From NCBI GenBank assembly GCA_039930045.1, contig JBDSQB010000002.1, positions 262,286 to 326,285 on the forward strand: a stretch of 64,000 bases of DNA, given 5' to 3'. This document shows, in pieces, positions 1-64,000 of the stretch. The first letter of the stretch is position 1, and each line of letters starts with the position of its first letter. The position numbers were made by a program, and so were the translations under genes. Under the pieces are notes generated by a model, which was not told where the DNA came from, did not search any database, and saw nothing but the letters and a program-made list of their open reading frames with translations. The stretch comes from Chthoniobacterales bacterium. Its GTDB lineage: Bacteria > Verrucomicrobiota > Verrucomicrobiia > Chthoniobacterales > DASVRZ01.

Positions 1-11
1 AACTTCGTCCC

Positions 12-3000
12 ATGCCCGCAGTTAGTAAGAAACCTTCCGCACCCGTCCCCAAGGCCGCACCACTGGCCGACTCCATCCGCATCCGCAATGTTCGTCAGAA
101 CAATCTGAAGGGCATTGATCTCGACCTGCCGCTAAATCAGTTGATTGTCGTCACCGGTCCCAGCGGATCGGGCAAGTCCTCGCTCGCTTTCGACACGATC
201 TACGCCGAGGGCCAGCGACGTTACGTGGAGACGTTCTCGCCTTACACGCGGCAATTTCTCGACCGCATGGACAAGCCGCGGGTGGACGAGATTCTCGGCA
301 TCCCGCCCGCCATCGCCATCGAGCAGAAAAACGGCGTTCGCACCACGCGCTCGACCGTCGGGACGATGACGGAGATTAACGATTACCTGAAACTTCTCGT
401 GCCACGGCTGGCGCGGGCGTTTTGTCCGATTTGCGACCGGGAAATTCGACCCGAGACAGCACAGTCGATCGTCACTCAACTCCAAAAAGAGCACGCCGGT
501 GAGACGATTCTCATCACCTTTGGCGTGCCCGTTCCGCCGAACACTAAGCCGGCGGATTTCTTCAAATTTCTCACCGCCCAAGGCTATCTCCGCATCTGGC
601 GCGATGGAAAAATGCATCGCACCGACGAGGCGCCGACGCTCACCGCCCTGCACGGCGTCGTGGAAGTCGTCCAGGACCGGATAACAGTGCAACCCGACTC
701 ATTTTCCCGGCTCACCGAGGCGGCGGAAACGGCGCTCAATTTCGGCAAGGGAAAGATTACCGTCACGAATCTCAAGACGCTGGAATCGCAGCCTTTCTCC
801 AAAGGCTGGCACTGCGCGCATTGCGACGAAACGATCCGCCCGCCATCGCCGGGACTTTTTTCCTTTAACAATCCGCTCGGCGCGTGCCCGACCTGCCGTG
901 GTTTTGGCCGCACGATTGGGCTCGATCTCGACCGTGCGCTGCCCGACAAATCGCTGAGCATCGCCGAGGGCGTGGTGAAGCCGTTCCAGAGCGGACAATC
1001 CAAGGAATGCCAGTCCGATCTGATGCGCCATGCCCAGCGCAATCTGGTCGATGTTTATTGTCCGTTTGCCGAGCTTTCCCCTGCCGATCAAAAATGGGTG
1101 CTCCAAGGCGAGGGAGGCATCGATGTTAGCAACGAGGAACTCTGGAAAAACGACCAATGGTATGGCGTGAAAGGTTTCTTCGACTGGATGGAGGCGCGCA
1201 CTTACAAAATGCACATCCGCGTTTTCCTCAGCCGCTACCGCGCCTACACCGAGTGCCCGGATTGTCATGGTGGCCGCTTCCAACCCGCGACGCTGAACTA
1301 TCAATTGGTCGATCAAGCGGGGAAACGCTATACGCTTCCGCAGCTGAGCCGAACGCCGGTGAGACAACTGGCAACTTTGTTAGAAACCTTCCTGGTTCCA
1401 GCGGCGGACAAGACGGGCACGATGATTCGTGGCGAAGTCGTTTCTCGCCTGCGCTATCTCGACGAGGTCGGCCTCGGCTACCTCGATCTCGACCGCAGCA
1501 CGCGCACGCTTTCCGGCGGCGAAGTCGAGCGCGTCACGCTCACCACTTGTCTCGGAGCGTCGTTGGTTAACACCTTGTTCGTCATGGACGAGCCGACGGT
1601 AGGGCTGCATCCGCGCGATGTTAGCAAACTGATAGGAGTCATGCAGCAGTTGCGCAACAAGGGCAACACTTTGTTAGTCGTCGAACACGAGGAGGCGGTC
1701 ATCCGCTCTGCCGACTATCTGATCGACATCGGCCCAGGTCGCGGCAACGACGGAGGCGAGCTGGTCTTCGCTGGAAACGCATCGGAGTTGCATAGTAATC
1801 AGCGCTCGCTCACCGCTGCGTATTTGTATGGCCGCAAATCCATTCCAGTTCCAGTCAAACGTCGCAAAGCCAAAGCCTGGCTCACCGTCAAAGGTGCCAC
1901 CGAAAACAACCTGCGCGACATCGACGTCAAGTTTCCGCTGGGACTTTTCACCTGCGTCACTGGCGTTTCCGGCAGTGGAAAATCCAGTCTCGTACACACG
2001 GTTCTCCACGAAAATCTGCTTCGCATCAAAGGCCTGCCAACCGGAGAAGTTATTGGGCATTGCCGCAGCATATTAGGAGGCCACGCCGTTGATCAGGTCG
2101 TGATGGTCGACCAGTCGCCGCTCGCCCGCAGCCCGCGCTCCACGCCAGCCGTTTACTTGGGAGTCTTCGACGAGTTGCGCAAACAATTTGCCGACAGTTC
2201 CGCGGCGCAGGCGGCGGGATTTACCGCCAGCACGTTCTCCTTCAACAGCGGAACTGGGCGCTGCCAGCGCTGCAATGGACTCGGCTATGAAAAGGTTGAG
2301 ATGCAGTTTCTCAGCGATCTTTTCATCCGTTGCTCCGAGTGCGAAGGGAAACGCTACCAGCCGCATGTTCTAGCCATTCAACTCCACGGAAAATCGATTC
2401 ACGATGTCCTAGAACTAACTGTTAGTGAAGCCATCGCGTTTTTCACCGAACATGGAGCTAACAAAAAGATTTTGGAACCTTTCCGCACCTTGGAAAGCGT
2501 CGGCCTCGGCTACCTGAAACTCGGCCAGCCGGTCAACGTCCTGAGTGGCGGAGAAAGCCAGCGACTCAAGTTAGTCGGACATCTCGTAGAGAAGTCTAAC
2601 CTGCACCAGAAGTCGCTCCTCATTTTCGACGAACCGACCACTGGACTTCATTTCGATGATGTCGCGCTGTTGTTGAACGTCTTCCAAAAGCTAGTCGATG
2701 CAGGCAACACTCTCATTGTCATCGAGCACAATCTCGAGGTCATCAAAAGCGCCGATCACGTCATTGACCTCGGCCCCGAAGCTGGCGAGGAGGGAGGCCT
2801 GATCATCGCCGAGGGTACTCCAGAGCAGGTATCTAACATTAAGGAATCCCACACCGGACGCTACCTGCGCGGCGTGCTCCAGGGGACTCGCGTCAGGGAG
2901 GAAATCATTCCCCGTCCGGTCGGTTTCAAGGGGCAATCCTCCGGCATCACCATCCACGGCGCGCGCGAACATAACCTCAAAAACTTCACCGTTACCCTGC

Positions 3001-5531
3001 CACGCGAGAAGATGATCACGATCACCGGCCTGAGCGGATCTGGAAAATCCACGCTCGCCTTCGACATTCTTTTTGCCGAGGGCCAGCGCCGCTTTCTCGA
3101 CAGCATGTCGCCCTACGCGCGGCAATTTGTCGAGCAGTTGGAGAAGCCCGATGTCGATCACATCGAGGGGCTTCCTCCTAGCGTCGCCATCGAGCAGCGC
3201 ATCACGCGCGGCGGCGGAAAATCGACGGTTGCGACCGTCACCGAGGTCTATCATTTCCTGCGCCTAATGTTTGCCAAACTCGGCACGCAGTATTGCCCGA
3301 AATGTCAGATTCCTGTCGAGGGACAGACCATTCAGCGCATCATCGAGCAAGTGGAAAAGGTCGTCGGAAAGAAGACCTCCTATTTGCTGGCCACGGTCGT
3401 GAAAGCTAGAAAAGGCTTCCACACCGATGTGGCCGCGGCGGCAGCCAAGGACGGTTTCGAGACATTGTTAGTCGATGGGAAATTTATTCCTTCTGCTAAC
3501 TTCGAGAAGCTGGAACGTTTTAAGGAACACACCATCGACATCGTGCTGGCCGACCTGTCGCAAGTGAAGAAGGCTGATGTCAGACCTCTGGTGGAACGCG
3601 CACTGCAAATCGGCAAGCGCACCGCCAAAATCTATGTCGCCGGACAGGAGACAATTCTCAGCACGGAGATGACCTGCCCGAAATGTTCGCGCGCCTTCGA
3701 GGAACTGGACCCGCGTTTGTTTTCCTTTAACTCGCCTCACGGCTGGTGCACGACTTGCAATGGATTCGGCGAGATTTTTGAGGCCGCCATTAACCTAGAC
3801 GAAGACGCCTCCATGCTGGAGCGCGAGCTTGCCGAAGAAAAAGCCCACGAGTCAATGGAGGAAGGGGAATCGAAGCCGTGTCACGTCTGCAAAGGGGCGC
3901 GTCTGAATGAAGTGGCGCGCAATGTTAGATTGAATGATCTAACCATCGACCGGCTGACCCACGGCAGCGTGCGCGATTCGTTGGAGACCGTGCAAAAGCT
4001 AACCTTCCAGAAACAACAGCTAGTCATCTCGGAGGACATCATTCCAGAGATCACGCAGCGGCTGAAGTTCATGGAAAACGTCGGCCTGAGCTATCTGGCG
4101 CTGGATCGTTCCGCGAAGACTTTGAGCGGAGGCGAGAGCCAGCGCATCCGGCTCGCGGCGCAGTTAGGTTCCAATCTGCGCGGCGTGCTTTACGTTCTTG
4201 ATGAGCCGACCATCGGATTGCATCCGCGCGACAACGACGCGTTGTTAGACACTCTCGAAGCGCTCAAAGCCAAGGGCAACACGCTTGTGATTGTCGAGCA
4301 CGACGAGGAAACCATGCGCCGCTCCGACATCATTGTCGATCTCGGCCCCGGTGCCGGCATGAACGGCGGCGAAGTCGTCGCCCAGGGGACTTTGAGTCAA
4401 ATCAAAGCCAACAAAAATTCTCAGACCGGACGTTACCTGAAGAAGCCGATGCAGCATCCGTTGTTAGGTTCGCGCCGTTCCCTCGCCAAAGTGGACTGGC
4501 TGCAAATCATCAAGGCCGATGTTAACAATCTAAAAAACATCACGGTCAAATTCCCCATCGGTCGGCTCACAGCCATCACGGGAATTTCCGGTTCTGGTAA
4601 AAGCACCCTGATGCGCGGCGCACTGCGGCCGGCCGTGGAGGAGGCGCTCAATACCAAAGCCAAAAAAACGGGCAAGTATCCCGATCTCAAAGGTACAGAA
4701 TTTCTCGAAGCCATCTACGAGGTTGATCAGTCGCCGATCGGCAAATCCTCGCGCTCGATTCCGGCGACTTATATCAAGGTCTTCGACGAAATCCGGCTGC
4801 ATTTTGCCGCGTTGCCGATGTCGCGGATGCGAGGTTATACTAACAGTCGTTTCTCCTTCAACACCGAGGGCGGACGCTGCGAAACCTGCGCGGGTCAGGG
4901 CGTAATCAAGATGGAAATGAACTTCCTGCCGCCAAGCTATGTGCCGTGCGAGGATTGCGGCGAAACCCGCTATAACGCCCAGACTCGCGAGGTGGAATAC
5001 AATGGTAAAAACATCGGCGACGTAATGAACATGACCATCGCGCAGGCGGCGGAATTTTTCTCCGCCAGCCCAAAAATACATCGCACGCTGAACTTGTTAG
5101 TCGAGACGGGCTTGGGTTATCTCAAGCTCGGCCAGCCAAGCCCGACTCTGAGCGGCGGCGAGGCGCAACGACTCAAACTCGTCTCCGAATTGCGCCTCGG
5201 AGCGACGCGCGATTATACTAACAAAGTCCGCAAGATGAAGTCCGCCAAGAGCACGCTTTACCTACTGGAAGAACCGACGATCGGACTGCACATGGCCGAC
5301 GTGGAAATGTTGCTTGGCGTCATCCAGCGGCTCGTCGATGTGGGTCACACGGTGATTGTCATTGAACACAACTTAAACGTCATCGCTGAAGCCGATTACG
5401 TGGTGGACATCGGACCGGAAGCCGGATCTGCGGGCGGCGAGCTAGTCGCCTGTGGCACGCCAGAGGAAATCTGCACGAGCAAGACGAGCCGCATCGCGCC
5501 CTATCTCAAACGGACTCTGGCAGGCAAATAA
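12..5531 (+). CDS. Tandem-duplicated UvrA-like ABC ATPase: two complete UvrA-type halves in one 1839-aa chain, four nucleotide-binding domains
   Basis: Uninterrupted ORF with ATG at 12. Four Walker A motifs: GPSGSGKSS near nt 150, GVSGSGKSS near 1965, GLSGSGKST near 3030, GISGSGKST near 4585. Four LSGGE ABC signatures, repeated AEGQRR and CxxC zinc-module motifs. Each half ends with an HTGRYL/QTGRYL-type UvrA C-terminus. Confidence 0.9.
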   Translation: MPAVSKKPSAPVPKAAPLADSIRIRNVRQNNLKGIDLDLPLNQLIVVTGPSGSGKSSLAFDTIYAEGQRRYVETFSPYTRQFLDRMDKPRVDEILGIPPAIAIEQKNGVRTTRSTVGTMTEINDYLKLLVPRLARAFCPICDREIRPETAQSIVTQLQKEHAGETILITFGVPVPPNTKPADFFKFLTAQGYLRIWRDGKMHRTDEAPTLTALHGVVEVVQDRITVQPDSFSRLTEAAETALNFGKGKITVTNLKTLESQPFSKGWHCAHCDETIRPPSPGLFSFNNPLGACPTCRGFGRTIGLDLDRALPDKSLSIAEGVVKPFQSGQSKECQSDLMRHAQRNLVDVYCPFAELSPADQKWVLQGEGGIDVSNEELWKNDQWYGVKGFFDWMEARTYKMHIRVFLSRYRAYTECPDCHGGRFQPATLNYQLVDQAGKRYTLPQLSRTPVRQLATLLETFLVPAADKTGTMIRGEVVSRLRYLDEVGLGYLDLDRSTRTLSGGEVERVTLTTCLGASLVNTLFVMDEPTVGLHPRDVSKLIGVMQQLRNKGNTLLVVEHEEAVIRSADYLIDIGPGRGNDGGELVFAGNASELHSNQRSLTAAYLYGRKSIPVPVKRRKAKAWLTVKGATENNLRDIDVKFPLGLFTCVTGVSGSGKSSLVHTVLHENLLRIKGLPTGEVIGHCRSILGGHAVDQVVMVDQSPLARSPRSTPAVYLGVFDELRKQFADSSAAQAAGFTASTFSFNSGTGRCQRCNGLGYEKVEMQFLSDLFIRCSECEGKRYQPHVLAIQLHGKSIHDVLELTVSEAIAFFTEHGANKKILEPFRTLESVGLGYLKLGQPVNVLSGGESQRLKLVGHLVEKSNLHQKSLLIFDEPTTGLHFDDVALLLNVFQKLVDAGNTLIVIEHNLEVIKSADHVIDLGPEAGEEGGLIIAEGTPEQVSNIKESHTGRYLRGVLQGTRVREEIIPRPVGFKGQSSGITIHGAREHNLKNFTVTLPREKMITITGLSGSGKSTLAFDILFAEGQRRFLDSMSPYARQFVEQLEKPDVDHIEGLPPSVAIEQRITRGGGKSTVATVTEVYHFLRLMFAKLGTQYCPKCQIPVEGQTIQRIIEQVEKVVGKKTSYLLATVVKARKGFHTDVAAAAAKDGFETLLVDGKFIPSANFEKLERFKEHTIDIVLADLSQVKKADVRPLVERALQIGKRTAKIYVAGQETILSTEMTCPKCSRAFEELDPRLFSFNSPHGWCTTCNGFGEIFEAAINLDEDASMLERELAEEKAHESMEEGESKPCHVCKGARLNEVARNVRLNDLTIDRLTHGSVRDSLETVQKLTFQKQQLVISEDIIPEITQRLKFMENVGLSYLALDRSAKTLSGGESQRIRLAAQLGSNLRGVLYVLDEPTIGLHPRDNDALLDTLEALKAKGNTLVIVEHDEETMRRSDIIVDLGPGAGMNGGEVVAQGTLSQIKANKNSQTGRYLKKPMQHPLLGSRRSLAKVDWLQIIKADVNNLKNITVKFPIGRLTAITGISGSGKSTLMRGALRPAVEEALNTKAKKTGKYPDLKGTEFLEAIYEVDQSPIGKSSRSIPATYIKVFDEIRLHFAALPMSRMRGYTNSRFSFNTEGGRCETCAGQGVIKMEMNFLPPSYVPCEDCGETRYNAQTREVEYNGKNIGDVMNMTIAQAAEFFSASPKIHRTLNLLVETGLGYLKLGQPSPTLSGGEAQRLKLVSELRLGATRDYTNKVRKMKSAKSTLYLLEEPTIGLHMADVEMLLGVIQRLVDVGHTVIVIEHNLNVIAEADYVVDIGPEAGSAGGELVACGTPEEICTSKTSRIAPYLKRTLAGK

Positions 5532-5557
5532 CTGCGCGGTATCCCTTCACGGAGGGC

Positions 5558-5587
5558 TTGTCAACGCAGGGCGGCTTGGGGTATTTT
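5558..5587 (+). promoter_or_regulatory. Candidate sigma70-type promoter: TTGTCA, 18-nt spacer, TATTTT
   Basis: Hexamers read directly in the 76-nt gap between the uvrA-like stop and the kinase start. No experimental or comparative support. Confidence 0.3.
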
Positions 5588-5607
5588 CAAAGTAGTCCTC
5601 CCCAGGT

Positions 5608-7242
5608 GTGTCCTTCCCGGCTTTTCATCCCGAAAAAAATGCAGGCAGTTCCGTGCAACAAGCGGCTCTGCTAAAAATCCTTCTCGAGAACAGCCCAGAC
5701 TGTATCTATTTCAAAGATCTGGAGCGTCGCTTCATTGCCGTCAGCCGTGGCTTGGTGCAAAGACTGGGCCAGCAAAGCGCCAGCGACCTGCTTGGCAAGA
5801 CCGACTCTGATTTTTTTGGTCAAGAACACGCCCTGGCCACGGCACTGGACGAGCAGGAAATCGTCGAAACGGGCCATCGCATTGTCGGCAAACTGGAGCG
5901 TGAGGACCTTCCCGACGGGACGGTCCGATGGGTGGTCTCCACAAAGCTGCCGATGCGTGATGAAAGCGGCAGGATCATCGGGACATTTGGCATTTCCCGC
6001 GATTTCACTGCCGAAAAGGAATGGGAGGATCGGCTCAATTCTGAGCGGTCGCTGCTACGGAGCGTCATCGAACACATTCCCGATCCGATCTATGTGAAGG
6101 ATCTCGCCGGCGTGTATGTCCTCGACAACGGATCGCACCGGTTGTTTTTGGGGCGTCATCAAGAAGAGGAAATTGTAGGGAAAACTTCCCACGATTTTTT
6201 TCCCAAGGAGCAGGCATTGAAATTTGAAGGTGATGACCAGCGAACGCTCGAAAGCGGTATTCCGCTGATCAATCGCGAGGAAATCGTCATCCGTTCCGAT
6301 GGAAGTCGCACCTGGTTTTTGACCACCAAAGTTCCGGTGAAGGGCACTCAGAAAAGCCCTGAGCTTCTGGTTTGCATCGGCCGCAATGTCACACAGCAAA
6401 AGCTAGCCGAGGAACGCCTTCTCCAGACCAACGCGGAACTCAGCTCGACCGTAGAAAAACTCAAAGAGGCCCATCAACAACTGCGCGACGTGCAGATGCA
6501 ACTGGTGGAAGCGGAGAAATTAAAATCCGTCGGACGTTTGGCGGCAGGCGTGGCCCATGAGGTTAAAAATCCGCTCGCTGTCCTTCATTTGGGAGTGGAA
6601 TTACTACGGCAGACCGTTCCCGCGACCGACGAAGAAAGCGGGGCCGTGCTGGATGAAATGACGAACGCGATTGCCCGCGCAGAGACGGTGGTCCGTGGGT
6701 TGTTGGATTTTTCCGCGCCACGCAAACTCCAGCAGGAGGCAGCGGATTTTAACGAGGTCGTGCGCCATTCCCTGCAATTTGTGAGAGGCGAGCTGCGAAC
6801 GCATCACGTCAAAGTCGCGCTGGAGCTTTCCACAGATCTGCCGTTGATCGAGATGGATCGGCAGAAAATGGAGCAAGTCCTCATCAATCTGTTAACCAAT
6901 GCCGCCCACGCCATGGCGCTTAAGGGTGGCACGCTGACGATTCGCACCCGGCGCGAACAACTCACCGGGGTCGGCGGGAATGTGGGACACGCCCTCAGCG
7001 AAAACTTCCGCATCGGCGAGTGGCTGTTAATTACTGAGATCGAAGACACGGGAACGGGGATTCCAGCGGATAAGCTGGAGCACATTTTTCAACCCTTTTT
7101 CACCACCAAAGCCACTGGCAGCGGCACCGGCCTCGGCCTGAGCGTCTCTAAAACCATCATCGCCCTTCACGGGGGCATAATCTCCGTTAAAAACGTCCCC
7201 GGCAGCGGCGCTTGTTTCAGTATTTTTCTTCCCACCCCATAA
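5608..7242 (+). CDS. PAS-PAS sensor histidine kinase
   Basis: Two PAS-like blocks (DCIYFKDL.., DPIYVKDL..). H-box AAGVAHEVKNPLAV. HATPase N/G boxes (LINLLTNAAHAM, DTGTGIP, GSGTGLGLS). GTG start, so the start position is uncertain. Confidence 0.85.
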   Translation: MSFPAFHPEKNAGSSVQQAALLKILLENSPDCIYFKDLERRFIAVSRGLVQRLGQQSASDLLGKTDSDFFGQEHALATALDEQEIVETGHRIVGKLEREDLPDGTVRWVVSTKLPMRDESGRIIGTFGISRDFTAEKEWEDRLNSERSLLRSVIEHIPDPIYVKDLAGVYVLDNGSHRLFLGRHQEEEIVGKTSHDFFPKEQALKFEGDDQRTLESGIPLINREEIVIRSDGSRTWFLTTKVPVKGTQKSPELLVCIGRNVTQQKLAEERLLQTNAELSSTVEKLKEAHQQLRDVQMQLVEAEKLKSVGRLAAGVAHEVKNPLAVLHLGVELLRQTVPATDEESGAVLDEMTNAIARAETVVRGLLDFSAPRKLQQEAADFNEVVRHSLQFVRGELRTHHVKVALELSTDLPLIEMDRQKMEQVLINLLTNAAHAMALKGGTLTIRTRREQLTGVGGNVGHALSENFRIGEWLLITEIEDTGTGIPADKLEHIFQPFFTTKATGSGTGLGLSVSKTIIALHGGIISVKNVPGSGACFSIFLPTP

Positions 7243-7244
7243 CC

Positions 7245-7649
7245 ATGAAACTCAAACGCATCCTCATCATCGACGACGAAGTCGGCTTCACCAAACTCCT
7301 GAAGTTGACCCTCGAACGCACCCATCTGTATCAAGTGCAGGTGGAAAACAACTCCACCCAGGCTCTGGAAGCCGCACGCGCCTTTCTCCCGGAACTCATC
7401 CTCCTGGACGTAATCATGCCAGACGCCGACGGCGGCGACGTGGCCGCGCGCTTCAAAAGCGATCCGGTCATGAAAAAAGTGCCCATCATTTTTCTCACGG
7501 CGATGATTTCGCCTTCTGAAAAAAAACCGGGCGAATTAATCAGCGGCTATCCGTATCTCGCGAAACCCGTCAGCATTCCCGACCTGATCCGAACGATTGA
7601 GCGCAACCTCATCAAAAAGCCGGCTCCGTCGAGTCTCGGTAGTGGTTGA
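7245..7649 (+). CDS. Single-domain response regulator (REC only)
   Basis: MKLKRILIIDDE, LILLDVIMPDADG, and LAKP near the end. The ATG lies 2 nt after the kinase stop. Confidence 0.85.
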   Translation: MKLKRILIIDDEVGFTKLLKLTLERTHLYQVQVENNSTQALEAARAFLPELILLDVIMPDADGGDVAARFKSDPVMKKVPIIFLTAMISPSEKKPGELISGYPYLAKPVSIPDLIRTIERNLIKKPAPSSLGSG

Positions 7650-7683
7650 TTTCCTCCTGGCACCTCCGTACACTATCCGCCTC

Positions 7684-8592
7684 ATGGCCATACCCAAGAT
7701 CGATCCCGCCCTGCATCAGGTTCGCAAACCGGATTGGATCAAGGTGCGACTTCCGTCGAATCCGAAATTTTTCTCAACGAAGGCGCTGATGTCGGACCTG
7801 AAATTGGTGACCGTCTGCGAGGAAGCCCAATGTCCGAATCGCTGGGAATGCTGGAGCCAGGGCACGGCTACTTTCATGATTGCCGGGGAACGCTGCACGC
7901 GCGCCTGTGGTTTTTGTGCGGTGAGCACGGCGAAACCGCTCGCGCTGGAAGCCGACGAACCCACTCGTGTGGCCGAGGCGGTGAGCCGGATGGATTTGAA
8001 ACACGTCGTGATCACGGCAGTGGCCCGCGACGATTTGGCTGACGGCGGCGCGGCGCATTTTGCGAAAACGATTGAGGCCGTTCGTGCGACCGATCCGAAG
8101 CTGGTGATCGAAGTATTGACGCCCGACTTCAATGGCAATGACGCCGCCATTCAAATGGTACTCGACGCAGGGCCGCAGATTTTCAATCACAACCTCGAGA
8201 CGGTGGAACGACTCACGCCGCTAGTGCGCTCGCGGGCGAAATACCGGCTCTCGCTCGACGTTTTGCGCCGTGTGAAGGCGATGCAACCCGGGATCGTGAC
8301 CAAGAGCGGCATCATGCTCGGCCTCGGCGAGGAGGAGAATGAGTTGTTTCAGGCAATGGACGATTTGCGCGAGTCCGGCGTGCAGGTTTTAACCCTCGGC
8401 CAATACTTGCGGCCAACGCCGAATCACCTGCCGGTCGTGGAATACATCACGCCGGAAACCTTCGACAATTACGGCGAGATCGCTCGCAAAAAAGGCTTCG
8501 AGTTTGTCGCCAGCGGACCGCTCGTGCGCAGCTCGTATCACGCGGGCGATGTCGATTTAACGACTCTCGGAAACAGTGGCGCCGCCGCCTAA
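7684..8592 (+). CDS. lipA: Lipoyl synthase
   Basis: N-terminal cluster motif CEEAQCPNRWEC and radical-SAM motif CTRACGFC. Length about 300 aa from the ATG at 7684. Confidence 0.9.
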   Translation: MAIPKIDPALHQVRKPDWIKVRLPSNPKFFSTKALMSDLKLVTVCEEAQCPNRWECWSQGTATFMIAGERCTRACGFCAVSTAKPLALEADEPTRVAEAVSRMDLKHVVITAVARDDLADGGAAHFAKTIEAVRATDPKLVIEVLTPDFNGNDAAIQMVLDAGPQIFNHNLETVERLTPLVRSRAKYRLSLDVLRRVKAMQPGIVTKSGIMLGLGEEENELFQAMDDLRESGVQVLTLGQYLRPTPNHLPVVEYITPETFDNYGEIARKKGFEFVASGPLVRSSYHAGDVDLTTLGNSGAAA

Positions 8593-9247
8593 AATCGCCG
8601 TCCTCATCCCCGGTTACCGCGAGGAAGCCGCCATCGGGAAAGTCATCGCCGGAGTCAAAAAATATCTCGACCACGTTTTAATGGTCGATGACGGTTCGCC
8701 CGACGAGACGGCGGAACGGGCGCGTCAGGCGGGTGCCGAGGTCATCGTGCATTCCAGAAACCAAGGCAAAGGTGCGTCGCTCAAGACCGGACTGCGCACG
8801 TTGGAATCGCGCGGGGTGGATTATTTTCTGGTGATGGATTCCGACGGACAGCACGACCCGGACGACATTCCTCATTTCATCGCCGCCGCCAATGAAATGG
8901 AAGTCGCCGTGTTTTGCGGCAACCGCATGGGCGATCTAACTGCCATGCCACTGGTGCGAAAGCTGACCAATAAATTCATGTCTTGGCGGATCAGCCGCGC
9001 TTGTGGGCAGGCTATTCCAGACAGCCAATGCGGCTTCCGAATGTATCGCCGCGACACGCTGGTGCATCTGCTTTGCGAGACGAATAATTTCGATTACGAG
9101 ACGGAAACGCTCCTGCTGATTGCCCGTCACGGACTCAAAATCGGATCAGTCCCAGTGAGGACGATTTACGGGAATGAAAAGAGCAAAATCCATCCGCTTC
9201 GGGACACGATCCGCTTTTTCCGGCTGATGCATCGGTATCGTCGCTAA
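8576..9247 (+). CDS. Family 2 glycosyltransferase (polyprenol-phosphate sugar transferase-like)
   Basis: IAVLIPGYREE, MVDDGSPDET, MDSDGQHDP and QCGFRMYRR motifs. GTG start overlaps the lipA end by 17 nt. Confidence 0.8.
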   Translation: MAPPPKIAVLIPGYREEAAIGKVIAGVKKYLDHVLMVDDGSPDETAERARQAGAEVIVHSRNQGKGASLKTGLRTLESRGVDYFLVMDSDGQHDPDDIPHFIAAANEMEVAVFCGNRMGDLTAMPLVRKLTNKFMSWRISRACGQAIPDSQCGFRMYRRDTLVHLLCETNNFDYETETLLLIARHGLKIGSVPVRTIYGNEKSKIHPLRDTIRFFRLMHRYRR

Positions 9248-9250
9248 AGC

Positions 9251-9280
9251 AAAAGGCGTGGTTTTAAGCCACGCCTTTTT
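9251..9280. terminator. Bidirectional intrinsic terminator between convergent genes
   Basis: AAAA-GGCGTGG-loop-CCACGCC-TTTTT. The 7-bp GC stem has an A-tract on one side and a T-tract on the other. It lies between the GT2 stop (9247) and the clpC stop (9295). Confidence 0.6.
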
Positions 9281-9294
9281 GAGTTTGAGTCGAA

Positions 9295-11787
9295 TCAGAC
9301 TGCGGTCGCAGGCTGCGGCGGTTCGGGTTCCTGAACCACGAACTCGATGTCGCGCGGGCCTTTTTTGGCAATCAAGGTGTCGCCGGTTTTCACCGTGCCC
9401 TTGAGCAATTCCTCCGCCAGCGGGTCTTCCAAGTAACGCTCGACTGCACGCCGCATCGGACGCGCGCCGTAGGCTGGGTCGTATCCTTTTTCGATGAGAA
9501 ATTCGACAGCAGACGGATCAAGGGTGATATGGATTTCCTTGTATTTGAGACGCTTAACGGTCTTCGCGACTTCGAGATCGACGATCTGGGCGAGGTCGGC
9601 TTTTTCCAATGTATGGAAAACAATCAAGTCGTCCAGACGGTTGATGAACTCCGGTTTGAAGACGCGTTTCGCTTCTTCGAGGATTTTCTCGCGCATTAGA
9701 TCGTAGTTGTGCTCATTGCGTGGCGCACCGAAGCCCATCGTGGTCTGGCGTTTGATCGTCTCGGCTCCGACGTTCGAGGTCATAATGATGATCGTATTTC
9801 TGAAGTCGATTTTGCGTCCGAGCGAATCGGTGATTTTTCCCTCCTCCAAAATCTGGAGCATGAGATTCATCACATCAGGGTGCGCTTTTTCCACTTCATC
9901 GAACAGCACGACGCTGTAAGGACGACGGCGCACGGCCTCGGAAAGCTGGCCGCCCTCCTCGTATCCGACGTAGCCCGGAGGCGAACCGATCAGGCGTGAG
10001 GCGGTGAATTTCTCCATGTATTCGGACATGTCGATCTGGATGATGGCATCCTGATCGCCGAACATGAATTCAGCTAAAGTCCTCGCCAGGAAGGTTTTAC
10101 CCACGCCCGTGGGGCCGAGGAAAATGAAGGACCCAATCGGGCGGCGCGGATCTTTCAAGTCCGCGCGGCTGCGGCGCAAGGCCTTGCTCACCGCGATGAC
10201 CGCCTCGTTCTGGCCGATGACGCTGTTTTTCAACTCCGTCTCCATGGTCAGGAGCTTGGTCATTTCCTTTTGCTCCATCCGATTCAGCGGCACGCCGGTC
10301 CACTTGGAAACGATGTGCATCATGTCGTCTTCGGTCACGAGCACCTCCTTCTCCTCGCGCTGTTCGCGCCATTGAGTCAGAATGGATTCGAGCTTCTCCT
10401 TGGCCTGTTTTTCGGTGTCGCGCAGGGCGGCGGCTTTTTCAAAATCCTGGGCCTTGATCGCGCCTTCCTTGTCGGCCTTGATCGACTCGATCTCGGCTTC
10501 GATGTCCTTCACATTCGGCGGGCGCGTCATGGAATTAATCCGGGCGCGGGCACCGGCTTCATCCATCACGTCGATCGCCTTGTCTGGCAGAAAACGATTC
10601 GTCAGATAACGATCCGAGAGCTTCGCGGCAAATTCGAGCGCGGCGTCGGTGAGCTTGGCCTTGTGGTGCGCCTCGTATTTTGGACGGAGCCCCTTCAAAA
10701 TCTCGATGGTTTCCTCGACGCTCGGGGCCTCGACTTTCACGGTCTGGAAACGGCGTTCCAGAGCGGCGTCTTTCTCGATGTATTTGCGGTACTCGGTCAG
10801 CGTAGTCGCGCCAATGCACTGCAACTCGCCCCGGCTCAGCGCGGGCTTGATGATGTTCGACGCATCCATAGCGCCCTCGGCGGAACCAGCGCCCACAATT
10901 GTGTGCAACTCGTCGATAAAAAGGAGAACGTTCTTCGTCCGGCGGATCTCGTCCATGACGGCTTTGATGCGCTCCTCAAACTGGCCGCGATATTTCGTCC
11001 CGGCGACCATGAGGGCCAAGTCGAGTGTGATCACTTTCTTGTCGCGCAGCAGTTCGGGAACGTTGCCGCTCGCGATTTCCTGCGCCAAACCTTCAGCGAT
11101 CGCCGTTTTGCCAACGCCAGCCTCGCCGAGCAAGACGGGGTTGTTCTTGGTGCGGCGGCAGAGAATTTGAATGACGCGCTCAATCTCGTTTTTGCGTCCG
11201 ATGACCGGGTCCAACTCGCCTTTCTTGGCGATCTCAGTCAGGTCACGTCCAAACGCGCGCAGCGCAGGCGTTTTCACATCTTTCTGCTTGCCGGAACCAC
11301 CGCCGGACGGCTCTTGAGGAATGTCCGACTCGCCTTCGGGTGGTGTGTAGTTCGGGTCGAGTTCCTTCATGATCTCGCCGCGAGTGCGCTCGATGTCGAT
11401 TTCCAGCGTCTTCAAAACGCGGGCCGCGACGCCTTCGCCTTCACGGAGGAGTCCCAGTAAAATGTGTTCCGTGCCGACGTAGCTGTGGTTCAGCGTCTTC
11501 GCTTCCTTGCCGGCGAGCGCGAGGACTTTTTTCACCCGCGGCGTGTAGGGAATATTCCCGACCATCTTGGTCTCAGGACCGGAGCCGACCTGTTTTTCGA
11601 CTTCCATCCGGACGGTTTCGAGGTCGAGTCCCATTTTTTGCAATACGTTGACCGCGACGCCTTGGCCGAGTTTGATCAAGCCGAGCAAGAGATGCTCAGT
11701 GCCCACGTAATTGTGGTTGAAACGATCCGCTTCTTTGCGGGCTAGAGCCAGGACCTGTTGAGCACGAGGAGTGAAATTATTCATCAT
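9295..11787 (-). CDS. clpC: ATP-dependent Clp protease ATP-binding subunit ClpC
   Basis: Duplicated Clp_N repeats (GTEHLLLGL twice). Two AAA modules ([17 protein letters not shown]). UVR-like middle region. 830 aa. Confidence 0.92.
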
Positions 11788-11827
11788 TTTTGGGTTCTGG
11801 AAGCCGGGTTATTCCGGCAACTAATAA

Positions 11828-11856
11828 CTTATATCAGCGTTGGCAGAAGACTGCAA
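11828..11856 (-). promoter_or_regulatory. Candidate sigma70-type promoter for clpC: TTGCAG, 17-nt spacer, TATAAG on the minus strand
   Basis: Hexamers read on the reverse complement, about 40 nt upstream of the clpC ATG. Confidence 0.3.
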
Positions 11857-11914
11857 CTTACTGACAACAAAGGCACGAGGCTACCCGGCGTTTCCCGCGC
11901 CTACTAAACAACAA

Positions 11915-13213
11915 TCAACGGGCGCCCATCGGGGCTTCCAGATGTACGGGCTGGCTGGTCGAACCGACCTCACCTGAACGGGTGGTGCCGCGCTTGAAAA
12001 GCAGTTTGGCCGAACGAATCTCCACGCCATCGGGTGACTCGGCGACGATTGGAATTTCAAATTCCCCATCGGGCAGCCGGAAGTGGTAGCGGAAGCTGCC
12101 GTCCTTCGCGAGGGCGATTTCCTTGCCATCGATCCAGACGGTCGCATCAGGATGCGTGCCGCCGTAGAAAATGACCTCGGCATTCACGTGCATGAAAAAG
12201 TCCCGGCTCTCGCCGCCAAACGGCTGCGCGCTCCAGCTCGAACCCAAGGCTCCCGACCAGCTGGATTCGCCGCCGACGGCGGTGACCCAACTCGATTCAC
12301 CGGACCAGCTTGCTCCGATTCCACTGAAAAGACTGCTCTCGTGCCAGGTCGAGCCGACGAGGTTTTGCAGGAACGACATTTCGCTGGAACTCGGCGAGCT
12401 GAGCGATTCCGAAAGCGCCTCGGCGAGACGTTTGCGGAAAATCTGGTCGATGTCCGCCGAGCCGAGGCTGATCTGGGAAACGAGGTCCGAACCAACCAGG
12501 GTCTCGAGCAGATTGCGCTGCTCGTCCGTCCAGTCGCTGGCGATTTGTTGGAGGTTTTTCGTCGCATCGCCCTGCAACCGGGCCAGCGATCTCACCAGCG
12601 AACTGCCGGCTTCCATGTCGTTCTGAACCATTTCCAGCATTCGATTGAAACTCAAATGGAAGGGCACTGAGGCAAATTCCGCCTGGCCTTCGGTGAATGT
12701 ATCGGCGGGCGCGAGGGCGATATTCGACGTGCCGACGACGGACCATTTCGAGCGAACATCATTGAAACCCAACTCGACGTAATAGGGCACGCCGGCGTCG
12801 TTGATCGGGAAATACCAATTTTTCGCCTGCGTGTTGACGCGGATTTGATCGGTCAACTCGCCCTTTTCCGTGTAAACCTTCAGATAAAAAGTCGCCTCGT
12901 CCTCGACCATCAGACTGCGGTCGAAACTTTCCAGATCGAGATCCCAATAAACGAAAAGCCAGTGCGGATCGCGGGCGGCGAGATAAATCTGGCCCGTCTG
13001 ATAGGAAGCGGGCAATTCGCCGAGGTTTTCGTAGCCTGCGGCGCTGGCGGAACTGGTGGCCAGGGCCGGCTCCTCAATGGGAATCTCCGGGATGGCTTCC
13101 ACGGCCGCGGGAGTGACGACCCGACTGGCGATGGTTGGTTCGGTGCTGATTTTGAAAGGCTGCTCGCTGGTTTCAGCTTCGTCTAGCCTGGATGTTTTTG
13201 GATCGTTTCCCAT
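11915..13213 (-). CDS. Hypothetical protein, DUF4912-like
   Basis: Clean 432-aa ORF upstream of clpC. The motif RDPHWLFVYWDL resembles the DUF4912 signature as I remember it. Ser/Trp-rich middle and beta-rich C-terminus. Function unknown. Confidence 0.6.
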   Translation of the reverse strand: MGNDPKTSRLDEAETSEQPFKISTEPTIASRVVTPAAVEAIPEIPIEEPALATSSASAAGYENLGELPASYQTGQIYLAARDPHWLFVYWDLDLESFDRSLMVEDEATFYLKVYTEKGELTDQIRVNTQAKNWYFPINDAGVPYYVELGFNDVRSKWSVVGTSNIALAPADTFTEGQAEFASVPFHLSFNRMLEMVQNDMEAGSSLVRSLARLQGDATKNLQQIASDWTDEQRNLLETLVGSDLVSQISLGSADIDQIFRKRLAEALSESLSSPSSSEMSFLQNLVGSTWHESSLFSGIGASWSGESSWVTAVGGESSWSGALGSSWSAQPFGGESRDFFMHVNAEVIFYGGTHPDATVWIDGKEIALAKDGSFRYHFRLPDGEFEIPIVAESPDGVEIRSAKLLFKRGTTRSGEVGSTSQPVHLEAPMGAR

Positions 13214-13389
13214 GGATTCCTTCGTTTGATTTTTTTACAACTGCGTTTGGCCAGCCCTGTCCGGCAAAACGCTGGCAGAATTACAAACTTTAGGCATTTA
13301 TGGCAATGAAAATTTCTTGAGTATGTTCCGCAAAGCACCGTCAGTGTGTGCTTTCCGCAGCCAAAACCCATCCGACTTTCATTTCACTC

Positions 13390-14151
13390 ATGTTTACCAA
13401 ACGCGTTATTCCCTGTCTTGATGTGACCAATGGACGGGTGGTGAAGGGCACGCAGTTTCTGGAATTGCGCGATGCAGGCGACCCGGTCGAATGCGCCCTC
13501 GCCTATAATAATCAGGGTGCGGACGAGCTTGTTTTTCTGGACATCACGGCTTCGTCCGACAATCGCAATACCATGATCGATGTCGTCGAACGCACGGCGG
13601 ATCAATGTTTCATGCCGCTAACCGTTGGAGGAGGGATTCGCACGGTGGCCGATGTCCGCGCGATGCTCCTGGCCGGAGCGGACAAGGTGAGCATGAACAC
13701 GGCGGCGATTGCGAATCCGGGTCTGATTAGCGCGGCGGCGGAAGGTTTTGGGTCGCAATGTGTCGTCGTCGCCATCGACGCTCGGAAAAACGACCGCGGC
13801 GGCTGGACGGTTTACACGCATGGCGGGCGCAAGCCGACGGAGCTGGATGCGATTGCCTGGGCAATCGAGGCCGAAAAACGCGGCGCGGGTGAGATTCTAC
13901 TCACGAGCATGGACGCCGACGGCACAAAGGACGGCTACGATCTCGCGCTGACCGCAGCCGTGAGCGAGCGTATCGGCATTCCCGTGATCGCCAGCGGCGG
14001 TGCGGGAAAACTGGAGCATCTGGCCCGCGTGCTCGACGAAGGAAAAGCCGACGCCGTGCTCGCAGCGAGCATTTTCCATTTTGGAGAATTCACCGTCGGA
14101 GACGTGAAACGCTACCTCCGCGCCCAAGGCGTGCCGGTGCGACTGGAGTAG
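13390..14151 (+). CDS. hisF: Imidazole glycerol phosphate synthase cyclase subunit
   Basis: [36 protein letters not shown] motifs. About 253 aa from the ATG at 13390. Confidence 0.93.
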
Positions 14152-14233
14152 GCCTTAATACTAGAAGCGCTAAGATTCAGGTGACGGGATTTTTGATTTG
14201 AGTTAGATTCGACTTCAACAACCCGGAGGAATT

Positions 14234-14326
14234 ATGGCAAAAGGAAATAACAGTCATCGCAAGGAAGTGAAGAAGCCCAAAAAGAAGACGCTTCCCGGAC
14301 AGGTCCAGCCACCGTCGAAAAACTAG
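14234..14326 (+). CDS. Small basic protein, 30 aa (MAKGNNSHRKEVKKPKKKTLPGQVQPPSKN)
   Basis: ATG preceded by GGAGGA at 14225-14230 with 3-nt spacing. Absent from the ORF track because it is short. It resembles small Lys-rich hypothetical proteins seen in other bacteria; this is from memory and unverified. Confidence 0.5.
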   Translation: MAKGNNSHRKEVKKPKKKTLPGQVQPPSKN

Positions 14327-14359
14327 AGCGGAATCAGGGCCCCTATTGAGTTGGGGAAA

Positions 14360-16117
14360 CTACTCGGCGAATTGCAGGCTGTGGAGCGTGGCGTAAAGAC
14401 CGTTTTGCGCCATCAAGGTGGCGTGCGTTCCTTGCTCGACCACGCGGCCAGCGTCCATCACGAGAATTTCATTCGCCTTCACGATGGTGCTCAGCCGGTG
14501 CGCGATGACCAGCGTCGTGCGGCTGCTCATGAGACGTTCGAGCGCTTCCTGAATGAGCCGCTCGGAGACGCTGTCGAGTGCCGACGTCGCCTCGTCGAGA
14601 ATGAGGATGCGCGGGTTTTTTAAGATCACCCGGGCGATGGCGATGCGCTGACGCTGCCCGCCGGAAAGGGTGACGCCCCGTTCGCCGATCTCGGAGTTGT
14701 AGCTGTTGGCAAATTTCTCGATGAAGTCGTGCGCGTTCGCCGCCCGGGCAGCCTCGATCATTTCCTCGTCGGTGGCGTCGGGTTTGCCGTATTTGATGTT
14801 TTCGCGGATGGAGCCGGAAAAAAGGATGTTTTCCTGCATGACGATCCCGATCTGGCGGCGGAGCGACTGGACGTTGAAGTCGCGGATGTCCCGTCCGTCG
14901 ATCAATATCCGGCCCTCGGTCGCCTCGTAAAACCGTGCGAGCAGGGTGATGATGGTGCTTTTTCCCGCGCCGCTCGGGCCGACCAGCGCCAGCATTTTCC
15001 CCGGAGCCACGGCGAAATGGACATCGCGTAACGTGTCCTGATGCGACTTGTAGCCAAATGAAACGTGATCAAAAGTCACCTCGCCGCGCACCGTCGGCAG
15101 CGCGGGCAGCAGGTCGTTTTCCGGCACGGCAGGCTGCGTGTCCATGACATTGAAGATTTGTTCCAGCGCGACGACGGCGGTCTGAATCACGGAATTCGCG
15201 TCCACGATCCGGGTGATCGGCGTGTAGAGGAGGGCGAGATAGAAATTAAAGGCGACGAGCTGGCCCACGGTGAATCCGTCGATGTGATGCCAGGCCAGCC
15301 ACGAGCCGTAGCCGAGCACGACCAAAGTCCCGAGGCCGGTGACGAGTTCCGCGCCGCCGCCAAGCAGTCCGTTGCGCCAGAGGAGGCGGGTGAAATTAAC
15401 GAGGTCCTTTTCGATGCGGAGGTTGAATTGGTTCATCTCGATTTCCTCCGTGGCGAAGGCGCGCACGAGCCGAGACGAGGCGATGCGCTCGTTGAGAAAC
15501 CCGATTACTTTGTCCCAGTTGCGCCGGTGGCGGCGTGCCTCGACCCGCAAACGGCGGCGATGCCAGAAGAAGTTCATCAAGAACAACGGCAGCACGCAGT
15601 AGGTGACGAGCGCCAGTTTCCAATGCGTGCAGGCGAGCACCACAAGGACGCCGCTGACGGTAACGAGGTCGCCGATGAGGTTGACCGACGCGCCTGAGAC
15701 GAGGCTAAACATGGCCCCGGTGTCGTTGGCAACGCGGGTGACGATTTTCCCCGTTTGCCGCTCATCGTAGAAACGCAGGGAGAGCTTCTGGAGGTGCGCG
15801 AAAATGTTGATCCGCATGTCGCAGGTCACGCGCATCCCGGTTTTTTGCAGAAGATAATTGCGGGCGAGCGTGGCGAAGACTTTGAAAACCACCGCCGCTG
15901 AGAAGCCGGCGAGGAGCCAGAGGATTCCGCTCCAGGGCTGCGTGCGCGTGACCCGGTCGATGACGGCTCCGACCAGATACGGACGGACGAGTTCGAGCGC
16001 GGCGACGGTCAATAAAAGCAGCAGAACGACCAAAAACCGCCCGCGATAGGGCACGAGATAACTAAAAAACCGTCGCAGAATCCGAAAGGTGTCGTCGCGG
16101 GAGTGGCGTCTGCGCAT
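14360..16117 (-). CDS. ABC exporter, fused permease and ATPase (MsbA/ABCB type)
   Basis: Six-TM N-terminal half. [22 protein letters not shown] and ILILDEATSALD motifs. Start chosen at MRRRHSR. A GTG at 16243 overlapping the arfB stop is an alternative start. Confidence 0.88.
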   Translation of the reverse strand: MRRRHSRDDTFRILRRFFSYLVPYRGRFLVVLLLLLTVAALELVRPYLVGAVIDRVTRTQPWSGILWLLAGFSAAVVFKVFATLARNYLLQKTGMRVTCDMRINIFAHLQKLSLRFYDERQTGKIVTRVANDTGAMFSLVSGASVNLIGDLVTVSGVLVVLACTHWKLALVTYCVLPLFLMNFFWHRRRLRVEARRHRRNWDKVIGFLNERIASSRLVRAFATEEIEMNQFNLRIEKDLVNFTRLLWRNGLLGGGAELVTGLGTLVVLGYGSWLAWHHIDGFTVGQLVAFNFYLALLYTPITRIVDANSVIQTAVVALEQIFNVMDTQPAVPENDLLPALPTVRGEVTFDHVSFGYKSHQDTLRDVHFAVAPGKMLALVGPSGAGKSTIITLLARFYEATEGRILIDGRDIRDFNVQSLRRQIGIVMQENILFSGSIRENIKYGKPDATDEEMIEAARAANAHDFIEKFANSYNSEIGERGVTLSGGQRQRIAIARVILKNPRILILDEATSALDSVSERLIQEALERLMSSRTTLVIAHRLSTIVKANEILVMDAGRVVEQGTHATLMAQNGLYATLHSLQFAE

Positions 16118-16239
16118 GGCACTGATGAATAGCACCGGAAATGTGGACCTCCATGAATATCTAACTAATTCACTCCCGCAGCGGAGGAGGGATTCCGTGA
16201 TTGGAATGAAACTCGTATCGCGGAAATGCGAGCGCAGTT

Positions 16240-16620
16240 TCACTCGACTCGTCCGCGCATTTTCTTCGTGTCGCCGCGGCGTTTCTTCTGCTGGAGGATG
16301 CGCTCCTTCAGTCCGCGCGGCTTCGGGCGGTTGGCGCGTTTCACTTTTTCCCGCTCCGATTTCAATGCAGCCCGGCTGGCGGCCCGCTGTTCTTTGATTG
16401 TGGCAATGAGGCGTTCGCGAGCGAGCTGCCGATTCGAGAGTTGCGAACGATGATCCTGCACGCTCACTTGCAGTCCACTGGGACGATGGACCAGCGTGAC
16501 GGACGTGCTGACTTTGTTGACGTTCTGCCCGCCCGGCCCCGAGGAACGTTTGAAGGTTTCCTCAACGTCCTCGATGCGCAGCCCGAGCTTGCGGAGGGCG
16601 GCGGCAAATTCGGTGTCCAT
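16240..16620 (-). CDS. arfB: Alternative ribosome-rescue factor / peptidyl-tRNA hydrolase ArfB
   Basis: 126 aa. GGQ motif SSGPGGQNVNKV followed by a basic C-terminal tail. Confidence 0.85.
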   Translation of the reverse strand: MDTEFAAALRKLGLRIEDVEETFKRSSGPGGQNVNKVSTSVTLVHRPSGLQVSVQDHRSQLSNRQLARERLIATIKEQRAASRAALKSEREKVKRANRPKPRGLKERILQQKKRRGDTKKMRGRVE

Positions 16621-16696
16621 CGGAGTTAGGTTGAAGTCTGCTCAACGTTAGAGCGAAGTTTTTCTTTGGCGCGTCGGCATTTTTCCGAATTGGCGG

Positions 16697-16725
16697 TTGA
16701 CGCTCCCCTTTCCGATTTCTAGTGT
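16697..16725 (+). promoter_or_regulatory. Candidate sigma70-type promoter for sucCD: TTGACG, 17-nt spacer, TAGTGT
   Basis: Hexamers read directly, 32 nt upstream of the sucC ATG in the divergent arfB/sucC gap. Confidence 0.35.
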
Positions 16726-16756
16726 CAAAATTTCCTCCGCAGACCCGCCTCTTTTC

Positions 16757-17953
16757 ATGAACATCCACGAGTACCAAGCCCGCGAACTTTTTGCGAAATT
16801 TAATGTCGCCACACAACCCGGCAGCGTCGCCTCGACTCCAGCGGAAGCCGAACAGATCGCCGCAAAACTGGGTGGCAAGATCGTCGTCAAATCGCAGATT
16901 CACGCTGGAGGACGCGGCAAGGGCGTTTTCAAAAACGGCTTCAAGGGCGGCGTCCATTTGTGTGCAACTCCCGTGGAAGCCGGGGAGCTCGCCGGAAAAA
17001 TGCTCGGCCAAGTGCTGGTGACGCATCAGACCGGACCCGAAGGCAAGGAAGTGAGCAAAGTCTTTGTCGGCGCCGCGGTAAACATCCAGCGCGAGTTGTA
17101 TTTCGCCATTTTGCAGGACCGCGCGACGAGCGGTTACACGATCATCGCGAGCACCGAAGGCGGCGTGAATATCGAGGACGTGGCCGAGCACACGCCGGAG
17201 AAAATTCACCACGAACCCGTCCACCCCACACTTGGGTTGCAGTCGTATCAAAGTCGCAAGCTGGCACAAATCCTGGGTCTCGACGGCAAGCTGATGAATC
17301 AGGCGGTGAAGCTTTTTGGCAATCTCTACAAGCTCTTCATCGAGTGCGATTGCTCGATGGTGGAAGTCAACCCGCTGGTCGTCACGGACAGGGGCGAATT
17401 GCTCGCGCTCGATGCGAAATTTGGCTTCGACGACAACGCTCTCTATCGCCATCCCGACATCCTCGCGATGCGCGACAAGACCGAGGAAGACCCGCGCGAA
17501 GTCGCCGCATCGGAGTTCCAATTGAATTACATCGGTCTCGACGGAAACATCGCCTGTCTGGTCAACGGAGCCGGGCTCGCCATGGCGACGATGGACATTA
17601 TTCAATACGCCGGCGGCAACCCCGCGAACTTCCTCGACGTCGGCGGCGGCGCGACCAAGGAGCAAGTCGCAGCAGCCTTCCGAATCATCCTGGCCGACCC
17701 CAAAGTCGAAGGCATTCTCGTGAATATTTTTGGCGGCATCATGGATTGCGACATCATCGCCCACGGGATTTTGGCCGCGGCTGCGGAGACGGGTTTGAGC
17801 ATTCCCCTCGTCGTCCGGCTCGAAGGCAACAACGTCGCCGCTGGCAAAGCCACGCTGGCTTCCAGCGATCTGAAAGTTATCGGAGGCGACAACATTCTCG
17901 ACGCCGCCCAGAAGATCGTCGCAGCCGTCAGCGACGCTAAAAAAGCCGCCTAA
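16757..17953 (+). CDS. sucC: Succinyl-CoA synthetase beta subunit
   Basis: [13 protein letters not shown]-terminus, ATP-grasp region, [10 protein letters not shown] motif. Confidence 0.93.
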
Positions 17954-17961
17954 TTTCTCCC

Positions 17962-18858
17962 ATGTCCATTCTTGTCACGCCCACTACTAAGATTCTCATC
18001 CAAGGCATCACTGGCAGCTTTGGCGCGCGCCATGCCCAGCTTTCGCTCGACTACGGCAGCCAGGTTGTCGCCGGGGTTACGCCTGGAAAAGGCGGCCAGT
18101 TGTTTGCCAATGTCGTGCCAATTTTCGACACGGTCTCGCAAGCGGTGAGAGAAACCGGAGCCACTGTTTCGGCGATTTTTGTTCCGCCACCGTTCGCTGC
18201 CGACGCCATTTTGGAAGGCGTCGATGCCGGTCTCGATCTCGTGATTTGCATCACGGAAGGCATTCCGGTGAATGACATGGTGAAGGTGAAACACGCCATG
18301 AAAGGCAGCAAAACCCGTCTGATCGGCCCGAATTGCCCCGGCATCGTCACGCCTGGCACGGGGGAGAATTCCCATGGCGGCTGCCGCATCGGCATCGCAC
18401 CCGGTTACATTCATAAAAAGGGCAACGTCGGTGTCGTTTCGCGCTCGGGCACGCTCACTTACGAGGCTGTTTTCCAACTCACCACGCGCGGTTATGGCCA
18501 ATCGACTTGCGTTGGTATCGGCGGCGATCCGGTCAATGGCACGAGCCATTTGGACATTCTGAAAATGTTCAACGACGACCCCGAGACCGAGGCGATCATC
18601 ATGATCGGCGAAATCGGTGGCACCGCTGAGGAAGAAGCCGCTGAATGGGCGGGTCAGTATTGCAAGAAGCCGATCGCGGGCTTCATTGCCGGAGCCACCG
18701 CGCCTCCCGGACGCCGGATGGGTCACGCCGGGGCCATCGTCAGCGGAGGCAAAGGCACCGCCGCCGCCAAAATTGCCGCTCTCGAAGCCGCTGGCATCGC
18801 CGTTTCCCCGACGCCTGCCGGAATGGCCGACACGCTGCTGAAACACTGGAAGCGCTAA
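17962..18858 (+). CDS. sucD: Succinyl-CoA synthetase alpha subunit
   Basis: [16 protein letters not shown], and GHAGAI with the phosphohistidine. Starts 8 nt after sucC. Confidence 0.93.
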
Positions 18859-18895
18859 CATTTACATTTCAACCAAACTCAACTCTTAATAACCC

Positions 18896-20020
18896 ATGCC
18901 AATCATCTCCAGAGGACTCGAAGGAATCGTCGCCGCAGAAACCCGCATCGGAGACGTGCGCGGGGACATCGGGCAGTTGATTTATCAAGGTTACGACATC
19001 AACGAACTCGCGGGGAAGGTCTGCTTCGAGGAGGTTTTCTATCTTCTCTTGCACGGATATCTTCCAAACCAGACGCAACTGGAGAAAAAAATCACCGCGC
19101 TCCGGGCCGAACGCGAACTGCCACAAGGCATCATTGATTTTCTAACGTCGGCACCCAAGACCGCTGCGCCGATCGACATCATGCGGACGGCTGTCAGCAT
19201 GCTGGGTTGTTATCCCACGGGTCGGTATGATCTGACGGTAAGCGACAACCTCGAACACGCCATCAAACTGGTCGCCCAGATCGGGATCATCGCGGCCTAT
19301 TTCCATCGGGCACGCCAAGGTTTGGCTCTGCCACCGATTCGCAAGGATCTGAGCGAGGCCGGGCATTTTCTCTGGCTGATGACCGGCGAGGAACCAACCG
19401 CCGACGCCACGGCGACCCTCGATGTCGCCTACGTTCTCCACGCTGAACACGGCTTCAATGCCTCCACTTTCGCGGCACGCGTTGTCGCCTCCACCATGTC
19501 GGATATTTATTCCGCAGTGAGCGCGGCGATCGGCGCGTTAAAAGGCCCGCTGCACGGCGGTGCCAACGAAGGCGTCATCCACATGCTCCAGGAGATCGGC
19601 GAACTCGACAAAGTCGATGCCTACATTGCCGACGCGCTCGCTCAGAAAAGAAAAATCATGGGCATCGGACATCGCGTTTACAAAGTGCTCGACCCGCGCG
19701 CGCCGCATTTGAAGGCCATGGGAATCAAGCTTTCCAACGAACTCGGCGAGCCGAAATGGATTCAGATGAGCGAACGCATCGCCGCGCTCATGAAGGAGCA
19801 AAAGGGGCTCAACGCCAACGTCGATTTCTACTCCGCGACGGTTTATTACAGCCTCGGTATTCCAACCGACTTGTTCACACCGATCTTTGCCATCTCGCGC
19901 ATGGCCGGATGGACCGCGCACATTCTCGAGCAACTCGCCGACAACCGCCTGTTCCGTCCGCTCAGCGAATACGTCGGGCCCGCAGTTGGTCGCAAAGTCC
20001 TCCCGATCGCGGAACGCTAG
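18896..20020 (+). CDS. gltA: Citrate synthase, short ~375-aa type (2-methylcitrate synthase not excluded)
   Basis: HAEHGFNAST, GPLHGGAN and GHRVYK motifs. Adjacent to sucCD. Confidence 0.85.
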   Translation: MPIISRGLEGIVAAETRIGDVRGDIGQLIYQGYDINELAGKVCFEEVFYLLLHGYLPNQTQLEKKITALRAERELPQGIIDFLTSAPKTAAPIDIMRTAVSMLGCYPTGRYDLTVSDNLEHAIKLVAQIGIIAAYFHRARQGLALPPIRKDLSEAGHFLWLMTGEEPTADATATLDVAYVLHAEHGFNASTFAARVVASTMSDIYSAVSAAIGALKGPLHGGANEGVIHMLQEIGELDKVDAYIADALAQKRKIMGIGHRVYKVLDPRAPHLKAMGIKLSNELGEPKWIQMSERIAALMKEQKGLNANVDFYSATVYYSLGIPTDLFTPIFAISRMAGWTAHILEQLADNRLFRPLSEYVGPAVGRKVLPIAER

Positions 20021-20622
20021 CCGCCCATTTGCACCGTCGTCGTCACCGTCACCATTTCGTTGTGACTCGACTCTAAAACCGGCAACGGCTGGTTCACGAT
20101 GTCGATCTCGGCTCCGAGACCGACGACATCGTAGAGTCGCATGACGTCCGCTGATCTCATGCGAATGCAGCCGTAGCTCGCCGGGGTTCCAATGCGCCAT
20201 TCCTCTGGAGTGCCGTGAATGTAAATCGTGCGGGCAAACGAATGCGCATTGCAACGTTCCATCCCATCCAGCCACAAGATTCGAGTTACAATCGGATCGC
20301 GCCCCGGCGTGTTGGGACGGAGGATTTCGCCGGTGGGACGGCGGCTTTTGAAGACGGCCCCGAGTGGTGCGCCGTCACCTATTTTCTTCTTAATCTGCAA
20401 TTTTCCCAGCGGAGTTGCATTGCTACCTTGGCGATCCCCGAGGCCAAATTTCGAGGTGGAAACGGGGTATTCCGCAATCAGCCGGCCATGCTCGAAGACA
20501 CGCATTCTCTGGTCGGGCACACTGACCAGAACCCTGTGATCGCGGTCGCGATGGGCGCAGCCGGAAAGCCAGCAGATCAGTGAGCAGATTGCTAAAAATC
20601 TAACAACAGAGTGGCGCATCAA
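20017..20622 (-). CDS. L,D-transpeptidase (YkuD) lipoprotein
   Basis: Signal/lipobox LSGC. Catalytic block HGTPEEWRIGTPASYGCIRM. Confidence 0.85.
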   Translation of the reverse strand: MMRHSVVRFLAICSLICWLSGCAHRDRDHRVLVSVPDQRMRVFEHGRLIAEYPVSTSKFGLGDRQGSNATPLGKLQIKKKIGDGAPLGAVFKSRRPTGEILRPNTPGRDPIVTRILWLDGMERCNAHSFARTIYIHGTPEEWRIGTPASYGCIRMRSADVMRLYDVVGLGAEIDIVNQPLPVLESSHNEMVTVTTTVQMGG

Positions 20623-20658
20623 CTTAATTTTCTAAGATAAATGAGAAAGTGAGCTTGG

Positions 20659-20675
20659 TTGGCAATCATTCTGCT
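20659..20675 (+). promoter_or_regulatory. Sigma54-like -24/-12 element: TTGGCAATCATTCTGCT
   Basis: GG at 20661-62 and GC at 20673-74 are separated by exactly 10 nt, as in TGGCAC-N5-TTGC. It sits 9 nt upstream of the annotated ATG, which would leave almost no leader. No enhancer-binding protein is present in the window. Confidence 0.25.
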
Positions 20676-20683
20676 TCTCAAGA

Positions 20684-22672
20684 ATGAGCGCAAAAGCCAT
20701 GACATCTGACAAAAACATAACATTACAGCCGGCAGGCCCGACGGATGCTACCTATCGCAGCATCGTGGAACATGCAATCGAAGGAATTTTCCAGACCACT
20801 CCCGATGGCCATTATTTGCTCGCAAACCCCGCTCTGGCATCGATTTACGGATATTCTTCGGTCGCCGAATTGTGCAGCGGAGTGCGGGAGATTGCCCGCC
20901 AGCTTTACGTCGAACCCACCCGGCGCAATGAGTTTCTCCAATTGATGAATGAGCAGGACGCGGTCTGGGGCTTCGAGTCTCCGATTCATCGCAAAGATGG
21001 GAGTGTGATTTGGATTTCCGAGAATGTGCGCGTGATTCGCGACGAAAATGGCGATGTTTCCTACTACGAGGGCACGGTCGAGGACATCTCGAATCGCAAG
21101 CACGCCGAGGAGCAGTTGCGCCGCGCCAAGGAAGCCGCCGAGGAAGCCAGCCGGTCGAAAAGCCAGTTTCTCGCAAACATGAGCCACGAGCTGCGCACAC
21201 CGCTCAACGCCATTATCGGCTACAGCGAATTGCTCCACGAGGAAGCCGAGGACATGGGCGAGAAAAGTTTCTGCGACGATCTGAAAAAAATCGAGAAAGC
21301 CGGCAAGCACCTGCTCGATCTCATTAATGGCGTGCTCGACATTGCCAAGATCGAGGCTGGCAAAATGGAAGTCCACGTGGAGGAATTCGACATCGCCGAA
21401 ATGCTCCAAGACGTCGGCAGCACGGTCACCCCGATCATTGAGAAAAAAGGCAACCGTCTCGTCATCGAAACCGCGCCCGGCTTGGGAAAAATGCAGACCG
21501 ACCTGACCAAGGTCCGCCAGTCGCTTTTCAATCTGCTCGGCAATGCGGGCAAATTCACCGAAAACGGCCTCGTCACTCTCTCGGCCCGCCGGCAGTCAGA
21601 CTCAGACAAAGACTGGATCATTCTCCAGGTGCGCGACACCGGCATCGGCATGACCAATGAACAAGCGTCGCGAATTTTTGAGGCATTCACCCAGGCTGAT
21701 TCGTCCACGACCCGGAAATTTGGCGGCACCGGGCTGGGGCTCACCATTACCCGCGAGTTCTGCCGCTTAATCGGCGGCGAGGCGACCGTCACGAGCACAC
21801 TGAAACTCGGCTCGACTTTCATGATCAAGCTGCCCGCGATTTTTTCCGCCGAGGATCAGCAGCCGGCCTCCATCACGTCATTCCAGATTGAGCCGGAAAT
21901 GGAAAACTCCGAGCAGCCGCTCGTGCTGCTGATCGACGACGATCTCACCATTCACGATCTGGTGAAACGCTTCCTGCACAAGGAAGGCTTCCGCACCATC
22001 TGCACGCAAAACGGCGCGGACGGACTCGACCTGGCCCGGCGCCTGCAACCGTCGGTCATTGTTCTCGACGTGATGATGCCGACGATGGACGGATGGTCCG
22101 TTCTTTCGCGGCTGAAAAGCGACCCGGTTTTATCTAACATCCCGGTCGTCATGCTCACCATGGTGGACGACAAGGCGATGGGCTACACTCTGGGCGTGGA
22201 CGATTACATGCTCAAGCCCATCGAGCGCGTGGATTTCGTGGGTGTGCTGCGCAAGTTTTGCGATCAGAACAACCCCGGAACGGTGTTAGTCGTCGAGGAT
22301 GATGACACCTCGCGCGAGCTGGTGCGCGACATGTTAGAAAAAGACCACTACACCGTCATCGAAGCTCGCAACGGCCTGGAAGGTCTCGAGCGACTCACGG
22401 GCGTGGTGCCGACCATGATCCTGCTCGATCTCATGATGCCCGAGATGGATGGCTTTGAATTTGCCGCTGCCGTCCGCAAAATCCCCAAGCTAACCAACGT
22501 CCCCATCGTGGTGATGACGGCAAAGGACATCACCTCGCAAGACCGCACCCGCCTCGAGGGCCATGTCGCGCGCGTCATGCAAAAAGGCCTCTATGGCCGC
22601 GACGATTTGCTTGCCGAAATCCGCTCACATATTTTGCGGGCGACTTCCAATCCAATGGTCGCCGCCGCCTGA
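20684..22672 (+). CDS. Hybrid sensor histidine kinase: PAS, HisKA, HATPase, REC, REC
   Basis: H-box MSHELRTPLNAIIGYSELL. HATPase motifs (NLLGNAGKFT, DTGIGM, GGTGLGL). Two receiver domains (LLIDDD..VLDVMMPTMDG and LVVEDDD..LLDLMMPEMDG). Confidence 0.88.
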   Translation: MSAKAMTSDKNITLQPAGPTDATYRSIVEHAIEGIFQTTPDGHYLLANPALASIYGYSSVAELCSGVREIARQLYVEPTRRNEFLQLMNEQDAVWGFESPIHRKDGSVIWISENVRVIRDENGDVSYYEGTVEDISNRKHAEEQLRRAKEAAEEASRSKSQFLANMSHELRTPLNAIIGYSELLHEEAEDMGEKSFCDDLKKIEKAGKHLLDLINGVLDIAKIEAGKMEVHVEEFDIAEMLQDVGSTVTPIIEKKGNRLVIETAPGLGKMQTDLTKVRQSLFNLLGNAGKFTENGLVTLSARRQSDSDKDWIILQVRDTGIGMTNEQASRIFEAFTQADSSTTRKFGGTGLGLTITREFCRLIGGEATVTSTLKLGSTFMIKLPAIFSAEDQQPASITSFQIEPEMENSEQPLVLLIDDDLTIHDLVKRFLHKEGFRTICTQNGADGLDLARRLQPSVIVLDVMMPTMDGWSVLSRLKSDPVLSNIPVVMLTMVDDKAMGYTLGVDDYMLKPIERVDFVGVLRKFCDQNNPGTVLVVEDDDTSRELVRDMLEKDHYTVIEARNGLEGLERLTGVVPTMILLDLMMPEMDGFEFAAAVRKIPKLTNVPIVVMTAKDITSQDRTRLEGHVARVMQKGLYGRDDLLAEIRSHILRATSNPMVAAA

Positions 22673-22690
22673 ACCTAACATTATTCTCTC

Positions 22691-23068
22691 ATGCCCAAGC
22701 TATTGTTAGTAGAAGACAACGAAATGAACCGAGACATGCTCCAGCGCCGTCTGCAGCGCCGGGGATTTGAAGTCCTCATCGCCGTCGATGGCGGCGAGGG
22801 AGTCGCCCTGGCCGTCGAGCAGACTCCCGACCTCATCATTATGGACATGAGCCTGCCCGTCCTTAATGGCTGGGAGGCCACCCGCCAGATCAAGAGCCTG
22901 CCTGCGGCAAAACATATCCCGGTACTAGCATTGACCGCCCACGCCATGGCCGGCGAACGCGACCGCGCCCTGGACGCGGGTTGTGACGACTACGACACCA
23001 AGCCGGTTGATTTTACCCGCCTAACTGGAAAGATAGACAAGCTCCTGCAAGGAATCGCCGCCTCCTAA
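22691..23068 (+). CDS. Single-domain response regulator (CheY-like)
   Basis: KLLLVEDNEMNRD, IIMDMSLPVLNGWE, DYDTKP. Confidence 0.88.
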   Translation: MPKLLLVEDNEMNRDMLQRRLQRRGFEVLIAVDGGEGVALAVEQTPDLIIMDMSLPVLNGWEATRQIKSLPAAKHIPVLALTAHAMAGERDRALDAGCDDYDTKPVDFTRLTGKIDKLLQGIAAS

Positions 23069-23069
23069 C

Positions 23070-25496
23070 ATGACCGCCCAACTCGATCTGCCGACACGAC
23101 CCGATTTGCAACATGAGTTGCACGATCTGCGCACACCGCTGAATCAGATCATCGGTTTCAGTGAAATGCTTCAGGAGATCGCGCAGGAGGAAGGCCGCCA
23201 CGATCTGCTCGATGGCCTCGCCACCGTCTGCTCGGCAGGCATCGAACTCACTTCGCTCCTCGCCGACACCCGCCTCATTTCGCTAACTAACAACGACGAC
23301 CAGGAATACTGGCCGCTCGTCGATGCGGTGCGCTCTCCGATCAGCCGCGTGTTAGGTTTCGCCGACCTCATTCTCGCCGAACCGCCCGAGGCGCATCTTT
23401 CCAGCTATAACGAGGACATCGAAAAAATCCGCACTGCCGCCGCCATGTTCTTCGTCAAGGCACGGGCGAGTCGCATTGTTATCCGGATCGAGGCCGCGCG
23501 CGACTGGACCGCAGGCACGCCACGCCAGACCACTAGCGCCAGCCCGGAAAGCGTGGGCCGCGTTCTCATCGTTGATGACGAAAATCTCAACCGTGAGATT
23601 CTCTGCCGCCGCTTGTTGCGTGAGGGCTACAGTTCGCTAGGAGTCGCCAGCGGACATGCCGCTCTGGAGGCTTTGCGGAAGGAGAAGTTCGACATCATTT
23701 TGTTAGACATCATGATGCCCGGAATCGGCGGCATCGAGGTCTTGCAAACTCTCAAGCAGGACGAGACCCTGCGCCATTTGCCCGTCCTCATGCTTTCCGC
23801 TCTGTCCGACGTGGATCGCGTCGCGCGCTGCGTCGAGTTAGGCGCGGATGACTATCTGCCCAAGCCTGTGAATGCGATCTTACTCCGTGCGCGCCTCGGT
23901 GCCTGCATGGAAAAGAAACGCCTGCGCGATCACGAGCAAGCCAGCTTGCGCGAATTGGACTCCGAAAAAGAACTTCTCAGCGTCACGCTGCAATCGCTGG
24001 TCGACGCCGTCGTCACCACCGATGCGGAAGGCCGCATCGTTCTCTTTAACAATGGCGCGACAGTCCTCACAGGCCGCTCCGCCAACACTGCGCGCGGGCA
24101 GTTTTTCGCCGACGTCTTCCCGATTTTTGACCGAACTAACAATCAGCCCGCGGCAGACATTGCACGCGAGGCATTGCAACTTCGCGCCGTCGTGGACACA
24201 CCGTCCGGCCACACAATGATCACGCCGCTCGGGGAGCGGATCATGGCCGCCCACGCCGCTCCGATCCAGGGCCACGATGGCGGCATCAAAGGCACGGTCG
24301 TCGTCATTCGCGACGTCACGGAAAAAGAAAAAATCGCCGAGGAAGTCCTGCGCTCCAGCAAGCTGGAATCCATCGGCGTACTAGCTGGCGGACTCGCCCA
24401 CGACTTTAATAACATGCTCACCGCCGTCATCGGCAATCTCTCCCTGCTGCGTCACGGCGTCGATCCCTCGCCCGACATCATGCATCGCCTCGACGAAGCC
24501 GAGGAAGGCGCGCTGCGAGCCCGCGATCTCGCGCAATATCTCCTAACCTTCGCCGAGGGCGGCGCGCCGCTGAAGAAAGTAGTCGAGCCTGCCGCGCTGC
24601 TTCGCGAGACCACTGAATTCGTCGTTCGCGGCTCGCGGGTCGATTGCGATTTTGAGCTGCCCGACGACCTCTGGAAAGTGGAGGCCGACCCCGGCCAGTT
24701 CACCCAAGCCGTCTCGAATGTCGTGATGAATGCCGCGCAAGCCATGCCCGAGGGCGGCACGATTTTCCTCTCCGCGGAGAACATCATGATCGAGGAAGAC
24801 AGCGATCTAACCTTGCCTGGCGGGGCCTACGTTTCCATCTCCATTTCCGACATGGGAGTGGGCATTCCGGCAGAACATCTGCCGCGCATTTACGATCCAT
24901 TTTTCACCACGAGAAACCAGGCGCGCGGACTCGGTCTGGCCGCGACCTATTCCATTATTCATCGCCACGGCGGCTTGATCGATGTCGAGTCCACGCCCGG
25001 TTACGGCACAAAAGTTCACCTGCTCCTGCCTGCGGTGGAAGTGGCTTCGGCCCCTGAACCATCGGAACACATTTCCACTCCTGGGCAGCCTGCCGAACCT
25101 CTCTCCGGCCAGCGTCTGCAACGCGTGCTCGTGATGGATGACGAGGCTTCCATTCGCGAAGTTTGCGCCGACTTGCTCAAGCTCCTCGACTACGAAGTCG
25201 TCACCACCAGCGACGGGGCCGAGGCGCTCGCCGTCTATCATCAGGCGCAACAAAGCGGTACTCCATTCGACCTCATCATCACCGACCTCACCGTCCCCGG
25301 CGGCATGGGAGGGGCCGAGGCTATGCGTCGTCTGCGCGAGAGTGGCTCGAAGGTACGCGCCATCGTTTCCAGCGGCTACTCGAATGGACCCGTCATGAGC
25401 CATCCCGCCGAATATGGGTTCCAGGGCGTGCTGCCCAAACCGTATCGTCTGCACGACCTCGAAGCCGTCCTGCAAAAGGTCGCCGCCGCTGGCTGA
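23070..25496 (+). CDS. Multidomain hybrid kinase: N-terminal ATPase-less H-box module, REC, PAS, HisKA, HATPase, REC
   Basis: N-terminal HELHDLRTPLNQIIGFSEML with no following ATPase. REC (VLIVDDENLN..LLDIMMPGIGG). PAS region. Second H-box GLAHDFNNMLTAV. HATPase (SDMGVGIP..GLGLA). C-terminal REC (VLVMDDE..ITDLTVPGGMGG). ATG lies 1 nt after the upstream stop. Confidence 0.85.
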   Translation: MTAQLDLPTRPDLQHELHDLRTPLNQIIGFSEMLQEIAQEEGRHDLLDGLATVCSAGIELTSLLADTRLISLTNNDDQEYWPLVDAVRSPISRVLGFADLILAEPPEAHLSSYNEDIEKIRTAAAMFFVKARASRIVIRIEAARDWTAGTPRQTTSASPESVGRVLIVDDENLNREILCRRLLREGYSSLGVASGHAALEALRKEKFDIILLDIMMPGIGGIEVLQTLKQDETLRHLPVLMLSALSDVDRVARCVELGADDYLPKPVNAILLRARLGACMEKKRLRDHEQASLRELDSEKELLSVTLQSLVDAVVTTDAEGRIVLFNNGATVLTGRSANTARGQFFADVFPIFDRTNNQPAADIAREALQLRAVVDTPSGHTMITPLGERIMAAHAAPIQGHDGGIKGTVVVIRDVTEKEKIAEEVLRSSKLESIGVLAGGLAHDFNNMLTAVIGNLSLLRHGVDPSPDIMHRLDEAEEGALRARDLAQYLLTFAEGGAPLKKVVEPAALLRETTEFVVRGSRVDCDFELPDDLWKVEADPGQFTQAVSNVVMNAAQAMPEGGTIFLSAENIMIEEDSDLTLPGGAYVSISISDMGVGIPAEHLPRIYDPFFTTRNQARGLGLAATYSIIHRHGGLIDVESTPGYGTKVHLLLPAVEVASAPEPSEHISTPGQPAEPLSGQRLQRVLVMDDEASIREVCADLLKLLDYEVVTTSDGAEALAVYHQAQQSGTPFDLIITDLTVPGGMGGAEAMRRLRESGSKVRAIVSSGYSNGPVMSHPAEYGFQGVLPKPYRLHDLEAVLQKVAAAG

Positions 25497-25538
25497 AGCC
25501 TTGCGAAACCAGCCGAGCCCGCTTAATTAGGGGCCGCC

Positions 25539-26351
25539 ATGCAGATTTCACTGGAAGACGCCTACACCGATGTCATCGCCAAGGCCCAGCGCGGCCTCGG
25601 CCTGGCCGACAGTCAGCTCGCGGAACAATCCGGAATCGCTCTCGCAGAACTCAAAAATCTCAAGTCCGGCCACGTCGATCCAGCCGTCCTGCAAGCCATC
25701 GCACCCGTGTTGCATTTGAGTTTGAGTGCACTCATCCAGCTCGCGGAGGGAAACTACCAGCCCGATGTTAGTCTGCCCGATGGGCTCGCCGTTTTCAACA
25801 CGCCCTACGAGGATTACACGGTGAATTCCTATCTCGTCTGGGATCCGGCCACACGCGATGCCATCGTCTTCGACACCGGTTCCGACGCCACGGAACTCCT
25901 CCACACCATCGTGTCCAATGGACTCAAAGTCCGCTCTATTTTACTAACCCACACGCACGGCGATCACGTCTTCGACCTGGACCGCGTTGTGGAAAAGACT
26001 GGCGCTCCCGTCTTTACTAACATTCGCGAACCACTGGAAGATGCAGCCCCTTTTTCCGAGGGAGCGACATTCGAATGCGGCTCGCTGCGTATTGGCACTT
26101 TGCTAACCCATGGACACTCCCCGGGCGGCACGACATTTGTCGTTTCTGGTTTGGAGAAACCCATCGCCATCGTCGGGGATTCCCTTTTCGCCGGCTCCAT
26201 GGGCGGATCAACCGCCTGGGAATTGGCGCTGACTAACAATCGCGAAAAGATTCTCACTCTTCCCCCAGAAACCATCATTTGCCCCGGTCACGGCCCGCTC
26301 ACCACAGTCGAGTTCGAGTTGAATCACAATCCCTTCTACGCGCCGCGATGA
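25539..26351 (+). CDS. MBL-fold metallo-hydrolase (glyoxalase II-like) with an N-terminal HTH-like segment
   Basis: THTHGDHV zinc motif, later HGHSPGG and PGHG. The first ~70 aa (LADSQLAEQSGIALAELKNLKSG) look like a Cro/XRE-type helix-turn-helix. Confidence 0.8.
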   Translation: MQISLEDAYTDVIAKAQRGLGLADSQLAEQSGIALAELKNLKSGHVDPAVLQAIAPVLHLSLSALIQLAEGNYQPDVSLPDGLAVFNTPYEDYTVNSYLVWDPATRDAIVFDTGSDATELLHTIVSNGLKVRSILLTHTHGDHVFDLDRVVEKTGAPVFTNIREPLEDAAPFSEGATFECGSLRIGTLLTHGHSPGGTTFVVSGLEKPIAIVGDSLFAGSMGGSTAWELALTNNREKILTLPPETIICPGHGPLTTVEFELNHNPFYAPR

Positions 26352-27439
26352 TCCGCCATCTCTATGTGCACATCCCGTTTTGCCCGAAGGTTTGTCCGTA
26401 TTGTTCCTTCTACAAGGAGGCCTCGGATCGCAACAAGACGCAGCGTTTCCTAGACGCGGTTCTATCCGAGTTAAATGCCGCTCAGAAGACACACCAGCTT
26501 CAACCTGAGACAATCTTTTTCGGCGGCGGCACTCCCACGGCGCTGAGCACACCGCAACTCAGCTATTTGTTGGAAGGTCTCCGCGAGCGGCTAGATATCA
26601 CGCATCTCCACGAATGGACTCTGGAGATGAATCCAGCCACGGTTTCCCTCGAGAAAGCGGCGCGGCTGCGGGAGCTGGGAGTCAATCGCGTGAGCATGGG
26701 CGTGCAGGCCTGGGACGAGGCGACTTTGAAAGCATTGGGCCGCGTCCATTCGGCGGAACAAGCCTTGCGCTCGTATCACATCTTGCGCGAGGCGGGTTTT
26801 TCTAACATCAACCTCGACCTCATCTTTGGCACTCCCGGACAAAGCCAGGAAGTCTGGTTCGACAACTTAAAAAAGACAATCGAGTTAGAACCGAATCACA
26901 TCTCCGCCTACTGTCTAACCTACGAAGAGGACACGGAGTTTTTTCGCCGCTTTCAAAGTGGCGAGTTGCAGCAGGATGAGAACGCCGACGCTGATCTCTA
27001 CGAGGGAAGCATCGCGATGTTAGAAGCCGCTGGCTACGTTCAGTACGAGACCTCGAACTACGCGCGCCCTGGATTCGAGTGTGAGCATAATCTGGCCTAT
27101 TGGTTAGGATACGATTATCTCGGGCTGGGCCCCAGTGCGTTCTCCACGGTCGGCAGTGCGCGCTGGAAAAATCTCCCCGACACCACGGCTTACTGCCAGC
27201 TCATCGAAAGCTGCGGAGAGGCGAAGTCTTTCCATGAATCCGTCACGCCCGAGATTCGTCACAGCGAGCTAGTCGCATTCGGGTTGCGCACGAATCGCGG
27301 CGTTTCGATGTTAGGACTTCCCCTGCCGCAGATCGCGCGCCTAACCGCAGATGGGTTTCTAACTCAAATGGAAGATCGCGTCTTCCTAACCAAACAAGGC
27401 CGGCTCGTCGCCGACAGCGTGGCCGAGCTGCTTATCTAA
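26348..27439 (+). CDS. hemW: Radical SAM family heme chaperone HemW (HemN-like, oxygen-independent coproporphyrinogen oxidase family)
   Basis: HIPFCPKVCPYCSFY CxxxCxxC motif, GGGTP, HemN_C-like tail. ATGA overlap with the upstream gene. Confidence 0.85.
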   Translation: MIRHLYVHIPFCPKVCPYCSFYKEASDRNKTQRFLDAVLSELNAAQKTHQLQPETIFFGGGTPTALSTPQLSYLLEGLRERLDITHLHEWTLEMNPATVSLEKAARLRELGVNRVSMGVQAWDEATLKALGRVHSAEQALRSYHILREAGFSNINLDLIFGTPGQSQEVWFDNLKKTIELEPNHISAYCLTYEEDTEFFRRFQSGELQQDENADADLYEGSIAMLEAAGYVQYETSNYARPGFECEHNLAYWLGYDYLGLGPSAFSTVGSARWKNLPDTTAYCQLIESCGEAKSFHESVTPEIRHSELVAFGLRTNRGVSMLGLPLPQIARLTADGFLTQMEDRVFLTKQGRLVADSVAELLI

Positions 27440-27440
27440 C

Positions 27441-28631
27441 ATGGCTTTTCAATTCGACGTCATCATCGTGGGAGCGGGACCGGCGGGCTCGGTTTGCGCC
27501 ACCGTCTGCGCGCGCCAGGGCATGAGAGTCCTCGTGATTGATCGTGAAAAATTTCCCCGCGACAAGGTCTGCGGCGACTGCCTGAATCCCGCCGCCTGGA
27601 AAGTGTTACAGCGCCTCGGCATCGACGAACGCATTCGTTCCCTGCCCCATTCGCCTCTGAAAAAGGTGCAGATTGCTACGATCAACGACCGCGTTTTCGA
27701 TTTCCCGCTGCATGGCGGCGAGGCGGGCGAGATCGGCATTCGGCGACGCGAGCTGGACCTGACTTTGATTCAAATGGCGCGTGCTGCCGGTGCGGCGTTT
27801 CTGGAAAACACAGCGGTGACTTCCGTCCAGGGGAACTGGCAGATCGAGGCGGGCGGCCGGCATTTCACCGCAAAGACGCTCGTCGCCGCAGACGGACGCA
27901 ACTCGACCGTGGCCCGGCTCCTCGGGATGATGCCCGCGCAGCAAAAAGACCGCGTCGGCATCCAGACGCACGTGCCGCTCGCGTCGCATCAATTCAACTC
28001 GGTTCGCATGCAACTCCACCCCGAGGGTTACAGCGGCGGCGCGAGCATCGGGGACAACCTTTGGAATCTCTGCCTAGTCGCCCGTGGCGAAAACATCGAG
28101 GCGCTCAAGCAGCGGGCCACGAAACTCTGGAAGCTCCCGTCGAACTTGCACTGGCGCAGCCTGACTCCACTCAGCCGCCGCCCGCTCCCTGCTGCGAAGG
28201 GCTCCCTATTTCTCGTCGGCGACGCCGCCCGCGTGGTGGAGCCTTTCACCGGCGAGGGAATTTATTACGCCCTCGCGAGTGGCGAACTGGCCGGACAAAA
28301 CATCACGCAGCCCGACGTTTACCGGAAAAAGCACGCCGAGCTTTATCGCGGTCGCCTCTGGGTCAATCAGCTTGCGAAATGGGCCGTGCTGCACCCAGTC
28401 GCCACGAGCTGGGCTCTGGAAAACCTCCCCGCTGAGCGGATTCTCAGTCACCTCACTGCCAAAGTGACCGCTCCTGTCGTGAAAACGCCTAGTAACCCGT
28501 CTCGCCGCCGCGATTTCCGCCCTTCTGGGGCACCTCGTGCGGGGCTTCCTGCTGACTACCCTTTTCAGGATGCCCATGTTCCTCGTGCAATGGTGCCGTT
28601 TCCTCCGCAGAATGACGTTCACACGCCGTAA
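27441..28631 (+). CDS. FAD-dependent oxidoreductase (geranylgeranyl reductase family)
   Basis: DVIIVGAGPAGS Rossmann motif, GDCLNP, and LVGDAARVVEPFTGEGI. The last ~55 aa are Pro/Arg-rich and overlap a convergent small gene, so the true C-terminus is uncertain. Confidence 0.8.
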   Translation: MAFQFDVIIVGAGPAGSVCATVCARQGMRVLVIDREKFPRDKVCGDCLNPAAWKVLQRLGIDERIRSLPHSPLKKVQIATINDRVFDFPLHGGEAGEIGIRRRELDLTLIQMARAAGAAFLENTAVTSVQGNWQIEAGGRHFTAKTLVAADGRNSTVARLLGMMPAQQKDRVGIQTHVPLASHQFNSVRMQLHPEGYSGGASIGDNLWNLCLVARGENIEALKQRATKLWKLPSNLHWRSLTPLSRRPLPAAKGSLFLVGDAARVVEPFTGEGIYYALASGELAGQNITQPDVYRKKHAELYRGRLWVNQLAKWAVLHPVATSWALENLPAERILSHLTAKVTAPVVKTPSNPSRRRDFRPSGAPRAGLPADYPFQDAHVPRAMVPFPPQNDVHTP

Positions 28632-28671
28632 AAAGGGCGACTGAGCAGAGCAGGAGCAGGAAAGATTTCAT
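28489..28671 (-). CDS. Small His/Glu-rich lipoprotein, 60 aa
   Basis: Strong signal peptide with lipobox (MKSFLLLLCSVALFTAC). Mature part contains HEEHGH. Last gene in line with the efflux operon. Overlaps the 3' end of the convergent flavoprotein ORF. Confidence 0.5.
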   Translation of the reverse strand: MKSFLLLLCSVALFTACERHSAEETAPLHEEHGHPEKGSQQEAPHEVPQKGGNRGGETGY

Positions 28672-28724
28672 TCGCGCTTTCTACACGGCGCGGCGGGCGG
28701 CGGGAAGCACGTTTCGCAGAAAAT

Positions 28725-29951
28725 TTACTCAAACCGCAGCGCGTCCACCGGGTCGAGGGCGGCGGCCTTGTGCGCGGGATACATTCCGAAGCCGATCCCG
28801 ATGGCGCTGCAAACGATCAAACCCACGATCGCCCAGCCCCAGGGAAAAAAGACGGACGCCTTCAGGAGCAGCGCGAGTCCATTGCCGCCGACCGCCCCGA
28901 GAATGATCCCAGCCAAGCCGCCCAGTTCGGAAATGAAGAGGCTCTCGAGGAGAAATTGCCCGAGAATGTCCCCTCGCCGCGCCCCGAGGGACTTGCGGAC
29001 GCCGATTTCCTTGGTTCGCTCGGTCACGCTGACGAGCATGATGTTCATGATGCCGACTCCGGCTGCAATCAGGGCGATGCCGCTGATGACAAAGGCCCCG
29101 ATACGAATGGTACCCGCGACCTGCGTGAAGGCGGCGGTGAGCGAGTCGTTGGAATAAATATCGAAGTTGTCGGGGTCTTCCACGCGCAGGCCGCGGACTT
29201 TGCGCATGAGCCCGACGGCGTGCCCGAGGGTGGCGTCGTAGGTCGCCTGGGTTTGGGATTGGACGGAAATGTTCAGACTCCGCGAGCTTTCGCCGAAGTC
29301 CGCGAAGAACCGCGTGATCGGGATGGCGCAGGTGTTGTCGTTCGAGCCGCCGAAGCCGGAGCCTTTGGTCTCGAAAACGCCGACGACCTGATAATTCTTC
29401 CCGCTGATGCGCAGGGTTTTGGCCAGCGGAGTCTCGTTGGGAAACAATTTATCGCGCAGGTCGCCGCCGATCACGATCACCGCGCGCGCCATGTCCACAT
29501 CGCCGGCGCTGATCATCCGCCCCTCGCCGATTGTCTGGCTGTTCGCCTGGAGAAAATACTCGTTCGTCCCCACGAGTTGCTGGTTGGGATTCGTCTTGCG
29601 CCCGCCGTAAGTCGCCGCGACGCCCCCCTTGAAAATCTTCAGGCAGACCACGTCCGTCTTGTCGCTCATCAGCCGCGCAAACTGCACGCCCTGCGCGTAG
29701 CTGATGTTGGGCCGGTTGCGATATTTCTCATTGTCGTTCCCGTGGAAGACGGGCGTGCGGGAGAATTGGAAAATGTTCGAACCGAGGAAACTGAGGCCGC
29801 TCTCGATGCTGCCCTGGAGCGCGGAAATCGCGGTCATCACGCCAATCACGGAGAAAACGCCGATCGTAATGCCGAGCATGGTGAGCGCCGAGCGGAGTTT
29901 GTTCGCGCCGAGGGAACTGAGCGCCATGCGAAAGATGTCGGAGCGTTTCAT
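28725..29951 (-). CDS. ABC transporter permease (MacB-like periplasmic core plus FtsX domain)
   Basis: N-terminal TM (LRSALTMLGITIGVFSV), large periplasmic domain, C-terminal FtsX-type 3-TM block ending DPVDALRFE. Confidence 0.88.
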   Translation of the reverse strand: MKRSDIFRMALSSLGANKLRSALTMLGITIGVFSVIGVMTAISALQGSIESGLSFLGSNIFQFSRTPVFHGNDNEKYRNRPNISYAQGVQFARLMSDKTDVVCLKIFKGGVAATYGGRKTNPNQQLVGTNEYFLQANSQTIGEGRMISAGDVDMARAVIVIGGDLRDKLFPNETPLAKTLRISGKNYQVVGVFETKGSGFGGSNDNTCAIPITRFFADFGESSRSLNISVQSQTQATYDATLGHAVGLMRKVRGLRVEDPDNFDIYSNDSLTAAFTQVAGTIRIGAFVISGIALIAAGVGIMNIMLVSVTERTKEIGVRKSLGARRGDILGQFLLESLFISELGGLAGIILGAVGGNGLALLLKASVFFPWGWAIVGLIVCSAIGIGFGMYPAHKAAALDPVDALRFE

Positions 29952-29971
29952 GGCAGTGGCGCGGAGCAGAG

Positions 29972-30085
29972 TCTTCGGGAGCGCACGCGTCTCGCGTGTT
30001 CCCTTTTGAGTCCCGCGAAAGGGCCGGTTCTCGCCATCGGACGGGACGTCCGCTGGAACACGCGGGACGCGTGCGCTCCCGGGGA
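29972..30085. repeat. Long near-perfect inverted repeat: ~27-31 bp arms, ~52-nt structured spacer
   Basis: Left arm GGGAGCGCACGCGTCTCGCGTGTTCC (29977-30002) is the reverse complement of the right arm GGAACACGCGGGACGCGTGCGCTCCC (30055-30080) with one mismatch. An inner GTCCCG/CGGGAC stem is present. It lies in the 147-nt gap between the two permease genes. Confidence 0.75.
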
Positions 30086-30098
30086 AAAGATTGTGCTC

Positions 30099-31349
30099 TT
30101 ACTCATACCTCAACGCATCGATGGGGTCCAACCGCGACGCCGACCACGCGGGCGCAAAACCCGAGACGATCCCCGTGAGCACTGAGACCAGCAGGGCGAT
30201 GAAAGTCAGCCCAAACGAGAAGCTCACGGGGAAGCTCGGGACGGCCGACGAGAGCCCGATGAACGCCGCGCCCGAGAGCACGATCCCGATGAGACCGCCG
30301 ATCAGGCAAATGGTCACGGCCTCGATCAAAAACTGCATCAGGATGGAACTCCGGCGCGCGCCGAGCGCCTTGCGGGTGCCGATTTCGCGCGTCCGCTCCT
30401 TCACGCTGACAAAGGTGATGTTCATGATCCCGATTGCGCCGACGAAGAGCGACAGCCCGGTAATGAAGATGCCCGCCAGGGCGATGCCGGTCTTGATCGG
30501 GCCGATCGTGCTGCGAAACGCCTGCTGCTCGTTGAGCGAAAAATCGTCGCGTTTCTCCGGCAACAACCCGCGAATGCGCCGCATGATGCCAGTCAATTCC
30601 TCCTTCGCCTCCAGGAGCCGCAGCTTGGATTTCACTTTCACCCGAATGGCGGCGTCCTCGTCGGCCACGAAGTATTTCTTAAGCGCGCCGACCGGGATCA
30701 CGACCTGCTGGTCCCACGAAAACAGCCCGAGGAAGGAGCCTTGCTTCGCGAAAACGCCGACGATGCGAAACAGATGGTTGCCCACTTCGATGGTCTCGCC
30801 GATGGGGTTTTCCGAGGGGAAAAGCGACGTCGCGATGTCGAGCCCGATCACGCAAACGGAGATCGCCCCGCGCGACTCGGCCTCGGTGATGAAACGTCCG
30901 CGTTCGCACTCGGTCGTGGAGGTGCGGGTGAAGTCGTTCGTGGTGCCGAGGGTGTAAACCGTGTCCACTTTGCGTCCGCCACGGGAGACGGTTTTGAAAA
31001 CGACGGGCGCGGGAACGGCGAGTTCGAGCAGAGTGTTGGGCGTGTCGGCGATGATGCGGTTGATCTGGGCCGCGTAGTCGGTGCTGATCTTCCGGCGGTT
31101 GCGAAACAGGGCGAAGTCCTCGCTCGGGCCCCACGGTGTTTTTGTGACGTAGAGCACGTCGTCGCCGAGGAGGGAGAGCGAACGGTCGAACCCGGTATCG
31201 ATCCCGTTGATCGCAGTGCCCATGAGGGTGACGGCGATGATGCCGATGACGACGCCGAGCGCGGTGAGGGAGGAGCGGGTGCGGTTCGCGAGGATTTGTG
31301 TCCAGGCGATGCGCAGGCTTTCGCCCAGTTCGTAAATCAGACGGTGCAT
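30099..31349 (-). CDS. ABC transporter permease (MacB-like periplasmic core plus FtsX domain), second copy
   Basis: Same architecture as the downstream permease, ending DPIDALRYE. Start taken at MHRLIYELGE. A GTG at 31373 is an alternative start. Confidence 0.88.
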   Translation of the reverse strand: MHRLIYELGESLRIAWTQILANRTRSSLTALGVVIGIIAVTLMGTAINGIDTGFDRSLSLLGDDVLYVTKTPWGPSEDFALFRNRRKISTDYAAQINRIIADTPNTLLELAVPAPVVFKTVSRGGRKVDTVYTLGTTNDFTRTSTTECERGRFITEAESRGAISVCVIGLDIATSLFPSENPIGETIEVGNHLFRIVGVFAKQGSFLGLFSWDQQVVIPVGALKKYFVADEDAAIRVKVKSKLRLLEAKEELTGIMRRIRGLLPEKRDDFSLNEQQAFRSTIGPIKTGIALAGIFITGLSLFVGAIGIMNITFVSVKERTREIGTRKALGARRSSILMQFLIEAVTICLIGGLIGIVLSGAAFIGLSSAVPSFPVSFSFGLTFIALLVSVLTGIVSGFAPAWSASRLDPIDALRYE

Positions 31350-31476
31350 GATAAGAATGTCACACGGAGGCACGGAGATATACGGAGGGTTTGAGGGAAC
31401 TTATCTCGCTTTTGAGTTGCATCTGAATAGGACCCATGGGGGCGGATAAGTCCGATAAAGGTGCCCAAACCCGGGG

Positions 31477-32217
31477 TTAAATCGGGATGTCGCTCTCGAT
31501 GAGGCCGTCGCGTAGCCGCACGACGCGCCGGGCGTGCTGGGCGATGTCTTCCTCGTGCGTGACGACGATGATGGTGTTCCCAGCTTGGTAAAGGGTCTCG
31601 AAGAGCGCCATGATTTCCTCCCCGGTCTTGCTGTCGAGGTTGCCCGTGGGCTCGTCGGCGAGGATGATCGAGGGGCTATTGACGAGGGCGCGGGCAATGG
31701 CGACGCGCTGACGCTGCCCGCCGGAAAGTTCGTTCGGTTTATGGTGCATTCGCTCGCCCAATCCGACCGAGGTGAGGGTGGCGGCGGCGCGCTTCGAGCG
31801 TTCCTCGCGGCTGATGCCGGCATAGACGAGGGGCAGCTCGACGTTGGCGAGGCTGGTGGAGCGCGGGAGGAGGTTGAAGGTCTGGAAGACGAAGCCGATC
31901 TCGCGGTTGCGGATGGTGGCGAGGTCGTCATCGGTCATGGCGGCGACGTTTTTCCCAGAGAACTCGTAGTGGCCCGCACTGGGGGTGTCGAGGCAGCCGA
32001 GCATATTCATCAAAGTCGATTTGCCGGAGCCCGACGGGCCCATGATGGCGAGGTATTCGTTGCGATGAATGCGTAGATTGACCCCGCGCAGGGCCTTGAT
32101 GGTGGTGTCGCCCATGATGTATTCGCGGGTGAGCCCGCGGATGTCGATAACGAGCGGCCCCGGCGGTCGGGTGGTGCGCGAATGGACTGTGGTGGTGGGA
32201 AGGGTGGTGGCGCTCAT
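31477..32217 (-). CDS. ABC transporter ATP-binding protein (MacB/LolD family)
   Basis: [36 protein letters not shown]. Confidence 0.92.
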
Positions 32218-33537
32218 CTATTTGGATTCGTCTTTCTTCGGTTTCTCGATGGTCACAGAGCTGCCATCTTTGAGCTCGCGACTGATCGCTCCGTAGCTGC
32301 CGCTGATGATTTCCTCGCCGCCGGTGAGTCCGGCTTTGATTTCGATGTAACTGTTGTCGCTCAGGCCGGTGACGACTTTTTTCATGACGGCTTTCCCGCC
32401 GTTCTTGAGGAAGACGACGCGCTGCAGTTTCTCCCGGTCGGAACGCCCGGTGTCGGTGGTGGAACTGCCGGCCTGCTTCTGCTCGGCGTCGCGTTTTTCG
32501 TTGATCTCGGTCATGCTTTTGCCCTCGTCGCGGGTGCGAACGGTGACGCTTTGGATCGGGACCGTGAGGACGTTTTTCACGCTGGCGACCTGGATGTCGG
32601 CGGTGGCGCTCATGCCGGGCCGGAGCGCGACGCCGGGGGCAATGATCTGGATTTTGACCTCGAAATTGGTGACTTCCTCGGTGGTTTTCTCCGCGGTGAC
32701 GGTCGCCGAGCTGGCGACGTGCTTCACGATTCCACTGAAAGTCCGGTCGGGGTAGGCGTCGATGCTGATCCGCACCGGGTCGCCGAGGTGAATGGTGACG
32801 ACGTCGTTCTCGTTGACGTTGGCGCGGACTTCCATGTCGTCGAGGTTGGCGACGCGCATGATTTCGGTGCCCGCAAACTGCGCGGTGGCGACGACGCGTT
32901 CGCCCAGCTTGCTGGTGAGGAGCGAAATGGCCCCGTCGGTGGGCGCGTAGATGCTGGTTTTGACGAGTTCCTCGCGAATCTGCGAAAGCTGACCCTCGGC
33001 GCGTTTGATGTTGAAGGTGGAAGCGTTGTAACTGGCCTCGGCGACATCGCGATTGGTCTGCGCGTCGGCGATTTCACTGTCGGAGGCGATCTTTTTGTCG
33101 AAGAGCGCCTTCTGCCGCCGCAGGTCCTGCTCGGCCTTCAAGAGCTGGGCCTTGCGCTGGAGATTGTCGGCGCGGGCGGAGTCGAGCGCGGCCTCCTGCT
33201 GCTCGACCTGGGCTTGGTAAACGTCGGGCTTGATCTTGACGATGAGGTCGCCTTTTTTCACCGTCTGCCCCTCGATCACGGGCAATTCAATGATCTCGCC
33301 TGCGACCTCGGCGGAGATTTTGACTTCGAGGGCCGGCTGGATCTTTCCCGTGGCGGAAACGACTTGGGTGACATCGCGGCGGCCGACTTTCTCGGTGGTG
33401 ACTTCGATGGTTTTCTCTTTTTTGCGCCCAAATAGGACGCCGCCGATGATTAAAAAGAGAATGACTGCTGTGATCCAGAGCCAGCGCCGGCGATTTTTCG
33501 GAGGGGCTGCGGGGGGAGTTAGGGCGGAATCGGGCAT
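32218..33537 (-). CDS. HlyD/MacA-family periplasmic adaptor
   Basis: N-terminal TM (WLWITAVILFLIIGG), biotinyl-lipoyl-like hairpin, long coiled-coil region, beta-barrel C-terminus. Directly abuts the ATPase gene. Start is uncertain and could extend to 33627. Confidence 0.85.
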   Translation of the reverse strand: MPDSALTPPAAPPKNRRRWLWITAVILFLIIGGVLFGRKKEKTIEVTTEKVGRRDVTQVVSATGKIQPALEVKISAEVAGEIIELPVIEGQTVKKGDLIVKIKPDVYQAQVEQQEAALDSARADNLQRKAQLLKAEQDLRRQKALFDKKIASDSEIADAQTNRDVAEASYNASTFNIKRAEGQLSQIREELVKTSIYAPTDGAISLLTSKLGERVVATAQFAGTEIMRVANLDDMEVRANVNENDVVTIHLGDPVRISIDAYPDRTFSGIVKHVASSATVTAEKTTEEVTNFEVKIQIIAPGVALRPGMSATADIQVASVKNVLTVPIQSVTVRTRDEGKSMTEINEKRDAEQKQAGSSTTDTGRSDREKLQRVVFLKNGGKAVMKKVVTGLSDNSYIEIKAGLTGGEEIISGSYGAISRELKDGSSVTIEKPKKDESK

Positions 33538-33669
33538 GAAGCGATTTTTATTTATGTCTGGCGCGGAAACAGCTTTCTTACAGGGAACTTCTCCCGTGTC
33601 CATGCGTGCGTCCAGAATCCATTTCACCTTTAGATGCCGCGCGGCGGTATTTGTTTCAAATCTTCGGAA

Positions 33670-34599
33670 ATGATCTCCACTTCACTCAAATTCTGGGGAG
33701 TGCGCGGCTCCATCCCCACGCCCGGCCCGGAAACCGTCGGCATCGGCGGCAACACCTCGTGCGTCGAAGTGCGGGTCGGCAAGGAAATCATCATTCTCGA
33801 CGCCGGGACGGGGATTCGCCCGCTCGGGCTGAGCCTGGCGAAGGAATTTGCGGGCGTGCCGATGAATCTGACGCTCCTCATTTCCCACACGCACTGGGAT
33901 CACATCCAGGGGTTTCCGTTTTTCATGCCAGTCTATTCGCCTGCAAACAAAGTCCATATTCGCGGTTACGAAGGAGCGCGAGCCCGGTTTTCCTCGATCT
34001 TGCTCGCGCAAATGGAAAGCCCGTATTTCCCCGTCGAAATGACCCGACTCCCGGCGAACATCGACATCGAGGAGCTGAAGGAGTTCGATTTCCATGTGGG
34101 CGACATCCCGGTGCGAGCGAAATTGTTAAACCATCCCGGCGTCTGCGCGGGCTACCGGATCGAGACTCCGGGTGGCGCGATCGCCTATCTGCCCGACAAC
34201 GAGCCGCAGGTGCATCTTCGGAAAATTCAGCAGCGGCGCGGGGTCGAGGTCAGCGCCGAAACGATGGCCCGGTCGGAGCGGAATGATGCCGATCTCGTGG
34301 AATTTATTCGTGGCGCGAAGGTGCTCATCATCGACTCGCATTACACGAGCGAGGAATATCCGCATCACATGGCCTGGGGCCACGCCGACGCGGAAACGGT
34401 GACTCGCATCGCCATGGAGGCCGGCGTCGAGCGGCTATTTTTGTTTCATCACAACCCCGAGCACGACGACGCGCAGGTCGCGGCCAAGGCGAAGGCGTGC
34501 CAGAAAGTGGCGAAGGGTAGCGGGTTAATCGTCGAAGCCGCTGTCGAGGGAGCGAGCTTGAAATGGTCGTCGCCCGCTAAAATTTACAGTCGAGTTTGA
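33670..34599 (+). CDS. MBL-fold metallo-hydrolase
   Basis: LKFWGVRGS, ILDAGTG, and ISHTHWDHIQG (HxHxDH). Start taken at the ATG at 33670. Confidence 0.75.
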   Translation: MISTSLKFWGVRGSIPTPGPETVGIGGNTSCVEVRVGKEIIILDAGTGIRPLGLSLAKEFAGVPMNLTLLISHTHWDHIQGFPFFMPVYSPANKVHIRGYEGARARFSSILLAQMESPYFPVEMTRLPANIDIEELKEFDFHVGDIPVRAKLLNHPGVCAGYRIETPGGAIAYLPDNEPQVHLRKIQQRRGVEVSAETMARSERNDADLVEFIRGAKVLIIDSHYTSEEYPHHMAWGHADAETVTRIAMEAGVERLFLFHHNPEHDDAQVAAKAKACQKVAKGSGLIVEAAVEGASLKWSSPAKIYSRV

Positions 34600-35143
34600 G
34601 CGCACTCTGGAGCCGGGCGAGATAGGCTTTTTTCGACACTTCCAGAGCGCCAAACTTCGCCAGATGCGGCGTGATCCATTGCGTGTCGAGCAGCATGAAA
34701 CTCCGCTCGCGGAGGTGATCGACCAAGGCGACGAGAGCCACTTTCGAGGCATCGGTCTCGGTGTGAAACATCGATTCGCCGAAAAATGCCCCGCTCAGAC
34801 AGACGCCATAAAGTCCTCCGGCGAGGCCATTTTCGCTCCAGGCTTCGACGGAATGCGCGTGGCCCAACCGGTGCAAGGCGACGTAACTCGCGATGATTTC
34901 CTCACTGATCCACGTGTCCTCGCGCTCGGCGCAGGCTCGCATCACTGTCTCGAAATCGTGATCGAAGCGAATGGTGAACGGATGCTTTTTCAGCGTCCGG
35001 GCCAGCCCATGCGGGACGTGAAATGTGTCCAGCGGAATGATTCCGCGCGGGTCGGGCGAAAACCAGCCGATCTCCCCGTTTTCCATGCTCATCGGGAAAA
35101 CGCCCTGCGAGTAGGCTTGCAGGAGGAGATCGGAGGAGATCAC
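34577..35143 (-). CDS. aat: Leucyl/phenylalanyl-tRNA--protein transferase
   Basis: LLQAYSQGVFPM, GGLYGV, FFGESMFH motifs. 188 aa. Confidence 0.9.
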   Translation of the reverse strand: MISSDLLLQAYSQGVFPMSMENGEIGWFSPDPRGIIPLDTFHVPHGLARTLKKHPFTIRFDHDFETVMRACAEREDTWISEEIIASYVALHRLGHAHSVEAWSENGLAGGLYGVCLSGAFFGESMFHTETDASKVALVALVDHLRERSFMLLDTQWITPHLAKFGALEVSKKAYLARLQSALKLDCKF

Positions 35144-35146
35144 GGT

Positions 35147-36787
35147 CTAACCCAGATCGACCTGCGGCACTTCGGGCGGTTTCGGGTGGATGCCCTCAGC
35201 CGCCAAGATATCGAAAACATTTTCCGCCACGATCCGGTAATGCTCGCGGAAAACCTCGTCGTCCGGCTCACGGCTGAGTTTGAGGTAATCGGCGTGATCT
35301 TTCCCCAGCTTGAGCGAGAGAAAATTAATCAACTGCTCGCGTTCGCCGAGCGGTGTTCCCTCGGGCGAAACCATGCTTTGGGCGCGACGTTCACCGTCCT
35401 GGGCGAGGTCTTCCAGCCGGGTGCGGAGTTCGGAGTTGATGCTCTCGAGTTGGGCCACATAGCGGCGCAAAGATTCGTTGTCCTCGGGGGGCGTCGTGTC
35501 GGGCCAGACGCCATCGCCTCCACCAGAACCGTAACGCCCACCGCGACCACGACCGCGTTTGTCGCGTCCGCCACCGCCGCCGCGTTCTTCGAGCTGGCGC
35601 AACTTGGTGCGCGCCTGGGAAAGTTCCTGCGATTGCTGGCGAATGAAATTATCGAGCTGACGCAGCATGGCGACTGGATCGGCCTGAGTGCGCTCTCCTC
35701 CGCGACCTCCGCGACTGTCACGTCCACTGGATTGAGCCGGTTGATTCGACGGGCGATTCGGCTGGCCGGGGCTGACGTAGGGCGGATGCTTCGGGCGGCT
35801 TTCCCGGCGCTCGCCGCTGGCCTCATCTTCGTCATCGTCTTTCTCATCATCATCCTCCTCGTCGTAGTCATCATCCTCCTCGTCGTCGTCATCAGAATCA
35901 GACTCGGCTGCGGGCTCGGCGGTTTCGTCGGCGGGAGTTTCAGTGTTTTCTGGCGCGTCGGCAGGATTGCGCCGCGAGGTTTTCTCCGCAAACGCCTCAG
36001 CGATTGCCGTCGGCAAATTCTCCGGCACGGTCTTAAAATCGCGCATCAAGCGGCCCGGCCATTTGCGAATCGCCTGGGCGATGGATTGCTGCGAGCGCTC
36101 GCTGAGAATGGTGAGTTTGTCGATTTTGATCAGCCAAAGGAGAAACGCGCTTTGCGTAAATGGCGGGCAGCCGCCGGTGAAAATCGTGCTGATGGCGGCG
36201 TTGAGCAGGTGCGCGAGATCGGCGTCTTTGAGGCCGTCGAGTTGCAGGCGCAGGAGCCAGGGTTTCCCCTTGCCGACGAGGACGTTGAAGAACGACTGGC
36301 GGTCGCGCGTGGTGAGGATACCGTCCTCTCCGAGCATTTCGGCAGCGATGGCGCAGGCCCATTTGGCGGCTTGGGCCTCATCGACCTTCACGAGACCGCG
36401 CGTGATGCTGAGGCGAATGCGGCGGCCGATTTCGCCCTCGAAGGCGGGACCTTTCATCCCGGAAACGAAGAGGCGGCGGCCGTAAGGCTTCATCTCGGGC
36501 CAGGCGGCGTTCAGACCGTTGACGCTGATCGGCCAAGGCAGTTTGCCAATGGCGTCGAGCGCCTCGTTGATCTCGGGTTTGCCACCGAGCAAGGCGCTGC
36601 GGAGGAGGTCGGCGGTCTGCGTTTCGTGCGCCGGGCTCATGCGTCCGGCCTGCGCGGTGGCGACCATCTGCGGGAGCGTGGAATTTTCCGTGGGAGTTGC
36701 AGGCGAATCGGGCACAATGGGACTTGCGTCCGACTCTGTGGGCTCCATTTGGGTTTCGTCGTCGGGGGAAATGTCTTCTGAATTCAT
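35147..36787 (-). CDS. Hypothetical protein with poly-acidic tract, RGG/Gly-Arg tracts and coiled-coil segments
   Basis: 546-aa ORF ending 3 nt before the aat start. Contains DSDDDDEEDDDYDEEDDDEKDDDEDE, then SRGGRGG and ERGGGGGRDKRGRGRGGRYGSGGG. No family recognised. Confidence 0.7.
   Translation of the reverse strand: MNSEDISPDDETQMEPTESDASPIVPDSPATPTENSTLPQMVATAQAGRMSPAHETQTADLLRSALLGGKPEINEALDAIGKLPWPISVNGLNAAWPEMKPYGRRLFVSGMKGPAFEGEIGRRIRLSITRGLVKVDEAQAAKWACAIAAEMLGEDGILTTRDRQSFFNVLVGKGKPWLLRLQLDGLKDADLAHLLNAAISTIFTGGCPPFTQSAFLLWLIKIDKLTILSERSQQSIAQAIRKWPGRLMRDFKTVPENLPTAIAEAFAEKTSRRNPADAPENTETPADETAEPAAESDSDDDDEEDDDYDEEDDDEKDDDEDEASGERRESRPKHPPYVSPGQPNRPSNQPAQSSGRDSRGGRGGERTQADPVAMLRQLDNFIRQQSQELSQARTKLRQLEERGGGGGRDKRGRGRGGRYGSGGGDGVWPDTTPPEDNESLRRYVAQLESINSELRTRLEDLAQDGERRAQSMVSPEGTPLGEREQLINFLSLKLGKDHADYLKLSREPDDEVFREHYRIVAENVFDILAAEGIHPKPPEVPQVDLG
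35847..35886. repeat. Exact 19-nt duplication at 21-nt offset inside the acidic tract
   Basis: TCATCATCCTCCTCGTCGT at 35847-35865 and again at 35868-35886 on the plus strand. Confidence 0.8.
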
Positions 36788-36810
36788 GAAAAAATGGGTG
36801 TTGGAAAATC

Positions 36811-37797
36811 TTAAGTCGCCGCCGTCCGGGCAGGGCTGTGAGATTGCGCGGAGCCTACGTTGACGTTGATGAGTCGGTCAATCAAGTCCTCGGGGCGCAC
36901 GACGCCGACGGGACGATTATTTTCGTCGAGGACGGCGGCGAGCGACATGCGGGCGGCGCGGAGCTTGCGAATAATCTGCGTCGCGGGCTCGTCGGCGCGG
37001 ACGTTGATGATCCGGCGCAAATGATGTTGCGCGCTGGTGTGGAGGCGGCCGTCGAGCAGCACCTCGAACGAGCGAACGAGGCCGATGATCTGCCCGTCGG
37101 ACGCGATGACGGGGAAACGGTCCCAGCCCTTTTCCTTGGCGATGGCGAGAAGTTCGGTCACGGGCGTCTCGGGCTTTACCGAGGCGACGCGGTCCATCGG
37201 GATCATGACATCGCGACCACGGACGGCTCGAAAATCGACGACGTTGTGGATCATTGCGCGCTCGGCAGGATCCAGCGAACCGCTCTTTTCCACTTCGCTG
37301 GTGAGGTCTTTCAACTCGTCGCGGGCGATGAATAGATCGCGCGGGTCTTCGTTTCGAAAAAAGAGTTTTCCCACCCAAGTGAGCAGCCAGATGACTGGCG
37401 AAAGCAGCCAGTAAACCGCGCGGATAATTTCCGAAAGCGGCGCGAGCAGACGATACGGAAACCGGCGAAAGAGCGACTTCGGCAGCATTTCCAAGAGCAC
37501 GACGAAGACCGGGATGGCGATGAGAAACGCGACGGGATAGCCCCAGTTGCCGATTTTTTGGCGTAGAAGTTGCGTGATGAGGACGAGGGCCCAAATTTTC
37601 AGTAAATTCGTGACGAGCAGGACGGTGATCAGAAGGCGCTGCGGATGGAGCAGCAAGGCCTGGAGCCGAAGCGCGCCGGGGGCTTTTTTGCGGACGTTGT
37701 GGCTGAGCCGCACGGGGTTGATCGAGAGCAAGCCGGCCTCGACGCCTGCGAAAAGAAACGACACAAGCAGGCAAATGGCGAGCGCGAGCCAGATCAT
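36811..37797 (-). CDS. CNNM/hemolysin-family membrane protein (DUF21 plus CBS pair)
   Basis: N-terminal 4-TM DUF21-like region, then a CBS-pair-like region (RDVMIPMDRV..). No clear CorC_HlyC tail. Confidence 0.8.
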   Translation of the reverse strand: MIWLALAICLLVSFLFAGVEAGLLSINPVRLSHNVRKKAPGALRLQALLLHPQRLLITVLLVTNLLKIWALVLITQLLRQKIGNWGYPVAFLIAIPVFVVLLEMLPKSLFRRFPYRLLAPLSEIIRAVYWLLSPVIWLLTWVGKLFFRNEDPRDLFIARDELKDLTSEVEKSGSLDPAERAMIHNVVDFRAVRGRDVMIPMDRVASVKPETPVTELLAIAKEKGWDRFPVIASDGQIIGLVRSFEVLLDGRLHTSAQHHLRRIINVRADEPATQIIRKLRAARMSLAAVLDENNRPVGVVRPEDLIDRLINVNVGSAQSHSPARTAAT

Positions 37798-39050
37798 GCA
37801 GCCTCCATTTCCATGGAACTCGGCTCAGCGGCCACTTTCTCGATGAAAACTTCCTGCACACGCCGCCGCGTAGCCCGCCGGATGCGCAAGGTGTAGCCCG
37901 GAATCTCCACCAACGAGCCGGGGCGCGGGACGTAGCCCATTTTGTTGAAAATATACCCGCCGATCGTGTCCAGCCCGTCGTGATGGATCTTGGTCTGGAG
38001 TTTTTCGCTGATGTCGTCGAGCCGCGCGTGTCCGCTGACGATCAATTTCCCCTGCCCGGCGTCCTCGATATAAAGATCCGACCCGAGCGGGACGGCGTCG
38101 CTGATGACTTCCTCGACGATGTCGGAGAAGGAAACGACGCCTTCCGTGCCGCCAAATTCATCGACCACGATGGCGATCCGCTGCGGGCGATGCAGGAAGC
38201 TTTGGAGGAGTTCTAGTGCATTCATCGTCTCGGCGACAAACGACGGCGGCACGAGGATTTCCTGATACGGCTGCGTCGGATTCGCCAGAAAAGCCGCCAC
38301 ATCGAGCACGCCCAGAATGTCATCCGGCGTCTCGCCATAGATCGGAACGAGGCGACGGCGTTTCGTTCGCAAAAGCGTGATCGCCTCCTCATTCGTGAGA
38401 TCGTCGGGCATCGTGAAGCTGTCCACGCGGGGCGTCATGCAATCCTTCGCCGTCTTGTCCGCGAGCTTCATAATTTCGGCAATGATCTCGCGCTCATTCG
38501 AGTCGATCACGCCGGTTTCCGCTCCCAGATTCATCAGCGTGGCAAATTCTCCCTCGGACAGCGTGTCGCGGAGTTCCATGGATTTCGGGGTGATCATTTG
38601 TGCGAGATGCTCGGTCGCGTGTTCGAGCACGCCGGTGATTCTGCCCAGCAGCGGCACGGCAAAATCCAGATAGCCGATGGCCAGCGGCGCGAGTCGCAGT
38701 GGATAGGTCAGCGCGAGAAGCTTCGGCAGCAGATCGCAAAAAATCACCACGACTGCGAACAAGCTCAGAGTCGTCAGCCACACCGGCAGCACACTGTGCA
38801 TTCGCTCTGCCAGAAAAAGGCAGAGCAGCACGAGCGGGACATTCACGATCACGTCGGAAAAAAGGATCACCGCCAGCAGCCGGCGCCGGTCCGAGGTTAG
38901 CCGATCGAGCTTTAGCGCGAGGCAGATGTCTTTCTCGCGAAGGCGTTTGATCTTGTGCTCGCGCAGGGAAAAAATCGCCGTTTCCATCCCCGAGAAAAAC
39001 GCCGACGCGCCGACCAGCATCGCGACCACGACGAAGAGCCAGGTCGTCAC
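37794..39050 (-). CDS. Hemolysin-family protein (DUF21, CBS pair, CorC_HlyC)
   Basis: DUF21 TM region, CBS pair (AKDCMTPRVD..), and C-terminal transporter-associated domain (GKLIVSGHARLDDI..GYIFNKMGYVP). 4-nt overlap with the downstream paralogue. Confidence 0.85.
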   Translation of the reverse strand: MTTWLFVVVAMLVGASAFFSGMETAIFSLREHKIKRLREKDICLALKLDRLTSDRRRLLAVILFSDVIVNVPLVLLCLFLAERMHSVLPVWLTTLSLFAVVVIFCDLLPKLLALTYPLRLAPLAIGYLDFAVPLLGRITGVLEHATEHLAQMITPKSMELRDTLSEGEFATLMNLGAETGVIDSNEREIIAEIMKLADKTAKDCMTPRVDSFTMPDDLTNEEAITLLRTKRRRLVPIYGETPDDILGVLDVAAFLANPTQPYQEILVPPSFVAETMNALELLQSFLHRPQRIAIVVDEFGGTEGVVSFSDIVEEVISDAVPLGSDLYIEDAGQGKLIVSGHARLDDISEKLQTKIHHDGLDTIGGYIFNKMGYVPRPGSLVEIPGYTLRIRRATRRRVQEVFIEKVAAEPSSMEMEAA

Positions 39051-39140
39051 GGCTGGGGCTGCGCTCTTCCAGGCATTCGATCTTGTATTCTTTTCGCGGG
39101 CCGCGTTATTGCGTGATTCAATGAGTGCACTGGTTTCCGA

Positions 39141-39608
39141 ATGAAAAAACGTGATCGAATATCCGAGTTTGTAAAGGAATTAGCTGCACCTAGCGAATCA
39201 GGCGATGCCCTGTTCGACCCGCGCTACCTCGGATACTTCACCTGTTTCAACCGCGGTGAATACTATGAAGCCCACGATGTGCTGGAGGATCTCTGGCTGC
39301 AAACGAACGGGGCGGACTACGCTTTTTACAAGGGCCTCATCCAGATTGCGGGCGCATTTGTCCATTTGCGGAAGCAATACGAGCGCCCGCTCCACCATAA
39401 GGATGGAACTCGCATGAGACCGGCAACGCGGCTTTTCGATCTCGGAATGGCCAATATCGGGCCGTTTCAGCCGTTGCATCATCAGCTTGATGTCGCGGCG
39501 CTGATTCGCTTTTGTGCAAAAACTCGCGACCACATTCGCGAATCCGACTTCCAATCCAATCCCTGGAACCCTGGTTTTCTCCCACAACTCCGTCTCGAAC
39601 CCACCTAA
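39141..39608 (+). CDS. DUF309-like protein
   Basis: FNRGEYYEAHDVLEDLW matches the DUF309 core as I remember it. 155 aa. Confidence 0.6.
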   Translation: MKKRDRISEFVKELAAPSESGDALFDPRYLGYFTCFNRGEYYEAHDVLEDLWLQTNGADYAFYKGLIQIAGAFVHLRKQYERPLHHKDGTRMRPATRLFDLGMANIGPFQPLHHQLDVAALIRFCAKTRDHIRESDFQSNPWNPGFLPQLRLEPT

Positions 39609-39689
39609 ATGCGGCATTTCACCGCAAAATCAACGTCGAAGCCGGTTCGCGGCACGCTTCATGCATTTCAAAGTCTAAATTCCAGTCCC

Positions 39690-40343
39690 ATGCTTATGAA
39701 ACGCTCCTTCCTGCCCGCCCTCCTCAGCCTCGCCACGCTCTCCCTCATCGGATGCGCCAACGTCGAAGTCACCAAAACCTACGTCGCCTCCGGCGCGCAT
39801 CACCCCTCCAGCATTTACATCCGGCCCTTTAACGTCGCCGGAGCCACCTTCGTCGGCGACCACGGCCCCCTTGGCGAACGCCCCATCCGCCAGGCCCTCG
39901 CCCCCGCCGAACTCGGCATCGCGCTCAAGGAGCAACTCAGCAAAATCGCCCCCACCATGGTCATTGATAACAACGACATCCCCGAGGAAGGCTGGATCGT
40001 CGATGGCAACATCGATGTCGTCGATGGCGGCAACCAGGCGCTGCGCTTCTTCTTTGGCCGTCTCGGAGCCGGTCGCACCACCGCGATCGTCCATGTCCGC
40101 GTGACTCGCGCCGGTGAAGAAGGCGGCGAAAGCGATGGCAAAGGCGGCGCTCCCGAAGGCGTGCTCTATGCCTTTGACGTGAAATCCAGCAGCAAGGCCG
40201 CCGGCCCCACGGGCTCGGTTTACAACTCCGGCATGGGTTCCTCCGAAATGTTCGACTACCGCAACATCGCCGAGGAAGTGGGCAAGGTCCTCACCCCCGA
40301 TCCCTACAAATACGGCGTCCGTGACGGCGGCGCGGATCGGTAA
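39690..40343 (+). CDS. Hypothetical lipoprotein
   Basis: Signal/lipobox MLMKRSFLPALLSLATLSLIGC. Gly-rich C-terminal half. Followed by a strong terminator. Confidence 0.65.
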   Translation: MLMKRSFLPALLSLATLSLIGCANVEVTKTYVASGAHHPSSIYIRPFNVAGATFVGDHGPLGERPIRQALAPAELGIALKEQLSKIAPTMVIDNNDIPEEGWIVDGNIDVVDGGNQALRFFFGRLGAGRTTAIVHVRVTRAGEEGGESDGKGGAPEGVLYAFDVKSSSKAAGPTGSVYNSGMGSSEMFDYRNIAEEVGKVLTPDPYKYGVRDGGADR

Positions 40344-40365
40344 ACAAAATTTGGTAGTGGTTGGG

Positions 40366-40401
40366 GCCGGGGCATCCATCAGGGGTGCCCCGGCTTTTTT
40401 T
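40366..40401 (+). terminator. Rho-independent terminator
   Basis: 9-bp perfect stem GCCGGGGCA / TGCCCCGGC, 11-nt loop, then seven T residues. Begins 23 nt after the stop at 40343. Confidence 0.75.
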
Positions 40402-40470
40402 CATTTGAGTTAGATTCCATTCAGAAAACTCTTGGAATCTGCCGCTGGATTCGCTATTTCACTCAACTTC

Positions 40471-40902
40471 ATGGACGAATTCATGCGCGCTGCCATCGAT
40501 GATGCGAAAAAAGGTCTCGCCGAGGGCGGCATTCCCATTGGCTCGGCGATTGCCCGCGATGGACAGCTTCTGGCCACGGGCCACAACAAGCGCGTGCAGG
40601 ACGGCGACCCCATTACCCATGCGGAGATCGATTGTCTGCGCAACGCCGGGCGCATCGGCCACTATCGGGGGACGACCTTATATTCCACGCTCATGCCCTG
40701 CTACTTGTGCTCGGGCGCGGTGGTGCAGTTTGGAATCAAGAAGGTCATCGTGGGCGAAAGCCGCACATTTCCCGGTGGGCCGGAGTTTATGCGCGCCCAC
40801 GGCGTGGAGGTGATCGATCTCGACCTGCCGGAATGTTACGAGATGATGGCGAAATTCATCGAAGAAAATCCCTTGCTCTGGAACGAGGATATAGGCAAAT
40901 AG
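40471..40902 (+). CDS. CDA-fold cytosine deaminase (yeast Fcy1-like) / nucleoside deaminase
   Basis: HAEIDCLRNAG and PCYLCSGA zinc motifs. Overall collinearity with yeast Fcy1, including the C-terminal ..LWNEDIGK (compare ..DWFEDIGE). Confidence 0.8.
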   Translation: MDEFMRAAIDDAKKGLAEGGIPIGSAIARDGQLLATGHNKRVQDGDPITHAEIDCLRNAGRIGHYRGTTLYSTLMPCYLCSGAVVQFGIKKVIVGESRTFPGGPEFMRAHGVEVIDLDLPECYEMMAKFIEENPLLWNEDIGK

Positions 40903-40971
40903 TCTCGGCGCATCCGTTCATTTAATTTCTTCGCTCCAGCTCAATCAGTTCATCATCAGTCAGATCCAGTC

Positions 40972-41454
40972 ATGGGAAACAAACTCTACGTCGCCAACCT
41001 CGCGTTTCATCTTACGGAAAACGAGATTCAGGATATTTTTTCACCGTTCGGCACGGTGCAGGAGGTCAAGCTCATCCTCGATAAAATGACGGGCAAATCG
41101 CGCGGTTTCGCCTTTGTCACCATGGCCAGCGACGGCGAGGCGGAACGAGCCACGGCGCAAATGAACGGCCACCGCATCGAAGGCCGCGCGCTCGCCATCA
41201 CGGAGGCGCGTCCGCGCGAAGATCGTCCTCAAGGGCTGGGCAGTGCGCGTCCGCCAGGACACGGCGGTCCCTTTCGTCCGAATGCAGCTCCCGCATCCGG
41301 CAGCAGTGGCTTTGGAGCCAATCGGCCTCCGTTTTCTGGTGGTGGCAGCCGCTCCGCTGGCGGCCGCGATTCCGGTGGCCGGGGTGAGCCGCCTCGTCGC
41401 GAAAAAGAAAAACCGCGCGGACCGCGTCCGATGCGGGATTACGACGAAGATTAA
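40972..41454 (+). CDS. RRM-type RNA-binding protein with Gly/Arg-rich tail
   Basis: RNP2 KLYVANL and RNP1 RGFAFVTM. C-terminal GGGSRSAGGRDSGGRG. Confidence 0.88.
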   Translation: MGNKLYVANLAFHLTENEIQDIFSPFGTVQEVKLILDKMTGKSRGFAFVTMASDGEAERATAQMNGHRIEGRALAITEARPREDRPQGLGSARPPGHGGPFRPNAAPASGSSGFGANRPPFSGGGSRSAGGRDSGGRGEPPRREKEKPRGPRPMRDYDED

Positions 41455-41557
41455 GATCCAACTCCGCTCTGTTTTTCAGAGGGGAATGGAACTCGTCCGC
41501 GCAACTTTCTGCTGCCTGCGCTTGCCAGCTTTTCCCGTCCTGCCCTAGAGTCTCCCC

Positions 41558-43330
41558 GTGAGCAGCTACCAGGTCTTCGCCCGTAAATACCGCCCGAAAA
41601 CGTTCGACGACGTCATCGGCCAGGAGCACATCACGCAGACGCTGAAAAACGCCATCGAGCAAAACCGGCTCGCCCACGCCTACCTCTTCGTCGGCCCGCG
41701 CGGCACGGGCAAAACCTCCACCGCACGCATTCTCGCCATGGCGCTGAATTGCGAGACTGGCCACGGCAAACCGACCACCACACCCTGCGGCGTGTGCGAT
41801 TCCTGTCGAGAAATCGCCCAGGGAAACAGCCTCGACGTTCTGGAATTTGACGCCGCGTCGAACACGCAGGTCGATAAAATCCGCGAGATCATCATCGACA
41901 ACGTGAAGTTTGCCCCGACCAAGGGCACTTACAAACTCTACCTCGTCGATGAGGTGCACATGCTTTCCAATTCGAGTTTCAACGCACTCTTAAAGACGTT
42001 GGAAGAGCCGCCCAGCCACGTGAAATTTCTCTTCGCCACGACGGACCCGCAGAAGGTGCCGGTGACGATTCTCAGCCGCTGCCAGCGATTCGACTTGAAG
42101 CGGATTCCCGACACGCTGATCGCGAACCACCTGCAATACATTGCGGGCGAGGAAAGGATCACGCTCTCCGACGCGGCCTCCGCCGCCATCGCGCGTGGAG
42201 CCGACGGCGGGTTGCGCGACGCCGAGTCGATGCTCGATCAACTCGTGGCCTTTTGCGGCGAGGCCATCGAGGAGGAGGATGTTCTAAAGATCTTCGGCTT
42301 CACCTCGCAGGAAACGATCAACGCCCTCACCGAACACATTCTCCGTATCGAAACGCCGCAGGCCTTATCGCTGGTCCACGCACAGGCCGAGTCGGGCAAG
42401 GACCTCATGAAAGTCCTCACCGACCTGCTCGGTCACCTGCGAAACCTGCTCATTTTCCAAGTCGATCCGAGTTCATTGGACCGGGAAATTTCCAGCGAAC
42501 TTCGATCCGTATTGCAAGAGCAGGCGGGGTTTGTTTCCGGCCCGAAACTGCTCGACCTCATCCAGCAACTTTCCGCCGCCGAAGGTCGCATGAAGTGGGC
42601 TGCGAACAAAAAACTGCAACTCGAGATCGCCCTGATTCGCGCCACGCAGAGCCTGCAAGTGTCCTCGCTCGACGATGTGCTGGCGGCGCTGACTTCGCTG
42701 CGCGACGGCTCGCCCATGGCGACTTCCATTCCTCTCACGCCGCCGCCGCCGCGCGCGTTCACTCCTGCCCCGGCACCCTCTCCAGCGCCCGTCATTTCAC
42801 CGAAACGAGTGGAACCCAAACCGGAGCCGAAGATTGAGCCCAAACCCGAGCCAGTCCCCGCTGCGGCAGCGCCGGTTGAGGCTCCGATGGAAGTCACGCA
42901 GCCGGACGCAGTGGAAGTTTCCAGGACGGAAACGATTGCGGAGTTGTGGCCGAAGATTCTTCGCGAAGTCAGCTCGAAGCGGCGGTTGATTTTGAGTTTT
43001 CTCGAACTCGCCTCACCGGAGCTGGGCGCAGACGACACGCTGAGCCTCGCCTTTCCCACGGACCAGAAATTTGCCGTGGAAAATCTGCAACGTCCGAACA
43101 ATCGCGCCTTTCTTGAGGACCTCGTTACCCATCTCCGCGGCAAAACCACCAGCCTGCAAATCGCCCTGCGCGAGGGCGCAACGGCTCCGACGGTGAGCTA
43201 CGCGATTCCCGAGGAGCCCGTCGTCGATCCGATGGAGGCGTTCAAAAATGATCCGCTGATCAAAAAAGCGCTCGAACTTTTCAAGGCGGAAATTACTTCC
43301 GTCATCCCACCGCAAGTCAACTCCAACTAA
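41558..43330 (+). CDS. dnaX: DNA polymerase III subunit gamma/tau
   Basis: GPRGTGKTS Walker A, zinc module CETGHGKPTTTPCGVCDSC, DEVHMLS, SRCQRF. Pro-rich linker then tau-like C-terminus. GTG start. Confidence 0.92.
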   Translation: MSSYQVFARKYRPKTFDDVIGQEHITQTLKNAIEQNRLAHAYLFVGPRGTGKTSTARILAMALNCETGHGKPTTTPCGVCDSCREIAQGNSLDVLEFDAASNTQVDKIREIIIDNVKFAPTKGTYKLYLVDEVHMLSNSSFNALLKTLEEPPSHVKFLFATTDPQKVPVTILSRCQRFDLKRIPDTLIANHLQYIAGEERITLSDAASAAIARGADGGLRDAESMLDQLVAFCGEAIEEEDVLKIFGFTSQETINALTEHILRIETPQALSLVHAQAESGKDLMKVLTDLLGHLRNLLIFQVDPSSLDREISSELRSVLQEQAGFVSGPKLLDLIQQLSAAEGRMKWAANKKLQLEIALIRATQSLQVSSLDDVLAALTSLRDGSPMATSIPLTPPPPRAFTPAPAPSPAPVISPKRVEPKPEPKIEPKPEPVPAAAAPVEAPMEVTQPDAVEVSRTETIAELWPKILREVSSKRRLILSFLELASPELGADDTLSLAFPTDQKFAVENLQRPNNRAFLEDLVTHLRGKTTSLQIALREGATAPTVSYAIPEEPVVDPMEAFKNDPLIKKALELFKAEITSVIPPQVNSN

Positions 43331-43339
43331 CCAATCCCT

Positions 43340-43654
43340 ATGAATATCCAGAAAATGATGAAGCAAGCGCAGAAGATGCAGGAAGAGCTCGCGCGCACTC
43401 AGGAAGAACTCGCCCAACGCACCGTCGAAGCCAGCGTCGGCAGTGGCAAAGTCACGGTCGTGGCCACCGGCGGCGGCGACATTATTTCACTGAAGATCGC
43501 CAAGGAAATCGTTGATCCCGAGGATGTGGAATTTCTCGAGGACCTCATCCTCAGCGGCATCCAGCAAGCCATCGAAAAAGGGCGTGCGATGCAGCAGGCC
43601 GAGATGGGCAAAGTCACCGGCGGCATGGGTTTGCCACCCGGGCTGGGGTTTTAA
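43340..43654 (+). CDS. ybaB: YbaB/EbfC nucleoid-associated protein
   Basis: 104 aa, MMKQAQKMQEEL N-terminus. Conserved position immediately after dnaX. Confidence 0.9.
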   Translation: MNIQKMMKQAQKMQEELARTQEELAQRTVEASVGSGKVTVVATGGGDIISLKIAKEIVDPEDVEFLEDLILSGIQQAIEKGRAMQQAEMGKVTGGMGLPPGLGF

Positions 43655-43655
43655 G

Positions 43656-45155
43656 CTAACCAGCGTTTGCGCCGGTGCGAATGTTCGCGGCGGCGCGCTG
43701 GGCGCGGAACCATTCGCTGAAGCTCATCGCGCGGCGGCTGGAGAAATATTGGTCGAGCATGCTTTCGCGCTCGGTTTTCCATTTTTCCTCGTCGAGCGGT
43801 TCCATTTTTTCGAGGTAGGCGATCGCGCCGCCGTCCATTGTGGGTATGAGGTCGCTGACGGCACCCTCGCCTAGGGTGGCGGCTCGCATTTGAATCATGC
43901 GGTCGGCGTTGAACTCGCGGTTTTGCTGGAGTTCGGCGGGTGAAAAGGCGGGGACAGATTCGACTTCAAGTCCACTCGCGGCGGCGGCTTGGGCGAAGGT
44001 CTGGCCCGATTTCAATGCGACTCGAATGGCTTTTTGGAGTTCGGCGGCCTTCTGAGTCATGGCGGCGGCGACGCGTTCCTCCCGGATCGTACTGGTGATT
44101 TTGGCGGTGGCCTCCTCCAAGGTTTGCGGGACGGCGGGTTCGATTTTGGCGAGATGGAAAATGTAGAAACCGTCCTCGGTCTGGAGCACGTCGCTGTCGG
44201 GCGTGTCGGTGGTCAGCGAGAAAATCGTGGGCGCGACCTGGGTCACACTGGCGATTTCAGGCGGCGGCGTTGAGGCGGGAAAAGTGGCGGTTTCCTTCAC
44301 CGGCGCGTTGAGTTCCTTGGCGATGGCGTCGAAGTTCGCACCCGCCTTGAGGAGGCGCTGGGAGAAGGCGTCGGCCTGGTTCGAGATCGGCTGGAGGGCG
44401 GAGACGCGGTCCTTGCCTTTGAGTTTTTTGTCGGCGTCGGAAAGCTGGAAAACGACGTATTTCACGGCGCGTTTTTCGTCGGTCTGGAAGCTGGCTTTGT
44501 TTTTCTCGTAGTAGTCTTTGATTTCGGCCGGCGTGACGGTGACGGCGGATTCAAACGTCTCGCGCTTGAGTTTGGCGACCTGGAGGTGGCGCTTGCGAAA
44601 GGCGTTGCCGTAGGCGTCGCGGACTTCGCTTTCAGACGTGACGGTGGCGGAGCCGACGATTTCGCGGAGTTTGGCGAGGCGCAGTTCATCGCGGATCAGG
44701 TCGTTGAGCTGCTCCTCGCTGAAGCCGCGCGGGGTGAGGGCGTTGGCGACGAAGCCCTGATATTTCTCAAAGTCGAATTGGCCGTTGGTCTGAAACGGTG
44801 GGAGTTGCTGGATTTTTTGCGCCACGGCCTCGGTGGTCGGCTCGACCTGCAAAACCTCGGCTTTTTTCCGCAGGACGAGTGTGCTCCAGACGTAATCCTC
44901 GGCCTGGTCGCGGCTGCCGCCGGTGACGAGCACCTGGAGCAAATCGTACAAGCCGAGGCCGCGGGCGATCTCGAATTGTTTCTCGGAACGGGCAAACTCA
45001 CTGCCGCTGACGGTTCTGCCGTAGATGCTGCCCATCGCGCTGCGGCCCAGCTTGTCGAGGTCAGTTTTGTTATAGAGAAAAACGAAGGCGACGATGACAA
45101 TGACGGAAATAAGGATCATCAGCCAGCGCTGATTTTTCCGCATGAGGTTGATCAT
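43656..45155 (-). CDS. PpiD/SurA-N-like periplasmic chaperone (peptidyl-prolyl isomerase family)
   Basis: N-terminal membrane anchor (WLMILISVIVIVAFVFL) followed by a long SurA_N-like helical region. I could not clearly see a parvulin core. Confidence 0.65.
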   Translation of the reverse strand: MINLMRKNQRWLMILISVIVIVAFVFLYNKTDLDKLGRSAMGSIYGRTVSGSEFARSEKQFEIARGLGLYDLLQVLVTGGSRDQAEDYVWSTLVLRKKAEVLQVEPTTEAVAQKIQQLPPFQTNGQFDFEKYQGFVANALTPRGFSEEQLNDLIRDELRLAKLREIVGSATVTSESEVRDAYGNAFRKRHLQVAKLKRETFESAVTVTPAEIKDYYEKNKASFQTDEKRAVKYVVFQLSDADKKLKGKDRVSALQPISNQADAFSQRLLKAGANFDAIAKELNAPVKETATFPASTPPPEIASVTQVAPTIFSLTTDTPDSDVLQTEDGFYIFHLAKIEPAVPQTLEEATAKITSTIREERVAAAMTQKAAELQKAIRVALKSGQTFAQAAAASGLEVESVPAFSPAELQQNREFNADRMIQMRAATLGEGAVSDLIPTMDGGAIAYLEKMEPLDEEKWKTERESMLDQYFSSRRAMSFSEWFRAQRAAANIRTGANAG

Positions 45156-45214
45156 AAAAGGATTGGGAATTGGGGATTGATTTTGGGGACTTCGCTTCCT
45201 AGATTGGGCGAACG

Positions 45215-45982
45215 ATGAGACTTAGTCGCCTGTTTCCCTCCCAGCAACATCTTTTTGCCGCCGTATTGACCGTGAGTCTGCTCACCTTCGGAACGACGGT
45301 TCGCGCGGAAGATTCCATCAAGGCCAGCAACGGCATTGTGCGCACCGGCCAGATCACGGGCGTCCGCAATGGCAGCGCGATGATCAAATCCGGTCCTGCG
45401 GAAATCGGAATCCCGCTCTCGCAGGTGACCGCCGTCACGATGGCGCAGCCGACGGCGGTGGATCGCGGGTTGAATCTCCAGGAAGCTGGCAAACCGGCGG
45501 ATGCGCTGGCCGTTTTGAAACCGGTCGTGGACCAATTTGGCGGACTTCCATTGGACTGGGCGCAAAGGGCCACCGCTTCGATCGGCGATCTTTATCTTTC
45601 CCTCGACAAGACGGCCGAGGCTTCCGCCGCCTACGCGAAATTCAAGCAACTCTACCCCGGTGTCGGACTTTCCCTGCAAGCCGATGTCGGCATGGCGCGC
45701 GTGGCTGCGGCCAACAATAAATTCGATGATGCCAAGACGGCCCTGACTCCGATCATCGCCAATGCGCTAACCAAACCAGATCTCACCAAGGCTGAGTCCG
45801 CCGCCTTTGGCCAGGCTTATTTCACCCTCGGAAACATCGCTGAAAAAGAGAATAAACCCGCCGAGGCTCTCGAAGATTACCTCCGCACCGTCACCATCTT
45901 TTACGCCGATCGCGCCACCACGGCCCGTGCGCAGGAACGGGCCGATGCGTTGCGTAAAAACGGCGGCATTGCAGTCCCCTAA
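45215..45982 (+). CDS. Secreted TPR-like protein
   Basis: Signal peptide (LFAAVLTVSLLTFGTTVRA). Ala-rich helical repeats. Directly upstream of exbB. Confidence 0.6.
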   Translation: MRLSRLFPSQQHLFAAVLTVSLLTFGTTVRAEDSIKASNGIVRTGQITGVRNGSAMIKSGPAEIGIPLSQVTAVTMAQPTAVDRGLNLQEAGKPADALAVLKPVVDQFGGLPLDWAQRATASIGDLYLSLDKTAEASAAYAKFKQLYPGVGLSLQADVGMARVAAANNKFDDAKTALTPIIANALTKPDLTKAESAAFGQAYFTLGNIAEKENKPAEALEDYLRTVTIFYADRATTARAQERADALRKNGGIAVP

Positions 45983-46020
45983 ACTCCAGCGTATAAATCC
46001 GACTCCTCACATCTAGCTTC

Positions 46021-46941
46021 ATGAAAAAAACGTTCTCCCTCCCCTTCCCCAACCTCCTCGCCACCGCCGGCCTCCTCTGTCTGGCCACGGTCGCCTCCGC
46101 TCAAGAAGGCGGTGCTCCCGCAGCCGCACCCGAGTCGCACTCGATCATCCAGCTCATCTGGCATGGTGGCCCGCTCACCGTCGGCATCTGGATTTGTCTC
46201 ATTCTAACCTCTGTGACGATGGTTACTTTCATCGTTCAAAACATCCTTTTCCTGCGCAATGAAAAGCTCGCGCCGCCTCCCCTTCTTGATTCCCTGCGCC
46301 AGACGCTTTCCTCGGGAAACTATCAGGAAGCATGGGAAATCTGCCGCGCCAATAGCTCCTACATCGCCAACGTCCTGCGCGCCGGCCTTGAGCGCCTCGG
46401 CCGTGGCAAGGAAGCCGTCCAGGAAGGTCTCGCCGAGCACGGTCTGCGCGAAGCCCAGATTCTCCGCACCCGGAACAGCTACCTCTCCGTCATCGGCGTC
46501 GTCTCGCCCATGATCGGTCTGCTCGGCACCGTCATCGGCATGATGCGCGCCTTCGCCACCTTGGCCTCCAGTGGTATCAAAAACCCAAGCGCACTCGCTG
46601 CGAACATCTCCGAGGTGTTGCTCGCCACTGCCAGCGGTCTCTTCATCGCCATTCCGGCGTTCGTCACCTACTACATTTTCCGCAACCGCGCCCAGATGGT
46701 CATTGTTCACGCGGACGACAAGATCAACGAGCTCGTCTCCGACATTCCCTACGAAGAACTGGCCGGCGTCCGCATCGGGGAAAACTTCAGCGCTGGCGTC
46801 GCCGGTGTCGGCAGCAGCGCTTCGGGCGAATCCCGCAAAGTCTCCATGGCTCTCACGACCAACTGCCCCGTTTGCAACGGTGCCGTCACTCCCGGCGTGA
46901 ATCCCTGCCCGCATTGCGGCGCCACTTTGCAGTGGACTTAG
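46021..46941 (+). CDS. exbB: MotA/TolQ/ExbB proton-channel protein with C-terminal zinc-ribbon extension
   Basis: Signal peptide, three TM segments, GLLGTVIGMMRAF motif. Extra ~70-aa tail ending CPVCNGAVTPGVNPCPHCG. Confidence 0.85.
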   Translation: MKKTFSLPFPNLLATAGLLCLATVASAQEGGAPAAAPESHSIIQLIWHGGPLTVGIWICLILTSVTMVTFIVQNILFLRNEKLAPPPLLDSLRQTLSSGNYQEAWEICRANSSYIANVLRAGLERLGRGKEAVQEGLAEHGLREAQILRTRNSYLSVIGVVSPMIGLLGTVIGMMRAFATLASSGIKNPSALAANISEVLLATASGLFIAIPAFVTYYIFRNRAQMVIVHADDKINELVSDIPYEELAGVRIGENFSAGVAGVGSSASGESRKVSMALTTNCPVCNGAVTPGVNPCPHCGATLQWT

Positions 46942-46968
46942 ACTGAACTCAGCCGCCTCCCCCAGAGT

Positions 46969-47436
46969 ATGTCGCACACGAGTGTCATCAAAGGAGCCGT
47001 CCGGGTCATGCCCGAGGAAGATCCGGAGTTTCAGATCGCCCCGATGATCGACATCCTGCTCGTGCTCCTAGTGTTTTTCATGTCGATCAGCTCGACCCAA
47101 GTCTTGCAGTCGAATGATCAGGTCCAGTTGCCGGTTGCCGCCAAGGCCAAGGACCCAAAGGAAGGAGGGGACTCTGGCACCGCCATTCTCAACGTCCTCT
47201 GGGTGCCGCTCGGCAACGCGGGCCAGATTCAATACAACGAGGTCACCGTCAACGACGCCAACGCCATTATCGGACCGTTGCAGGATTCCATTTCCAAGAA
47301 TCCGAAATTGCGCGTCATCATCCGTGCCGACCGGCGCGCGCCTTACAGCTTCATCCGGCCCCTGCTCGTTGCCGTCGGCCGGGCGGGTGCGATCAATATC
47401 ACATTTTCGGTCATCAACAAAGACGACGAAAAATGA
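46969..47436 (+). CDS. exbD: ExbD/TolR family protein
   Basis: EFQIAPMIDILLVLLVFFM anchor motif. 155 aa. Confidence 0.85.
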   Translation: MSHTSVIKGAVRVMPEEDPEFQIAPMIDILLVLLVFFMSISSTQVLQSNDQVQLPVAAKAKDPKEGGDSGTAILNVLWVPLGNAGQIQYNEVTVNDANAIIGPLQDSISKNPKLRVIIRADRRAPYSFIRPLLVAVGRAGAINITFSVINKDDEK

Positions 47437-47451
47437 GGAGGACACTCTAAC

Positions 47452-47868
47452 ATGGCTGGATCAGTAGGTTCCGAGGATGGCGACGTCGGATTTCAAATCG
47501 CGCCAATGGTCGATGTGGTGTTCGTGCTTTTGCTCTTTTTTATGGCAATGGCCGGCACGCAAAAGACCGAGCTGGAGCTCTCCATCAATCTCCCTGGCGG
47601 GGGAAAAGCTTCGAGCGGCCCGCCTCCGACTCCGATCATTATCGACATCAACCAGGACGATTCCATCGTCGTGAACGGCAAAACATTTGATTCGCCAACC
47701 ACCAAGAATCTGGTCCAACTCCAAGCTTGGCTAAGCGAGACGATCAAGATGTTCGGCAGCAAAGACCCGGTGATTATTCGGCCTTCGATGGAGACTCAGC
47801 AGGAACGGATTATCGACGTGCTTAACGCCGCCGCCGCCGCCAAGGTCACGAATCTCAGCTTCGGCTAG
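47452..47868 (+). CDS. exbD: ExbD/TolR family protein, second copy
   Basis: GFQIAPMVDVVFVLLLFFM anchor motif. GAGGAGG Shine-Dalgarno at 47435-47441. Confidence 0.85.
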   Translation: MAGSVGSEDGDVGFQIAPMVDVVFVLLLFFMAMAGTQKTELELSINLPGGGKASSGPPPTPIIIDINQDDSIVVNGKTFDSPTTKNLVQLQAWLSETIKMFGSKDPVIIRPSMETQQERIIDVLNAAAAAKVTNLSFG

Positions 47869-47873
47869 GTAAT

Positions 47874-48593
47874 TTATTCCTCCGGACGATCCTCGGCGAT
47901 AATTTTTTCGTAGAGGCAAAAGAAGCAGACCGGAATGAAACTCGACGCGAGTTTCAGCACGGTGCCAAAACCAGCGGTCATTTGCCAGGTGTCGAACTGT
48001 GGATTGGTCTGCAGCATCCCGATACCGATGAAACCCGCGAGCTGCACCGGCACGTAAACGAAGAGGCACAACCCGAGGATTTGCCAGCCACGATCAGTAG
48101 TCAGTTTGGCGCTGCGCCGCAAAGCCGCCACACCCCATTCGCCCTCAGTCATCACCACCGTGACGGCGAGACTGAGCCGAATCCCGATCACCACGGACGG
48201 CAGAAGAAAAATCAGCCGCATCTGCCAGGTGCCAATCGGCAGGAAAAACAAGGCCGACACCATCACGACCAGGCAATTCGTCAATAAATTCGTCCAGCAG
48301 AGTTGCAGCCAGTGGCTCACGGCCACACCAAAGCATTCTAGGAAACCGGCGCGCCGTCCCATGCGATCCACGAAGAGCGCGTGCAGGACACCAGCGGCGA
48401 TCACACTGCCAAAAACCAGATCGATCAACAGGCCCGTCTGCAAACCGGCCACGAAGTTTTTCCGGTCGAAGACGTTGTAGGCCAGATAGCTCGACAGCAT
48501 CTGGCCGACGAGCCCAATGCTCAGGACGAGCCCGAGAATAACGCCGAAAACTTTGCAGTAGAGCCGAAGTGCGGAGCCCAGAAGGTCGTTCAT
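47874..48593 (-). CDS. Hypothetical polytopic membrane protein
   Basis: 239-aa ORF with about six hydrophobic segments, 18 nt downstream of acnA on the same strand. No family recognised. Confidence 0.6.
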   Translation of the reverse strand: MNDLLGSALRLYCKVFGVILGLVLSIGLVGQMLSSYLAYNVFDRKNFVAGLQTGLLIDLVFGSVIAAGVLHALFVDRMGRRAGFLECFGVAVSHWLQLCWTNLLTNCLVVMVSALFFLPIGTWQMRLIFLLPSVVIGIRLSLAVTVVMTEGEWGVAALRRSAKLTTDRGWQILGLCLFVYVPVQLAGFIGIGMLQTNPQFDTWQMTAGFGTVLKLASSFIPVCFFCLYEKIIAEDRPEE

Positions 48594-48611
48594 GGGACTT
48601 CCATTTGACTC

Positions 48612-51488
<2,877 letters not shown>

Positions 51489-51569
51489 CGCACTTACATG
51501 GCGAAAAGCGCCCGGTCCGTCAAGAATGGTTCCTGCGAATGACGAACGTAGTCCCTCCAGATTCCTCCC

Positions 51570-52406
51570 TCAGCCGCCGATCCGGCAATTATCGATCAGC
51601 CGCGTCTGGCCAAAAAACACGGCGGCGGCGATCAGACTGCCACTCGTCACTTGGGATTGCGGCTCCAGCGTGTCGGCGTCCACCAGGCTCACGTAATCGA
51701 TGCGGCCCCCGGCTTTTTCGATGGCGCGGGTGACACGTCCGAGGATTTTCTTCGCGCTGATTTCTCCCTCACTCGCCTCTGTTTTTGCTGCGAGCAAACT
51801 CCGGCGAATGACCGGCGCGGCGGCGCGCTCCAACGGAGTTAGATAGCGATTGCGCGAGCTGAGGGCGAGCCCGTCGGCCTCGCGCACCGTGGGCAACCCG
51901 ACGATTTTCACGGGGAAATCGAGGTCGCGCACCATGCGGCGTGTGATGGCGAGTTGCTGGTAATCCTTTTCGCCAAAGACCGCGATCTGCGGCTGGAGCA
52001 GGTGAAATAATTTCCCCACCACGGTGCAAACGCCGCGAAAATGCCCCGGCCGCGACGCTCCGCAAAGACTGGTGCTGAGACTCGATTCGTCGATAAAGAC
52101 GCTGTGATCGGCGGCATAGAGCGTCTCCGGCGCAAACACCAGATCGACGCCCTCCGCTTTGCAAATGGCGAGGTCCGCCCGGCGCGGGCGCGGGTATTTC
52201 GCGAGGTCCTCCTTCGGCCCAAACTGGATCGGATTCACGAAAATACTCACCATCACCGAGCCCTTTTTCCCTGCCAGCCCCCGCGCCCTTTTCAAGAGCG
52301 CGATGTGACCCGCATGAAGCGCCCCCATCGTCGGCACGAGCACCCGCAGAGACGGGAGTTGCATAGCACTCTGAAGAGCAGAAGTCGGAGACGAAAGAAC
52401 GCGCAT
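51570..52406 (-). CDS. panC: Pantoate--beta-alanine ligase
   Basis: VPTMGALHAGH motif, FGEKDYQQL, 278 aa. Confidence 0.9.
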   Translation of the reverse strand: MRVLSSPTSALQSAMQLPSLRVLVPTMGALHAGHIALLKRARGLAGKKGSVMVSIFVNPIQFGPKEDLAKYPRPRRADLAICKAEGVDLVFAPETLYAADHSVFIDESSLSTSLCGASRPGHFRGVCTVVGKLFHLLQPQIAVFGEKDYQQLAITRRMVRDLDFPVKIVGLPTVREADGLALSSRNRYLTPLERAAAPVIRRSLLAAKTEASEGEISAKKILGRVTRAIEKAGGRIDYVSLVDADTLEPQSQVTSGSLIAAAVFFGQTRLIDNCRIGG

Positions 52407-52533
52407 CTTGCGATCATTGCCGGAGCCGAATGGCCCGTCAAATCTTCAGAAAAGCAGCTAGACACAGGAATGAGGGAAAGCTGGACGCTATTTCTTTTGT
52501 CCATATTTTCACGAAACGTCTCTCCACACTTCC

Positions 52534-53061
52534 ATGTCCAAACTCATCTGCATCGTGCTCGTCCTGCTATCGTTTATCGCAGGTGCGATCGGCGACTCTC
52601 CCATTCCGCCATCCGAGGACCAGATTATCAAATCGCCGAATGCAAAGTTTGAAGCCTCGATCACTCTCGAACCGCCACAGACCACCGTGTTTGATGTGTC
52701 GGGCGCTGGTCAACGTCAGCTACTGTGGTCGAAGCCAGGGTTTCACCGCATCGCCTTCCTGGCAGACGATGGCCGGCACCTGATTACGGTGTATGGCGGG
52801 GCCAACCTCATTCCGCTCGATTATTCGCCGGGCCTTGTGCTGTTGGAGTTCTTCGATGGACCCAAGCTGGTTCGCAGGGTCACTGTTTCTGAGATCATGC
52901 CCGACTTATCCAAGCTCGAAAGAAGCGTGTCGCACTACGCTTGGGGAAATAGATGGGGCTTGGACTCGGAAGGTTATTTCAATGTCGAGACAGTCGATTT
53001 ACGGCGGCTTAAGTTTGATGTCTCGTCTGGAAAAATAGTCATCACAGAATCACACCCATAA
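52534..53061 (+). CDS. Hypothetical secreted protein
   Basis: Signal peptide MSKLICIVLVLLSFIAGA. 175 aa. No family recognised. Confidence 0.55.
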   Translation: MSKLICIVLVLLSFIAGAIGDSPIPPSEDQIIKSPNAKFEASITLEPPQTTVFDVSGAGQRQLLWSKPGFHRIAFLADDGRHLITVYGGANLIPLDYSPGLVLLEFFDGPKLVRRVTVSEIMPDLSKLERSVSHYAWGNRWGLDSEGYFNVETVDLRRLKFDVSSGKIVITESHP

Positions 53062-53133
53062 AATTCACGTGGGCTACATTGCCACCCAAAAACTCTGTGG
53101 CCTCCGTTGTCCCCGGTGGCTAATAATTTCCCG

Positions 53134-54507
53134 ATGATCGATTGCGCCACGCGTTTGCTAGAACTCCTCGGGCCGGAAAAGGCGTCCGCCGATCCGCAGG
53201 TGCTGGCCGAGCACGCGGGCGACAAATGGTTTGCCTCCACCGTGCCCGAGGTGGTGGTGTTTGCCAGCGAAACGGCGGACGTGGCGACGGTGATGCAGTT
53301 TGCCTCGACCCACGGAATTCCGGTGACGCCGCGCGGTTCAGGCTACGGCTATGTGGGCGGTTGCGTGCCGGTGAAAAAAGGCATCGTTCTCTCATTGGCC
53401 CGCATGAATCGCATCCTGGAAATCCATTTCAACGACGGCGTGGCGGTCGTACAATCGGGGGTGATTACAGGCGAGTTACAGTCGGCTGTGCGCGCCGTCG
53501 GCCTGTATTATCCGCCCGATCCGGCGAGCTTGAAGGAGTGCAGCATCGGCGGAAACATCGCCACGAATGCCGGTGGTCCGCGCTGCCTGAAATACGGCGT
53601 CACGCGTTCCTATCTGCTCGGGCTGGAAGTGGTTTTGCCGAATGGAAACGTTGTGCGCTGCGGTGGGCGCACCCATAAAAACAAGACCGGCTTCGATCTC
53701 ATCGGCCTCTTTACCGGCTCCGAGGGAATGCTCGGAGTCGTCACGGAGGCGACGCTCCGTTTGCTCCCGCTGCCACCAGCGAGGGCATCGTTATCAGCCA
53801 GTTTTGCGAGCGCTCCAGCGGCGGCGGCGGCGGTGCAGGCGGTGTTTCATGGCGGATTTCTCCCAGCTGCACTGGAGGTGGCGGATGCCTTTACTCTCGA
53901 CGCCGCCCGCAAATACCTCGGTCGCGGCCTCGTTCCTGACGGCCAGGCCCATCTCCTGATCGACCTCGACGGGCAGCACGATTCCGTGGCCAGCGAGGCG
54001 GAGTCGCTGCGTCAGATTCTGCAAAAATCCGGCGCTCTCTCGCTGCAAACCGCCGTCGGCGAGGAAGATTGCGAGAAGCTCTGGGACTTGCGCCGCGGCT
54101 TCTCTTTTTCCCTACGCGCGACGGGTTTGATCAAGCTCAACGAGGATGTCGTCGTCCCGCGCGGACGCCTCGTGGATATGTTCGCCTTCGGCGCGCATTT
54201 GCAGGAGAAATACGGCTTTCCCGTGGCCTGTTTTGGACACGCTGGCGATGGAAATATCCACGTCAACATCATGTGTCCCGACTACGAAAAGCCGGAAGTT
54301 CGCGCCCTCGCCGAGACCGCGCTGGACGAGCTTTTTACCCAAGTCCTCGCGTGGGGCGGCGTGATCACGGGCGAGCACGGCGTCGGACTCGCCAAGAAAC
54401 GCTGGTGGCCGCAGGCGGTGAGCGAAAACACGGACGAGTTGCATCGCATTCTAAAAAAAGCCCTCGATCCGCAAGGGATTCTCAATCCGGGAAAGTTTCT
54501 CGGTTGA
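53134..54507 (+). CDS. FAD-binding oxidoreductase (GlcD / D-lactate dehydrogenase family)
   Basis: FAD_binding_4-like PRGSGYGYVGG and GGNIATNAGG. C-terminal GEHGVGL. ATG at 53134 preferred over the TTG at 53107. Confidence 0.85.
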   Translation: MIDCATRLLELLGPEKASADPQVLAEHAGDKWFASTVPEVVVFASETADVATVMQFASTHGIPVTPRGSGYGYVGGCVPVKKGIVLSLARMNRILEIHFNDGVAVVQSGVITGELQSAVRAVGLYYPPDPASLKECSIGGNIATNAGGPRCLKYGVTRSYLLGLEVVLPNGNVVRCGGRTHKNKTGFDLIGLFTGSEGMLGVVTEATLRLLPLPPARASLSASFASAPAAAAAVQAVFHGGFLPAALEVADAFTLDAARKYLGRGLVPDGQAHLLIDLDGQHDSVASEAESLRQILQKSGALSLQTAVGEEDCEKLWDLRRGFSFSLRATGLIKLNEDVVVPRGRLVDMFAFGAHLQEKYGFPVACFGHAGDGNIHVNIMCPDYEKPEVRALAETALDELFTQVLAWGGVITGEHGVGLAKKRWWPQAVSENTDELHRILKKALDPQGILNPGKFLG

Positions 54508-54576
54508 ATCGTTGCCGGTGGCACAATTTCTGCAACCATCTTTTGCAATGTTCCACTTTTTCACAGTCATCCAGCC

Positions 54577-55809
54577 ATGAGCGTCCCGTCCTGCCGCTTT
54601 TGCCACGCGCCACTTTCGACCCGGTTCGTCGATCTCGGATTGTCGCCACTCTGCCAGAACATCATCCCACTGGAGGACGCCAGCAAACCCGAGGCGTTCT
54701 ACCCGCTGGACGTCTTCGTCTGCGGCAGTTGCAAGCTCGTGCAGCTCGATGAATTTGTTAGTCCGTCGGAAATTTTCACCGAATACGCCTACTTCTCCAG
54801 CTACTCCGACAGCCTCGTCGCGCACGCTAAAAAATATGTGGAGTCCATGGTCACGCGCCTCGGCTTGACTAGCAACGATCTGGCCGTGGAAATCGCCAGC
54901 AATGACGGCTATCTTCTCCAGCATTTCCTGCCGCTCGGCATTCCCGTGACCGGCATCGAACCCGCTAAAAATGTCGGCGCTGTCGCCCGCGAGAAAGGCA
55001 TTCCTGTCGTGCACAAATTCATGGGCGTGGAGACCGCGACACAGTTTCTAGCAGAACGCGGAGCCGCCAGCCTCCTCATCGGCAACAACGTTCTCGCGCA
55101 CGTGCCTAACATCAATGACTTCGTTGAGGGTATGCGCATTTTGCTAGCGCCCGGCGGCACAATCACGATGGAGTTTCCCCACCTCCTGCGTTTGATCGAG
55201 GGCAACCAGTTCGACACGATTTATCACGAGCACTTTTCCTATCTGTCGCTGATCGCGGTCGAAAAAATCTTCGCCGCCCACGGGCTCACCATCTTCGATG
55301 TCGATGAGCTAAAAATCCACGGGGGTTCCATTCGAATCTACGCGCAGCATACTAACATAGCTCCCAAGCTAACATCGGGCCTGCTCAAAGTGCGCGCCGA
55401 CGAGGCCACCGCTGGCTTCGACACCATGGCGGCTTACAGCGATTTTGGCGAACGCGTGAAGCTCACGAAAAACCGCATTCTCTCGAAACTGATCGAACTC
55501 AAATCTCAGGGGAAAACCATTGTCGGTTACGGCGCGCCCGGCAAAGGGAATACCTTGCTTAACTTCTGCGGCATTCGCACTGACTACCTCGACTACACCG
55601 TGGATCGAAATGTTTACAAACAAGGCAAACTCCTTCCCGGCAGCCGCATTCCAGTCAATCCGGTTGAGAAGATTTCCGAGACGAAACCAGACTACGTTTT
55701 CATCCTGCCCTGGAATCTCACCAAGGAAATCACGGGCCAGCTCAGTTACATCCGCGAATGGGGCGGAAAGTTCATTGTTCCCATTCCTGAAGTTAGTATT
55801 CTAGATTAG
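54577..55809 (+). CDS. SAM-dependent NDP-sugar C-methyltransferase-like protein
   Basis: N-terminal zinc-ribbon cysteines (CRFCHAPL..CGSCKLVQ). Class I MTase core (VEIASNDGYLL). C-terminal domain typical of sugar C-methyltransferases (TylCIII/TcaB9 type, from memory). Confidence 0.75.
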   Translation: MSVPSCRFCHAPLSTRFVDLGLSPLCQNIIPLEDASKPEAFYPLDVFVCGSCKLVQLDEFVSPSEIFTEYAYFSSYSDSLVAHAKKYVESMVTRLGLTSNDLAVEIASNDGYLLQHFLPLGIPVTGIEPAKNVGAVAREKGIPVVHKFMGVETATQFLAERGAASLLIGNNVLAHVPNINDFVEGMRILLAPGGTITMEFPHLLRLIEGNQFDTIYHEHFSYLSLIAVEKIFAAHGLTIFDVDELKIHGGSIRIYAQHTNIAPKLTSGLLKVRADEATAGFDTMAAYSDFGERVKLTKNRILSKLIELKSQGKTIVGYGAPGKGNTLLNFCGIRTDYLDYTVDRNVYKQGKLLPGSRIPVNPVEKISETKPDYVFILPWNLTKEITGQLSYIREWGGKFIVPIPEVSILD

Positions 55810-55819
55810 AACCAACATC

Positions 55820-56596
55820 ATGAAAGTCGTCTTATTTTGCGGTGGAATGGGAATGCGAATGCGCGAAGCTTCAGAAGCTTTGCCCAAGCCGTTGGTGACT
55901 ATCGGCGACCGCCCGATACTTCTCCACCTCATGAAATATTATGCGCACCACGGGCATAAGGATTTTATTCTCTGCCTTGGTTACAAGGGAGAAGCGATCA
56001 AGGATTTCTTCCTCAACTATAACGAGAAGCTGGCCAACGATTTTACTCTCGCGAATGGCCGCTCCGAAGTCACGCTGCTCAACAACGAAATGAAAGACTG
56101 GACGATCAGCTTCGTGAATACCGGGCTGAATTCCAACATCGGAATGCGACTCAAATCGGTAGAGAAATATCTCAATGGCGACGAAGAATTTCTAGCCAAC
56201 TACGCCGATGGTCTGGCCGACGTGCCGTTGCCGCAAGTGATCGGCGATTTCCATAAGCACGACAAGATCGCCAGCTTTGTTAGCATTCGCCCCAAGCAAA
56301 CTTTCCACGTCGTGGAGAGCCAAGAGGATGGCACGGTGCGTTGTATCGAGGAAATGGGCAACTCCGGCATCTGGATCAATGGCGGATTCTTTGTTTTCAA
56401 GCGCGAGATTTTTAACTACATCAAGGAAGGCGACGAACTAGTCAACGAACCATTCCAGAGATTGATTTCGGAGAACCAGTTGCATACTTATCAGCACAAT
56501 GGGTTCTGGGCGTGCATGGATACTTTTAAGGAGAAGCAGCAGTTTGAGGATCTCTATGCGCGAGGTCACATGCCCTGGGCCGTCTGGCAGGAATAA
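55820..56596 (+). CDS. rfbF: Glucose-1-phosphate cytidylyltransferase
   Basis: MKVVLFCGGMGMRMRE nucleotidyltransferase motif, GFWACMDT, 258 aa. Confidence 0.88.
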   Translation: MKVVLFCGGMGMRMREASEALPKPLVTIGDRPILLHLMKYYAHHGHKDFILCLGYKGEAIKDFFLNYNEKLANDFTLANGRSEVTLLNNEMKDWTISFVNTGLNSNIGMRLKSVEKYLNGDEEFLANYADGLADVPLPQVIGDFHKHDKIASFVSIRPKQTFHVVESQEDGTVRCIEEMGNSGIWINGGFFVFKREIFNYIKEGDELVNEPFQRLISENQLHTYQHNGFWACMDTFKEKQQFEDLYARGHMPWAVWQE

Positions 56597-56602
56597 ATCG
56601 TT

Positions 56603-57244
56603 ATGCTGACCTTTAAGCCCACCCAAGTTCCGCGTCAGATTTTATTGTTAGGAGCACACTCCGACGACATAGAGATTGGTTGCGGCGGAACTGTGTTGCA
56701 GCTCGTCGAGAAGTATCCCGATGCGCTTTTTATTTGGGTGGTGATTTGTTCCAATGAAGAACGCGCGAAGGAAGCTCATGCAAGCGCCGAAGCGTTTCTA
56801 GGCAAGGATGTCTTGCGCGATATTAGGATTTTTTCTTTCCGCGATGGGTTTCTTCCATGGCTGGGCATGGAAGTGAAGGAGACTTTTGAGAAGATCAAGA
56901 TCGATACTGCGCCGGACTTGATCTTCACCCATTCGCGAGAGGATCGACATCAAGATCACCGCACACTTTGCGAACTCACCTGGAATACTTGGCGCGATCA
57001 TTCAATCTTTGAATACGAGATTCCCAAGTATGATGGCGACCTTGGTCAGCCTAACACTTTTGTCTCTTTGAGTGCGAAGCAAGCGACGTTGAAAGTGAAT
57101 TACTTGATGGAGTTTTTTGGTACACAACGAAGCAAGCGCTGGTTTACTCCAGAGACTTTTCAAGCCATGATGCGGCTGCGCGGAATCGAGGCTGGATCGG
57201 AAATGGCGGAGGCGTTTTACACCCGGAAGTTTTTGATTAGCTAG
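56603..57244 (+). CDS. PIG-L/LmbE family deacetylase
   Basis: LLLGAHSDDIEIGCGGT and HQDH motifs. Confidence 0.8.
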   Translation: MLTFKPTQVPRQILLLGAHSDDIEIGCGGTVLQLVEKYPDALFIWVVICSNEERAKEAHASAEAFLGKDVLRDIRIFSFRDGFLPWLGMEVKETFEKIKIDTAPDLIFTHSREDRHQDHRTLCELTWNTWRDHSIFEYEIPKYDGDLGQPNTFVSLSAKQATLKVNYLMEFFGTQRSKRWFTPETFQAMMRLRGIEAGSEMAEAFYTRKFLIS

Positions 57245-57878
57245 AACGCGTCCAGAGATCGGAGTGCATCATTCCCCAATCGGATGTAACTCGACTAAAA
57301 AGTTGGAACCCTACATTTTCTAACATCGCGTCTGGCTTGACTAACTGCCTCGCCTGAACACCGGCGAGATTACGAAAAAGGAGGTAGGCGCCACGCAACA
57401 TCACGCGGGCGCGAAGTCGGGCTAGACCGCACTCAGGCTCGCAGAAATCGGTGATGAGCCAGCGCGAGTTAGAAGTCGCGGCAGACGCAAGTTTCATTGT
57501 AATCAGACGAAGTGTTTCCTCGGGAAAACAATCCAGAAAAAAGTGCGTCACGATAAGATCGTAGCCCGGTTCCTCGGGTGCCCATGTTAGCAAGTTTTCG
57601 CATACGAATCTTACTCTACCCTCATCTCCACCAGCCTTCTTCCAACTGGCGGCGGCGCGTTGCAGCATCGCGGGCGATTCGTCGATAACAGTGAAACTCG
57701 CCTCTGGAAGTGCTCTGGCGCAGGCGGCGAGGAAACTTCCATTTCCCTCACCGGCGATGAGCACACGACGAGCATCGGCGACGGACGACAGATGCGCCAC
57801 GCGGGCCCTCTGCATACGGGAGCCGGTCGAGAGGAGTTCGATGAGACCGTAAAAGGAGGCGATTCGATTGAAATTCAC
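57237..57878 (-). CDS. Class I SAM-dependent methyltransferase
   Basis: VLIAGEGNGSFL glycine-rich SAM motif and DLIVTHFFLDCF. GTG start. 8-nt convergent overlap with the PIG-L gene. Confidence 0.75.
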   Translation of the reverse strand: MNFNRIASFYGLIELLSTGSRMQRARVAHLSSVADARRVLIAGEGNGSFLAACARALPEASFTVIDESPAMLQRAAASWKKAGGDEGRVRFVCENLLTWAPEEPGYDLIVTHFFLDCFPEETLRLITMKLASAATSNSRWLITDFCEPECGLARLRARVMLRGAYLLFRNLAGVQARQLVKPDAMLENVGFQLFSRVTSDWGMMHSDLWTRSS

Positions 57879-57902
57879 GCCGCCGACTCGCTTGGGAAAA
57901 AG

Positions 57903-57976
57903 TGGTTACCGCGCATGGATTCGAACCATGAATAAAGCCTCCAAAGGGCTCTGTGTTACCGTTACACCACGCGGCA
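57903..57976 (-). tRNA. tRNA-Gln (anticodon UUG), CCA encoded
   Basis: Hand-folded cloverleaf on the minus strand. 7-bp acceptor stem (U1-A72, G2-U71). D stem GTGT/ACAC. Anticodon stem GAGCC/GGCTT with loop CTTTGGA. T arm CATGG-TTCGAAT-CCATG. Discriminator A plus CCA. 74 nt. Confidence 0.9.
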
Positions 57977-58076
57977 GTGGAGCCAACAGAATAAATTCAA
58001 ACCCACCGTTTGCAAGCTGACAGAGAGGAAAAAATCTCTGTGCCCCCGCGTCCTCTGTGGCTAAATTCCCCTTCCC

Positions 58077-58754
58077 ATGCCTGCCCATCTCGTAGCTGAA
58101 AACCTCCGTCGCTCGTTTAAGATCGGGGCGCGCAAGATCGACGTTCTGCGCGGTATCTCGCTGGAGATCGAGCGCGGCGAATCCGTCTTCCTCGTCGGCG
58201 CATCGGGCGCGGGAAAAACCACCTTGCTCTACACCCTGGCTGGGTTGGAGCGTCCTGAAGCTGGCACGGTCGCGCTCGACGGCACGCCGCTCTACAAGGG
58301 TAGCGAATCCGCCCTGGCCCAGCTCAGAAACGAAAAAATGGGCTTCGTTTTCCAGAGCTATTTTCTGCTGCCCGAGCTGACTGCACTGGAAAACGTCCTT
58401 GTTCCAGCCATGATCCTCGGCACGGCACGCCAGGCTGCCGCCCAGGAACGCGCCATTTCCCTGCTCGAAACCGTGGGCCTCGCCGACCGGCACGCGCATT
58501 TGCCGACCGAGCTTTCCGGCGGCGAACAGCAGCGCGTGGCCATCGCCCGCGCCCTCATCAACGACCCCGGCATCCTCTTCGCCGACGAGCCGACGGGCAA
58601 TCTCGACTCCTCCACCGGCGGCGGAATCATGGATTTACTGCTTGCCCTCGTCCGCGAACGCGCCAAAACATTAGTAGTCGTCACCCATGACGCGCGGCTC
58701 GCAGCCCTCGGCGATCGTCGGCTCGAAGTGGTCGATGGCCTGCTGCAATCCTAA
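58077..58754 (+). CDS. ABC transporter ATP-binding protein (LolD/FtsE-like)
   Basis: [36 protein letters not shown]. No cognate permease adjacent. Confidence 0.88.
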   Translation: MPAHLVAENLRRSFKIGARKIDVLRGISLEIERGESVFLVGASGAGKTTLLYTLAGLERPEAGTVALDGTPLYKGSESALAQLRNEKMGFVFQSYFLLPELTALENVLVPAMILGTARQAAAQERAISLLETVGLADRHAHLPTELSGGEQQRVAIARALINDPGILFADEPTGNLDSSTGGGIMDLLLALVRERAKTLVVVTHDARLAALGDRRLEVVDGLLQS

Positions 58755-58784
58755 GACCATTTCGGACAATCCATCGCAACTCCC

Positions 58785-59657
58785 ATGAAAATCTATCTCG
58801 ACGGCCAGTTTCTCGATCAGGAAAACGCCAAAATCTCCGTGTTCGACCACGGCCTGCTCTACGGCGACGGCGTTTTCGAGGGCATCCGCTTTTATAATGG
58901 ACGCGTCTTCCGCCTGGACGAACACATCGACCGCTTGTTCGATTCTGCCCGCGCGATCCTGTTGACGATTCCCGAGAGCCGCGAGGAACTCATCGAGCAC
59001 ACGCTGGAAACCATTCGCCAAAACGGCCTCCGCGACGGCTACATTCGGCTCGTAGTCACCCGTGGCGTCGGCAGTCTCGGGCTAAGCCCGAGCCTTTGTC
59101 CGAAAGCCAGCCTCTTCATCATCAGCGCCGCGATCAGCCTTTACCCTGCCGAGGCGTATGAAAAAGGATTGATCGTCGTGACCACTTCCACTCGCCGGAT
59201 TGGCTCCGCCTCACTGCCGCCGACGGTGAAATCGCTCAATTACCTGAACAACATCCTCGCCAAGATCGAGGCCAACCAGGCTGGCGCGGGCGAGGGCCTG
59301 ATGCTGAACGAGCAGGGCTACGTCGCCGAATGCACCGGAGACAACATTTTTGCGATCAAGAACGGAAAAATCATCACCCCGGCAGCCAGTGCGGGCGCGC
59401 TCTGCGGCATCACACGGCAGGCGGCGATCGAAATTTGCGGCGAGTTTGATATCACTGTCACCGAGCCACAAATGACGCGTTATGACCTCTACACGGCGGA
59501 CGAAATTTTCCTTACGGGCACGGCGGCCGAGGTCATTCCCGTGATCAAGCTGGACTCGCGCCCCATTGGCGACGGCACTCCGGGCCCGATCACGAAGCGA
59601 CTCATCACGCGTTTCCGCGAATTGGCCAATTCGACTGGAACTCCGATCTATGCGTAG
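58785..59657 (+). CDS. ilvE: Branched-chain amino acid aminotransferase (class IV)
   Basis: DHGLLYGDGVFEGIR, the SLNYLNN region around the PLP lysine, and EIFLTGTAAEV. Confidence 0.9.
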   Translation: MKIYLDGQFLDQENAKISVFDHGLLYGDGVFEGIRFYNGRVFRLDEHIDRLFDSARAILLTIPESREELIEHTLETIRQNGLRDGYIRLVVTRGVGSLGLSPSLCPKASLFIISAAISLYPAEAYEKGLIVVTTSTRRIGSASLPPTVKSLNYLNNILAKIEANQAGAGEGLMLNEQGYVAECTGDNIFAIKNGKIITPAASAGALCGITRQAAIEICGEFDITVTEPQMTRYDLYTADEIFLTGTAAEVIPVIKLDSRPIGDGTPGPITKRLITRFRELANSTGTPIYA

Positions 59658-59666
59658 TCGCTGAGG

Positions 59667-59750
59667 CGATATTCAGAACCGATGGAACGCTATTCTGTGT
59701 CGCTTTGACGCTATTTCGAGTGGATGCAGCGATATTCCGAGCTGATTTCG
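59667..59750. repeat. Four tandem degenerate 21-bp units (core CGMTATTY) plus a weaker fifth unit
   Basis: CGATATTC at 59667, CGCTATTC at 59688, CGCTATTT at 59709, CGATATTC at 59730. Exact 21-bp phasing in the ilvE-glgP intergenic region. Confidence 0.8.
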
Positions 59751-59850
59751 CTTAAATCGGAGGCGTCGAGTCGGGATCTTTCGATAAATATGGAACCGAA
59801 AACGCATTTTTTCCTTACCCCGGCGCAAAATTTTCCCTAATCAGGTCGGC

Positions 59851-62313
<2,463 letters not shown>

Positions 62314-62375
62314 GTCGGCTGAGCGCAGGGAAATCAGTTGAACATTCCCCCGCTTCAACGACTCTACCATCACTG

Positions 62376-62771
62376 ATGACCGCCAAACTGGGACAACTCG
62401 CGAAAGCATTCGTCGTCCTGCTCTGCCTGATTTCCTGGCTGGAGATCACCAACCATTGCGCGCTGGCGTCCCTCGCATCGACTCCTCACGAGGCTGAAAG
62501 CTGCTGCACCAAGTCGGAGAAAAAACAGCCCGCCAGCACCGCCTGCTGCCAAACGCTTCAGACTACGGAGCAAGCCAGCATTTCCGTGCCGCTGCAATCA
62601 GTCGTTCCACTGCCGGACGTGATGTTCAGCTTTATCGACCTCATTCTTCCCGTGGCGGACGAGACACTCGCCGGCCGCATCCACATGGGCGATCCGCCGG
62701 GAGTTAGGCTCGCATCTTGTCTCGATCTGGAGCGTTGCCATCCGGCCTTCGCTCCCCCGTATTTCAGCTAA
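62376..62771 (+). CDS. Hypothetical small membrane-anchored Cys-rich protein
   Basis: 131-aa ORF with N-terminal hydrophobic segment, an HC motif and two CC pairs (ESCCTKSEKKQPASTACCQ). Sits directly upstream of metal-handling genes. Coding status not independently supported. Confidence 0.5.
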   Translation: MTAKLGQLAKAFVVLLCLISWLEITNHCALASLASTPHEAESCCTKSEKKQPASTACCQTLQTTEQASISVPLQSVVPLPDVMFSFIDLILPVADETLAGRIHMGDPPGVRLASCLDLERCHPAFAPPYFS

Positions 62772-62908
62772 CGACCTCCTCTCGTTCTCACGAGATTTTC
62801 AGGTCGTTATTGCCTTCATCGCCACGCCACTTGAGCGCTGCGCATCCCTTTGGATTCTGCGTCCTGTGCGCATATCCAGCCATCCCAACAAGAAACAAAT
62901 ATCAAACT

Positions 62909-63178
62909 ATGAACATCACCAAACTCATCCTCAGTCTCGCTTCACTGGCCGTAGTCACCAGCAGCGCCTCGCTTCGTGCGGAGGAACCACCCGCCAGTTA
63001 CCCGCTCACCAAGTGCGTCGTCTCCGACGAAAAACTCGGCGAGCATGGGAAACCCGTCAAAGTTACCCAAGACGGCATCGACGTCTATCTCTGCTGCAAA
63101 ATGTGCAAGAAAGACTTCGCCAAAAATCCGGGCAAATACACCAAGATGGTGACGGAAGCTGCCGCCGCGAAGAAATAA
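62909..63178 (+). CDS. Secreted YHS/TRASH-like metal-binding protein
   Basis: Signal peptide MNITKLILSLASLAVVTSSASLRA. VYLCCKMCKKDFAKNPGKY resembles the YHS/TRASH pattern (YyFCs..Ck..F..nP.kY). Start taken at the internal ATG at 62909. Confidence 0.6.
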   Translation: MNITKLILSLASLAVVTSSASLRAEEPPASYPLTKCVVSDEKLGEHGKPVKVTQDGIDVYLCCKMCKKDFAKNPGKYTKMVTEAAAAKK

Positions 63179-63232
63179 ATAGCCTCCGGCGGTGTGCCAG
63201 CTCAGACACGCCGCCGGTCACCTTACCCATCT

Positions 63233-64000
63233 ATGAAAAAGCTCACTCTGATTCGCGTTTTACTCGCCTGTATTTTGATCGTTGGCTGGAACGTAGGCTG
63301 TCAGAAGACGAGCCCGGCCAGCCCGCCCAACACCCAGAAAGTCTCTCACTACCAATGCAGCATGCATCCGTGGATACGCTCCGATCATCCAGGCAAATGC
63401 ACTATTTGCGGAATGGACTTGGTTCCTGTGTTTGCCAATCAGTCCCAACCGAAGAAAACCAATTTCGTCATGCTCCCTGAAGGCGCGCCACAGGCGAGTT
63501 CCATTCGAACGGCGGAAGTTCGGCGGCAGAAGCTGATTCGCACGTTGCGATTCGCTGGAACCATCGAAGACAATGATTCGCGGCACCGGATTTTGAGTGC
63601 CTACACCGGCGGCAGAATTGAGAAATTATTCGTCAACTACGAAGGAGCCGAAGTCGAGGAGGGCCAGCCGCTCGCCTTGTTTTACAGCCGCGAATTACTC
63701 TCCGCCGCACGCGAATACGCCCTGAGTCGCAAGCAAAACAACAACCCCATTGCTTCTGTTGGTGCCACCCGCCTGCAACAATTGGGTCTCACTCAGCAAC
63801 AGATCGCCAAGATTCCAGAACGTGCGGAAAACGATCTCTATTTTGAAATTCTTGCCCCGATTACCGGCACCGTCGTTAAGCGCGCAGCTTATGAGGGTCA
63901 GTATGTCCAGGAAGGCGAAAAGCTGATGGAGATCGCCGATTTTTCCACGATGTGGCTCCAGTTTCAGGCGTATGAACAGGATCTGCCGCTGTTGAAAGTA
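63233..64000 (+). CDS. Efflux RND periplasmic adaptor, CusB-like, with N-terminal heavy-metal-binding domain (3' partial, runs off the window)
   Basis: My own translation from the ATG at 63233. Lipoprotein-like signal (LLACILIVGWNVGC). HYQCSMHPWIRSDHPGKCTICGMDL matches the HMBD pattern YxCPMHP..PGxCPxCGM. Then HlyD-type barrel/lipoyl motifs (ILAPITGTVVKR). Not in the ORF track because it has no stop in the window. Confidence 0.85.
   Translation, partial: MKKLTLIRVLLACILIVGWNVGCQKTSPASPPNTQKVSHYQCSMHPWIRSDHPGKCTICGMDLVPVFANQSQPKKTNFVMLPEGAPQASSIRTAEVRRQKLIRTLRFAGTIEDNDSRHRILSAYTGGRIEKLFVNYEGAEVEEGQPLALFYSRELLSAAREYALSRKQNNNPIASVGATRLQQLGLTQQQIAKIPERAENDLYFEILAPITGTVVKRAAYEGQYVQEGEKLMEIADFSTMWLQFQAYEQDLPLLKV

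Follow-up and report, generated by a model that had tools for sequence, protein, structure and literature searches.

The window analysed here, 64 kb from a soil Verrucomicrobium (Chthoniobacterales), opens with a gene for a tandem (fused double) UvrA, whose product is a 100% match to an 'excinuclease ABC subunit UvrA' of an NCBI Chthoniobacterales MAG and which has orthologues across the Planctomycetes-Verrucomicrobia-Chlamydiae (PVC) bacteria. In this and a few other genes the word GTTAG, mostly as TGTTAG and in either orientation, is about 14 times denser than elsewhere, and the copies form three islands (Table 1), so that island 1 is one of at least three such arrays. The left border of the second island lies inside the hybrid kinase gene HK1, a second hybrid kinase (HK2) follows, and the right border is exactly the stop codon of hemW; an FAD oxidoreductase gene (27441-28631) begins 2 nt further on and has no copies. 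Of the genes in the third island, three lie on the + strand (C-methyltransferase, nucleotidyltransferase, PIG-L deacetylase) and one, for a methyltransferase, lies on the - strand; the island is bounded by an FAD-linked oxidase gene and a tRNA-Gln gene. Another sensor kinase gene of the window (5608-7242) has no copies, nor has the gene for DnaX (41558-43330). The region 50834-61888 is 100% identical in three independent Logan assemblies, so the array of island 3 is not an artefact, and an assembly chimera was rejected as its cause.

Table 1. Positions of the GTTAG/CTAAC copies of uvrA, of the three islands and of associated features; L-numbers are related genomes that carry the same site.
Feature	Position	Strand	Remarks
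Tandem uvrA, 1839 aa	12..5531	+	ORF, host of island 1; Pfam UvrA_inter, UvrA_DNA-bind, ABC_tran
GTTAG	21..25	+	GTT-AGT, Val-Ser; isolated, in no relative
Motif-free 5' part of uvrA	26..1124	+	Left island border intragenic, common to relatives
Island 1 proper	1125..5222	.	21 copies in 4.1 kb (5.1 per kb); 21/81 permissive positions occupied
tGTTAG	1125..1129	+	GTT-AGC; L084, L085
tGTTAG	1379..1383	+	TTG-TTA-GAA; L085
tGTTAG	1620..1624	+	GTT-AGC; in 5/5 uvrA orthologues
tGTTAG	1673..1677	+	TTG-TTA-GTC; L084, L085; relatives without the word read CTG-CTC-GTC
CTAAC	2415..2419	-	CTA-ACT, Leu-Thr; window only; half of palindrome CTAAC-T-GTTAG
tGTTAG	2421..2425	+	GTT-AGT; L084, L085
CTAACa	2458..2462	-	GCT-AAC; L084
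GTTAG	2570..2574	+	AAG-TTA-GTC; window only
CTAAC	2596..2600	-	TCT-AAC; L085
CTAACa	2833..2837	-	TCT-AAC; window only
tGTTAG	3467..3471	+	TTG-TTA-GTC; L081, L085
CTAAC	3496..3500	-	GCT-AAC; L084, L001
tGTTAG	3924..3928	+	GTT-AGA (rare Arg codon AGA); window only
CTAAC	3939..3943	-	CTA-ACC; L084, L085, L001
CTAAC	3999..4003	-	CTA-ACC; window only; Thr replaced by Arg/Lys in most relatives
GTTAG	4163..4167	+	CAG-TTA-GGT; L084, L085
tGTTAG	4244..4248	+	TTG-TTA-GAC; L085
tGTTAG	4463..4467	+	TTG-TTA-GGT; L085; Leu replaced by Arg in most other relatives
CTAACa	4840..4844	-	ACT-AAC; L084, L085
tGTTAG	5096..5100	+	TTG-TTA-GTC; in 5/5 uvrA orthologues
CTAACa	5218..5222	-	ACT-AAC; window only; final copy of island 1
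Island 2	22134..27440	.	31 copies; HK1 3' end, response regulator, HK2, metallo-beta-lactamase (MBL)-fold gene, hemW
Island 3	54757..57590	.	12 copies; sugar-modification cluster
tRNA-Gln(TTG)	57903..57976	-	Immediately past right border of island 3

A scripted recount of both orientations found 86 copies of GTTAG/CTAAC in the window, and 65 of these fall in the three islands, whose limits were drawn after inspection of the data and which make up 13.9 kb (22% of the window). The remaining 50.1 kb (about 78%) hold 21 copies, or 0.42 per kb, which is a neutral level; outside the islands the word is at expectation and is not avoided. The first-pass annotation, made by hand, had put this density at about 0.4 per kb, against roughly 1.5 per kb expected from mononucleotide composition, and the recount bears it out. 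Its tally of island 1 was exact at every coordinate (13 GTTAG and 9 CTAAC in 21-5222), the motif-free stretch 26-1124 and two small palindromes built from the word are present as it described them, and its control word, CTAAA/TTTAG, is indeed flat (6 copies in the islands and 23 in the rest, 0.43 vs 0.46 per kb). With 22 copies, uvrA has a density of 4.0 per kb of gene. Both orientations are well represented, with 38 GTTAG and 48 CTAAC window-wide and 13 and 9, respectively, in uvrA. When all 5-mers were compared, GTTAG/CTAAC was the most enriched in the islands (65 vs 21 copies, z 12), and the coefficient of variation (CV) of the gaps between copies, 1.7-1.8, indicates strong clustering. The GC content of islands and rest is nearly equal (0.56 vs 0.58).

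The word first proposed, GTTAG, holds as the core, but the favoured form had to be corrected to the hexamer TGTTAG/CTAACA, or more fully W-T-GTTAG-N-H. Of the 65 island copies, 40 have T at -1, 13 have A, 12 have G and none has C; W occupies -2 in 48, and G occurs at +2 in just 2. Reading from the inside of the word, 83% of island TTAG have G directly 5'. The flank preferences are graded, not discrete, and core and flanks together carry roughly 12 bits of information. Among one-mismatch variants GCTAG is enriched 4.7-fold in the islands and all others at most 2.4-fold, with GTTAA and ATTAG at about 2-fold. On the sense strand of the island genes there are 29 GTTAG and 31 CTAAC, and these 60 coding copies are distributed over the codon contexts GTT-AGN (9), nnG-TTA-Gnn (20), CTA-ACN (15) and nCT-AAC (16), a tabulation that agrees with the earlier observation of both orientations and several codon phases within one gene. 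Since all four stop-free frames are used, in both orientations, the target is double-stranded DNA. No preferred spacing or pairing was found among neighbouring sites, which form 179 direct and 149 inverted pairs without a fixed distance.

Codon usage does not account for the density of the word. Null models were 2000 synonymous-codon shuffles within uvrA and corresponding shuffles within the other genes, 100 dinucleotide-preserving shuffles of the window, and 5000 random placements over permissive positions. Shuffled uvrA had 3.45 +/- 1.76 copies and at most 10, compared with 22 observed. For all island genes 10.1 +/- 2.9 copies were expected and 58 observed (z 16.3), and for TGTTAG the corresponding values were 2.7 and 34 (z 19), while the non-island genes stood at shuffle expectation (14 observed vs 18.8). 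Dinucleotide-preserving shuffles gave 7.4 +/- 2.5 copies of TGTTAG per window and in 0 of 100 cases reached the 43 observed. Neither kind of shuffle, each of which had been named beforehand as a test of the signal, reproduced the counts. Random placement yielded a mean of 12.9 and a maximum of 21 copies per 5.5 kb (28 observed) and a gap CV of at most 1.60 (1.83 observed). Dipeptides that permit the word account for the same share of codons, 5.2%, within the islands and beyond them, and codon tables and third-position GC (GC3) are near-identical in the two. Nevertheless, 24.6% of the synonymously permissive positions are occupied in island genes compared with 1.6% elsewhere. The odds ratio, about 18, is equivalent to a scaled advantage of roughly 3. 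The word is written at synonymous positions only, and the amino-acid sequence is not bent to hold it.

The same shuffles bear on two translational causes raised by the first-pass annotation. Gating by rare TTA/CTA Leu codons, as with bldA, is rejected: just 35 of the 60 coding copies involve a Leu codon, shuffles that keep codon usage fail to reproduce the counts, and TTA that is not part of the motif makes up 1.6% of Leu codons in island genes vs 2.5% elsewhere. 'Ambush' selection, for off-frame or antisense stops, fares no better, with total off-frame TAA/TAG at shuffle expectation (z -2.0 to +2.7), a depletion of these triplets in island genes once the motif-embedded ones are removed, and sense-strand TGA in island genes below expectation (z -5.3). 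Antisense ORFs are short over uvrA (at most 222 aa, compared with up to 745 aa elsewhere), as had been noted, and this shortness over the islands is a by-product.

Our comparisons cover the 64 kb of this genome and samples of about 20 kb from relatives. All three islands recur, in the same genes and with the same sharp borders, in Chthoniobacterales relatives at 30-60% synonymous-site divergence, and the island genes and their synteny are kept in all sampled relatives. The uvrA genes of L084 and L085 hold 21 and 23 copies and are likewise empty over their first 1.1 kb; in that segment 2 of 63 permissive positions are occupied over five genomes, and beyond it occupancy is 26-29% in L084, L085 and the window. 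The island over the 3' end of the MBL-fold gene and hemW, together with its right border, is also found in L086, L087 and L088. Occupancy of hemW is 9/24 in the window and 25/109 (23%) over all genomes, and that of the adjoining FAD gene is 0/16 in the window and 1/50 (2%) in three GC-rich genomes. In the sugar cluster 8/40 permissive positions are occupied in the window, 6/40 in L092 and 9/42 in L094, compared with 0/67 and 0/82 in the flanks. The extent of the island over HK1 and HK2 varies among genomes, and in L086 the border divides a gene, at the last 260 nt of the MBL-fold gene; given such intragenic borders and variable extents, the unit is not simply the gene. In the low-GC relatives L084 and L087 the word is abundant along longer stretches.

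Alignment of orthologues, a check suggested in the first-pass annotation, revealed that the loci are kept while individual sites at synonymous positions turn over. Sixteen sites are private either to the window or to L092, and just 3 of them are present in an outgroup; the sites of L094 lie mostly at positions of its own. Close relatives differ at these sites mostly by 1 nt, and gains arise from CTGAC, CCAAC, GTGAG, GTTGG, CTAAT and GTAAG neighbours. Because individual sites turn over and most lineage-specific ones are independent gains, the pressure on the word is ongoing and tied to the locus. There is, then, a weak, persistent positive per-site pressure at the island loci that is absent next door. 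Islands and flanks are equally diverged from the relatives, and synonymous divergence in island 2 is no higher than in its flanks; that of island 3 is somewhat higher (codon identity 0.55-0.64 vs 0.63-0.74 in flanks). The nearest relative of the window changes along island 2, a mild phylogenetic mosaicism that shows old recombination. Within uvrA, no segment exceeds 89% identity to any sampled relative.

In a sister clade the same core lies inside a 9-mer, TCGTTAGGC, that is spread genome-wide and evenly at about 1 per kb. L017 has 25 exact copies in 25.5 kb, where about 0.2 would be expected, and in L017 and L039 no other 8-mer is as abundant. It occurs in both orientations and about equally in the four frame classes (25/24/20/18), with a mild intergenic excess; its sites at synonymous positions turn over, and the copies are more regularly spaced than chance would give (CV 0.65-0.75). 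The base that it carries at -1, C, is the one strictly excluded in the clade of the window. That two clades share the core suggests that the readers form a family, with a specificity and a deployment that would differ by clade.

What kind of machine may read the word? The explanation that we favour, tentatively and at somewhat less than an even chance, is that the arrays are read by a sequence-specific DNA-binding protein for which each copy is a weak recognition site. Clustered sites for a DNA-binding or DNA-modifying activity were among the explanations first offered, and this one survives, the signal being strand-symmetric, frame-independent, synonymous and at the same loci in several species. 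The dense packing of the word into a few genes, the same ones in related species, points to a reader of double-stranded DNA and not to a quirk of coding or composition. The word would be a low-affinity site, most plausibly of a cooperative nucleoid-associated or regulatory protein, such that a lone site is worth nothing and a dense array is functional. Such binding would account for three traits: it is density and not position that is kept, the flanks are graded in the manner of a binding-energy landscape, and a locus is in an all-or-none, heritable state. Bound arrays may damp or gate expression of the genes that they cover, or organise the chromosome locally. A search of the 64-kb window found no binding protein, methyltransferase or other reader encoded there, and GTTAG/CTAAC was mentioned in none of the methylome literature that we found.

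Some observations sit less easily with a binding protein. No function or mode of regulation obviously unites the covered genes, which encode UvrA, two hybrid kinases, HemW, an MBL-fold protein and enzymes of sugar modification. A dimeric factor might leave a trace in spacing or pairing, and there is none. The even, genome-wide spacing in the sister clade is more like that of an uptake sequence than of a regulator.

The main rival, which we hold to be unlikely but deserving of serious weight, is that the word is a signal of a DNA-uptake or recombination machinery, maintained by a density-dependent drive like that of uptake sequences. The receptor would read 5-6 bases and discriminate by density, and extra sites would pay where many exist, making the islands self-sustaining. 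The sister-clade 9-mer shows every sequence-level hallmark of the uptake sequences USS and DUS, and clade dialects around a shared core parallel the DUS dialects of Neisseriaceae (PMC3630211). Conversion fragments are enriched in DUS, which arise by recombination (PMC2397512), and the switch of nearest relative along island 2 shows old recombination. Known uptake sequences are evenly spread, however, whereas the window word is clustered. Moreover, the island borders are conserved and far sharper than recombination tracts, as between hemW and its FAD neighbour, and a fragment-level advantage should equally favour sites just over the border. A word of 5-6 bases carries little self-recognition information, and DnaX has no copies although it also serves genome maintenance. 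An uptake signal would require a naturally competent host that takes up DNA with a sequence bias, through a receptor such as ComP; the 64-kb window itself contains no competence genes.

It is improbable, though conceivable, that a locally targeted mutation or repair bias turns near-matches into GTTAG in certain segments, for example through very-short-patch-like repair tied to a methyltransferase or through templated patch repair. Such a process would suit the weak per-site pressure at synonymous positions, the halo of one-mismatch neighbours enriched 2-5x, the mostly single-nucleotide differences between close relatives and the somewhat raised synonymous divergence of island 3, yet that of island 2 is not above its flanks. 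To our knowledge, no process is restricted to the same 1-5 kb segments across several species with borders between neighbouring genes of an operon-like row. In addition, gains from so many neighbours leave no single mismatch type, and words that should be depleted as sources are not, GTTAA and ATTAG being themselves enriched.

Still less probable, and already largely refuted, is the earlier proposal that the islands are recombination tracts from a GTTAG-rich donor, possibly old and partly ameliorated. Some borders are intragenic, such as that at 22134 in HK1, the HK1/HK2 extent differs by genome, the mosaicism is mild but present, and the two low-GC relatives are word-rich over longer stretches. 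However, codon usage, GC3 and divergence are alike in island and non-island genes, no high-identity tract exists in uvrA, and none of the sampled genomes has the uniform 4-8 copies per kb that a donor would need. The same loci are islands in roughly equidistant genomes, the hemW/FAD border is sharper than any kb-scale tract, and most private sites were gained after the lineages split, the opposite of what import and decay predict. Horizontal acquisition of the islands was also rejected on their typical codon usage and GC3, conserved synteny and flank-like divergence. Translation-level causes, whether a Leu-codon gate or stop selection, have next to no probability and are already refuted: although TTA and CTA are 2-3x commoner in island genes, each copy creates a TAG and, on the opposite strand, a TAA, and antisense ORFs are short, 25 of 60 coding copies lack a Leu codon, the equal enrichment of word and reverse complement on the sense strand is not predicted by RNA or ribosome logic, and the G (83%) and T before TTAG are left unexplained, the G not being predicted by stop-codon logic.

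Few genome features betray a DNA-reading machine that has yet to be discovered; over-represented short words do, and Chi, KOPS, Dam sites and uptake sequences were all visible in this way. The present signal is unusually clean, being synonymous only, strand-symmetric, marked by an occupancy step of about 14-fold between adjacent genes and built by independent gains, and these four respects mean that selection or drive acts on word density over defined chromosomal segments. It is possible, though less likely than not, that Chthoniobacterales have an undescribed DNA-word system with clade-specific dialects, in which TCGTTAGGC would be an uptake-like 9-mer and the TGTTAG arrays on fixed gene bodies would act as a chromatin mark or a density-dependent self-recognition signal. 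If so, the arrays, dense, heritable and all-or-none, would be a new kind of sequence-encoded bacterial chromatin mark. Should the 9-mer be an uptake signal, Proteobacteria would no longer be the only bacteria with one, and self-recognising natural transformation would reach beyond the two proteobacterial families where it is known. The hosts belong to an abundant, uncultured group of soil bacteria; the arrays and the 9-mer offer concrete bait for a reader, and loci that are rich in one species and poor in another provide a natural experiment on array function.

Among known systems, Chi and KOPS are also short, lineage-specific, over-represented DNA words, and they are read by DNA-processing machines. 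They are strongly co-oriented with replication, whereas orientations of the window word are mixed within one gene and similarly balanced in relatives. Restriction-modification sites are discrete, all-or-none sequences that are usually avoided or neutral in the host; the window word has graded flanks, and outside the islands it is at the neutral level. HIP1, the highly iterated palindrome GCGATCGC of cyanobacteria, is a palindromic octamer found genome-wide. Like the window word it is hyper-abundant, located in coding DNA, frame-independent and lineage-specific, but the window word lacks its symmetry and forms clusters in this clade. The LexA operator of Verrucomicrobia, TGTTC-N4-GAACA, has uvrA among its targets in Verrucomicrobium spinosum (PMC4951493) and shares its first four bases, TGTT, with the window word. 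It is a 14-bp promoter dyad, whereas the window word has AG in place of C after TGTT, has no dyad partner at a fixed distance, occurs within gene bodies and extends over genes with no relation to the SOS response; as the identity of the word, the operator is ruled out by sequence, spacing and gene-body location.

DUS and USS are words of 9-12 bases; a core genome has hundreds to thousands of them, at about 1 per kb and at spacings more even than random. They resemble the window word in using both orientations and all frames, in occupying permissive, mostly synonymous positions, in turnover and in forming clade dialects around a shared core; the window word differs in its 5-6 bases, its confinement to islands and its sharp, conserved borders. 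The sister-clade 9-mer fits them in length, density and even spacing. DUS are the DNA uptake sequences of Neisseriaceae and USS those of Pasteurellaceae (PMC2397512, PMC3630211, PMC2817400), and our literature search found no report of uptake sequences in Verrucomicrobia.

In E. coli, clusters of GATC lie within the coding sequences of certain genes; they are conserved in Salmonella and were proposed to form a regulatory network, the 'GATC regulated network' of Henaut and Riva (PMC493266). There, as in the window, a short word read on double-stranded DNA is clustered in particular coding sequences far above the genome, and the clusters are kept in orthologues of related species. The window word likewise clusters in a subset of genes and is conserved in their orthologues (uvrA, MBL/hemW and the sugar cluster). 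GATC is a 4-base palindrome with a methyltransferase, Dam, and the readers SeqA and MutH, whereas the window word is asymmetric, of 5-6 bases and with graded flanks. While the regulatory role of GATC clusters is a hypothesis, independent gains in several lineages are directly apparent for the window arrays.

Within the window, GTTAG and its reverse complement CTAAC (together, the word) form a double-stranded DNA word that is held dense by continuing synonymous gain over sharp-bordered segments common to several species. A scripted count located 86 copies, 65 of them inside three islands (see table), and the 21 copies in the other ~50 kb amount to 0.42 per kb, which upholds the low background reported by the first-pass annotation. 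The hand tally in that annotation of 13 GTTAG and 9 CTAAC between 21 and 5222 proved exact at every coordinate. GC content is nearly equal in the islands and outside (0.56 vs 0.58). No other strand-symmetrised 5-mer is as enriched in islands as the word (65 vs 21, z 12); TGTTA/TAACA and TTAGT/ACTAA follow, and the control word CTAAA/TTTAG is as flat as had been claimed (6 copies in islands vs 23 outside). The island limits were set post hoc, after inspection of the data; independently of those limits, random placement on permissive positions (dipeptide contexts able to carry the word synonymously) never matched the clustering in 5000 simulations. The sample consisted of the 64 kb of the window genome and ~12-25 kb per relative, the relatives being metagenome assemblies throughout and the gene calls heuristic.

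Positions of the islands and associated features (window coordinates unless a locus is named)
Feature	Position	Strand	Remark
Island 1	1-5531		uvrA, fused double UvrA gene
Island 2	22134-27440		hybrid kinases HK1 and HK2, response regulator RR, metallo-beta-lactamase-fold gene MBL, hemW
Island 3	54577-57880		sugar-modification cluster
LexA operator match TGTTCGTCAGAACA	89-102		5' end of uvrA
Exact 15-mer ATTTGAGTTAGATTC	14196-14210	+	intergenic
Exact 15-mer ATTTGAGTTAGATTC	40403-40417	+	intergenic
Variant of ATTTGAGTTAGATTC	27355	-	
Variant of ATTTGAGTTAGATTC	9277	+	
Cytidine-deaminase-family gene	40432		
SucD	17962-18858	+	real gene under opposite ORF 17950-18861
MacB-like	28725-29951	-	real gene under opposite ORF 28725-30185
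Stretch identical in Logan assemblies	50834-61888		island 3 and both borders
Word-dense stretch	L085:21000-24500		glycoside hydrolases
Word-dense stretch	L084:10300-18200		long run, low-GC
Word-dense stretch	L088:13600-17300		M48 peptidase, ABC transporter, solute-binding protein

Shuffles preserving codon or dinucleotide usage, named beforehand as a possible refutation, fail to reproduce these counts. When synonymous codons were shuffled within each gene, which leaves protein sequence and per-gene codon usage unchanged, uvrA retained 3.45 +/- 1.76 copies vs the 22 observed, and the nine island genes 10.1 +/- 2.9 vs 58 (z 16); non-island genes match the shuffle expectation (14 observed vs 18.8). 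The strongest of all 4- to 6-mers relative to the shuffles was the hexamer TGTTAG/CTAACA (34 observed, 2.6-2.7 expected), and dinucleotide-preserving shuffles of the whole window gave 7.4 +/- 2.5 TGTTAG vs 43 observed. Codon tables and GC3 are near-identical between island and non-island genes, apart from the codons making up the word (CTA is raised threefold in islands, TTA twofold, ACA twofold and ACT 1.8-fold). Codon usage and AT-richness are thus ruled out by the synonymous, codon-permutation and dinucleotide shuffles together with the similar codon tables and GC3. Amino-acid composition is likewise ruled out, as permissive dipeptides make up 5.2% of codons both inside and outside the islands. 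The word occupies 58/236 permissive positions (24.6%) in island genes vs 13/791 (1.6%) elsewhere, and since the dipeptides are equally frequent, the enrichment is purely synonymous; the odds ratio of about 18 would correspond to a weak advantage per site. Expression or gene class does not provide a cause either, as GC3 fails to separate the classes and word-poor genes span both housekeeping functions (ClpB, SucCD, GltA, aconitase, LipA, HisF) and genes whose functions suggest low expression (another sensor kinase, DnaX, MacB, an FAD oxidoreductase).

Copies in genes use all four of the codon contexts free of in-frame stops, and no others: GTT-AGN (9 copies), nnG-TTA-Gnn (20), CTA-ACN (15) and nCT-AAC (16). 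Both orientations occur on the sense strand, as had been noted earlier, with 29 GTTAG and 31 CTAAC. Such reverse-complement symmetry is predicted for a reader of double-stranded DNA and by no RNA or ribosome mechanism. Of the 65 island copies, 40 have T immediately before the core, 13 have A, 12 have G and none has C; 48 carry A or T at -2, and G is almost absent at +2. Neighbouring sites show no favoured spacing or orientation (179 direct vs 149 inverted pairs), which rules out a palindrome or dyad architecture and leaves the two small palindromes described earlier outside any pattern. GCTAG alone stands out among the one-mismatch variants (4.7x enriched); the rest reach at most 2.4x. CTAG (24 vs 22) and GCTAG (19 vs 14) are 4-5x denser in islands than outside. 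GCTAG lies one synonymous step from the motif (nnG-CTA-G); it could be a weaker variant of the site or an intermediate between CTN and TTA. A general relaxation of TAG/CTAG was rejected: CTAG is 4x enriched yet no higher than in codon-usage shuffles.

Orthologous loci from relatives were compared for all three islands. The UvrA protein of the window is identical to one encoded on a 644-kb contig of an NCBI metagenome-assembled genome of Chthoniobacterales (Verrucomicrobiota). The fused double UvrA of island 1 is widespread in the PVC group, and uvrA of four relatives carries 21 copies (L084, 88% amino acid identity), 23 (L085, 87%), 9 (L081, 91%) and 7 (L001, 82%). Many positions are common to the window, L084 and L085, and two are common to all five genomes. 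The first 1.1 kb has 2/63 permissive positions occupied over the five genomes, and the remainder reaches 26-29% occupancy in the three rich genomes; thus, the left border of island 1 is intragenic and conserved. Nucleotide identity of uvrA to the relatives is 67-89% in every 300-nt window, which rules out a recent recombination tract. A clade of motif-rich alleles is also ruled out, as the genomes lie at roughly equal distances from one another and the window uvrA is nearest to that of the motif-poor L081. A sequence at the 5' end of uvrA matches the Verrucomicrobia LexA operator perfectly, but it codes for the conserved peptide NVRQNN, and synonymous changes break the match in L081, L084, L085 and L001, so the match is probably a coding coincidence.

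Around island 2, the gene order citrate synthase, YkuD, HK1, RR, HK2, MBL, HemW and FAD oxidoreductase is conserved in three relatives (L086, L087 and L088). Genomes differ in whether the island extends over HK1 and HK2, and the MBL 3' end and hemW are word-dense in all four, with 13 copies within 1.3 kb in L086 vs six over the remaining ~20 kb. The FAD oxidoreductase gene, which starts 2 nt past the hemW stop, is empty or nearly so in the three GC-rich genomes, and overall occupancy on either side of this border is 25/109 in hemW and 1/50 in the FAD gene. Island and non-island genes show similar divergence from the relatives, and the four genomes are roughly equidistant. Along 20684-28631 the window is nearest to L087 in HK1, HK2 and FAD but to L086 in citrate synthase, MBL and HemW; this switch suggests old recombination whose breakpoint lies close to the hemW/FAD border.

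Island 3 is not an assembly chimera, since three Logan assemblies from different sequencing runs match the window at 100% across the island and both borders. In L092, which at 84-87% nucleotide identity is the nearest relative recovered, and in a second relative, L094, the island lies on the same sugar-modification genes and the flanks are empty; L093 lacks it. Occupancy is 8/40 in the window, 6/40 in L092 and 9/42 in L094, and 0/67 and 0/82 in flanking genes. The window has 12 copies and L092 13, with just four or five positions in common, and one nucleotide separates the two states at 9 of the 17 differing sites. With L093 and L094 as outgroups, 2/8 window-only and 1/8 L092-only sites recur in an outgroup, and the sites of L094 are chiefly at its own positions. 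Since so few private sites occur in outgroups, most are gains after the lineages split. Pressure on the word thus continues and is specific to the locus; it reflects neither decay of a richer ancestor nor import. Synonymous codon identity between 54577-57878 of the window and L092 is 0.55-0.64 for the four island genes and 0.63-0.74 for six flanking genes. Divergence of island 3 is somewhat above that of its flanks, with no such contrast at island 2. The relatives hold further word-dense stretches, so that rich loci exceed the three of the window and the set partly differs between genomes.

What might maintain such arrays? Of the earlier proposal of clustered sites for a DNA-binding or DNA-modifying activity, we retain the binding reading: a sequence-specific DNA-binding protein may recognize the word weakly and act cooperatively on arrays. 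In favor of this reading, flank preferences are graded, density rather than position is conserved, each locus is in a heritable, all-or-none state, and no recombination tract is as sharply bounded as the islands.

The main alternative is a drive like that of DNA uptake sequences, and a 9-mer in five other Chthoniobacterales metagenome-assembled genomes whose uvrA is 60-64% identical to that of the window (L017, L039, L028, L006 and L032) suits it very well. In this sister clade almost all GTTAG lies inside this 9-mer, TCGTTAGGC/GCCTAACGA. L017 (1-25514) has 25 exact copies in 25.5 kb vs about 0.2 expected, and in both L017 and L039 (1-14439) it ranks first among 8-mers by abundance. Its frame and orientation classes are near-equal (25, 24, 20 and 18), 15/102 copies fall beyond the heuristic gene calls, spacing is more even than random (gap CV 0.65-0.75), and copies turn over at synonymous positions, as does the word in the window's clade. 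With both orientations, all frames and even spacing, the 9-mer looks like a DNA uptake sequence. The dialect of the window excludes exactly the C that precedes GTTAG in the 9-mer, and the window count of CGTTAGG is 0; clade dialects of this kind suit uptake drive (cf. PMC3630211), as does the association of DUS with recombination (PMC2397512). However, uptake drive poorly suits the clustering of the word and borders 2 nt wide. Literature searches for either word as a methylation motif or uptake signal returned nothing relevant, and none on Verrucomicrobia uptake sequences.

GTTAG density is 0-0.4 per kb at most other PVC loci. Integron core sites have the consensus GTTRRRY, with inverse core RYYYAAC (GCCTAAC); GTTAGGC within the sister-clade 9-mer fits this consensus, perhaps by coincidence. 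An 8-mer, TGTAACAG/CTGTTACA, occurs 10x in 16 kb of a Thermoguttaceae genome (L072:1-16033), about 24x the mononucleotide expectation, and may be a further lineage-specific iterated word or a codon usage effect. The 15-mer ATTTGAGTTAGATTC, which also has copies with two to three mismatches elsewhere, directly follows terminator-like sequence by eye (a T-run at both exact copies, with a GC hairpin at the second), and the cytidine-deaminase-family gene is 15 nt downstream of one copy. Possibly the 15-mer is a promoter or regulatory element in which the word occurs by chance.

Locally targeted repair bias ranks lower than uptake drive. Donor tracts with different oligonucleotide usage, which had been offered as an explanation, also rank low, as most private sites are post-split gains and uvrA has no recent tract. 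Translation-level causes rank lower as well. Outside the motif TTA accounts for 1.6% of island-gene Leu codons vs 2.5% elsewhere, G precedes 83% of island TTAG, island genes carry off-frame TAA and TAG at shuffle expectation (and are depleted of them, like the rest of the genome, when those embedded in the motif are excluded), and sense-strand off-frame TGA falls below that expectation; the suggestions of rare-codon gating by TTA/CTA and of selection for off-frame or antisense stops are thus rejected. The short antisense ORFs described over uvrA are real, but a by-product rather than a cause. Antisense ORFs of up to 745 aa are typical of the GC-rich window genome, and two long ones opposite real genes misled a simple GC3-based gene caller; correcting its wrong-strand SucD and MacB left the results unchanged.

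The closest precedent is the intragenic clustering of GATC in E. coli, where such clusters lie in the coding sequences of particular genes and are conserved in Salmonella (PMC493266).

Follow-up and report, generated by a model that had tools for sequence, protein, structure and literature searches.

In bacterial nucleotide excision repair (NER), the canonical UvrA is a head-to-head dimer with four nucleotide-binding domains (NBDs) (PMC5128194), and its insertion domain has been called indispensable for recognising damage and coordinating DNA (PMC5128194, PMC11985968). How the symmetric UvrA2, or UvrA2-UvrB2, turns asymmetric is an open question, and it has been proposed that the two insertion domains of the dimer divide the labour between them (PMC11985968). 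Class II UvrAs do not have the UvrB-binding domain and zinc module 1 and keep the insertion domain (PMC9328131, PMC3167621), and they act outside NER (PMC9328131). The class I reference systems used in the present comparison are those of E. coli, B. stearothermophilus (2r6f/3uwx), M. tuberculosis (3zqj/9ga2-5) and T. maritima (3pih).

Double-length UvrAs are already known in the sense that they have been deposited and named UvrA, and that curated database models for them exist. No experiment or structure for any double-length UvrA was found in the literature; a definition of "duplicated / class III" UvrA was not found there either, and the classes defined in the open-access papers are I, II, IIa and IIb only. 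Goosen and Moolenaar (2008) are said to have published a class scheme with a "Class III" for the duplicated UvrA.

The gene described here was found in a 64-kb window, by which we mean the whole stretch of DNA that was analysed. According to the ORF listing and translation, it is a single ATG-start ORF, stop-free throughout, that gives a protein of 1839 aa, and the NCBI protein P0001, [quoted passage not shown], is identical to the window protein. On its sequence the gene is assigned to UvrA, which as a gene call is routine. The features are listed below with coordinates in the window and strand.

12..5531, stop codon included, plus strand: whole gene, fused UvrA (A1-tether-A2), from single ORF, translation and NCBI identity
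12..2867, plus strand: half 1 (A1-type), aa 1-952, predicted complete class I UvrA unit with NBD-I, UvrB-binding domain, insertion domain, NBD-II and three zinc modules
456..794, plus strand: predicted UvrB-binding domain of half 1, aa 149-261 (Pfam PF17760 UvrA_inter, 55 bits against a cut-off of 23.3; match at aa 149-253)
915..1232, plus strand: predicted insertion domain of half 1, aa ~302-407 (Pfam PF17755 UvrA_DNA-bind, aa 305-375), the sole insertion domain in the protein
2868..2945, plus strand: inter-half tether, aa ~953-978, RGVLQGTRVREEIIPRPVGFKGQSSG, matching neither UvrA unit
2946..5528, plus strand: half 2 (A2-type), aa 979-1839, predicted UvrA unit with UvrB-binding domain and without insertion domain
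3324..3653, plus strand: predicted UvrB-binding domain of half 2, aa ~1105-1214 (Pfam PF17760, 60 bits against a cut-off of 23.3; aa 1105-1208)
3771..3878, plus strand: acidic 36-aa segment in place of the half-2 insertion domain, aa 1254-1289, EIFEAAINLDEDASMLERELAEEKAHESMEEGESKP, flanked by the two Zn2 Cys pairs in the alignment with E. coli UvrA
5193..5234, plus strand: ~13-aa insert, aa ~1728-1741, that follows the fourth-NBD signature motif when aligned with E. coli UvrA
5256..5291, plus strand: Walker B of the fourth (distal, half 2) ATP site, LYLLEEPTIGLH, reading LLEEP with Glu instead of the canonical Asp

Half 1 aligns unbroken to positions 14-962 of B. stearothermophilus UvrA and is 43% identical to E. 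coli UvrA; half 2, with 47% identity to the latter, aligns to the B. stearothermophilus protein as two pieces, the insertion domain being skipped. The earlier note on this DNA had called for separate profile tests of the halves, and each of them passes the cut-off of TIGR00630 (729.8 bits) by itself, with 982 bits for half 1, 1035 for half 2 and 2012 for the whole protein. Against NF001503 (cut-off 1147 bits), the halves score 1009 and 1062, both slightly below the cut-off, and the whole protein 2066 bits. The UvrA equivalog HMMs are matched end to end by each half alone, and each matches solved UvrA structures with E-values of ~1e-237 (half 1) and ~1e-249 (half 2).

Alignment with E. coli UvrA locates Walker A, Q-loop, signature, Walker B and H-loop in all four NBDs, the sole deviation being the Asp-to-Glu change in Walker B of the fourth site. 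Class I zinc modules each use four Cys/His ligands, and the CxxC pairs of the halves align with E. coli C120/H123-C253/C256, C277/C280-C406/C409 and C740/C743-C763/C766, and the Cys pairs of zinc modules Zn1, Zn2 and Zn3 are present in both halves, with all six modules intact. The NBD catalytic motifs and zinc ligands are kept in ~120/120 homologues, the spacing of the half-1 Zn2 Cys pairs is 112-117 aa in 120/120, and the two UvrB-binding domains are equally conserved across homologues. It had been considered beforehand that a careful alignment might find key catalytic motifs lacking; all four NBDs proved intact, and the claim that one polypeptide supplies two UvrA units with four nucleotide-binding sites and all zinc-module cysteines is borne out by the motif alignment. 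Both halves are under purifying selection, half 2 more strongly: dN/dS calculated against L003 is ~0.075 for half 1, ~0.05 for half 2 and ~0.8 for the tether, values that are rough as dS is saturated.

The description of both halves as complete UvrAs in the earlier note is wrong with respect to half 2, from which the ~110-aa insertion domain has been lost according to Pfam, the alignment and the structural model. The acidic segment found in its place is 34-39 aa long in 120/120 homologues, and AF2 predicts it as a loop with one short helix. The distal Walker B of half 2 reads EEP in 120/120 close homologues and in all Verrucomicrobiota fused and free A2-type genes examined, and the same triplet occurs in only 56 of the 405 UvrA units surveyed. 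[quoted passage not shown] The structure prediction, which covered half 2 alone, has a pLDDT of 82.8; its best structural matches are class I UvrAs (TM 0.77-0.80), and in it the ~13-aa insert of the fourth NBD is predicted to lengthen a helix (half-2 residues 753-778).

Compared with the canonical class I homodimer, the halves have the same domain order, ATPase motifs, three zinc modules and UvrB-binding domain, and two units again make up four ATP sites. In contrast to two chains of ~940 aa each, the window protein is one chain of 1839 aa with non-identical units, the "dimer" having a single insertion domain and a Glu for Asp in one of its distal Walker B motifs. An insertion domain (PF17755) in every unit, as in class I, is not what we find, since it occurs in half 1 only; this makes half 1 a full class I unit and half 2 a class I unit that is without the domain. 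With class II UvrAs (D. radiodurans UvrA2 2vf7, DrrC and Ecm16 7sh1), half 2 shares the status of a paralogue with the same ABC core that is minus an accessory domain and possibly altered in function, but it is their opposite in which domain was lost, having kept the UvrB-binding domain and lost the insertion domain. Membership in class II was rejected because neither half lacks the UvrB-binding domain or Zn1, and the half-2 model matches class II structures with TM of only 0.64-0.68. For the idea, put forward in the earlier note, that the other half might serve for binding of a partner or drug, we find no support: neither half has lost the UvrB-binding domain, which is absent from DrrC/Ecm16-type class II proteins, the half-2 model is nearer to class I than to class II, and the neighbourhood is a housekeeping one without a biosynthetic cluster.

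The double-length UvrA of Chlamydiota, for which the model NF001885/PRK00635 (1809 positions) exists, is like the window protein a single-chain double annotated as excinuclease ABC subunit A; the examples compared are those of Ca. Clavichlamydia salmonicola (WP_194844426.1, 1775 aa) and Simkaniaceae (L070). The match of the window protein to NF001885 is colinear across the junction (aa 217-1038 to model positions 198-1000), but membership in this family was rejected, the score being 1234.7 bits against a cut-off of 3054. The Clavichlamydia protein itself reaches only 1249 bits, indicating that NF001885 is specific to a narrower chlamydial group. In their anatomy the chlamydial doubles differ from the window protein: the order of units is reversed in Clavichlamydia, the unit without insertion domain coming first, insertion domains are present in both units of the Simkaniaceae protein, and the Walker B is the normal DEP.

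Duplicated UvrAs had been described in the earlier note as a minor class, and this is incorrect, because double-length UvrAs make up most of the best 150 representatives (50% identity) and occur in many phyla. At 50% identity they form well over 100 clusters, belonging to Verrucomicrobiota, Planctomycetota, Chlamydiota, Bacteroidota, Fibrobacterota and others. For architecture calls, regular expressions were too brittle and were replaced by hmmalign to an E. coli UvrA HMM. A first unit with UvrB-binding and insertion domains followed by a second unit with the UvrB-binding domain only, [UBD+ ID+]-[UBD+ ID-], is the layout of the window protein and of 39 of the 150 representatives listed. All untruncated Verrucomicrobiota fusions in GTDB genomes share this layout except for one (L040), in which the second insertion-domain region is longer, and the fused form is typical of Verrucomicrobiota.

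Because the source is a metagenome-assembled genome, we considered whether the long ORF arose as an artefact of assembly or sequencing, in which a lost stop codon or a frameshift joined two adjacent uvrA genes. A relative (L048) in fact has both genes abutting, with stop and start overlapping beside a G6 run, so that the split and fused states differ by one indel. In the window, however, the junction has no long homopolymer on inspection of the nucleotide sequence, and nt ~2850-2990 translate as ...ESHTGRYLRGVLQGTRVREEIIPRPVGFKGQSSGITIHGAREHNLKN..., the same residues as read in the earlier note, whose claim of an ORF unbroken across the junction therefore stands. Close full-length homologues number more than 120 (1808-1977 aa), including closed genomes and cultured strains, and the same unbroken ORF recurs in over 120 independent clusters and in ~40 GTDB species genomes. 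The fusion is carried, among others, by Luteolibacter AS25, IMCC26134, Terrimicrobium and Verrucomicrobium GAS474. The double-length UvrA is one gene in CP170506.1, which is a closed genome, the closed genomes NZ_CP151837.1 and CP011265.1 also have the fused ORF, and Terrimicrobium sacchariphilum and Verrucomicrobium sp. GAS474 are cultured carriers. Conservation in these homologues and closed genomes establishes the fusion as genuine; the artefact explanation is effectively refuted and retains a negligible probability, and the fusion is real and old.

The halves are diverged from each other (34-43% identity), which agrees with the earlier description of them as diverged and asymmetric. In a tree of 207 UvrA units they sort by position in the protein, and the backbone branches of this neighbour-joining tree are too short to tell one fusion origin from several; the placement of single-length UvrAs in it means nothing, because these were few and were chosen by similarity to the query. 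Mean identity among half categories is flat (0.39-0.49) and says nothing about their relationships. On these comparisons the halves are assigned to two ancient paralogues, A1 and A2.

A1 and A2 exist as separate linked genes in Pedosphaera/Limisphaerales-type relatives. At three loci (L053, L083, L084), an A1-type gene and an A2-type gene are co-oriented and lie in the same order 0.9-3.5 kb apart, sometimes with unrelated genes between them. Against half 1 and half 2, the unfused A1-type genes reach ~960 and ~560 bits respectively; the A2-type genes, with ~600 and 930-1020 bits, show the opposite preference. These pairs thus correspond to the window protein in that they are orthologues of its halves in the same order on the same strand, with A1 alone having the insertion domain and A2 alone the EEP; they differ in being two genes, and any heterodimer formed by them would be non-covalent. 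Free A1 proteins form ~30 clusters in Pedosphaera/Limisphaerales. A free A2 gene without A1 within 2 kb was found in nine GTDB genomes, showing that tight A1/A2 linkage is not universal. That the halves are distinct paralogues with a separate-gene state in relatives had not been seen in the earlier note.

We think it probable that the fused UvrA is the NER damage sensor of this organism and works as a covalently tethered A1-A2 heterodimer. The two ancient paralogues, joined by a flexible and unconserved tether, would pack head to head like the subunits of ordinary UvrA2, so that one chain would form the covalent heterodimer, and DNA would be held in the groove between the halves. The four ATP sites would power scanning and testing of the duplex, the single insertion domain would clamp and probe the lesion, and the two UvrB-binding domains would recruit UvrB; the asymmetry that is transient in a homodimer would here be fixed in sequence. 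That the chain supplies a whole dimer as an intramolecular pseudo-dimer is plausible and is our preferred reading, and we infer a role in NER with UvrB and UvrC, as we would any functional effect of the single insertion domain and of the Glu in the distal Walker B. When partners with genes of their own are found fused, this classically points to a physical or functional link between them (the established "Rosetta stone" principle), and a covalent tether in general favours intramolecular pairing through local concentration. Diverged paralogues have also replaced an asymmetrically working homodimer elsewhere, with roles fixed and one nucleotide site modified, as in the eukaryotic MSH2-MSH6 heterodimer versus the MutS homodimer and in heterodimeric ABC proteins with one degenerate ATP site; this is an analogy only, as these are different families and no homology is implied beyond the ABC ATPase fold.

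Two observations stand against the tethered heterodimer and bear on other arrangements. The full class I architecture of A1 could in principle homodimerise, and this would suit an association of two chains, either as A1-A1' plus A2-A2' or as domain-swapped A1-A2', which would be equivalent to two UvrA dimers held together and might serve, for example, for UvrB loading on both sides or for DNA bridging; the tether length, very variable at about 19-65 aa, imposes no obvious single geometry. We regard such a two-chain arrangement and its roles as unlikely, because the A2-A2' pair, with no insertion domain, would be a poor sensor, the order A1 then A2 is kept in fused and unfused forms, and the tether strongly favours pairing within one chain. 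The other observation is the occurrence of the lone A2 genes, which together with the lack of an insertion domain, the unusual EEP Walker B and the extra insert could mean that only half 1 is the NER sensor and that half 2 is carried along with another role, such as class II-like tolerance or drug displacement, or a regulatory ATPase; the class II UvrAs acting outside NER (PMC9328131) offer a precedent. Half 2, however, keeps the UvrB-binding domain and zinc module 1 that are both absent from class II, outscores half 1 on the UvrA equivalog models, is nearer to E. coli UvrA, fits class I structures better than class II structures in its model and is under the stronger purifying selection, and the window offers no resistance or biosynthetic context. 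A role of half 1 alone thus appears quite improbable to us. In favour of the preferred tethered heterodimer it also counts that A2, having no insertion domain, would not do well as a sensor by itself, since that domain has been described as essential.

The neighbourhood in the 64-kb window is of housekeeping type, with no biosynthetic or resistance context. Among 30 large ORFs examined there, none is uvrB, uvrC, uvrD or mfd, and the window contains no second canonical uvrA; a 958-aa ORF at 48612-51488 on the minus strand, considered as a second uvrA, was rejected because it is aconitase.

More tentatively, and with somewhat less than even confidence, we suggest that in Verrucomicrobiota the universal UvrA2 homodimer may be replaced by an obligate A1-A2 heterodimer that has just one insertion domain and one altered distal ATP site, encoded mostly as a fusion and by two linked genes in Pedosphaera/Limisphaerales. 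No description of such an obligate heterodimer in Verrucomicrobiota was found in the literature. If true, it would be a hard-wired form of the division into a "recognition protomer" and a "support protomer" that cryo-EM work on the homodimer has recently led others to propose. With both "subunits" in one chain, mutations could then be placed singly in any ATP site, in either UvrB-binding domain or in the only insertion domain, which is impossible in a homodimer. The value of the protein is that of a natural tool. The UvrA complex has to select the damaged strand, recognise the lesion with one insertion domain and leave just one UvrB bound to DNA; a tethered heterodimer of this kind, in which one insertion domain, two UvrB-binding domains and four ATP sites could each be addressed individually, would together with its unfused A1/A2 relatives allow direct tests of site-specific asymmetry. 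The fused UvrA further shows cleanly how a core repair protein can be duplicated, diverge and become fused, and within the PVC group its presence might be used to mark lineages.

The tether sequence is unconserved among homologues, and its length varies from 29 to 75 aa when measured for a slightly wider stretch, which is 30 aa in the window protein. A short peptide motif, LR(A/V)AE(E/S)P, recurs in the tethers of relatives. An internal ribosome-binding site in the tether, either fossil or active, was considered for AGGGAGGAA, which encodes "REE" in the window, and was rejected, because relatives keep the peptide motif through synonymous codon changes and no in-frame start comes after it.

The double-length uvrA gene at 12..5531 (+), which starts 11 nt from the window edge, was found by ORF listing and translation of the window to be one unbroken ORF with an ATG start, encoding 1839 aa. 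The junction between its halves is translated without a break (...ESHTGRYLRGVLQGTRVREEIIPRPVGFKGQSSGITIHGAREHNLKN...) and inspection of the nucleotide sequence there found no long homopolymer, confirming the earlier note's claim of a single ORF continuous through the junction. For the separate model search of each half proposed in that note, the protein was cut at aa 962/963; halves 1 and 2 scored 982 and 1035 bits against TIGR00630 (cut-off 729.8) and 1009 and 1062 bits against NF001503, all matches being end to end. Each half also matched every solved UvrA (E about 1e-237 and 1e-249, respectively, for B. stearothermophilus UvrA), and both are thus UvrA-like as had been proposed. In alignments, half 1 is 43% and half 2 47% identical to E. 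coli UvrA; the halves, described earlier as diverged, share 34–43% identity and are no closer to each other than each is to the E. coli protein.

Features of the double-length UvrA (gene on the + strand)
aa 1-952: half 1, A1-type
aa 149-253: UvrB-binding domain of half 1 (Pfam PF17760)
aa 305-375: insertion domain, in half 1 only (Pfam PF17755)
nt 2868-2945 (aa ~953-978): tether between the halves
aa 979-1839: half 2, A2-type
aa 1105-1208: UvrB-binding domain of half 2 (Pfam PF17760)
aa 1254-1289: acidic 36-aa stretch of half 2, replacing ~110 residues between the Cys pairs of zinc module 2

Alignment to E. coli UvrA showed that each of the four nucleotide-binding domains has its Walker A, Q-loop, signature, Walker B and H-loop motifs and that each half has the ligand pairs of zinc modules 1–3, in agreement with the two ABC modules and zinc-module cysteines noted previously for each half. 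The earlier reading is therefore supported in part: its observation holds, and half 1 is complete, but half 2, which keeps the UvrB-binding domain, lacks the insertion domain. Judged from sequence, half 1 is class I by all features and half 2 is class I except for the insertion domain. The Walker B of the second (distal) ATP site of half 2 is LLEEP, the canonical form being hhhDEP (EEP, Glu for Asp), and a ~13-aa insert follows the adjacent signature motif. An AlphaFold2 model of half 2 based on an alignment of 36 family members was confident (mean pLDDT 82.8, pTM 0.74); it predicted the insertion-domain substitute to be a loop plus one short helix and the ~13-aa insert to extend an existing helix. 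The model fits class I UvrA best (3zqj, 2r6f and 3uwx, TM 0.77–0.80), versus TM 0.68 for class II UvrA2 and 0.64 for Ecm16. Because class II UvrA has the opposite domain loss to that of half 2, the window protein is not class II; each half is a UvrA family member and its working is likely to resemble that of the family.

NCBI holds the identical sequence on a 644-kb contig as 'MAG: excinuclease ABC subunit UvrA [Chthoniobacterales bacterium]'. The best 120 homologues listed are all 1808–1977 aa long, with 62–91% identity and 99–100% query coverage, and those with names belong to Chthoniobacter, Chthoniobacterales or Verrucomicrobiota. Across these 120, all ATPase motifs are kept, the fourth Walker B is EEP without exception (120/120), the insertion domain (112–117 aa) in half 1 and its 34–39-aa substitute in half 2 are always found, and the UvrB-binding domains of the two halves are equally conserved; the stretch around the tether is 29–75 aa long and unconserved. 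A comparison with L003, the nearest relative for which DNA was available, put dN/dS at about 0.075 in half 1, 0.052 in half 2 and 0.82 in the tether; because dS is saturated, these are rough values. In a closed 5.6-Mb genome (CP170506.1), the orthologue is a single 1826-aa gene in another housekeeping neighbourhood. Within the tether, a short peptide, LR(A/V)AE(E/S)P, recurs in many Chthoniobacterales (loci L008, L011, L024, L030, L041 and others); its codons vary synonymously, which indicates a peptide feature and rules out a ribosome-binding site, and the motif may serve in docking or regulation.

An exhaustive HMMER search with half 2 over 1.84 billion cluster representatives gave 61,967 hits, of which the best 150 were nearly all 1550–2343 aa long, double proteins rising to the top of the list because they match the query twice. 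Architectures were assigned by aligning these 150 to an HMM of E. coli UvrA.

Architectures among the best 150 of 61,967 hits (U, UvrB-binding domain; I, insertion domain)
[U+I+]-[U+I-], the layout of the window protein: 39 clusters
[U+I+]-[U+I+]: 35 clusters
[U-I+]-[U-I+], doubled class II: about 19-22 clusters
[U+I-]-[U+I+], reverse order: 5 clusters
class I-class II fusions: 5 clusters
fragments: remainder

When GTDB species genomes were scanned, double-length loci appeared in Verrucomicrobiota (Chthoniobacter flavus, Akkermansia, Roseibacillus and Opitutales, and two closed genomes, Luteolibacter sp. AS25 and IMCC26134), Planctomycetota (2300–2490 aa, with an insertion domain in each unit), Chlamydiota (Simkaniaceae), Poribacteria, Latescibacterota, Fibrobacterota, Bacteroidota (Alistipes onderdonkii and Sodaliphilus) and Senegalimassilia. 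Verrucomicrobium sp. GAS474 (WP_093288394.1) and Terrimicrobium sacchariphilum are among the carriers in culture. Double-length forms are thus common, and the remark in the earlier note that duplicated UvrAs are a minor class does not hold. The window protein also matches, colinearly across the junction, the 1809-position NCBIfam model NF001885 ('excinuclease ABC subunit A'). The close homologues, the closed genome, the cultured carriers, the wide spread and this model together show that the fusion is a genuine and common feature for which annotation already exists, and there is hardly any chance that the long ORF is an artefact. Membership of the narrow chlamydial NF001885 equivalog was rejected (1235 bits against a cut-off of 3054); the double UvrA of Clavichlamydia, whose domain order is reversed, itself reaches only 1249 bits.

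Several variants were seen among these proteins. In Planctomycetota, two called double UvrAs (P0124 and P0128, 2334–2343 aa) have an extra ~400–500 aa and insertion domains in both units, and stop-to-stop ORFs at L059-L063, L067, L069, L072, L074, L076 and L077 span 2297–2491 aa, lengths that may include upstream read-through. The unit without an insertion domain comes first in P0206 (Ca. Clavichlamydia salmonicola WP_194844426.1), P0137, P0148, P0170 and P0208, from Chlamydiota and some Planctomycetota MAGs, suggesting independent fusions or rearrangement. Fusions of class I with class II, which has no UvrB-binding domain (P0182, P0201 from Ca. Ozemobacteraceae, P0217, P0234 and P0237), and doubled class II proteins of ~1590–1680 aa (P0239, P0245 and about 20 others) show that the tandem principle has been applied to several UvrA types. 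EEP occurs at the distal site in 56 of 405 UvrA units surveyed (representatives plus GTDB loci), and a handful of double UvrAs in this survey have one unit with a clearly degenerate Walker B (e.g., NEP, DRP, SEP or KEP), recalling ABC heterodimers with one non-catalytic site. Some relatives of the window protein carry unexpected taxon labels: a free A2 gene with EEP Walker B (L050, labelled Ca. Methylomirabilota) and double-length proteins (P0362 and P0368, labelled Gammaproteobacteria, and P0189, labelled Ca. Kinetoplastibacterium crithidii MAG). Mis-binning, contamination or horizontal transfer could account for them.

For 207 complete UvrA units, a neighbour-joining tree based on the conserved core minus the two accessory domains placed N-halves nearest other N-halves and C-halves nearest other C-halves; of about 160 halves, only 2 had their own partner as nearest neighbour. 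The tree has mirrored clades, one with 54 N-halves and one with 58 C-halves, and both contain the window protein; resolution of the backbone is too poor for fusion origins to be counted. Decisive for the origin were signatures from the genome scan and unfused pairs. In all Verrucomicrobiota fusions of the scan, half 1 has FV[LM]DEP and [LF][IL][FL]DEP with the insertion domain present, and half 2 has YVLDEP and ..[LI]EEP with it absent; single-length genes with exactly one signature set occur in some genomes of this phylum. Locus L053 carries a 1070-aa A1-type gene, a 902-nt spacer and a 964-aa A2-type gene, and on the contigs of L083 (766 kb) and L084 (275 kb) the A2-type gene lies 2.7–3.5 kb downstream of the A1-type on the same strand, with a few unrelated genes between. 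Free A1 proteins, which fall into about 30 clusters under the labels Pedosphaera, Limisphaerales or Verrucomicrobiae, have bit scores of ~960 with half 1, ~560 with half 2 and ~620–640 with E. coli UvrA; free A2 proteins, whose gene was found in nine GTDB genomes, have bit scores of 900–1020 with half 2, ~600 with half 1 and ~750–850 with E. coli UvrA. At L048 (5190-5240) the two genes abut with a stop/start overlap (TTGA) just past a G6A4 run, and may be a genuine pair with translational coupling or else a fused gene with a one-base assembly error. The half-specific signatures and the separate genes in the same order identify the window gene as a fusion of two old, distinct paralogues, and it is almost certainly a fused A1-A2 UvrA of a type that is known and widespread.

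The two subunits of the canonical UvrA homodimer are arranged head to head; a saddle-shaped core of four nucleotide-binding domains holds DNA in a central groove, and damage recognition requires the insertion domains and C-terminal zinc finger (PMC5128194). Cryo-EM of M. tuberculosis UvrA has shown that two insertion domains, unequal as 'recognition' and 'support', clamp, unwind and melt DNA, that UvrB on one protomer frees the insertion domain of that protomer, and that distal ATP sites serve scanning and damage discrimination, the proximal sites being linked to UvrB recruitment (PMC11985968). Because separate partners have become fused, the A1-then-A2 order is conserved and A2 has no insertion domain, an A1-A2 heterodimer, covalent in the window organism, is the most economical reading. 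It would combine two UvrB-binding domains and one insertion domain with four ATP sites, one of the distal sites carrying the Asp-to-Glu change, and an asymmetry transient in the homodimer would become permanent.

We regard it as probable that this fused A1-A2 UvrA pairs intramolecularly and acts as the sensor for nucleotide excision repair (NER) in the cell. Pairing of the halves between chains is unlikely. Still less likely is a non-NER role of half 2, since this half retains zinc module 1 and the UvrB-binding domain, resembles UvrA more closely and is under stronger constraint than half 1, and lies in no resistance context. We propose tentatively, at somewhat less than even odds, that the UvrA of Verrucomicrobiota is an obligate hard-wired heterodimer. 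The window gene as such is not new: it has been deposited and named, and its kind is common. The open-access sources consulted define UvrA classes I and II only, and the literature searched contained no description of a fused or heterodimeric UvrA; the A1/A2 paralogue interpretation and the asymmetry in insertion domain and EEP may be undescribed, and their value would lie mainly in providing a natural tool with which to study how UvrA becomes asymmetric.

With a GC content of 55–62%, the window is ordinary chromosomal DNA, and no uvrB, uvrC, uvrD, mfd or second uvrA was found within its 64 kb. Genes for a PAS histidine kinase, lipoyl synthase, a glycosyltransferase, ClpB, HisF and an ABC exporter lie downstream of uvrA, followed by those for citrate synthase, hybrid kinases, a MacB-type exporter, DnaX, aconitase and glycogen phosphorylase. 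The 705-aa ORF at 34664-36781 (+) had no Pfam match at E <= 1e-5, and those at 16562-17764 (-) and 17950-18861 (-) had no hits and are overlapped by similar-sized ORFs on the opposite strand, so that the true genes may lie on either strand. Three PAS-domain histidine/hybrid kinases are encoded within 25 kb (5608-7242, 20684-22672 and 23070-25496, all +); the first is directly downstream of uvrA, and a promoter-like site at 5558-5587 suggests that it is transcribed separately.

Follow-up and report, generated by a model that had tools for sequence, protein, structure and literature searches.

A short and probably young intergenic repeat with a candidate promoter core at two loci of a Chthoniobacterales genome

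A nearly identical segment of about 21–27 nt lies in intergenic DNA at two places of the 64-kb window (the whole stretch of DNA that was analysed), ahead of a 30-codon basic ORF at locus 1 and ahead of a cytosine/CMP-type deaminase gene at locus 2. It is a minor repeat, probably of young age, and not a new regulatory system. The reading favoured here, tentatively and with somewhat less than even confidence, is that of a young duplicated promoter core, which would be functional at locus 1, its role at locus 2 being doubtful. Nothing in the sequences compared points to a conserved regulatory system, to a structured RNA or to a mobile element. Proteins encoded in the neighbourhood of the two loci are 100% identical to those of a Chthoniobacterales (Verrucomicrobiota) MAG, where they lie on a 644-kb contig. 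The features concerned are collected in Table 1.

Table 1. Coordinates of the repeat copies and of the features around them in the window
Feature	Position	Strand	Remarks
Degenerate third copy TTTTGAGTTTGAGTCGAATCAGA	9277–9299	+	Follows a bidirectional terminator between convergent GT2 (+) and clp (-)
-35-like GTGACG (4/6)	14181–14186	+	17 nt 5' of TAGATT
Copy 1 of the repeat	14190–14217	+	Core 15-mer ATTTGAGTTAGATTC at 14196–14210
-10-like TAGATT in copy 1	14204–14209	+	Same hexamer as the conserved -10 at 45200–45205
Shine-Dalgarno GGAGG (14225–14229) and 30-codon basic ORF MAKGNNSHRKEVKKPKKKTLPGQVQPPSKN (14234–14326)	14225–14326	+	
Intrinsic terminator of the DUF4410 gene	40363–40397	+	Stem invariant in five genomes
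Copy 2 of the repeat	40397–40423	+	Core 15-mer ATTTGAGTTAGATTC at 40403–40417
-10-like TAGATT in copy 2	40411–40416	+	No -35; CCCCGG at 17 nt
Inverted repeat AGATTCCA-N13-TGGAATCT	40412–40440	+	Overlaps copy 2
Candidate proximal deaminase promoter TTGGAA-N17-TATTTC	40432–40460	+	10 nt before the ATG at 40471; putative

Sequence and copies of the repeat

The window contains exactly two occurrences of the core 15-mer ATTTGAGTTAGATTC, both on the plus strand and in intergenic DNA, which reproduces what the initial annotation had described. Aligned without gaps, the two copies agree at 20 of 21 positions (TTTTT[G/C]ATTTGAGTTAGATTC, 14190–14210 versus 40397–40417; blastn-short E = 7e-4 for an 82-nt query against 202 kb), and with one indel the likeness runs on through S-A-(C)TTCA (14214–14217 and 40420–40423), in which form the previously claimed extension of the flanks to about 27 nt holds. 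The copies are directly oriented, 26.2 kb apart, and are placed alike with respect to the direction of the next gene, the 15-mer being separated from the start codon by 23 nt at locus 1 (ATG at 14234) and by 53 nt at locus 2 (ATG at 40471). They share no similarity past about 27 nt and contain no common terminal inverted repeat, palindrome or target-site duplication. The degenerate third copy has TTGAGT at the -10 position, where the key adenine is missing, and is followed by no plus-strand gene, and thus it cannot be a promoter. Recurrence amounts to two good copies and one degenerate copy in 64 kb, and in relatives to none that is unexplained by orthology.

Chance matches and other repeats in the window

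Chance was assessed on pairs of different intergenic segments, which together amount to about 3.5 kb. Between such segments, dinucleotide shuffles gave an exact match of at least 15 nt in 1.25% of trials and block shuffles preserving local composition gave an exact 15-mer match in about 1%, while a match of at least 20/21 was found in none of 1500 block shuffles. When the whole window was compared all against all, only five pairs reached 20/21 (order-2 Markov mean, 0.07). The window also holds 44 direct 15-mer pairs, nearly all of which are GC-rich coding motifs, so that exact repeats of this length are nothing unusual here. Pure chance is an unlikely source of the match between the two copies, but not overwhelmingly so. 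The repeat is probably non-random, with p of about 0.002–0.07 depending on the search space, a modest value when many windows are scanned.

The sub-word TTTGAGTT occurs 13 times against 1.7 expected, or 6.6 under an order-5 model, and this excess was discarded as motif evidence, as it consists mostly of (E/K)-L-K coding codons on either strand. Other repeats were also recorded. The longest exact direct repeat in the window (24 nt; 14645–14668 and 31705–31728) is explained by the LSGGQRQR signature-motif codons common to two ABC ATPase genes. An inverted repeat of about 16 nt (29976–29991 and 30066–30081), with arms about 90 nt apart, lies between two MacB-type permease genes and is one of the only five window pairs at 20/21. 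A 14-mer overlapping the core word (12649–12662 and 27361–27374; minus-strand reading CTTCCATTTGAGTT) is common to the coding regions of DUF4912 (sense) and hemN (antisense), probably by chance.

Locus 1: the hisF junction and the small ORF

Copy 1 is situated inside the 208-nt junction between hisF (13390–14151) and a convergent minus-strand ABC transporter gene (14360–16117), upstream of the 30-codon ORF. The GTGACG hexamer pointed out by the initial annotation is indeed found 17 nt 5' of TAGATT, which in turn lies 24 nt before the small ORF. The combined arrangement GTGACG-N17-TAGATT scores 8/12, equal to the conserved promoter of the TPR gene described below, and belongs to a small number of sigma-70-like sites that precede a gene anywhere in the window. 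The small ORF is preceded by GGAGG at ideal spacing. Its protein cluster comprises four sequence variants in public data, of which residues 1–17 are invariant; no relatives beyond this cluster were found among 1.84 billion representative proteins, and there was no Pfam hit.

The genes hisF and, upstream of it, clp and DUF4912 are syntenic with relative L123, and the gene after hisF differs in each relative examined (L123, L126, L127 and L130). In L131 and L135 the ABC transporter gene is followed by peptidases (M48/MA-type), none of which is present in the window, and in L135 it comes directly after a FAD-binding gene, whose window counterpart is located at 27441–28631. Compared with L135 (8626–13736) and L131 (1853–4522), the window (14152–16117) has the ABC transporter moved and inverted beside hisF. 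Because the gene after hisF is variable and the ABC transporter has moved, locus 1 is identified, from gene order, as a lineage-specific rearrangement junction.

Promoters and leaders in this lineage

The TPR gene (45215) is preceded by TTGATT-N17-TAGATT, 9 nt before its ATG (window 45177–45214), and this promoter is identical in L115 and has TAAATT as its -10 in L117. The conserved arrangement places TAGATT in use as a -10 element in the lineage. TTGCCA-N18-TAGAGT lies 6 nt before the GTG of dnaX (window 41522–41557), and TTGCAG-N17-TATAAA was read off the sequences upstream of exbB (about 45990–46020).

Conserved sigma-70-like promoters that end 6–10 nt before the start codon imply leaderless messages or very short leaders. 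Most genes in the window and in the relatives have no Shine-Dalgarno sequence, and their upstream regions are G-poor. The most over-represented 8-mers of the window under an order-3 model are ACTAACAA, TCTAACAT, TACTAACA and TATCTAAC, and several over-represented 8-mers fall at gene junctions or start codons (e.g. ...CTAACATG). The sequence CTAACTC-NN-ATG stands directly before arfB (16620, minus strand) and before ybaB and exbB of L115.

Locus 2: from the DUF4410 terminator to the deaminase gene

Copy 2 begins in the T-tract of the DUF4410 terminator, whose hairpin directly precedes it as had been stated, and is followed by the deaminase gene (40471–40902), an RRM protein gene and dnaX. The 8-bp inverted repeat previously seen to overlap copy 2 was recovered as well; it is absent from locus 1 and was found nowhere else.

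Loci syntenic with locus 2 were recovered from relatives, which are ordered here by the identity of their DUF4410 protein (L128, 90%; L115, 88%; L117–L119, 83%; L120, 72%). The alignment of the spacer covered five genomes, in all of which the stem of the terminator and the TAGTGGTTGG ahead of it are invariant; the three genomes that have the deaminase gene also show conservation over the 20 nt leading up to its start codon. The 15-mer stretch is unalignable at the orthologous locus 2 (L115, L117, L128 and L120), and since it lies between conserved flanks, it would be young at locus 2 and free of the selection acting on them. The conservation in related genomes on which the initial annotation had staked its element is thus lacking at this locus.

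The 3' region of the DUF4410 gene (window 40350–40397; L115 8870–8915; equivalents in L117, L128 and L120) combines TAGTGGTTGG with a GC-rich hairpin. A stem that is invariant at 72–90% protein identity, in a spacer otherwise unalignable, exceeds, as judged from the alignment, what a plain terminator would need. The site just after this terminator is variable: in L128 (5516–6024) a toxin-antitoxin pair (Unstab_antitox and its partner) is inserted directly after it, and in L120 (10648–10915) the deaminase gene is absent and the RRM gene comes next.

The arrangement TTGGAA-N17-TATTTC keeps its position in L115 and L117, and appears a better candidate for the deaminase promoter than copy 2. If TAGATT of copy 2 served as the -10, the leader would be about 48 nt long, whereas the conserved promoters of the lineage lie 6–10 nt from the start codon.

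Searches beyond the window

An exact scan for TTTNATTTGAGTTAGATTC over 185,579 species genomes (one per species, apparently without the source species) returned 30 single hits only, in unrelated and mostly AT-rich taxa, against an estimate of about 17 expected at uniform composition. None of the 185,579 genomes contained two hits, and the sole hit in Verrucomicrobia (L032) falls within an 876-aa ORF. The hits in the genome collection are at chance level. About 140 kb of related Chthoniobacterales loci and 271 kb of unrelated GC-rich controls were searched with mismatches allowed and with a profile, one search using a subset of about 107 kb of the related loci; a few near matches came up in L115 and none in the controls. 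The L115 candidates were all rejected. One spans the exbB leader and the MKK start codons and matches copy 2 at 20/20 on the other strand, and its window orthologue reads CACATCTAGCTTCATG, which is not the motif; another, upstream of aat, consists of the VDLG-stop codons of a conserved gene, the window orthologue of which is likewise non-motif; and the ybaB leader, tried as a third extra copy, is a convergent resemblance and not a family member. Look-alikes of such quality evidently can arise by chance convergence in this lineage, to judge from these orthologues. The further copies in relatives to which the initial annotation had looked therefore failed to appear, with no good ones in the Chthoniobacterales loci and none above chance in the species genomes.

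A metagenome search with the deaminase protein yielded 80 loci distributed across phyla, many of them cyanobacterial-like at 40% GC, with no synteny, and the motif is absent from all 80, which were used as a negative control only. At the gathering score, Rfam found nothing in the window except tRNA-Gln; in E-value mode there was no match at locus 1, and at locus 2 a weak P31 match over the terminator (20 bits versus the 40-bit threshold). The leader fold z-scores of -0.95 and +0.40 are not those of unusually stable structures. A literature search for the repeat words retrieved unrelated primers only. GANTC (CcrM-type) sites number 279 against about 237 expected, with an intergenic enrichment of only about 1.8-fold, and their clustering was dropped for want of a signal. 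By eye, neither a sigma-54 pattern nor TTGAGT as a -35 gave a fit.

Discussion

Under the favoured reading, the element would be a young repeat of about 21–27 nt, specific to the species or genus, carrying a sigma-70-type promoter core that is composed of an AT-rich spacer, the -10 TAGATT and a CA start site 7–8 nt downstream. GTGACG at 17 nt would complete the promoter at locus 1, leading to a short mRNA in which a Shine-Dalgarno sequence precedes the 30-codon basic ORF, while the copy at locus 2 would serve the deaminase gene at most as a weak secondary promoter or an AT-rich upstream element, and may be inert. A -10 hexamer whose second base is A and whose sixth is T is present in copies 1 and 2 but not in the third, and both copies have a CA dinucleotide and TTCA at the distance expected of a start site. 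Regarding a -35 at 16–18 nt upstream, locus 1 offers GTGACG, which matches at 4/6, and locus 2 offers CCCCGG, which is unlike TTGACA; a generic promoter scan needing 9/12 found no match at either locus. The shared promoter suggested by the initial annotation is accordingly plausible at locus 1, where a 4/6 -35, CA, a GGAGG-led ORF and the TAGATT of the lineage occur together, but at locus 2 the -35 is wanting.

Recognition by sigma-70 needs no identity across the promoter spacer. Hence the promoter reading accounts for the location of the repeat and not for the identity itself, which extends over 21 nt and includes this spacer. Neither copy is old, as copy 1 lies at a lineage-specific junction and the 15-mer of copy 2 is missing from syntenic relatives whose neighbouring proteins are 83–90% identical. 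Since, in addition, sigma-70 does not demand spacer identity, a recent short duplication is a simpler account than selection for a common binding site, and the identity past the -10 would reflect common descent, through the local copying of about 25 nt in recent times, rather than deep functional constraint. Promoter activity, the start site and the origin by duplication are all what we infer from the nucleotide sequence.

Coincidence, in which two T-rich spacers, one of them a distal terminator T-tract, happen to match over 15–21 nt, is a serious rival although somewhat unlikely. With an expectation of about 0.07 pairs at 20/21 per 64-kb window and E = 7e-4, scans of many windows will yield such pairs; moreover, an exact 15-mer is reached in about 1% of intergenic shuffles, two equally good 'copies' in L115 are demonstrably convergent, the orthologous locus 2 is without conservation, and the genome-collection scan produced only chance-level singletons. 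It fits poorly with the failure of all 1500 composition-preserving intergenic shuffles to reach 20/21, with the same orientation of both copies towards the next gene, and with the existence of a degenerate third intergenic copy. An operator of one transcription factor, overlapping the -10 and co-regulating the small basic protein and the cytosine deaminase, is quite unlikely. The identity spans the spacer and the -10, a typical position for a repressor site, and an inverted repeat of 8 bp overlaps the copy at locus 2; yet the 15-mer has neither a dyad nor a clear direct-repeat symmetry, the inverted repeat is missing at locus 1 and elsewhere, the site is not conserved before the orthologous deaminase gene in L115 and L117, and no further copies are found upstream of other genes in the 64-kb window and about 140 kb of relatives. 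AGATTC-N17-GAATCT, tried as a palindromic operator, proved unique to locus 2. The earlier proposals of a shared operator or regulon, or of the 5' end of a conserved leader, are thus unsupported, as the 15-mer cannot be aligned at the orthologous locus 2 of L115, L117, L128 and L120. It is improbable that the 21-mer arose recently as the target of a regulator, or of an alternative sigma factor, that is uncharacterised so far in this uncultured Chthoniobacterales genus, and which would couple the lineage-restricted 30-residue basic protein to the deaminase and have more sites elsewhere on the 644-kb contig.

Little probability is also given to an origin of the repeat as what a small repeated or mobile sequence, or a microhomology-mediated rearrangement, left behind at variable intergenic spots. 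Such an origin would suit locus 1 as a rearrangement junction, where the gene after hisF varies and the ABC transporter has moved relative to L135 and L131, as well as the spot behind the DUF4410 terminator, which gained a toxin-antitoxin pair in L128 and is without the deaminase gene in L120, and the degenerate third copy, which also follows a terminator. It is opposed by the lack of terminal inverted repeats, target-site duplications and likeness past about 27 nt, by the collinearity of locus 2 with L115 and L117, which leaves no breakpoint there, and by the number of copies, only two to three. On the opposite strand the element reads GAATCTAACTCAAAT(G), resembling a G-poor start-proximal leader without a Shine-Dalgarno sequence, of the kind typical for the lineage, and the copies could then be relics of minus-strand gene starts, in keeping with CTAACTC-NN-ATG directly before the real starts of arfB, ybaB and exbB and with the minus-strand reading of copy 2, CTAACTCAAATGAAAAAAA. 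However, a minus-strand ORF from 40406 would cross the conserved terminator and the DUF4410 gene antisense, copy 1 has ATC and not ATG, and the L115 leaders are orthologous to non-motif window sequences; the anatomy of the loci disfavours this reading, which seems very improbable. Two direct intergenic copies at a distance of 26.2 kb might finally be taken for attL/attR repeats around an integrated element of 26 kb. The probability of this is practically negligible, as it is refuted by gene content and synteny: the interval is made up of housekeeping genes, namely sucCD, gltA, arfB, histidine kinases, hemN, MacB/ABC efflux, aat and CNNM (Pfam), contains no integrase, recombinase or transposase between the copies, and shows block-wise collinearity with L117 and L135 that continues across locus 2.

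The putative duplicated promoter core may be compared with known systems. Like a sigma-70 promoter, the repeat has a TAnnnT -10 (TAGATT) ahead of a co-oriented gene, with a 17-nt spacer to the TTGACA-like GTGACG at locus 1 and CA 7–8 nt downstream, and TAGATT is a conserved -10 elsewhere in the lineage; unlike such a promoter, copy 2 lacks a -35, the identity covers a normally unconstrained spacer, and relatives do not share the element at the orthologous site. Putative mobile promoters, a class reportedly described by Nijveen, Matus-Garcia and van Passel in 2012, are said to be intergenic segments that carry a promoter, are almost the same in sequence and stand before unrelated genes; they typically measure from tens to hundreds of bp and come in several copies. 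The repeat resembles them as a near-identical, -10-bearing segment before two unrelated genes that is absent at the orthologous site of relatives, but differs in that only about 21–27 nt are common, copies number two to three, and no mechanism of mobility was seen. It is also similar to REP/MITE repeats in being short, intergenic, lineage-specific and located beside terminators, but has no common palindromic body, terminal inverted repeats or target-site duplication, and its copy number is very low.

The importance of the repeat is little outside annotation. For motif hunting it carries a caution, as look-alikes of 15–20 nt easily converge in the G-poor leaders of this lineage, which are devoid of Shine-Dalgarno sequences. 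If the promoter reading is right, the element would mark where a small conserved protein gene begins, one that most pipelines barely call, and would add one more case of a sigma-70-like TAGAnT -10 in an uncultured Verrucomicrobium.

Follow-up and report, generated by a model that had tools for sequence, protein, structure and literature searches.

Why should an asymmetric word of five letters, CTAAC (GTTAG on the complementary strand), crowd into a few kilobases of ordinary genes and stay rare around them? The question is raised by positions 22134-27440 of the stretch of 64,000 nucleotides analysed here (the window), which comes from a member of the Chthoniobacterales, a soil and freshwater lineage of Verrucomicrobia. 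A scripted recount found 31 copies in this tract (20 CTAAC and 11 GTTAG, 5.8 per kb) and reproduced every position tallied by hand in the preliminary description, which had allowed that the pattern might vanish on such a recount. The density is 0.4 per kb across the 50 kb of the window lying outside its three islands. The tract in question is island 2; island 1 (1125-5222) shows the same phenomenon, with 21 copies within an 1839-aa UvrA-like gene, and island 3 (54757-57590) holds 12 copies of the same motif in a low-GC cluster of sugar-modification genes. Together the islands contain 64 of the 86 copies within 20% of the window, while the motif-poor 80% includes conserved core genes (among the motif-poor genes are ClpC, TCA-cycle genes, aconitase and dnaX). 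Chance clustering, or an artefact of assembly or base calling, is practically inconceivable as the source of island 2, and we found no support for it: the rate outside the islands predicts 2.26 copies (Poisson P about 1e-24), the window sequence is 100% identical in independent short-read (Logan) assemblies from two sequencing runs, and orthologous copies, all compatible with intact reading frames, are kept in MAGs of different studies. These three lines refute such an origin.

Change-point analysis by penalised likelihood placed the borders of island 2 at 22101 and 27450, near the limits noted before. The left border falls at about codon 483 of the first of two hybrid histidine kinases (20684-22672; PAS-HisKA-HATPase-REC according to Pfam; like all genes of this locus, on the plus strand). 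As already noticed, 20684-22133 is without copies and four lie in the last 0.55 kb of the gene; expressed as opportunities to form the word, 0 of 25 are used to the left of 22134, against 4 of 17 to its right. The 18-bp spacer behind this gene holds a copy on the plus strand (22675-22679), and the following stand-alone receiver-domain response regulator (22691-23068) has its TAA stop inside another one (23065-23069, plus strand), which forms a CTAAC-ATG junction with the second hybrid kinase (23070-25496; 8 of 41 opportunities used). Sub-tract 2a (22134-24811) has 16 copies and reaches from the end of kinase 1 over the regulator to a point 72% of the way through kinase 2. The recount also bore out the gap at 24812-25766, which takes in the end of kinase 2, a spacer and the start of the gene for a metallo-beta-lactamase-fold (MBL) hydrolase (25539-26351; 5 of 22 opportunities used) and in which 17 synonymous opportunities remain unused. 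In sub-tract 2b (25767-27440) the word resumes with 15 copies, that is 9.0 per kb, just as dense as first estimated, and runs through the MBL gene and hemW (26348-27439), encoding a radical-SAM haem chaperone of 363 aa as called in L001. The latter gene uses 9 of 24 opportunities and has one more copy at its stop codon. This last copy of island 2 (27436-27440, plus strand) contains the stop as C-TAA-C and directly adjoins the ATG of a gene for a FAD-dependent monooxygenase (27441-28631), and the claim that the island ends at the hemW stop is correct. The FAD gene, the motif-free right flank, uses 0 of 16 opportunities, and the next copy in the 3' direction is found at 33518. Given the rate at which the island realises each opportunity type, a complete lack of copies would have a probability of 9e-4 over the first 25 opportunities of kinase 1, of 0.006 in the FAD gene and, taking the window alone, of 0.025 in the gap.

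The Leu codons of hemW, 14 of 45 of which are TTA or CTA (with A or G next in 13 of the 14), had drawn the attention of the preliminary description; these counts are exact, yet the unit proved to be a strand-symmetric pentamer and not the codons. A translational cause, in which clusters of rare Leu codons slow ribosomes or impose a bldA-type dependence on a rare tRNA, would agree with these counts and with the involvement of at least one rare codon in nearly all copies; nevertheless, we give it hardly any credence. Of the 31 copies of island 2, 8 do without a Leu codon, as do 10 of the 21 in island 1, and three copies of island 2 lie at gene junctions, two of them embedded in TAA stops and one in an intergenic spacer. 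Copies of island 2 occupy every permitted reading frame and both orientations, sense and antisense, and hemW carries 10 copies against 0 in the FAD gene, to which it is translationally coupled. Where they are not part of the motif context, TTA and CTA occur in the island no more often than in other places, so this context fully accounts for their excess. Shuffling of synonymous codons within the island, which left both its protein sequences and its codon usage unchanged, yielded 4.73±2.02 copies against the 28 observed, and none of 5000 shuffles reached 28, although equal counts had been named beforehand as an outcome that would speak against the pattern. The codon-preserving shuffle and the frame analysis refute bldA-like translational control through TTA/CTA; the pressure on the motif acts at the level of DNA and not of translation. 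The earlier statements that expression-linked codon bias is not the cause, and that the borders are independent of gene and operon structure, are both upheld. The tracts are a real DNA-level signal, extending over several kilobases of ordinary genes at 10-14 times the background.

The word enters genes through synonymous codon choice and tolerated amino-acid replacements, and it also enters TAA stops and spacers. Opportunities are used at 52% for the type Leu-Thr CTA-ACN, 40% for N-CT AAC and 17% for G-TTA-G; TAA stops have the form C-TAA-C in 21 of 72 cases, and within the islands non-coding and junction DNA has 12.7 copies per kb against 5.0 in coding DNA. In island 2, CTAA is followed by C in 31 of 32 cases. 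CTAAC is the most clumped of the 479 tested 5-mers (dispersion 5.1 against 2.1 for the next unrelated word) and the only strongly clumped one. Its five bases are the only invariant ones; the flanks show weak preferences (T at -2/-3, not G at +1, A or T at +2) worth at most 0.3 bit per position, and their analysis disclosed no second half-site beside the pentamer. Within islands the spacing is random, with no helical periodicity or orientation pattern of the copies. A dispersed repeat, mobile element or structured RNA was rejected, as the copies have no extended repeat beyond the pentamer in common and no Rfam match; so was a polar chromosome word (Chi, KOPS/SRS), given the absence of a strong orientation skew (48 CTAAC and 38 GTTAG in the whole window, mixed in each island).

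It had been foreseen that close relatives might lack the enrichment, and this turned out to be true only of more distant ones. All 11 loci with hemW at least 75% identical show such islands. Loci of the clade have 0.6-2.8 copies per kb, a CTAAC/CTAA ratio of 0.33-0.72 and a maximum of 20 copies per 3 kb, whereas 133 loci (2 Mb) of more distant Chthoniobacterales have 0.33 copies per kb, a ratio of 0.25 and a maximum of 8 per 3 kb. The island trait defines a genus-level clade of Chthoniobacterales. Gene order at the locus is the same in L083, L084, L087 and L171, and all relatives have these genes as syntenic core genes; the island maps of the lineages overlap only in part and differ by tracts. 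The cluster of copies around the junctions of kinase 1, regulator and kinase 2 recurs in L084, L087, L171 and L089, but not in L083, whose kinases use 1 of 83 opportunities. The MBL/hemW tract is motif-rich also in L169, L083, L173, L084 and L087 and has 0 copies in L171 and L089, which are also the exceptions among the examined clade lineages in not keeping the copy at the hemW stop. L084 is motif-rich over nearly the whole of its 8.8 kb, and L177 has a diffuse density of 1.6 per kb, not islands.

The islands outlast the divergence of the sequences that carry them. Compared with L084, L087 and L173, the window has an identity of 0.36-0.43 at four-fold sites, with chance at about 0.35; despite this saturation MBL/hemW is motif-rich in all four. 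Such persistence argues for active maintenance and against relic imported tracts. In the UvrA-like gene, 13 of 22 window sites are common to L179, at a four-fold identity of 0.46, and 12 of 21 to L174 (control 5-mers, 0.40-0.59); among these three close lineages ten core sites occur in all and 3-6 are private to each. In MBL/hemW some sites are found only in the window or only in L169, being unrealised or even impossible in other lineages, and several xN-type copies stand where other lineages do not have the dipeptide. The persistence of islands in saturated lineages, the keeping of core sites, the turnover of others and the gains on terminal branches show that a motif-specific pressure on double-stranded DNA maintains the islands and is still active. 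For hemW alone, sharing between saturated lineages is about that of independent draws at 20-40% saturation, and selection on individual sites is therefore shown for a core subset only.

Mosaic ancestry alone seems to us improbable. In this view the islands would be decaying tracts, either descended from a wholly CTAAC-rich lineage or acquired from it by homologous recombination, or else remnants left after motif-poor replacement. Such ancestry would suit borders that ignore genes, the motif-rich L084, whose kinase proteins are those most like the window's, and island 3, the only low-GC one of the three, foreign-like and situated in exchangeable polysaccharide-modification genes. The shared and private counts of the window and L174 also agree with decay alone, starting from about 30 ancestral sites, and the mild enrichment of the transition neighbours CTAGC, TTAAC and CTAAT forms a halo that shows mutational loss of copies. 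However, with four-fold sites at chance between the window and L084 or L087, a shared import would date back further than the motif can last neutrally, and yet the densities are still about 10 times the background. With the motif masked, island 2 has a GC3 of 0.718 (background segments, 0.69-0.80) and codon usage within the spread of these segments, that is, native-like; hemW and the FAD gene have equal GC3. Atypical composition, absence or non-synteny in relatives and mobility or tRNA flanks, by which horizontal islands are recognised, do not characterise island 2, and no mobility genes were found at its locus. The synteny and the terminal gains likewise disagree with mosaic ancestry, and a donor would still need a process generating the motif. 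The ranking of lineages by amino-acid identity does change along the locus, which indicates old mosaicism and DNA exchange among these lineages; yet the switches are not sharply aligned with 22134 or 27440, and there is no identity discontinuity at the island borders. Of the original suggestion of a tract-wise process or a DNA-level function, the DNA-level tract layout stands, and recombination or gene conversion at the borders finds no support in these comparisons.

The islands fit no described motif system. Clusters of GATC in the coding sequences of a subset of E. coli genes have been read as a DNA-level, methylation-dependent regulatory signal (PMC493266). CTAAC resembles these Dam/SeqA-related clusters in being short, uneven and clustered in the coding sequences of a gene subset, but GATC is palindromic, four letters long and served by a known methyltransferase and reader, and it forms short clusters, whereas CTAAC is asymmetric and its tracts of 1.7-5 kb cross gene borders. 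HIP1 of cyanobacteria is a lineage-specific oligonucleotide, long maintained in genes at very high copy number; it is, however, an 8-bp palindrome present throughout the chromosome, in contrast to a non-palindromic 5-mer confined to islands. Xenogeneic silencers have words of their own (AACTA/TACTA for Rok, AT-rich nucleation sites for H-NS and Lsr2), in known cases a by-product of AT-rich foreign DNA. CTAAC is similar to them as a short TpA-containing word that is scarce in the rest of the host DNA and gathers in multi-kb domains; in such domains a nucleoid protein could nucleate and then spread regardless of gene borders. It differs in that one exact pentamer is enriched and in that neither composition nor synteny sets islands 1 and 2 apart from native DNA. 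We know of no such silencer in Verrucomicrobiota.

Our best guess, and a tentative one, is that the copies form arrays of recognition sites for a putative clade-specific DNA-binding or DNA-modifying factor. It would bind or modify double-stranded DNA with low specificity, as might a nucleoid-associated protein, one of the silencer type or a reader that depends on a methyltransferase, and its field of action would be domains of a few kilobases, so that selection would act on local site density and not on exact position, orientation or spacing. How far the nucleoprotein or epigenetic domain reaches, and not the genes, would determine the borders; this could explain why one border lies inside a kinase gene and another exactly at a translationally coupled junction. 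No candidate reader protein or DNA methyltransferase is encoded in the window. The little information that a 5-bp site offers to a specific binder counts against recognition sites, and the differing island maps (kinases of L083, MBL/hemW of L171 and L089, L177) count against a locus-tied function, which predicts conserved maps.

The evidence is comparative throughout, and a drive that is selfish or neutral would produce nearly the same pattern. We regard such molecular drive without a function for the cell as the main rival, possible but rather unlikely: motif-bearing DNA would be preferentially transmitted, either by a transformation bias like that for uptake sequences or by Vsr-like motif-directed short-patch mismatch repair on recombination heteroduplex, and islands would be the most-recombining tracts or those in which the motif is least costly. 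Among known clade-specific words, those that come nearest are indeed uptake sequences (USS of Pasteurellaceae, DUS of Neisseriaceae), which lie within coding DNA in every frame and either orientation; like CTAAC, they are short, strongly over-represented and placed there via codon choice and tolerated residues. Their positions agree between close relatives and are replaced between more distant ones (PMC2817400; see also PMC3630211), and they favour poorly conserved genes and residues (PMC2817400), to which the xN-type copies may be compared. The near-neutral site turnover between the window and L174, tract sizes like those of recombination tracts, the tract-wise variation of island maps and the DNA exchange among lineages also speak for drive. 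On the other hand, uptake sequences are high-information words of 9-12 bp spread fairly evenly over the genome at about 1 per kb and missing mainly from recent imports, while here a 5-bp core with weak flanks reaches 5-9 per kb locally and is strongly patchy, 80% of the window being at background. To our knowledge, no competence link exists in this phylum. Among one-mismatch neighbours, none is depleted enough to be the source of CTAAC, contrary to what Vsr-like conversion predicts; the continuity of identity across the borders, and the keeping of borders and core sites across near-saturated divergence, are also against drive.

Motif-free stretches are stable across lineages as well. Island 1 is common to the window, L174 and L179, and in all three the UvrA-like gene has no copies in its first ~370 codons. 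Four lineages have a FAD gene free of the motif (0 copies in L169, L087 and L171 as in the window, 1-4 in L083, L084 and L173), and the stretch orthologous to the kinase 2/MBL gap has 0 copies in L084 and one each in L083 and L087.

The strand-symmetric pentamer CTAAC/GTTAG occurs 86 times in the window (GC 58.1%): 64 copies fall in three tracts, at about 1.1-5.3 kb (island 1), 22.1-27.4 kb (island 2) and 54.7-57.6 kb (island 3), and the non-island remainder holds 21 copies in 50.5 kb (0.4 per kb). For island 2 (22134-27440), a scripted count returned the same 20 CTAAC and 11 GTTAG positions that the preliminary description had tallied by hand; these 31 copies compare with 2.26 expected from the non-island rate (Poisson P ~1e-24), and penalised-likelihood segmentation of the motif density placed change points at 22101 and 27450. 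The finer anatomy was reproduced on recount as well: the first of two hybrid histidine kinase genes (kinase 1, 20684-22672) has no copies in its first 1.45 kb, 24812-25766 is a copy-free gap, the gene of an MBL-fold hydrolase (MBL, 25539-26351) and hemW (26348-27439) carry 9 copies per kb, 14 of the 45 Leu codons of hemW are TTA or CTA, and the island ends at the hemW stop, the last copy containing the stop codon and abutting the next ATG. Among 479 tested 5-mers CTAAC was the most clumped, with a dispersion index of 5.1 vs 2.1 for the next unrelated word, and about 40 of 43 CTAACA hexamers lie inside 2-kb bins holding islands; this survey found no complementary word filling the motif-poor regions. 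The finding is real and highly significant. Since independent Logan assemblies of two runs contain the sequence with 100% identity, an assembly artefact is excluded, and artefact as the source of the islands was rejected.

The islands consist of a DNA word and not of a codon habit. All genes of island 2, which also include a receiver-only regulator (22691-23068) and the second hybrid histidine kinase (kinase 2, 23070-25496), lie on the plus strand, yet both orientations of the motif are present. It is written as CTA-ACN (Leu-Thr), NCT-AAC (x-Asn), NNG-TTA-GNN (Leu) and GTT-AGN (Val-Ser/Arg); outside these forms, two copies coincide with stop codons (C-TAA-C) and one lies in a spacer of 18 bp. 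In island 2 CTAA is followed by C in 31 of 32 cases, and the base after the motif is A (16), C (9) or T (6), never G. The excess of TTA and CTA is the motif itself (10 of 14 TTA codons are G-TTA-G and 11 of 19 CTA codons are CTA-AC); outside these contexts both are as rare as elsewhere. When codons were shuffled with the protein and the island's own codons preserved, 4.73±2.02 copies resulted, vs 28 observed in coding sequence, a number reached in none of 5000 shuffles; resampling from background codon usage gave 2.5. Sites where synonymous choice could write the motif (opportunities) were realised in 11/21 cases for Leu-Thr, 6/15 for x-Asn and 10/59 for G-Leu-G, vs 10/86, 1/131 and 1/449 in the background. 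At island rates the probability of zero copies would be 9e-4 for the first 25 opportunities of kinase 1, 0.006 for the FAD-dependent monooxygenase gene on the right flank (FAD gene, 27441-28631) and 0.025, which is marginal, for the internal gap. The shuffle and the contrast between hemW and the FAD gene rule out codon usage or expression as the cause; we therefore agree with the earlier statement that simple expression-linked codon bias is hard to reconcile with the pattern, and translational explanations are refuted.

Inside islands the motif is denser at non-coding and junction positions (12.7 per kb) than in coding sequence (5.0 per kb), in a comparison whose island mask derives from the motif itself and in which some "intergenic" assignments in the relatives rest on a crude gene finder. 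In the window and nine related loci (L083, L084, L087, L089, L169, L171, L173, L174, L175), 21 of 72 TAA stops stand in the C-TAA-C context, about 3.5 times the prediction from base composition. These stops are often CTAAC-ATG stop/start junctions (in the window, 23065 and 27436).

With the motif masked, both the GC3 (0.718) and the codon usage of island 2 fall within the spread of the background segments, as judged from an ORF-based gene list whose background part included the minus-strand ORFs 16562-17764 and 17950-18861, probably wrong-strand calls over sucC/sucD. Equal GC3 was found in hemW and the FAD gene, and a compositionally foreign origin of the island was rejected, no foreignness being found after masking. 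The two minus-strand ORFs have no Pfam match and overlap plus-strand ORFs (16697-17953, 17962-18858) that are sucC and sucD by synteny; such shadow ORFs are typical of a GC-rich genome. GC3 reaches its maximum for the window (0.80) in the segment just right of island 2 (27441-33627: FAD monooxygenase, two MacB-type permeases, ABC ATPase and HlyD-family adaptor), which is also the background piece with the most deviant codon usage (chi-square 162, 41 df); within it, the FAD gene does not differ from hemW.

No longer or bipartite motif was found, a position weight matrix over ±20 nt giving weak flanks only; spacing inside islands is random (no helical or other periodicity, evenness or clustering), the orientation of copies follows no pattern, and the island has no Rfam family match. 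An extended repeat or mobile element was rejected, as only chance and domain-level repeats were seen. Point conversion from a single precursor, by deamination or a Vsr-like activity, was rejected as well: no one-mismatch neighbour is depleted enough (CTGAC, 2 vs 6.4 expected). Transition neighbours are mildly enriched in all three islands, with CTAGC at 18 vs 3.8 expected and TTAAC and CTAAT also raised. CTAGC/GCTAG, normally very rare, numbers 5, 6 and 7 in 1001-5300, 22134-27440 and 54700-57600, vs 1.3, 1.6 and 0.9 expected; this excess is either a mutational halo produced by ongoing loss of copies or a tolerated variant CTARC. At some orthologous sites CTAGC swaps with CTAAC between lineages. 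Three copies (22119-22141, 26002-26024, 26787-26809) share the longer similarity G..TTT(T/A)NCTAACAT(C/T) and encode similar peptides, [VF][LF][ST]-N-I; this agrees with the weak flank preference (T-rich upstream, A/T downstream), and a somewhat longer preferred site may be indicated.

By its hemW sequence the window belongs to Chthoniobacterales (Verrucomicrobiota); in this gene, no species representative of the genome collection comes closer than 66% identity. A protein search (hemW 75-88% identical) delimited a genus-level clade, and the DNA of its loci was retrieved. Every one of them carries the trait, with 0.6-2.8 copies per kb, CTAAC/CTAA ratios of 0.33-0.72, 5-20 copies in the best 3 kb and rich stretches adjoining poor ones. 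The outgroup, 1.97 Mb in total, comprised 133 loci (each at least 5 kb long) that surround hemW or a UvrA-like gene in more distant relatives; here the density is 0.33 copies per kb, the CTAAC/CTAA ratio equals the chance expectation at 0.25, and at most 8 copies fall within any 3 kb. The nearest outgroup MAG, SMAG_U106 (loci L003 and L178), is without the trait. The preliminary description had envisaged drift in case close relatives lacked the enrichment and phylogenies showed no mosaicism; all clade loci are enriched and only the more distant relatives are not. One clade locus, L177 (25.5 kb, same MAG as L087), shows a diffusely raised motif (1.6 per kb, 0-4 copies per kb throughout, CTAAC/CTAA 0.48) without sharp islands, so the degree of islanding differs between lineages.

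All clade members share the gene order of the locus; their island maps overlap only partly. MBL and hemW are motif-rich in the window, L169, L083, L173, L084 and L087 and empty in L171 and L089; the kinases are rich in the window and L084 (kinase 1 also in L087 and L171) and poor in L083 (1/83 opportunities); the FAD gene has 1-4 copies in L083, L084 and L173 and none in the window, L169, L087 and L171; the end of kinase 2 and the start of MBL are nearly empty in all and rich in none. Four-fold degenerate sites of the window are 36-43% identical to those of L084, L087 or L173, and composition alone would give about 35%, hence neutral sites are saturated. Despite this saturation about 5 copies per kb of hemW are kept in both partners. 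MBL and hemW also contain window-only and L169-only copies where other lineages have the dipeptide unrealised or absent; these are terminal-branch gains, some of them via amino-acid change. Taken together, the comparisons describe islands in which mutation is balanced by a sustained positive pressure specific to CTAAC, active in certain tracts and inactive in others.

Recombination or gene conversion had been proposed to account for the borders. Breakpoints were sought in sliding identity profiles (nucleotide and amino acid) against four to six relatives. Amino-acid identity to the window is highest for L084 in the kinases and for L169 and L083 in MBL and hemW; L083 has 0.88 in hemW and 0.70 in the FAD gene, L169 still 0.88 in the latter. 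Such changes of rank along the locus indicate that these lineages exchanged DNA in the past, the switches being broad and, given the saturation of synonymous sites, old. The proposal stands to this extent; breakpoints at 22134 or 27440 are not supported, since no sharp discontinuity is seen there and neither border is marked by a step in nucleotide identity to L083, L084 or L087. A 200-bp dip vs L169 (27226-27419) consists partly of the motif differences themselves. Tract-wise replacement could explain the loss of the kinase island in L083; it cannot be the cause of island persistence. Pure mosaic ancestry, which fails on this persistence and on the native composition, is accordingly quite improbable.

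Island 1 served as an independent replicate. Its host gene (12-5531) encodes a UvrA-like protein of 1839 aa in which the UvrA/ABC modules are duplicated; MAG annotations name the protein excinuclease subunit UvrA, and it is conserved across Chthoniobacterales (62-67% identity). Realised opportunities number 22/96 in the window, 17/94 in L174 (95% amino-acid identity) and 23/88 in L179 (87%), vs 3/90 in the outgroup. The first ~370 codons are empty in all three; 10 sites are common to them and 3-6 are private to each. With L179 the window has 13 of 22 sites in common at a four-fold identity of only 0.46. With L174 it has 12 of 21, about the same as control 5-mers (0.40-0.59), which indicates near-neutral turnover for much of the array.

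The evidence shows CTAAC/GTTAG to be a strand-symmetric, clade-specific and actively maintained DNA signal with tract-like domains. It is a plausible reading, held at somewhat less than even confidence, that the copies serve a clade-specific factor as recognition sites. This putative factor would bind or modify double-stranded DNA at the copies and act across kb-scale domains, and selection would work on local copy density, leaving position, orientation and spacing free. No candidate reader gene was found within the window. The main rival, drive without a cell-level function (uptake-sequence-like or through biased short-patch repair), would fit the word into proteins in the same way as uptake sequences do (PMC2817400), and it is hard to square with a core of 5 bp, a patchy distribution, neighbours that are not depleted and borders that are conserved; we regard it as rather unlikely. 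Returning to the recognition-site reading, we propose tentatively that a Chthoniobacterales genus marks multi-kb chromosomal domains through an asymmetric pentamer in coding DNA, in a code undescribed in bacteria, its site density being read by a putative DNA-binding or DNA-modifying system. No firmer is the suggestion that the pentamer, written at up to half of synonymous opportunities, defines domains by density, e.g., for silencing, epigenetic state or chromosome organisation.

The closest functional analogy is the GATC clusters in Escherichia coli coding sequences (PMC493266). The CTAAC islands are similar in kind to these, to uptake sequences and to HIP1, and differ from all of them in word length, asymmetry and, above all, island structure. 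Silencer proteins, which have preferred words, offer a second analogy. The islands match no described system among those testable here, and our literature search on the pentamer and on over-represented words in Verrucomicrobia found nothing relevant. Few short words mould coding sequence at the DNA level, and those that do are informative; with uptake sequences, Chi and HIP1, what came to light was in each case a piece of machinery or a still-open puzzle. What distinguishes the present case is a word of only 5 bp, tracts with sharp borders that ignore genes, and maintenance beyond synonymous saturation, in an uncultured but widespread lineage of soil and freshwater. A reader protein or modification, if it exists, would be a new bacterial way of marking chromosomal domains; drive would be a clean natural example of motif-biased transmission reshaping local codon usage. 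In practice, analyses of codon usage, horizontal transfer and selection are distorted by such islands in these genomes.

An exact 14-mer, TTTGAGTTAGATTC, is present at two intergenic sites (14197-14210 and 40404-40417) and thereby contributes two GTTAG copies to the background; allowing up to 2 mismatches there are 4 matches, vs 0.2 expected. One copy precedes a small basic ORF of 30 codons that has a GGAGG ribosome-binding site (~14235-14327), the other comes after a GC-rich hairpin and T-run (~40364-40400), upstream of the next gene; the 14-mer may be a promoter or operator element. Some clade lineages have a small accessory gene between the two succinyl-CoA ligase subunit genes, of the AbiEii toxin family in L083 (1073-1600) and L174 (5132-5659) and a glyoxalase fragment in L084 (1291-1566), and in L174 Fic-domain genes are inserted beside citrate synthase.
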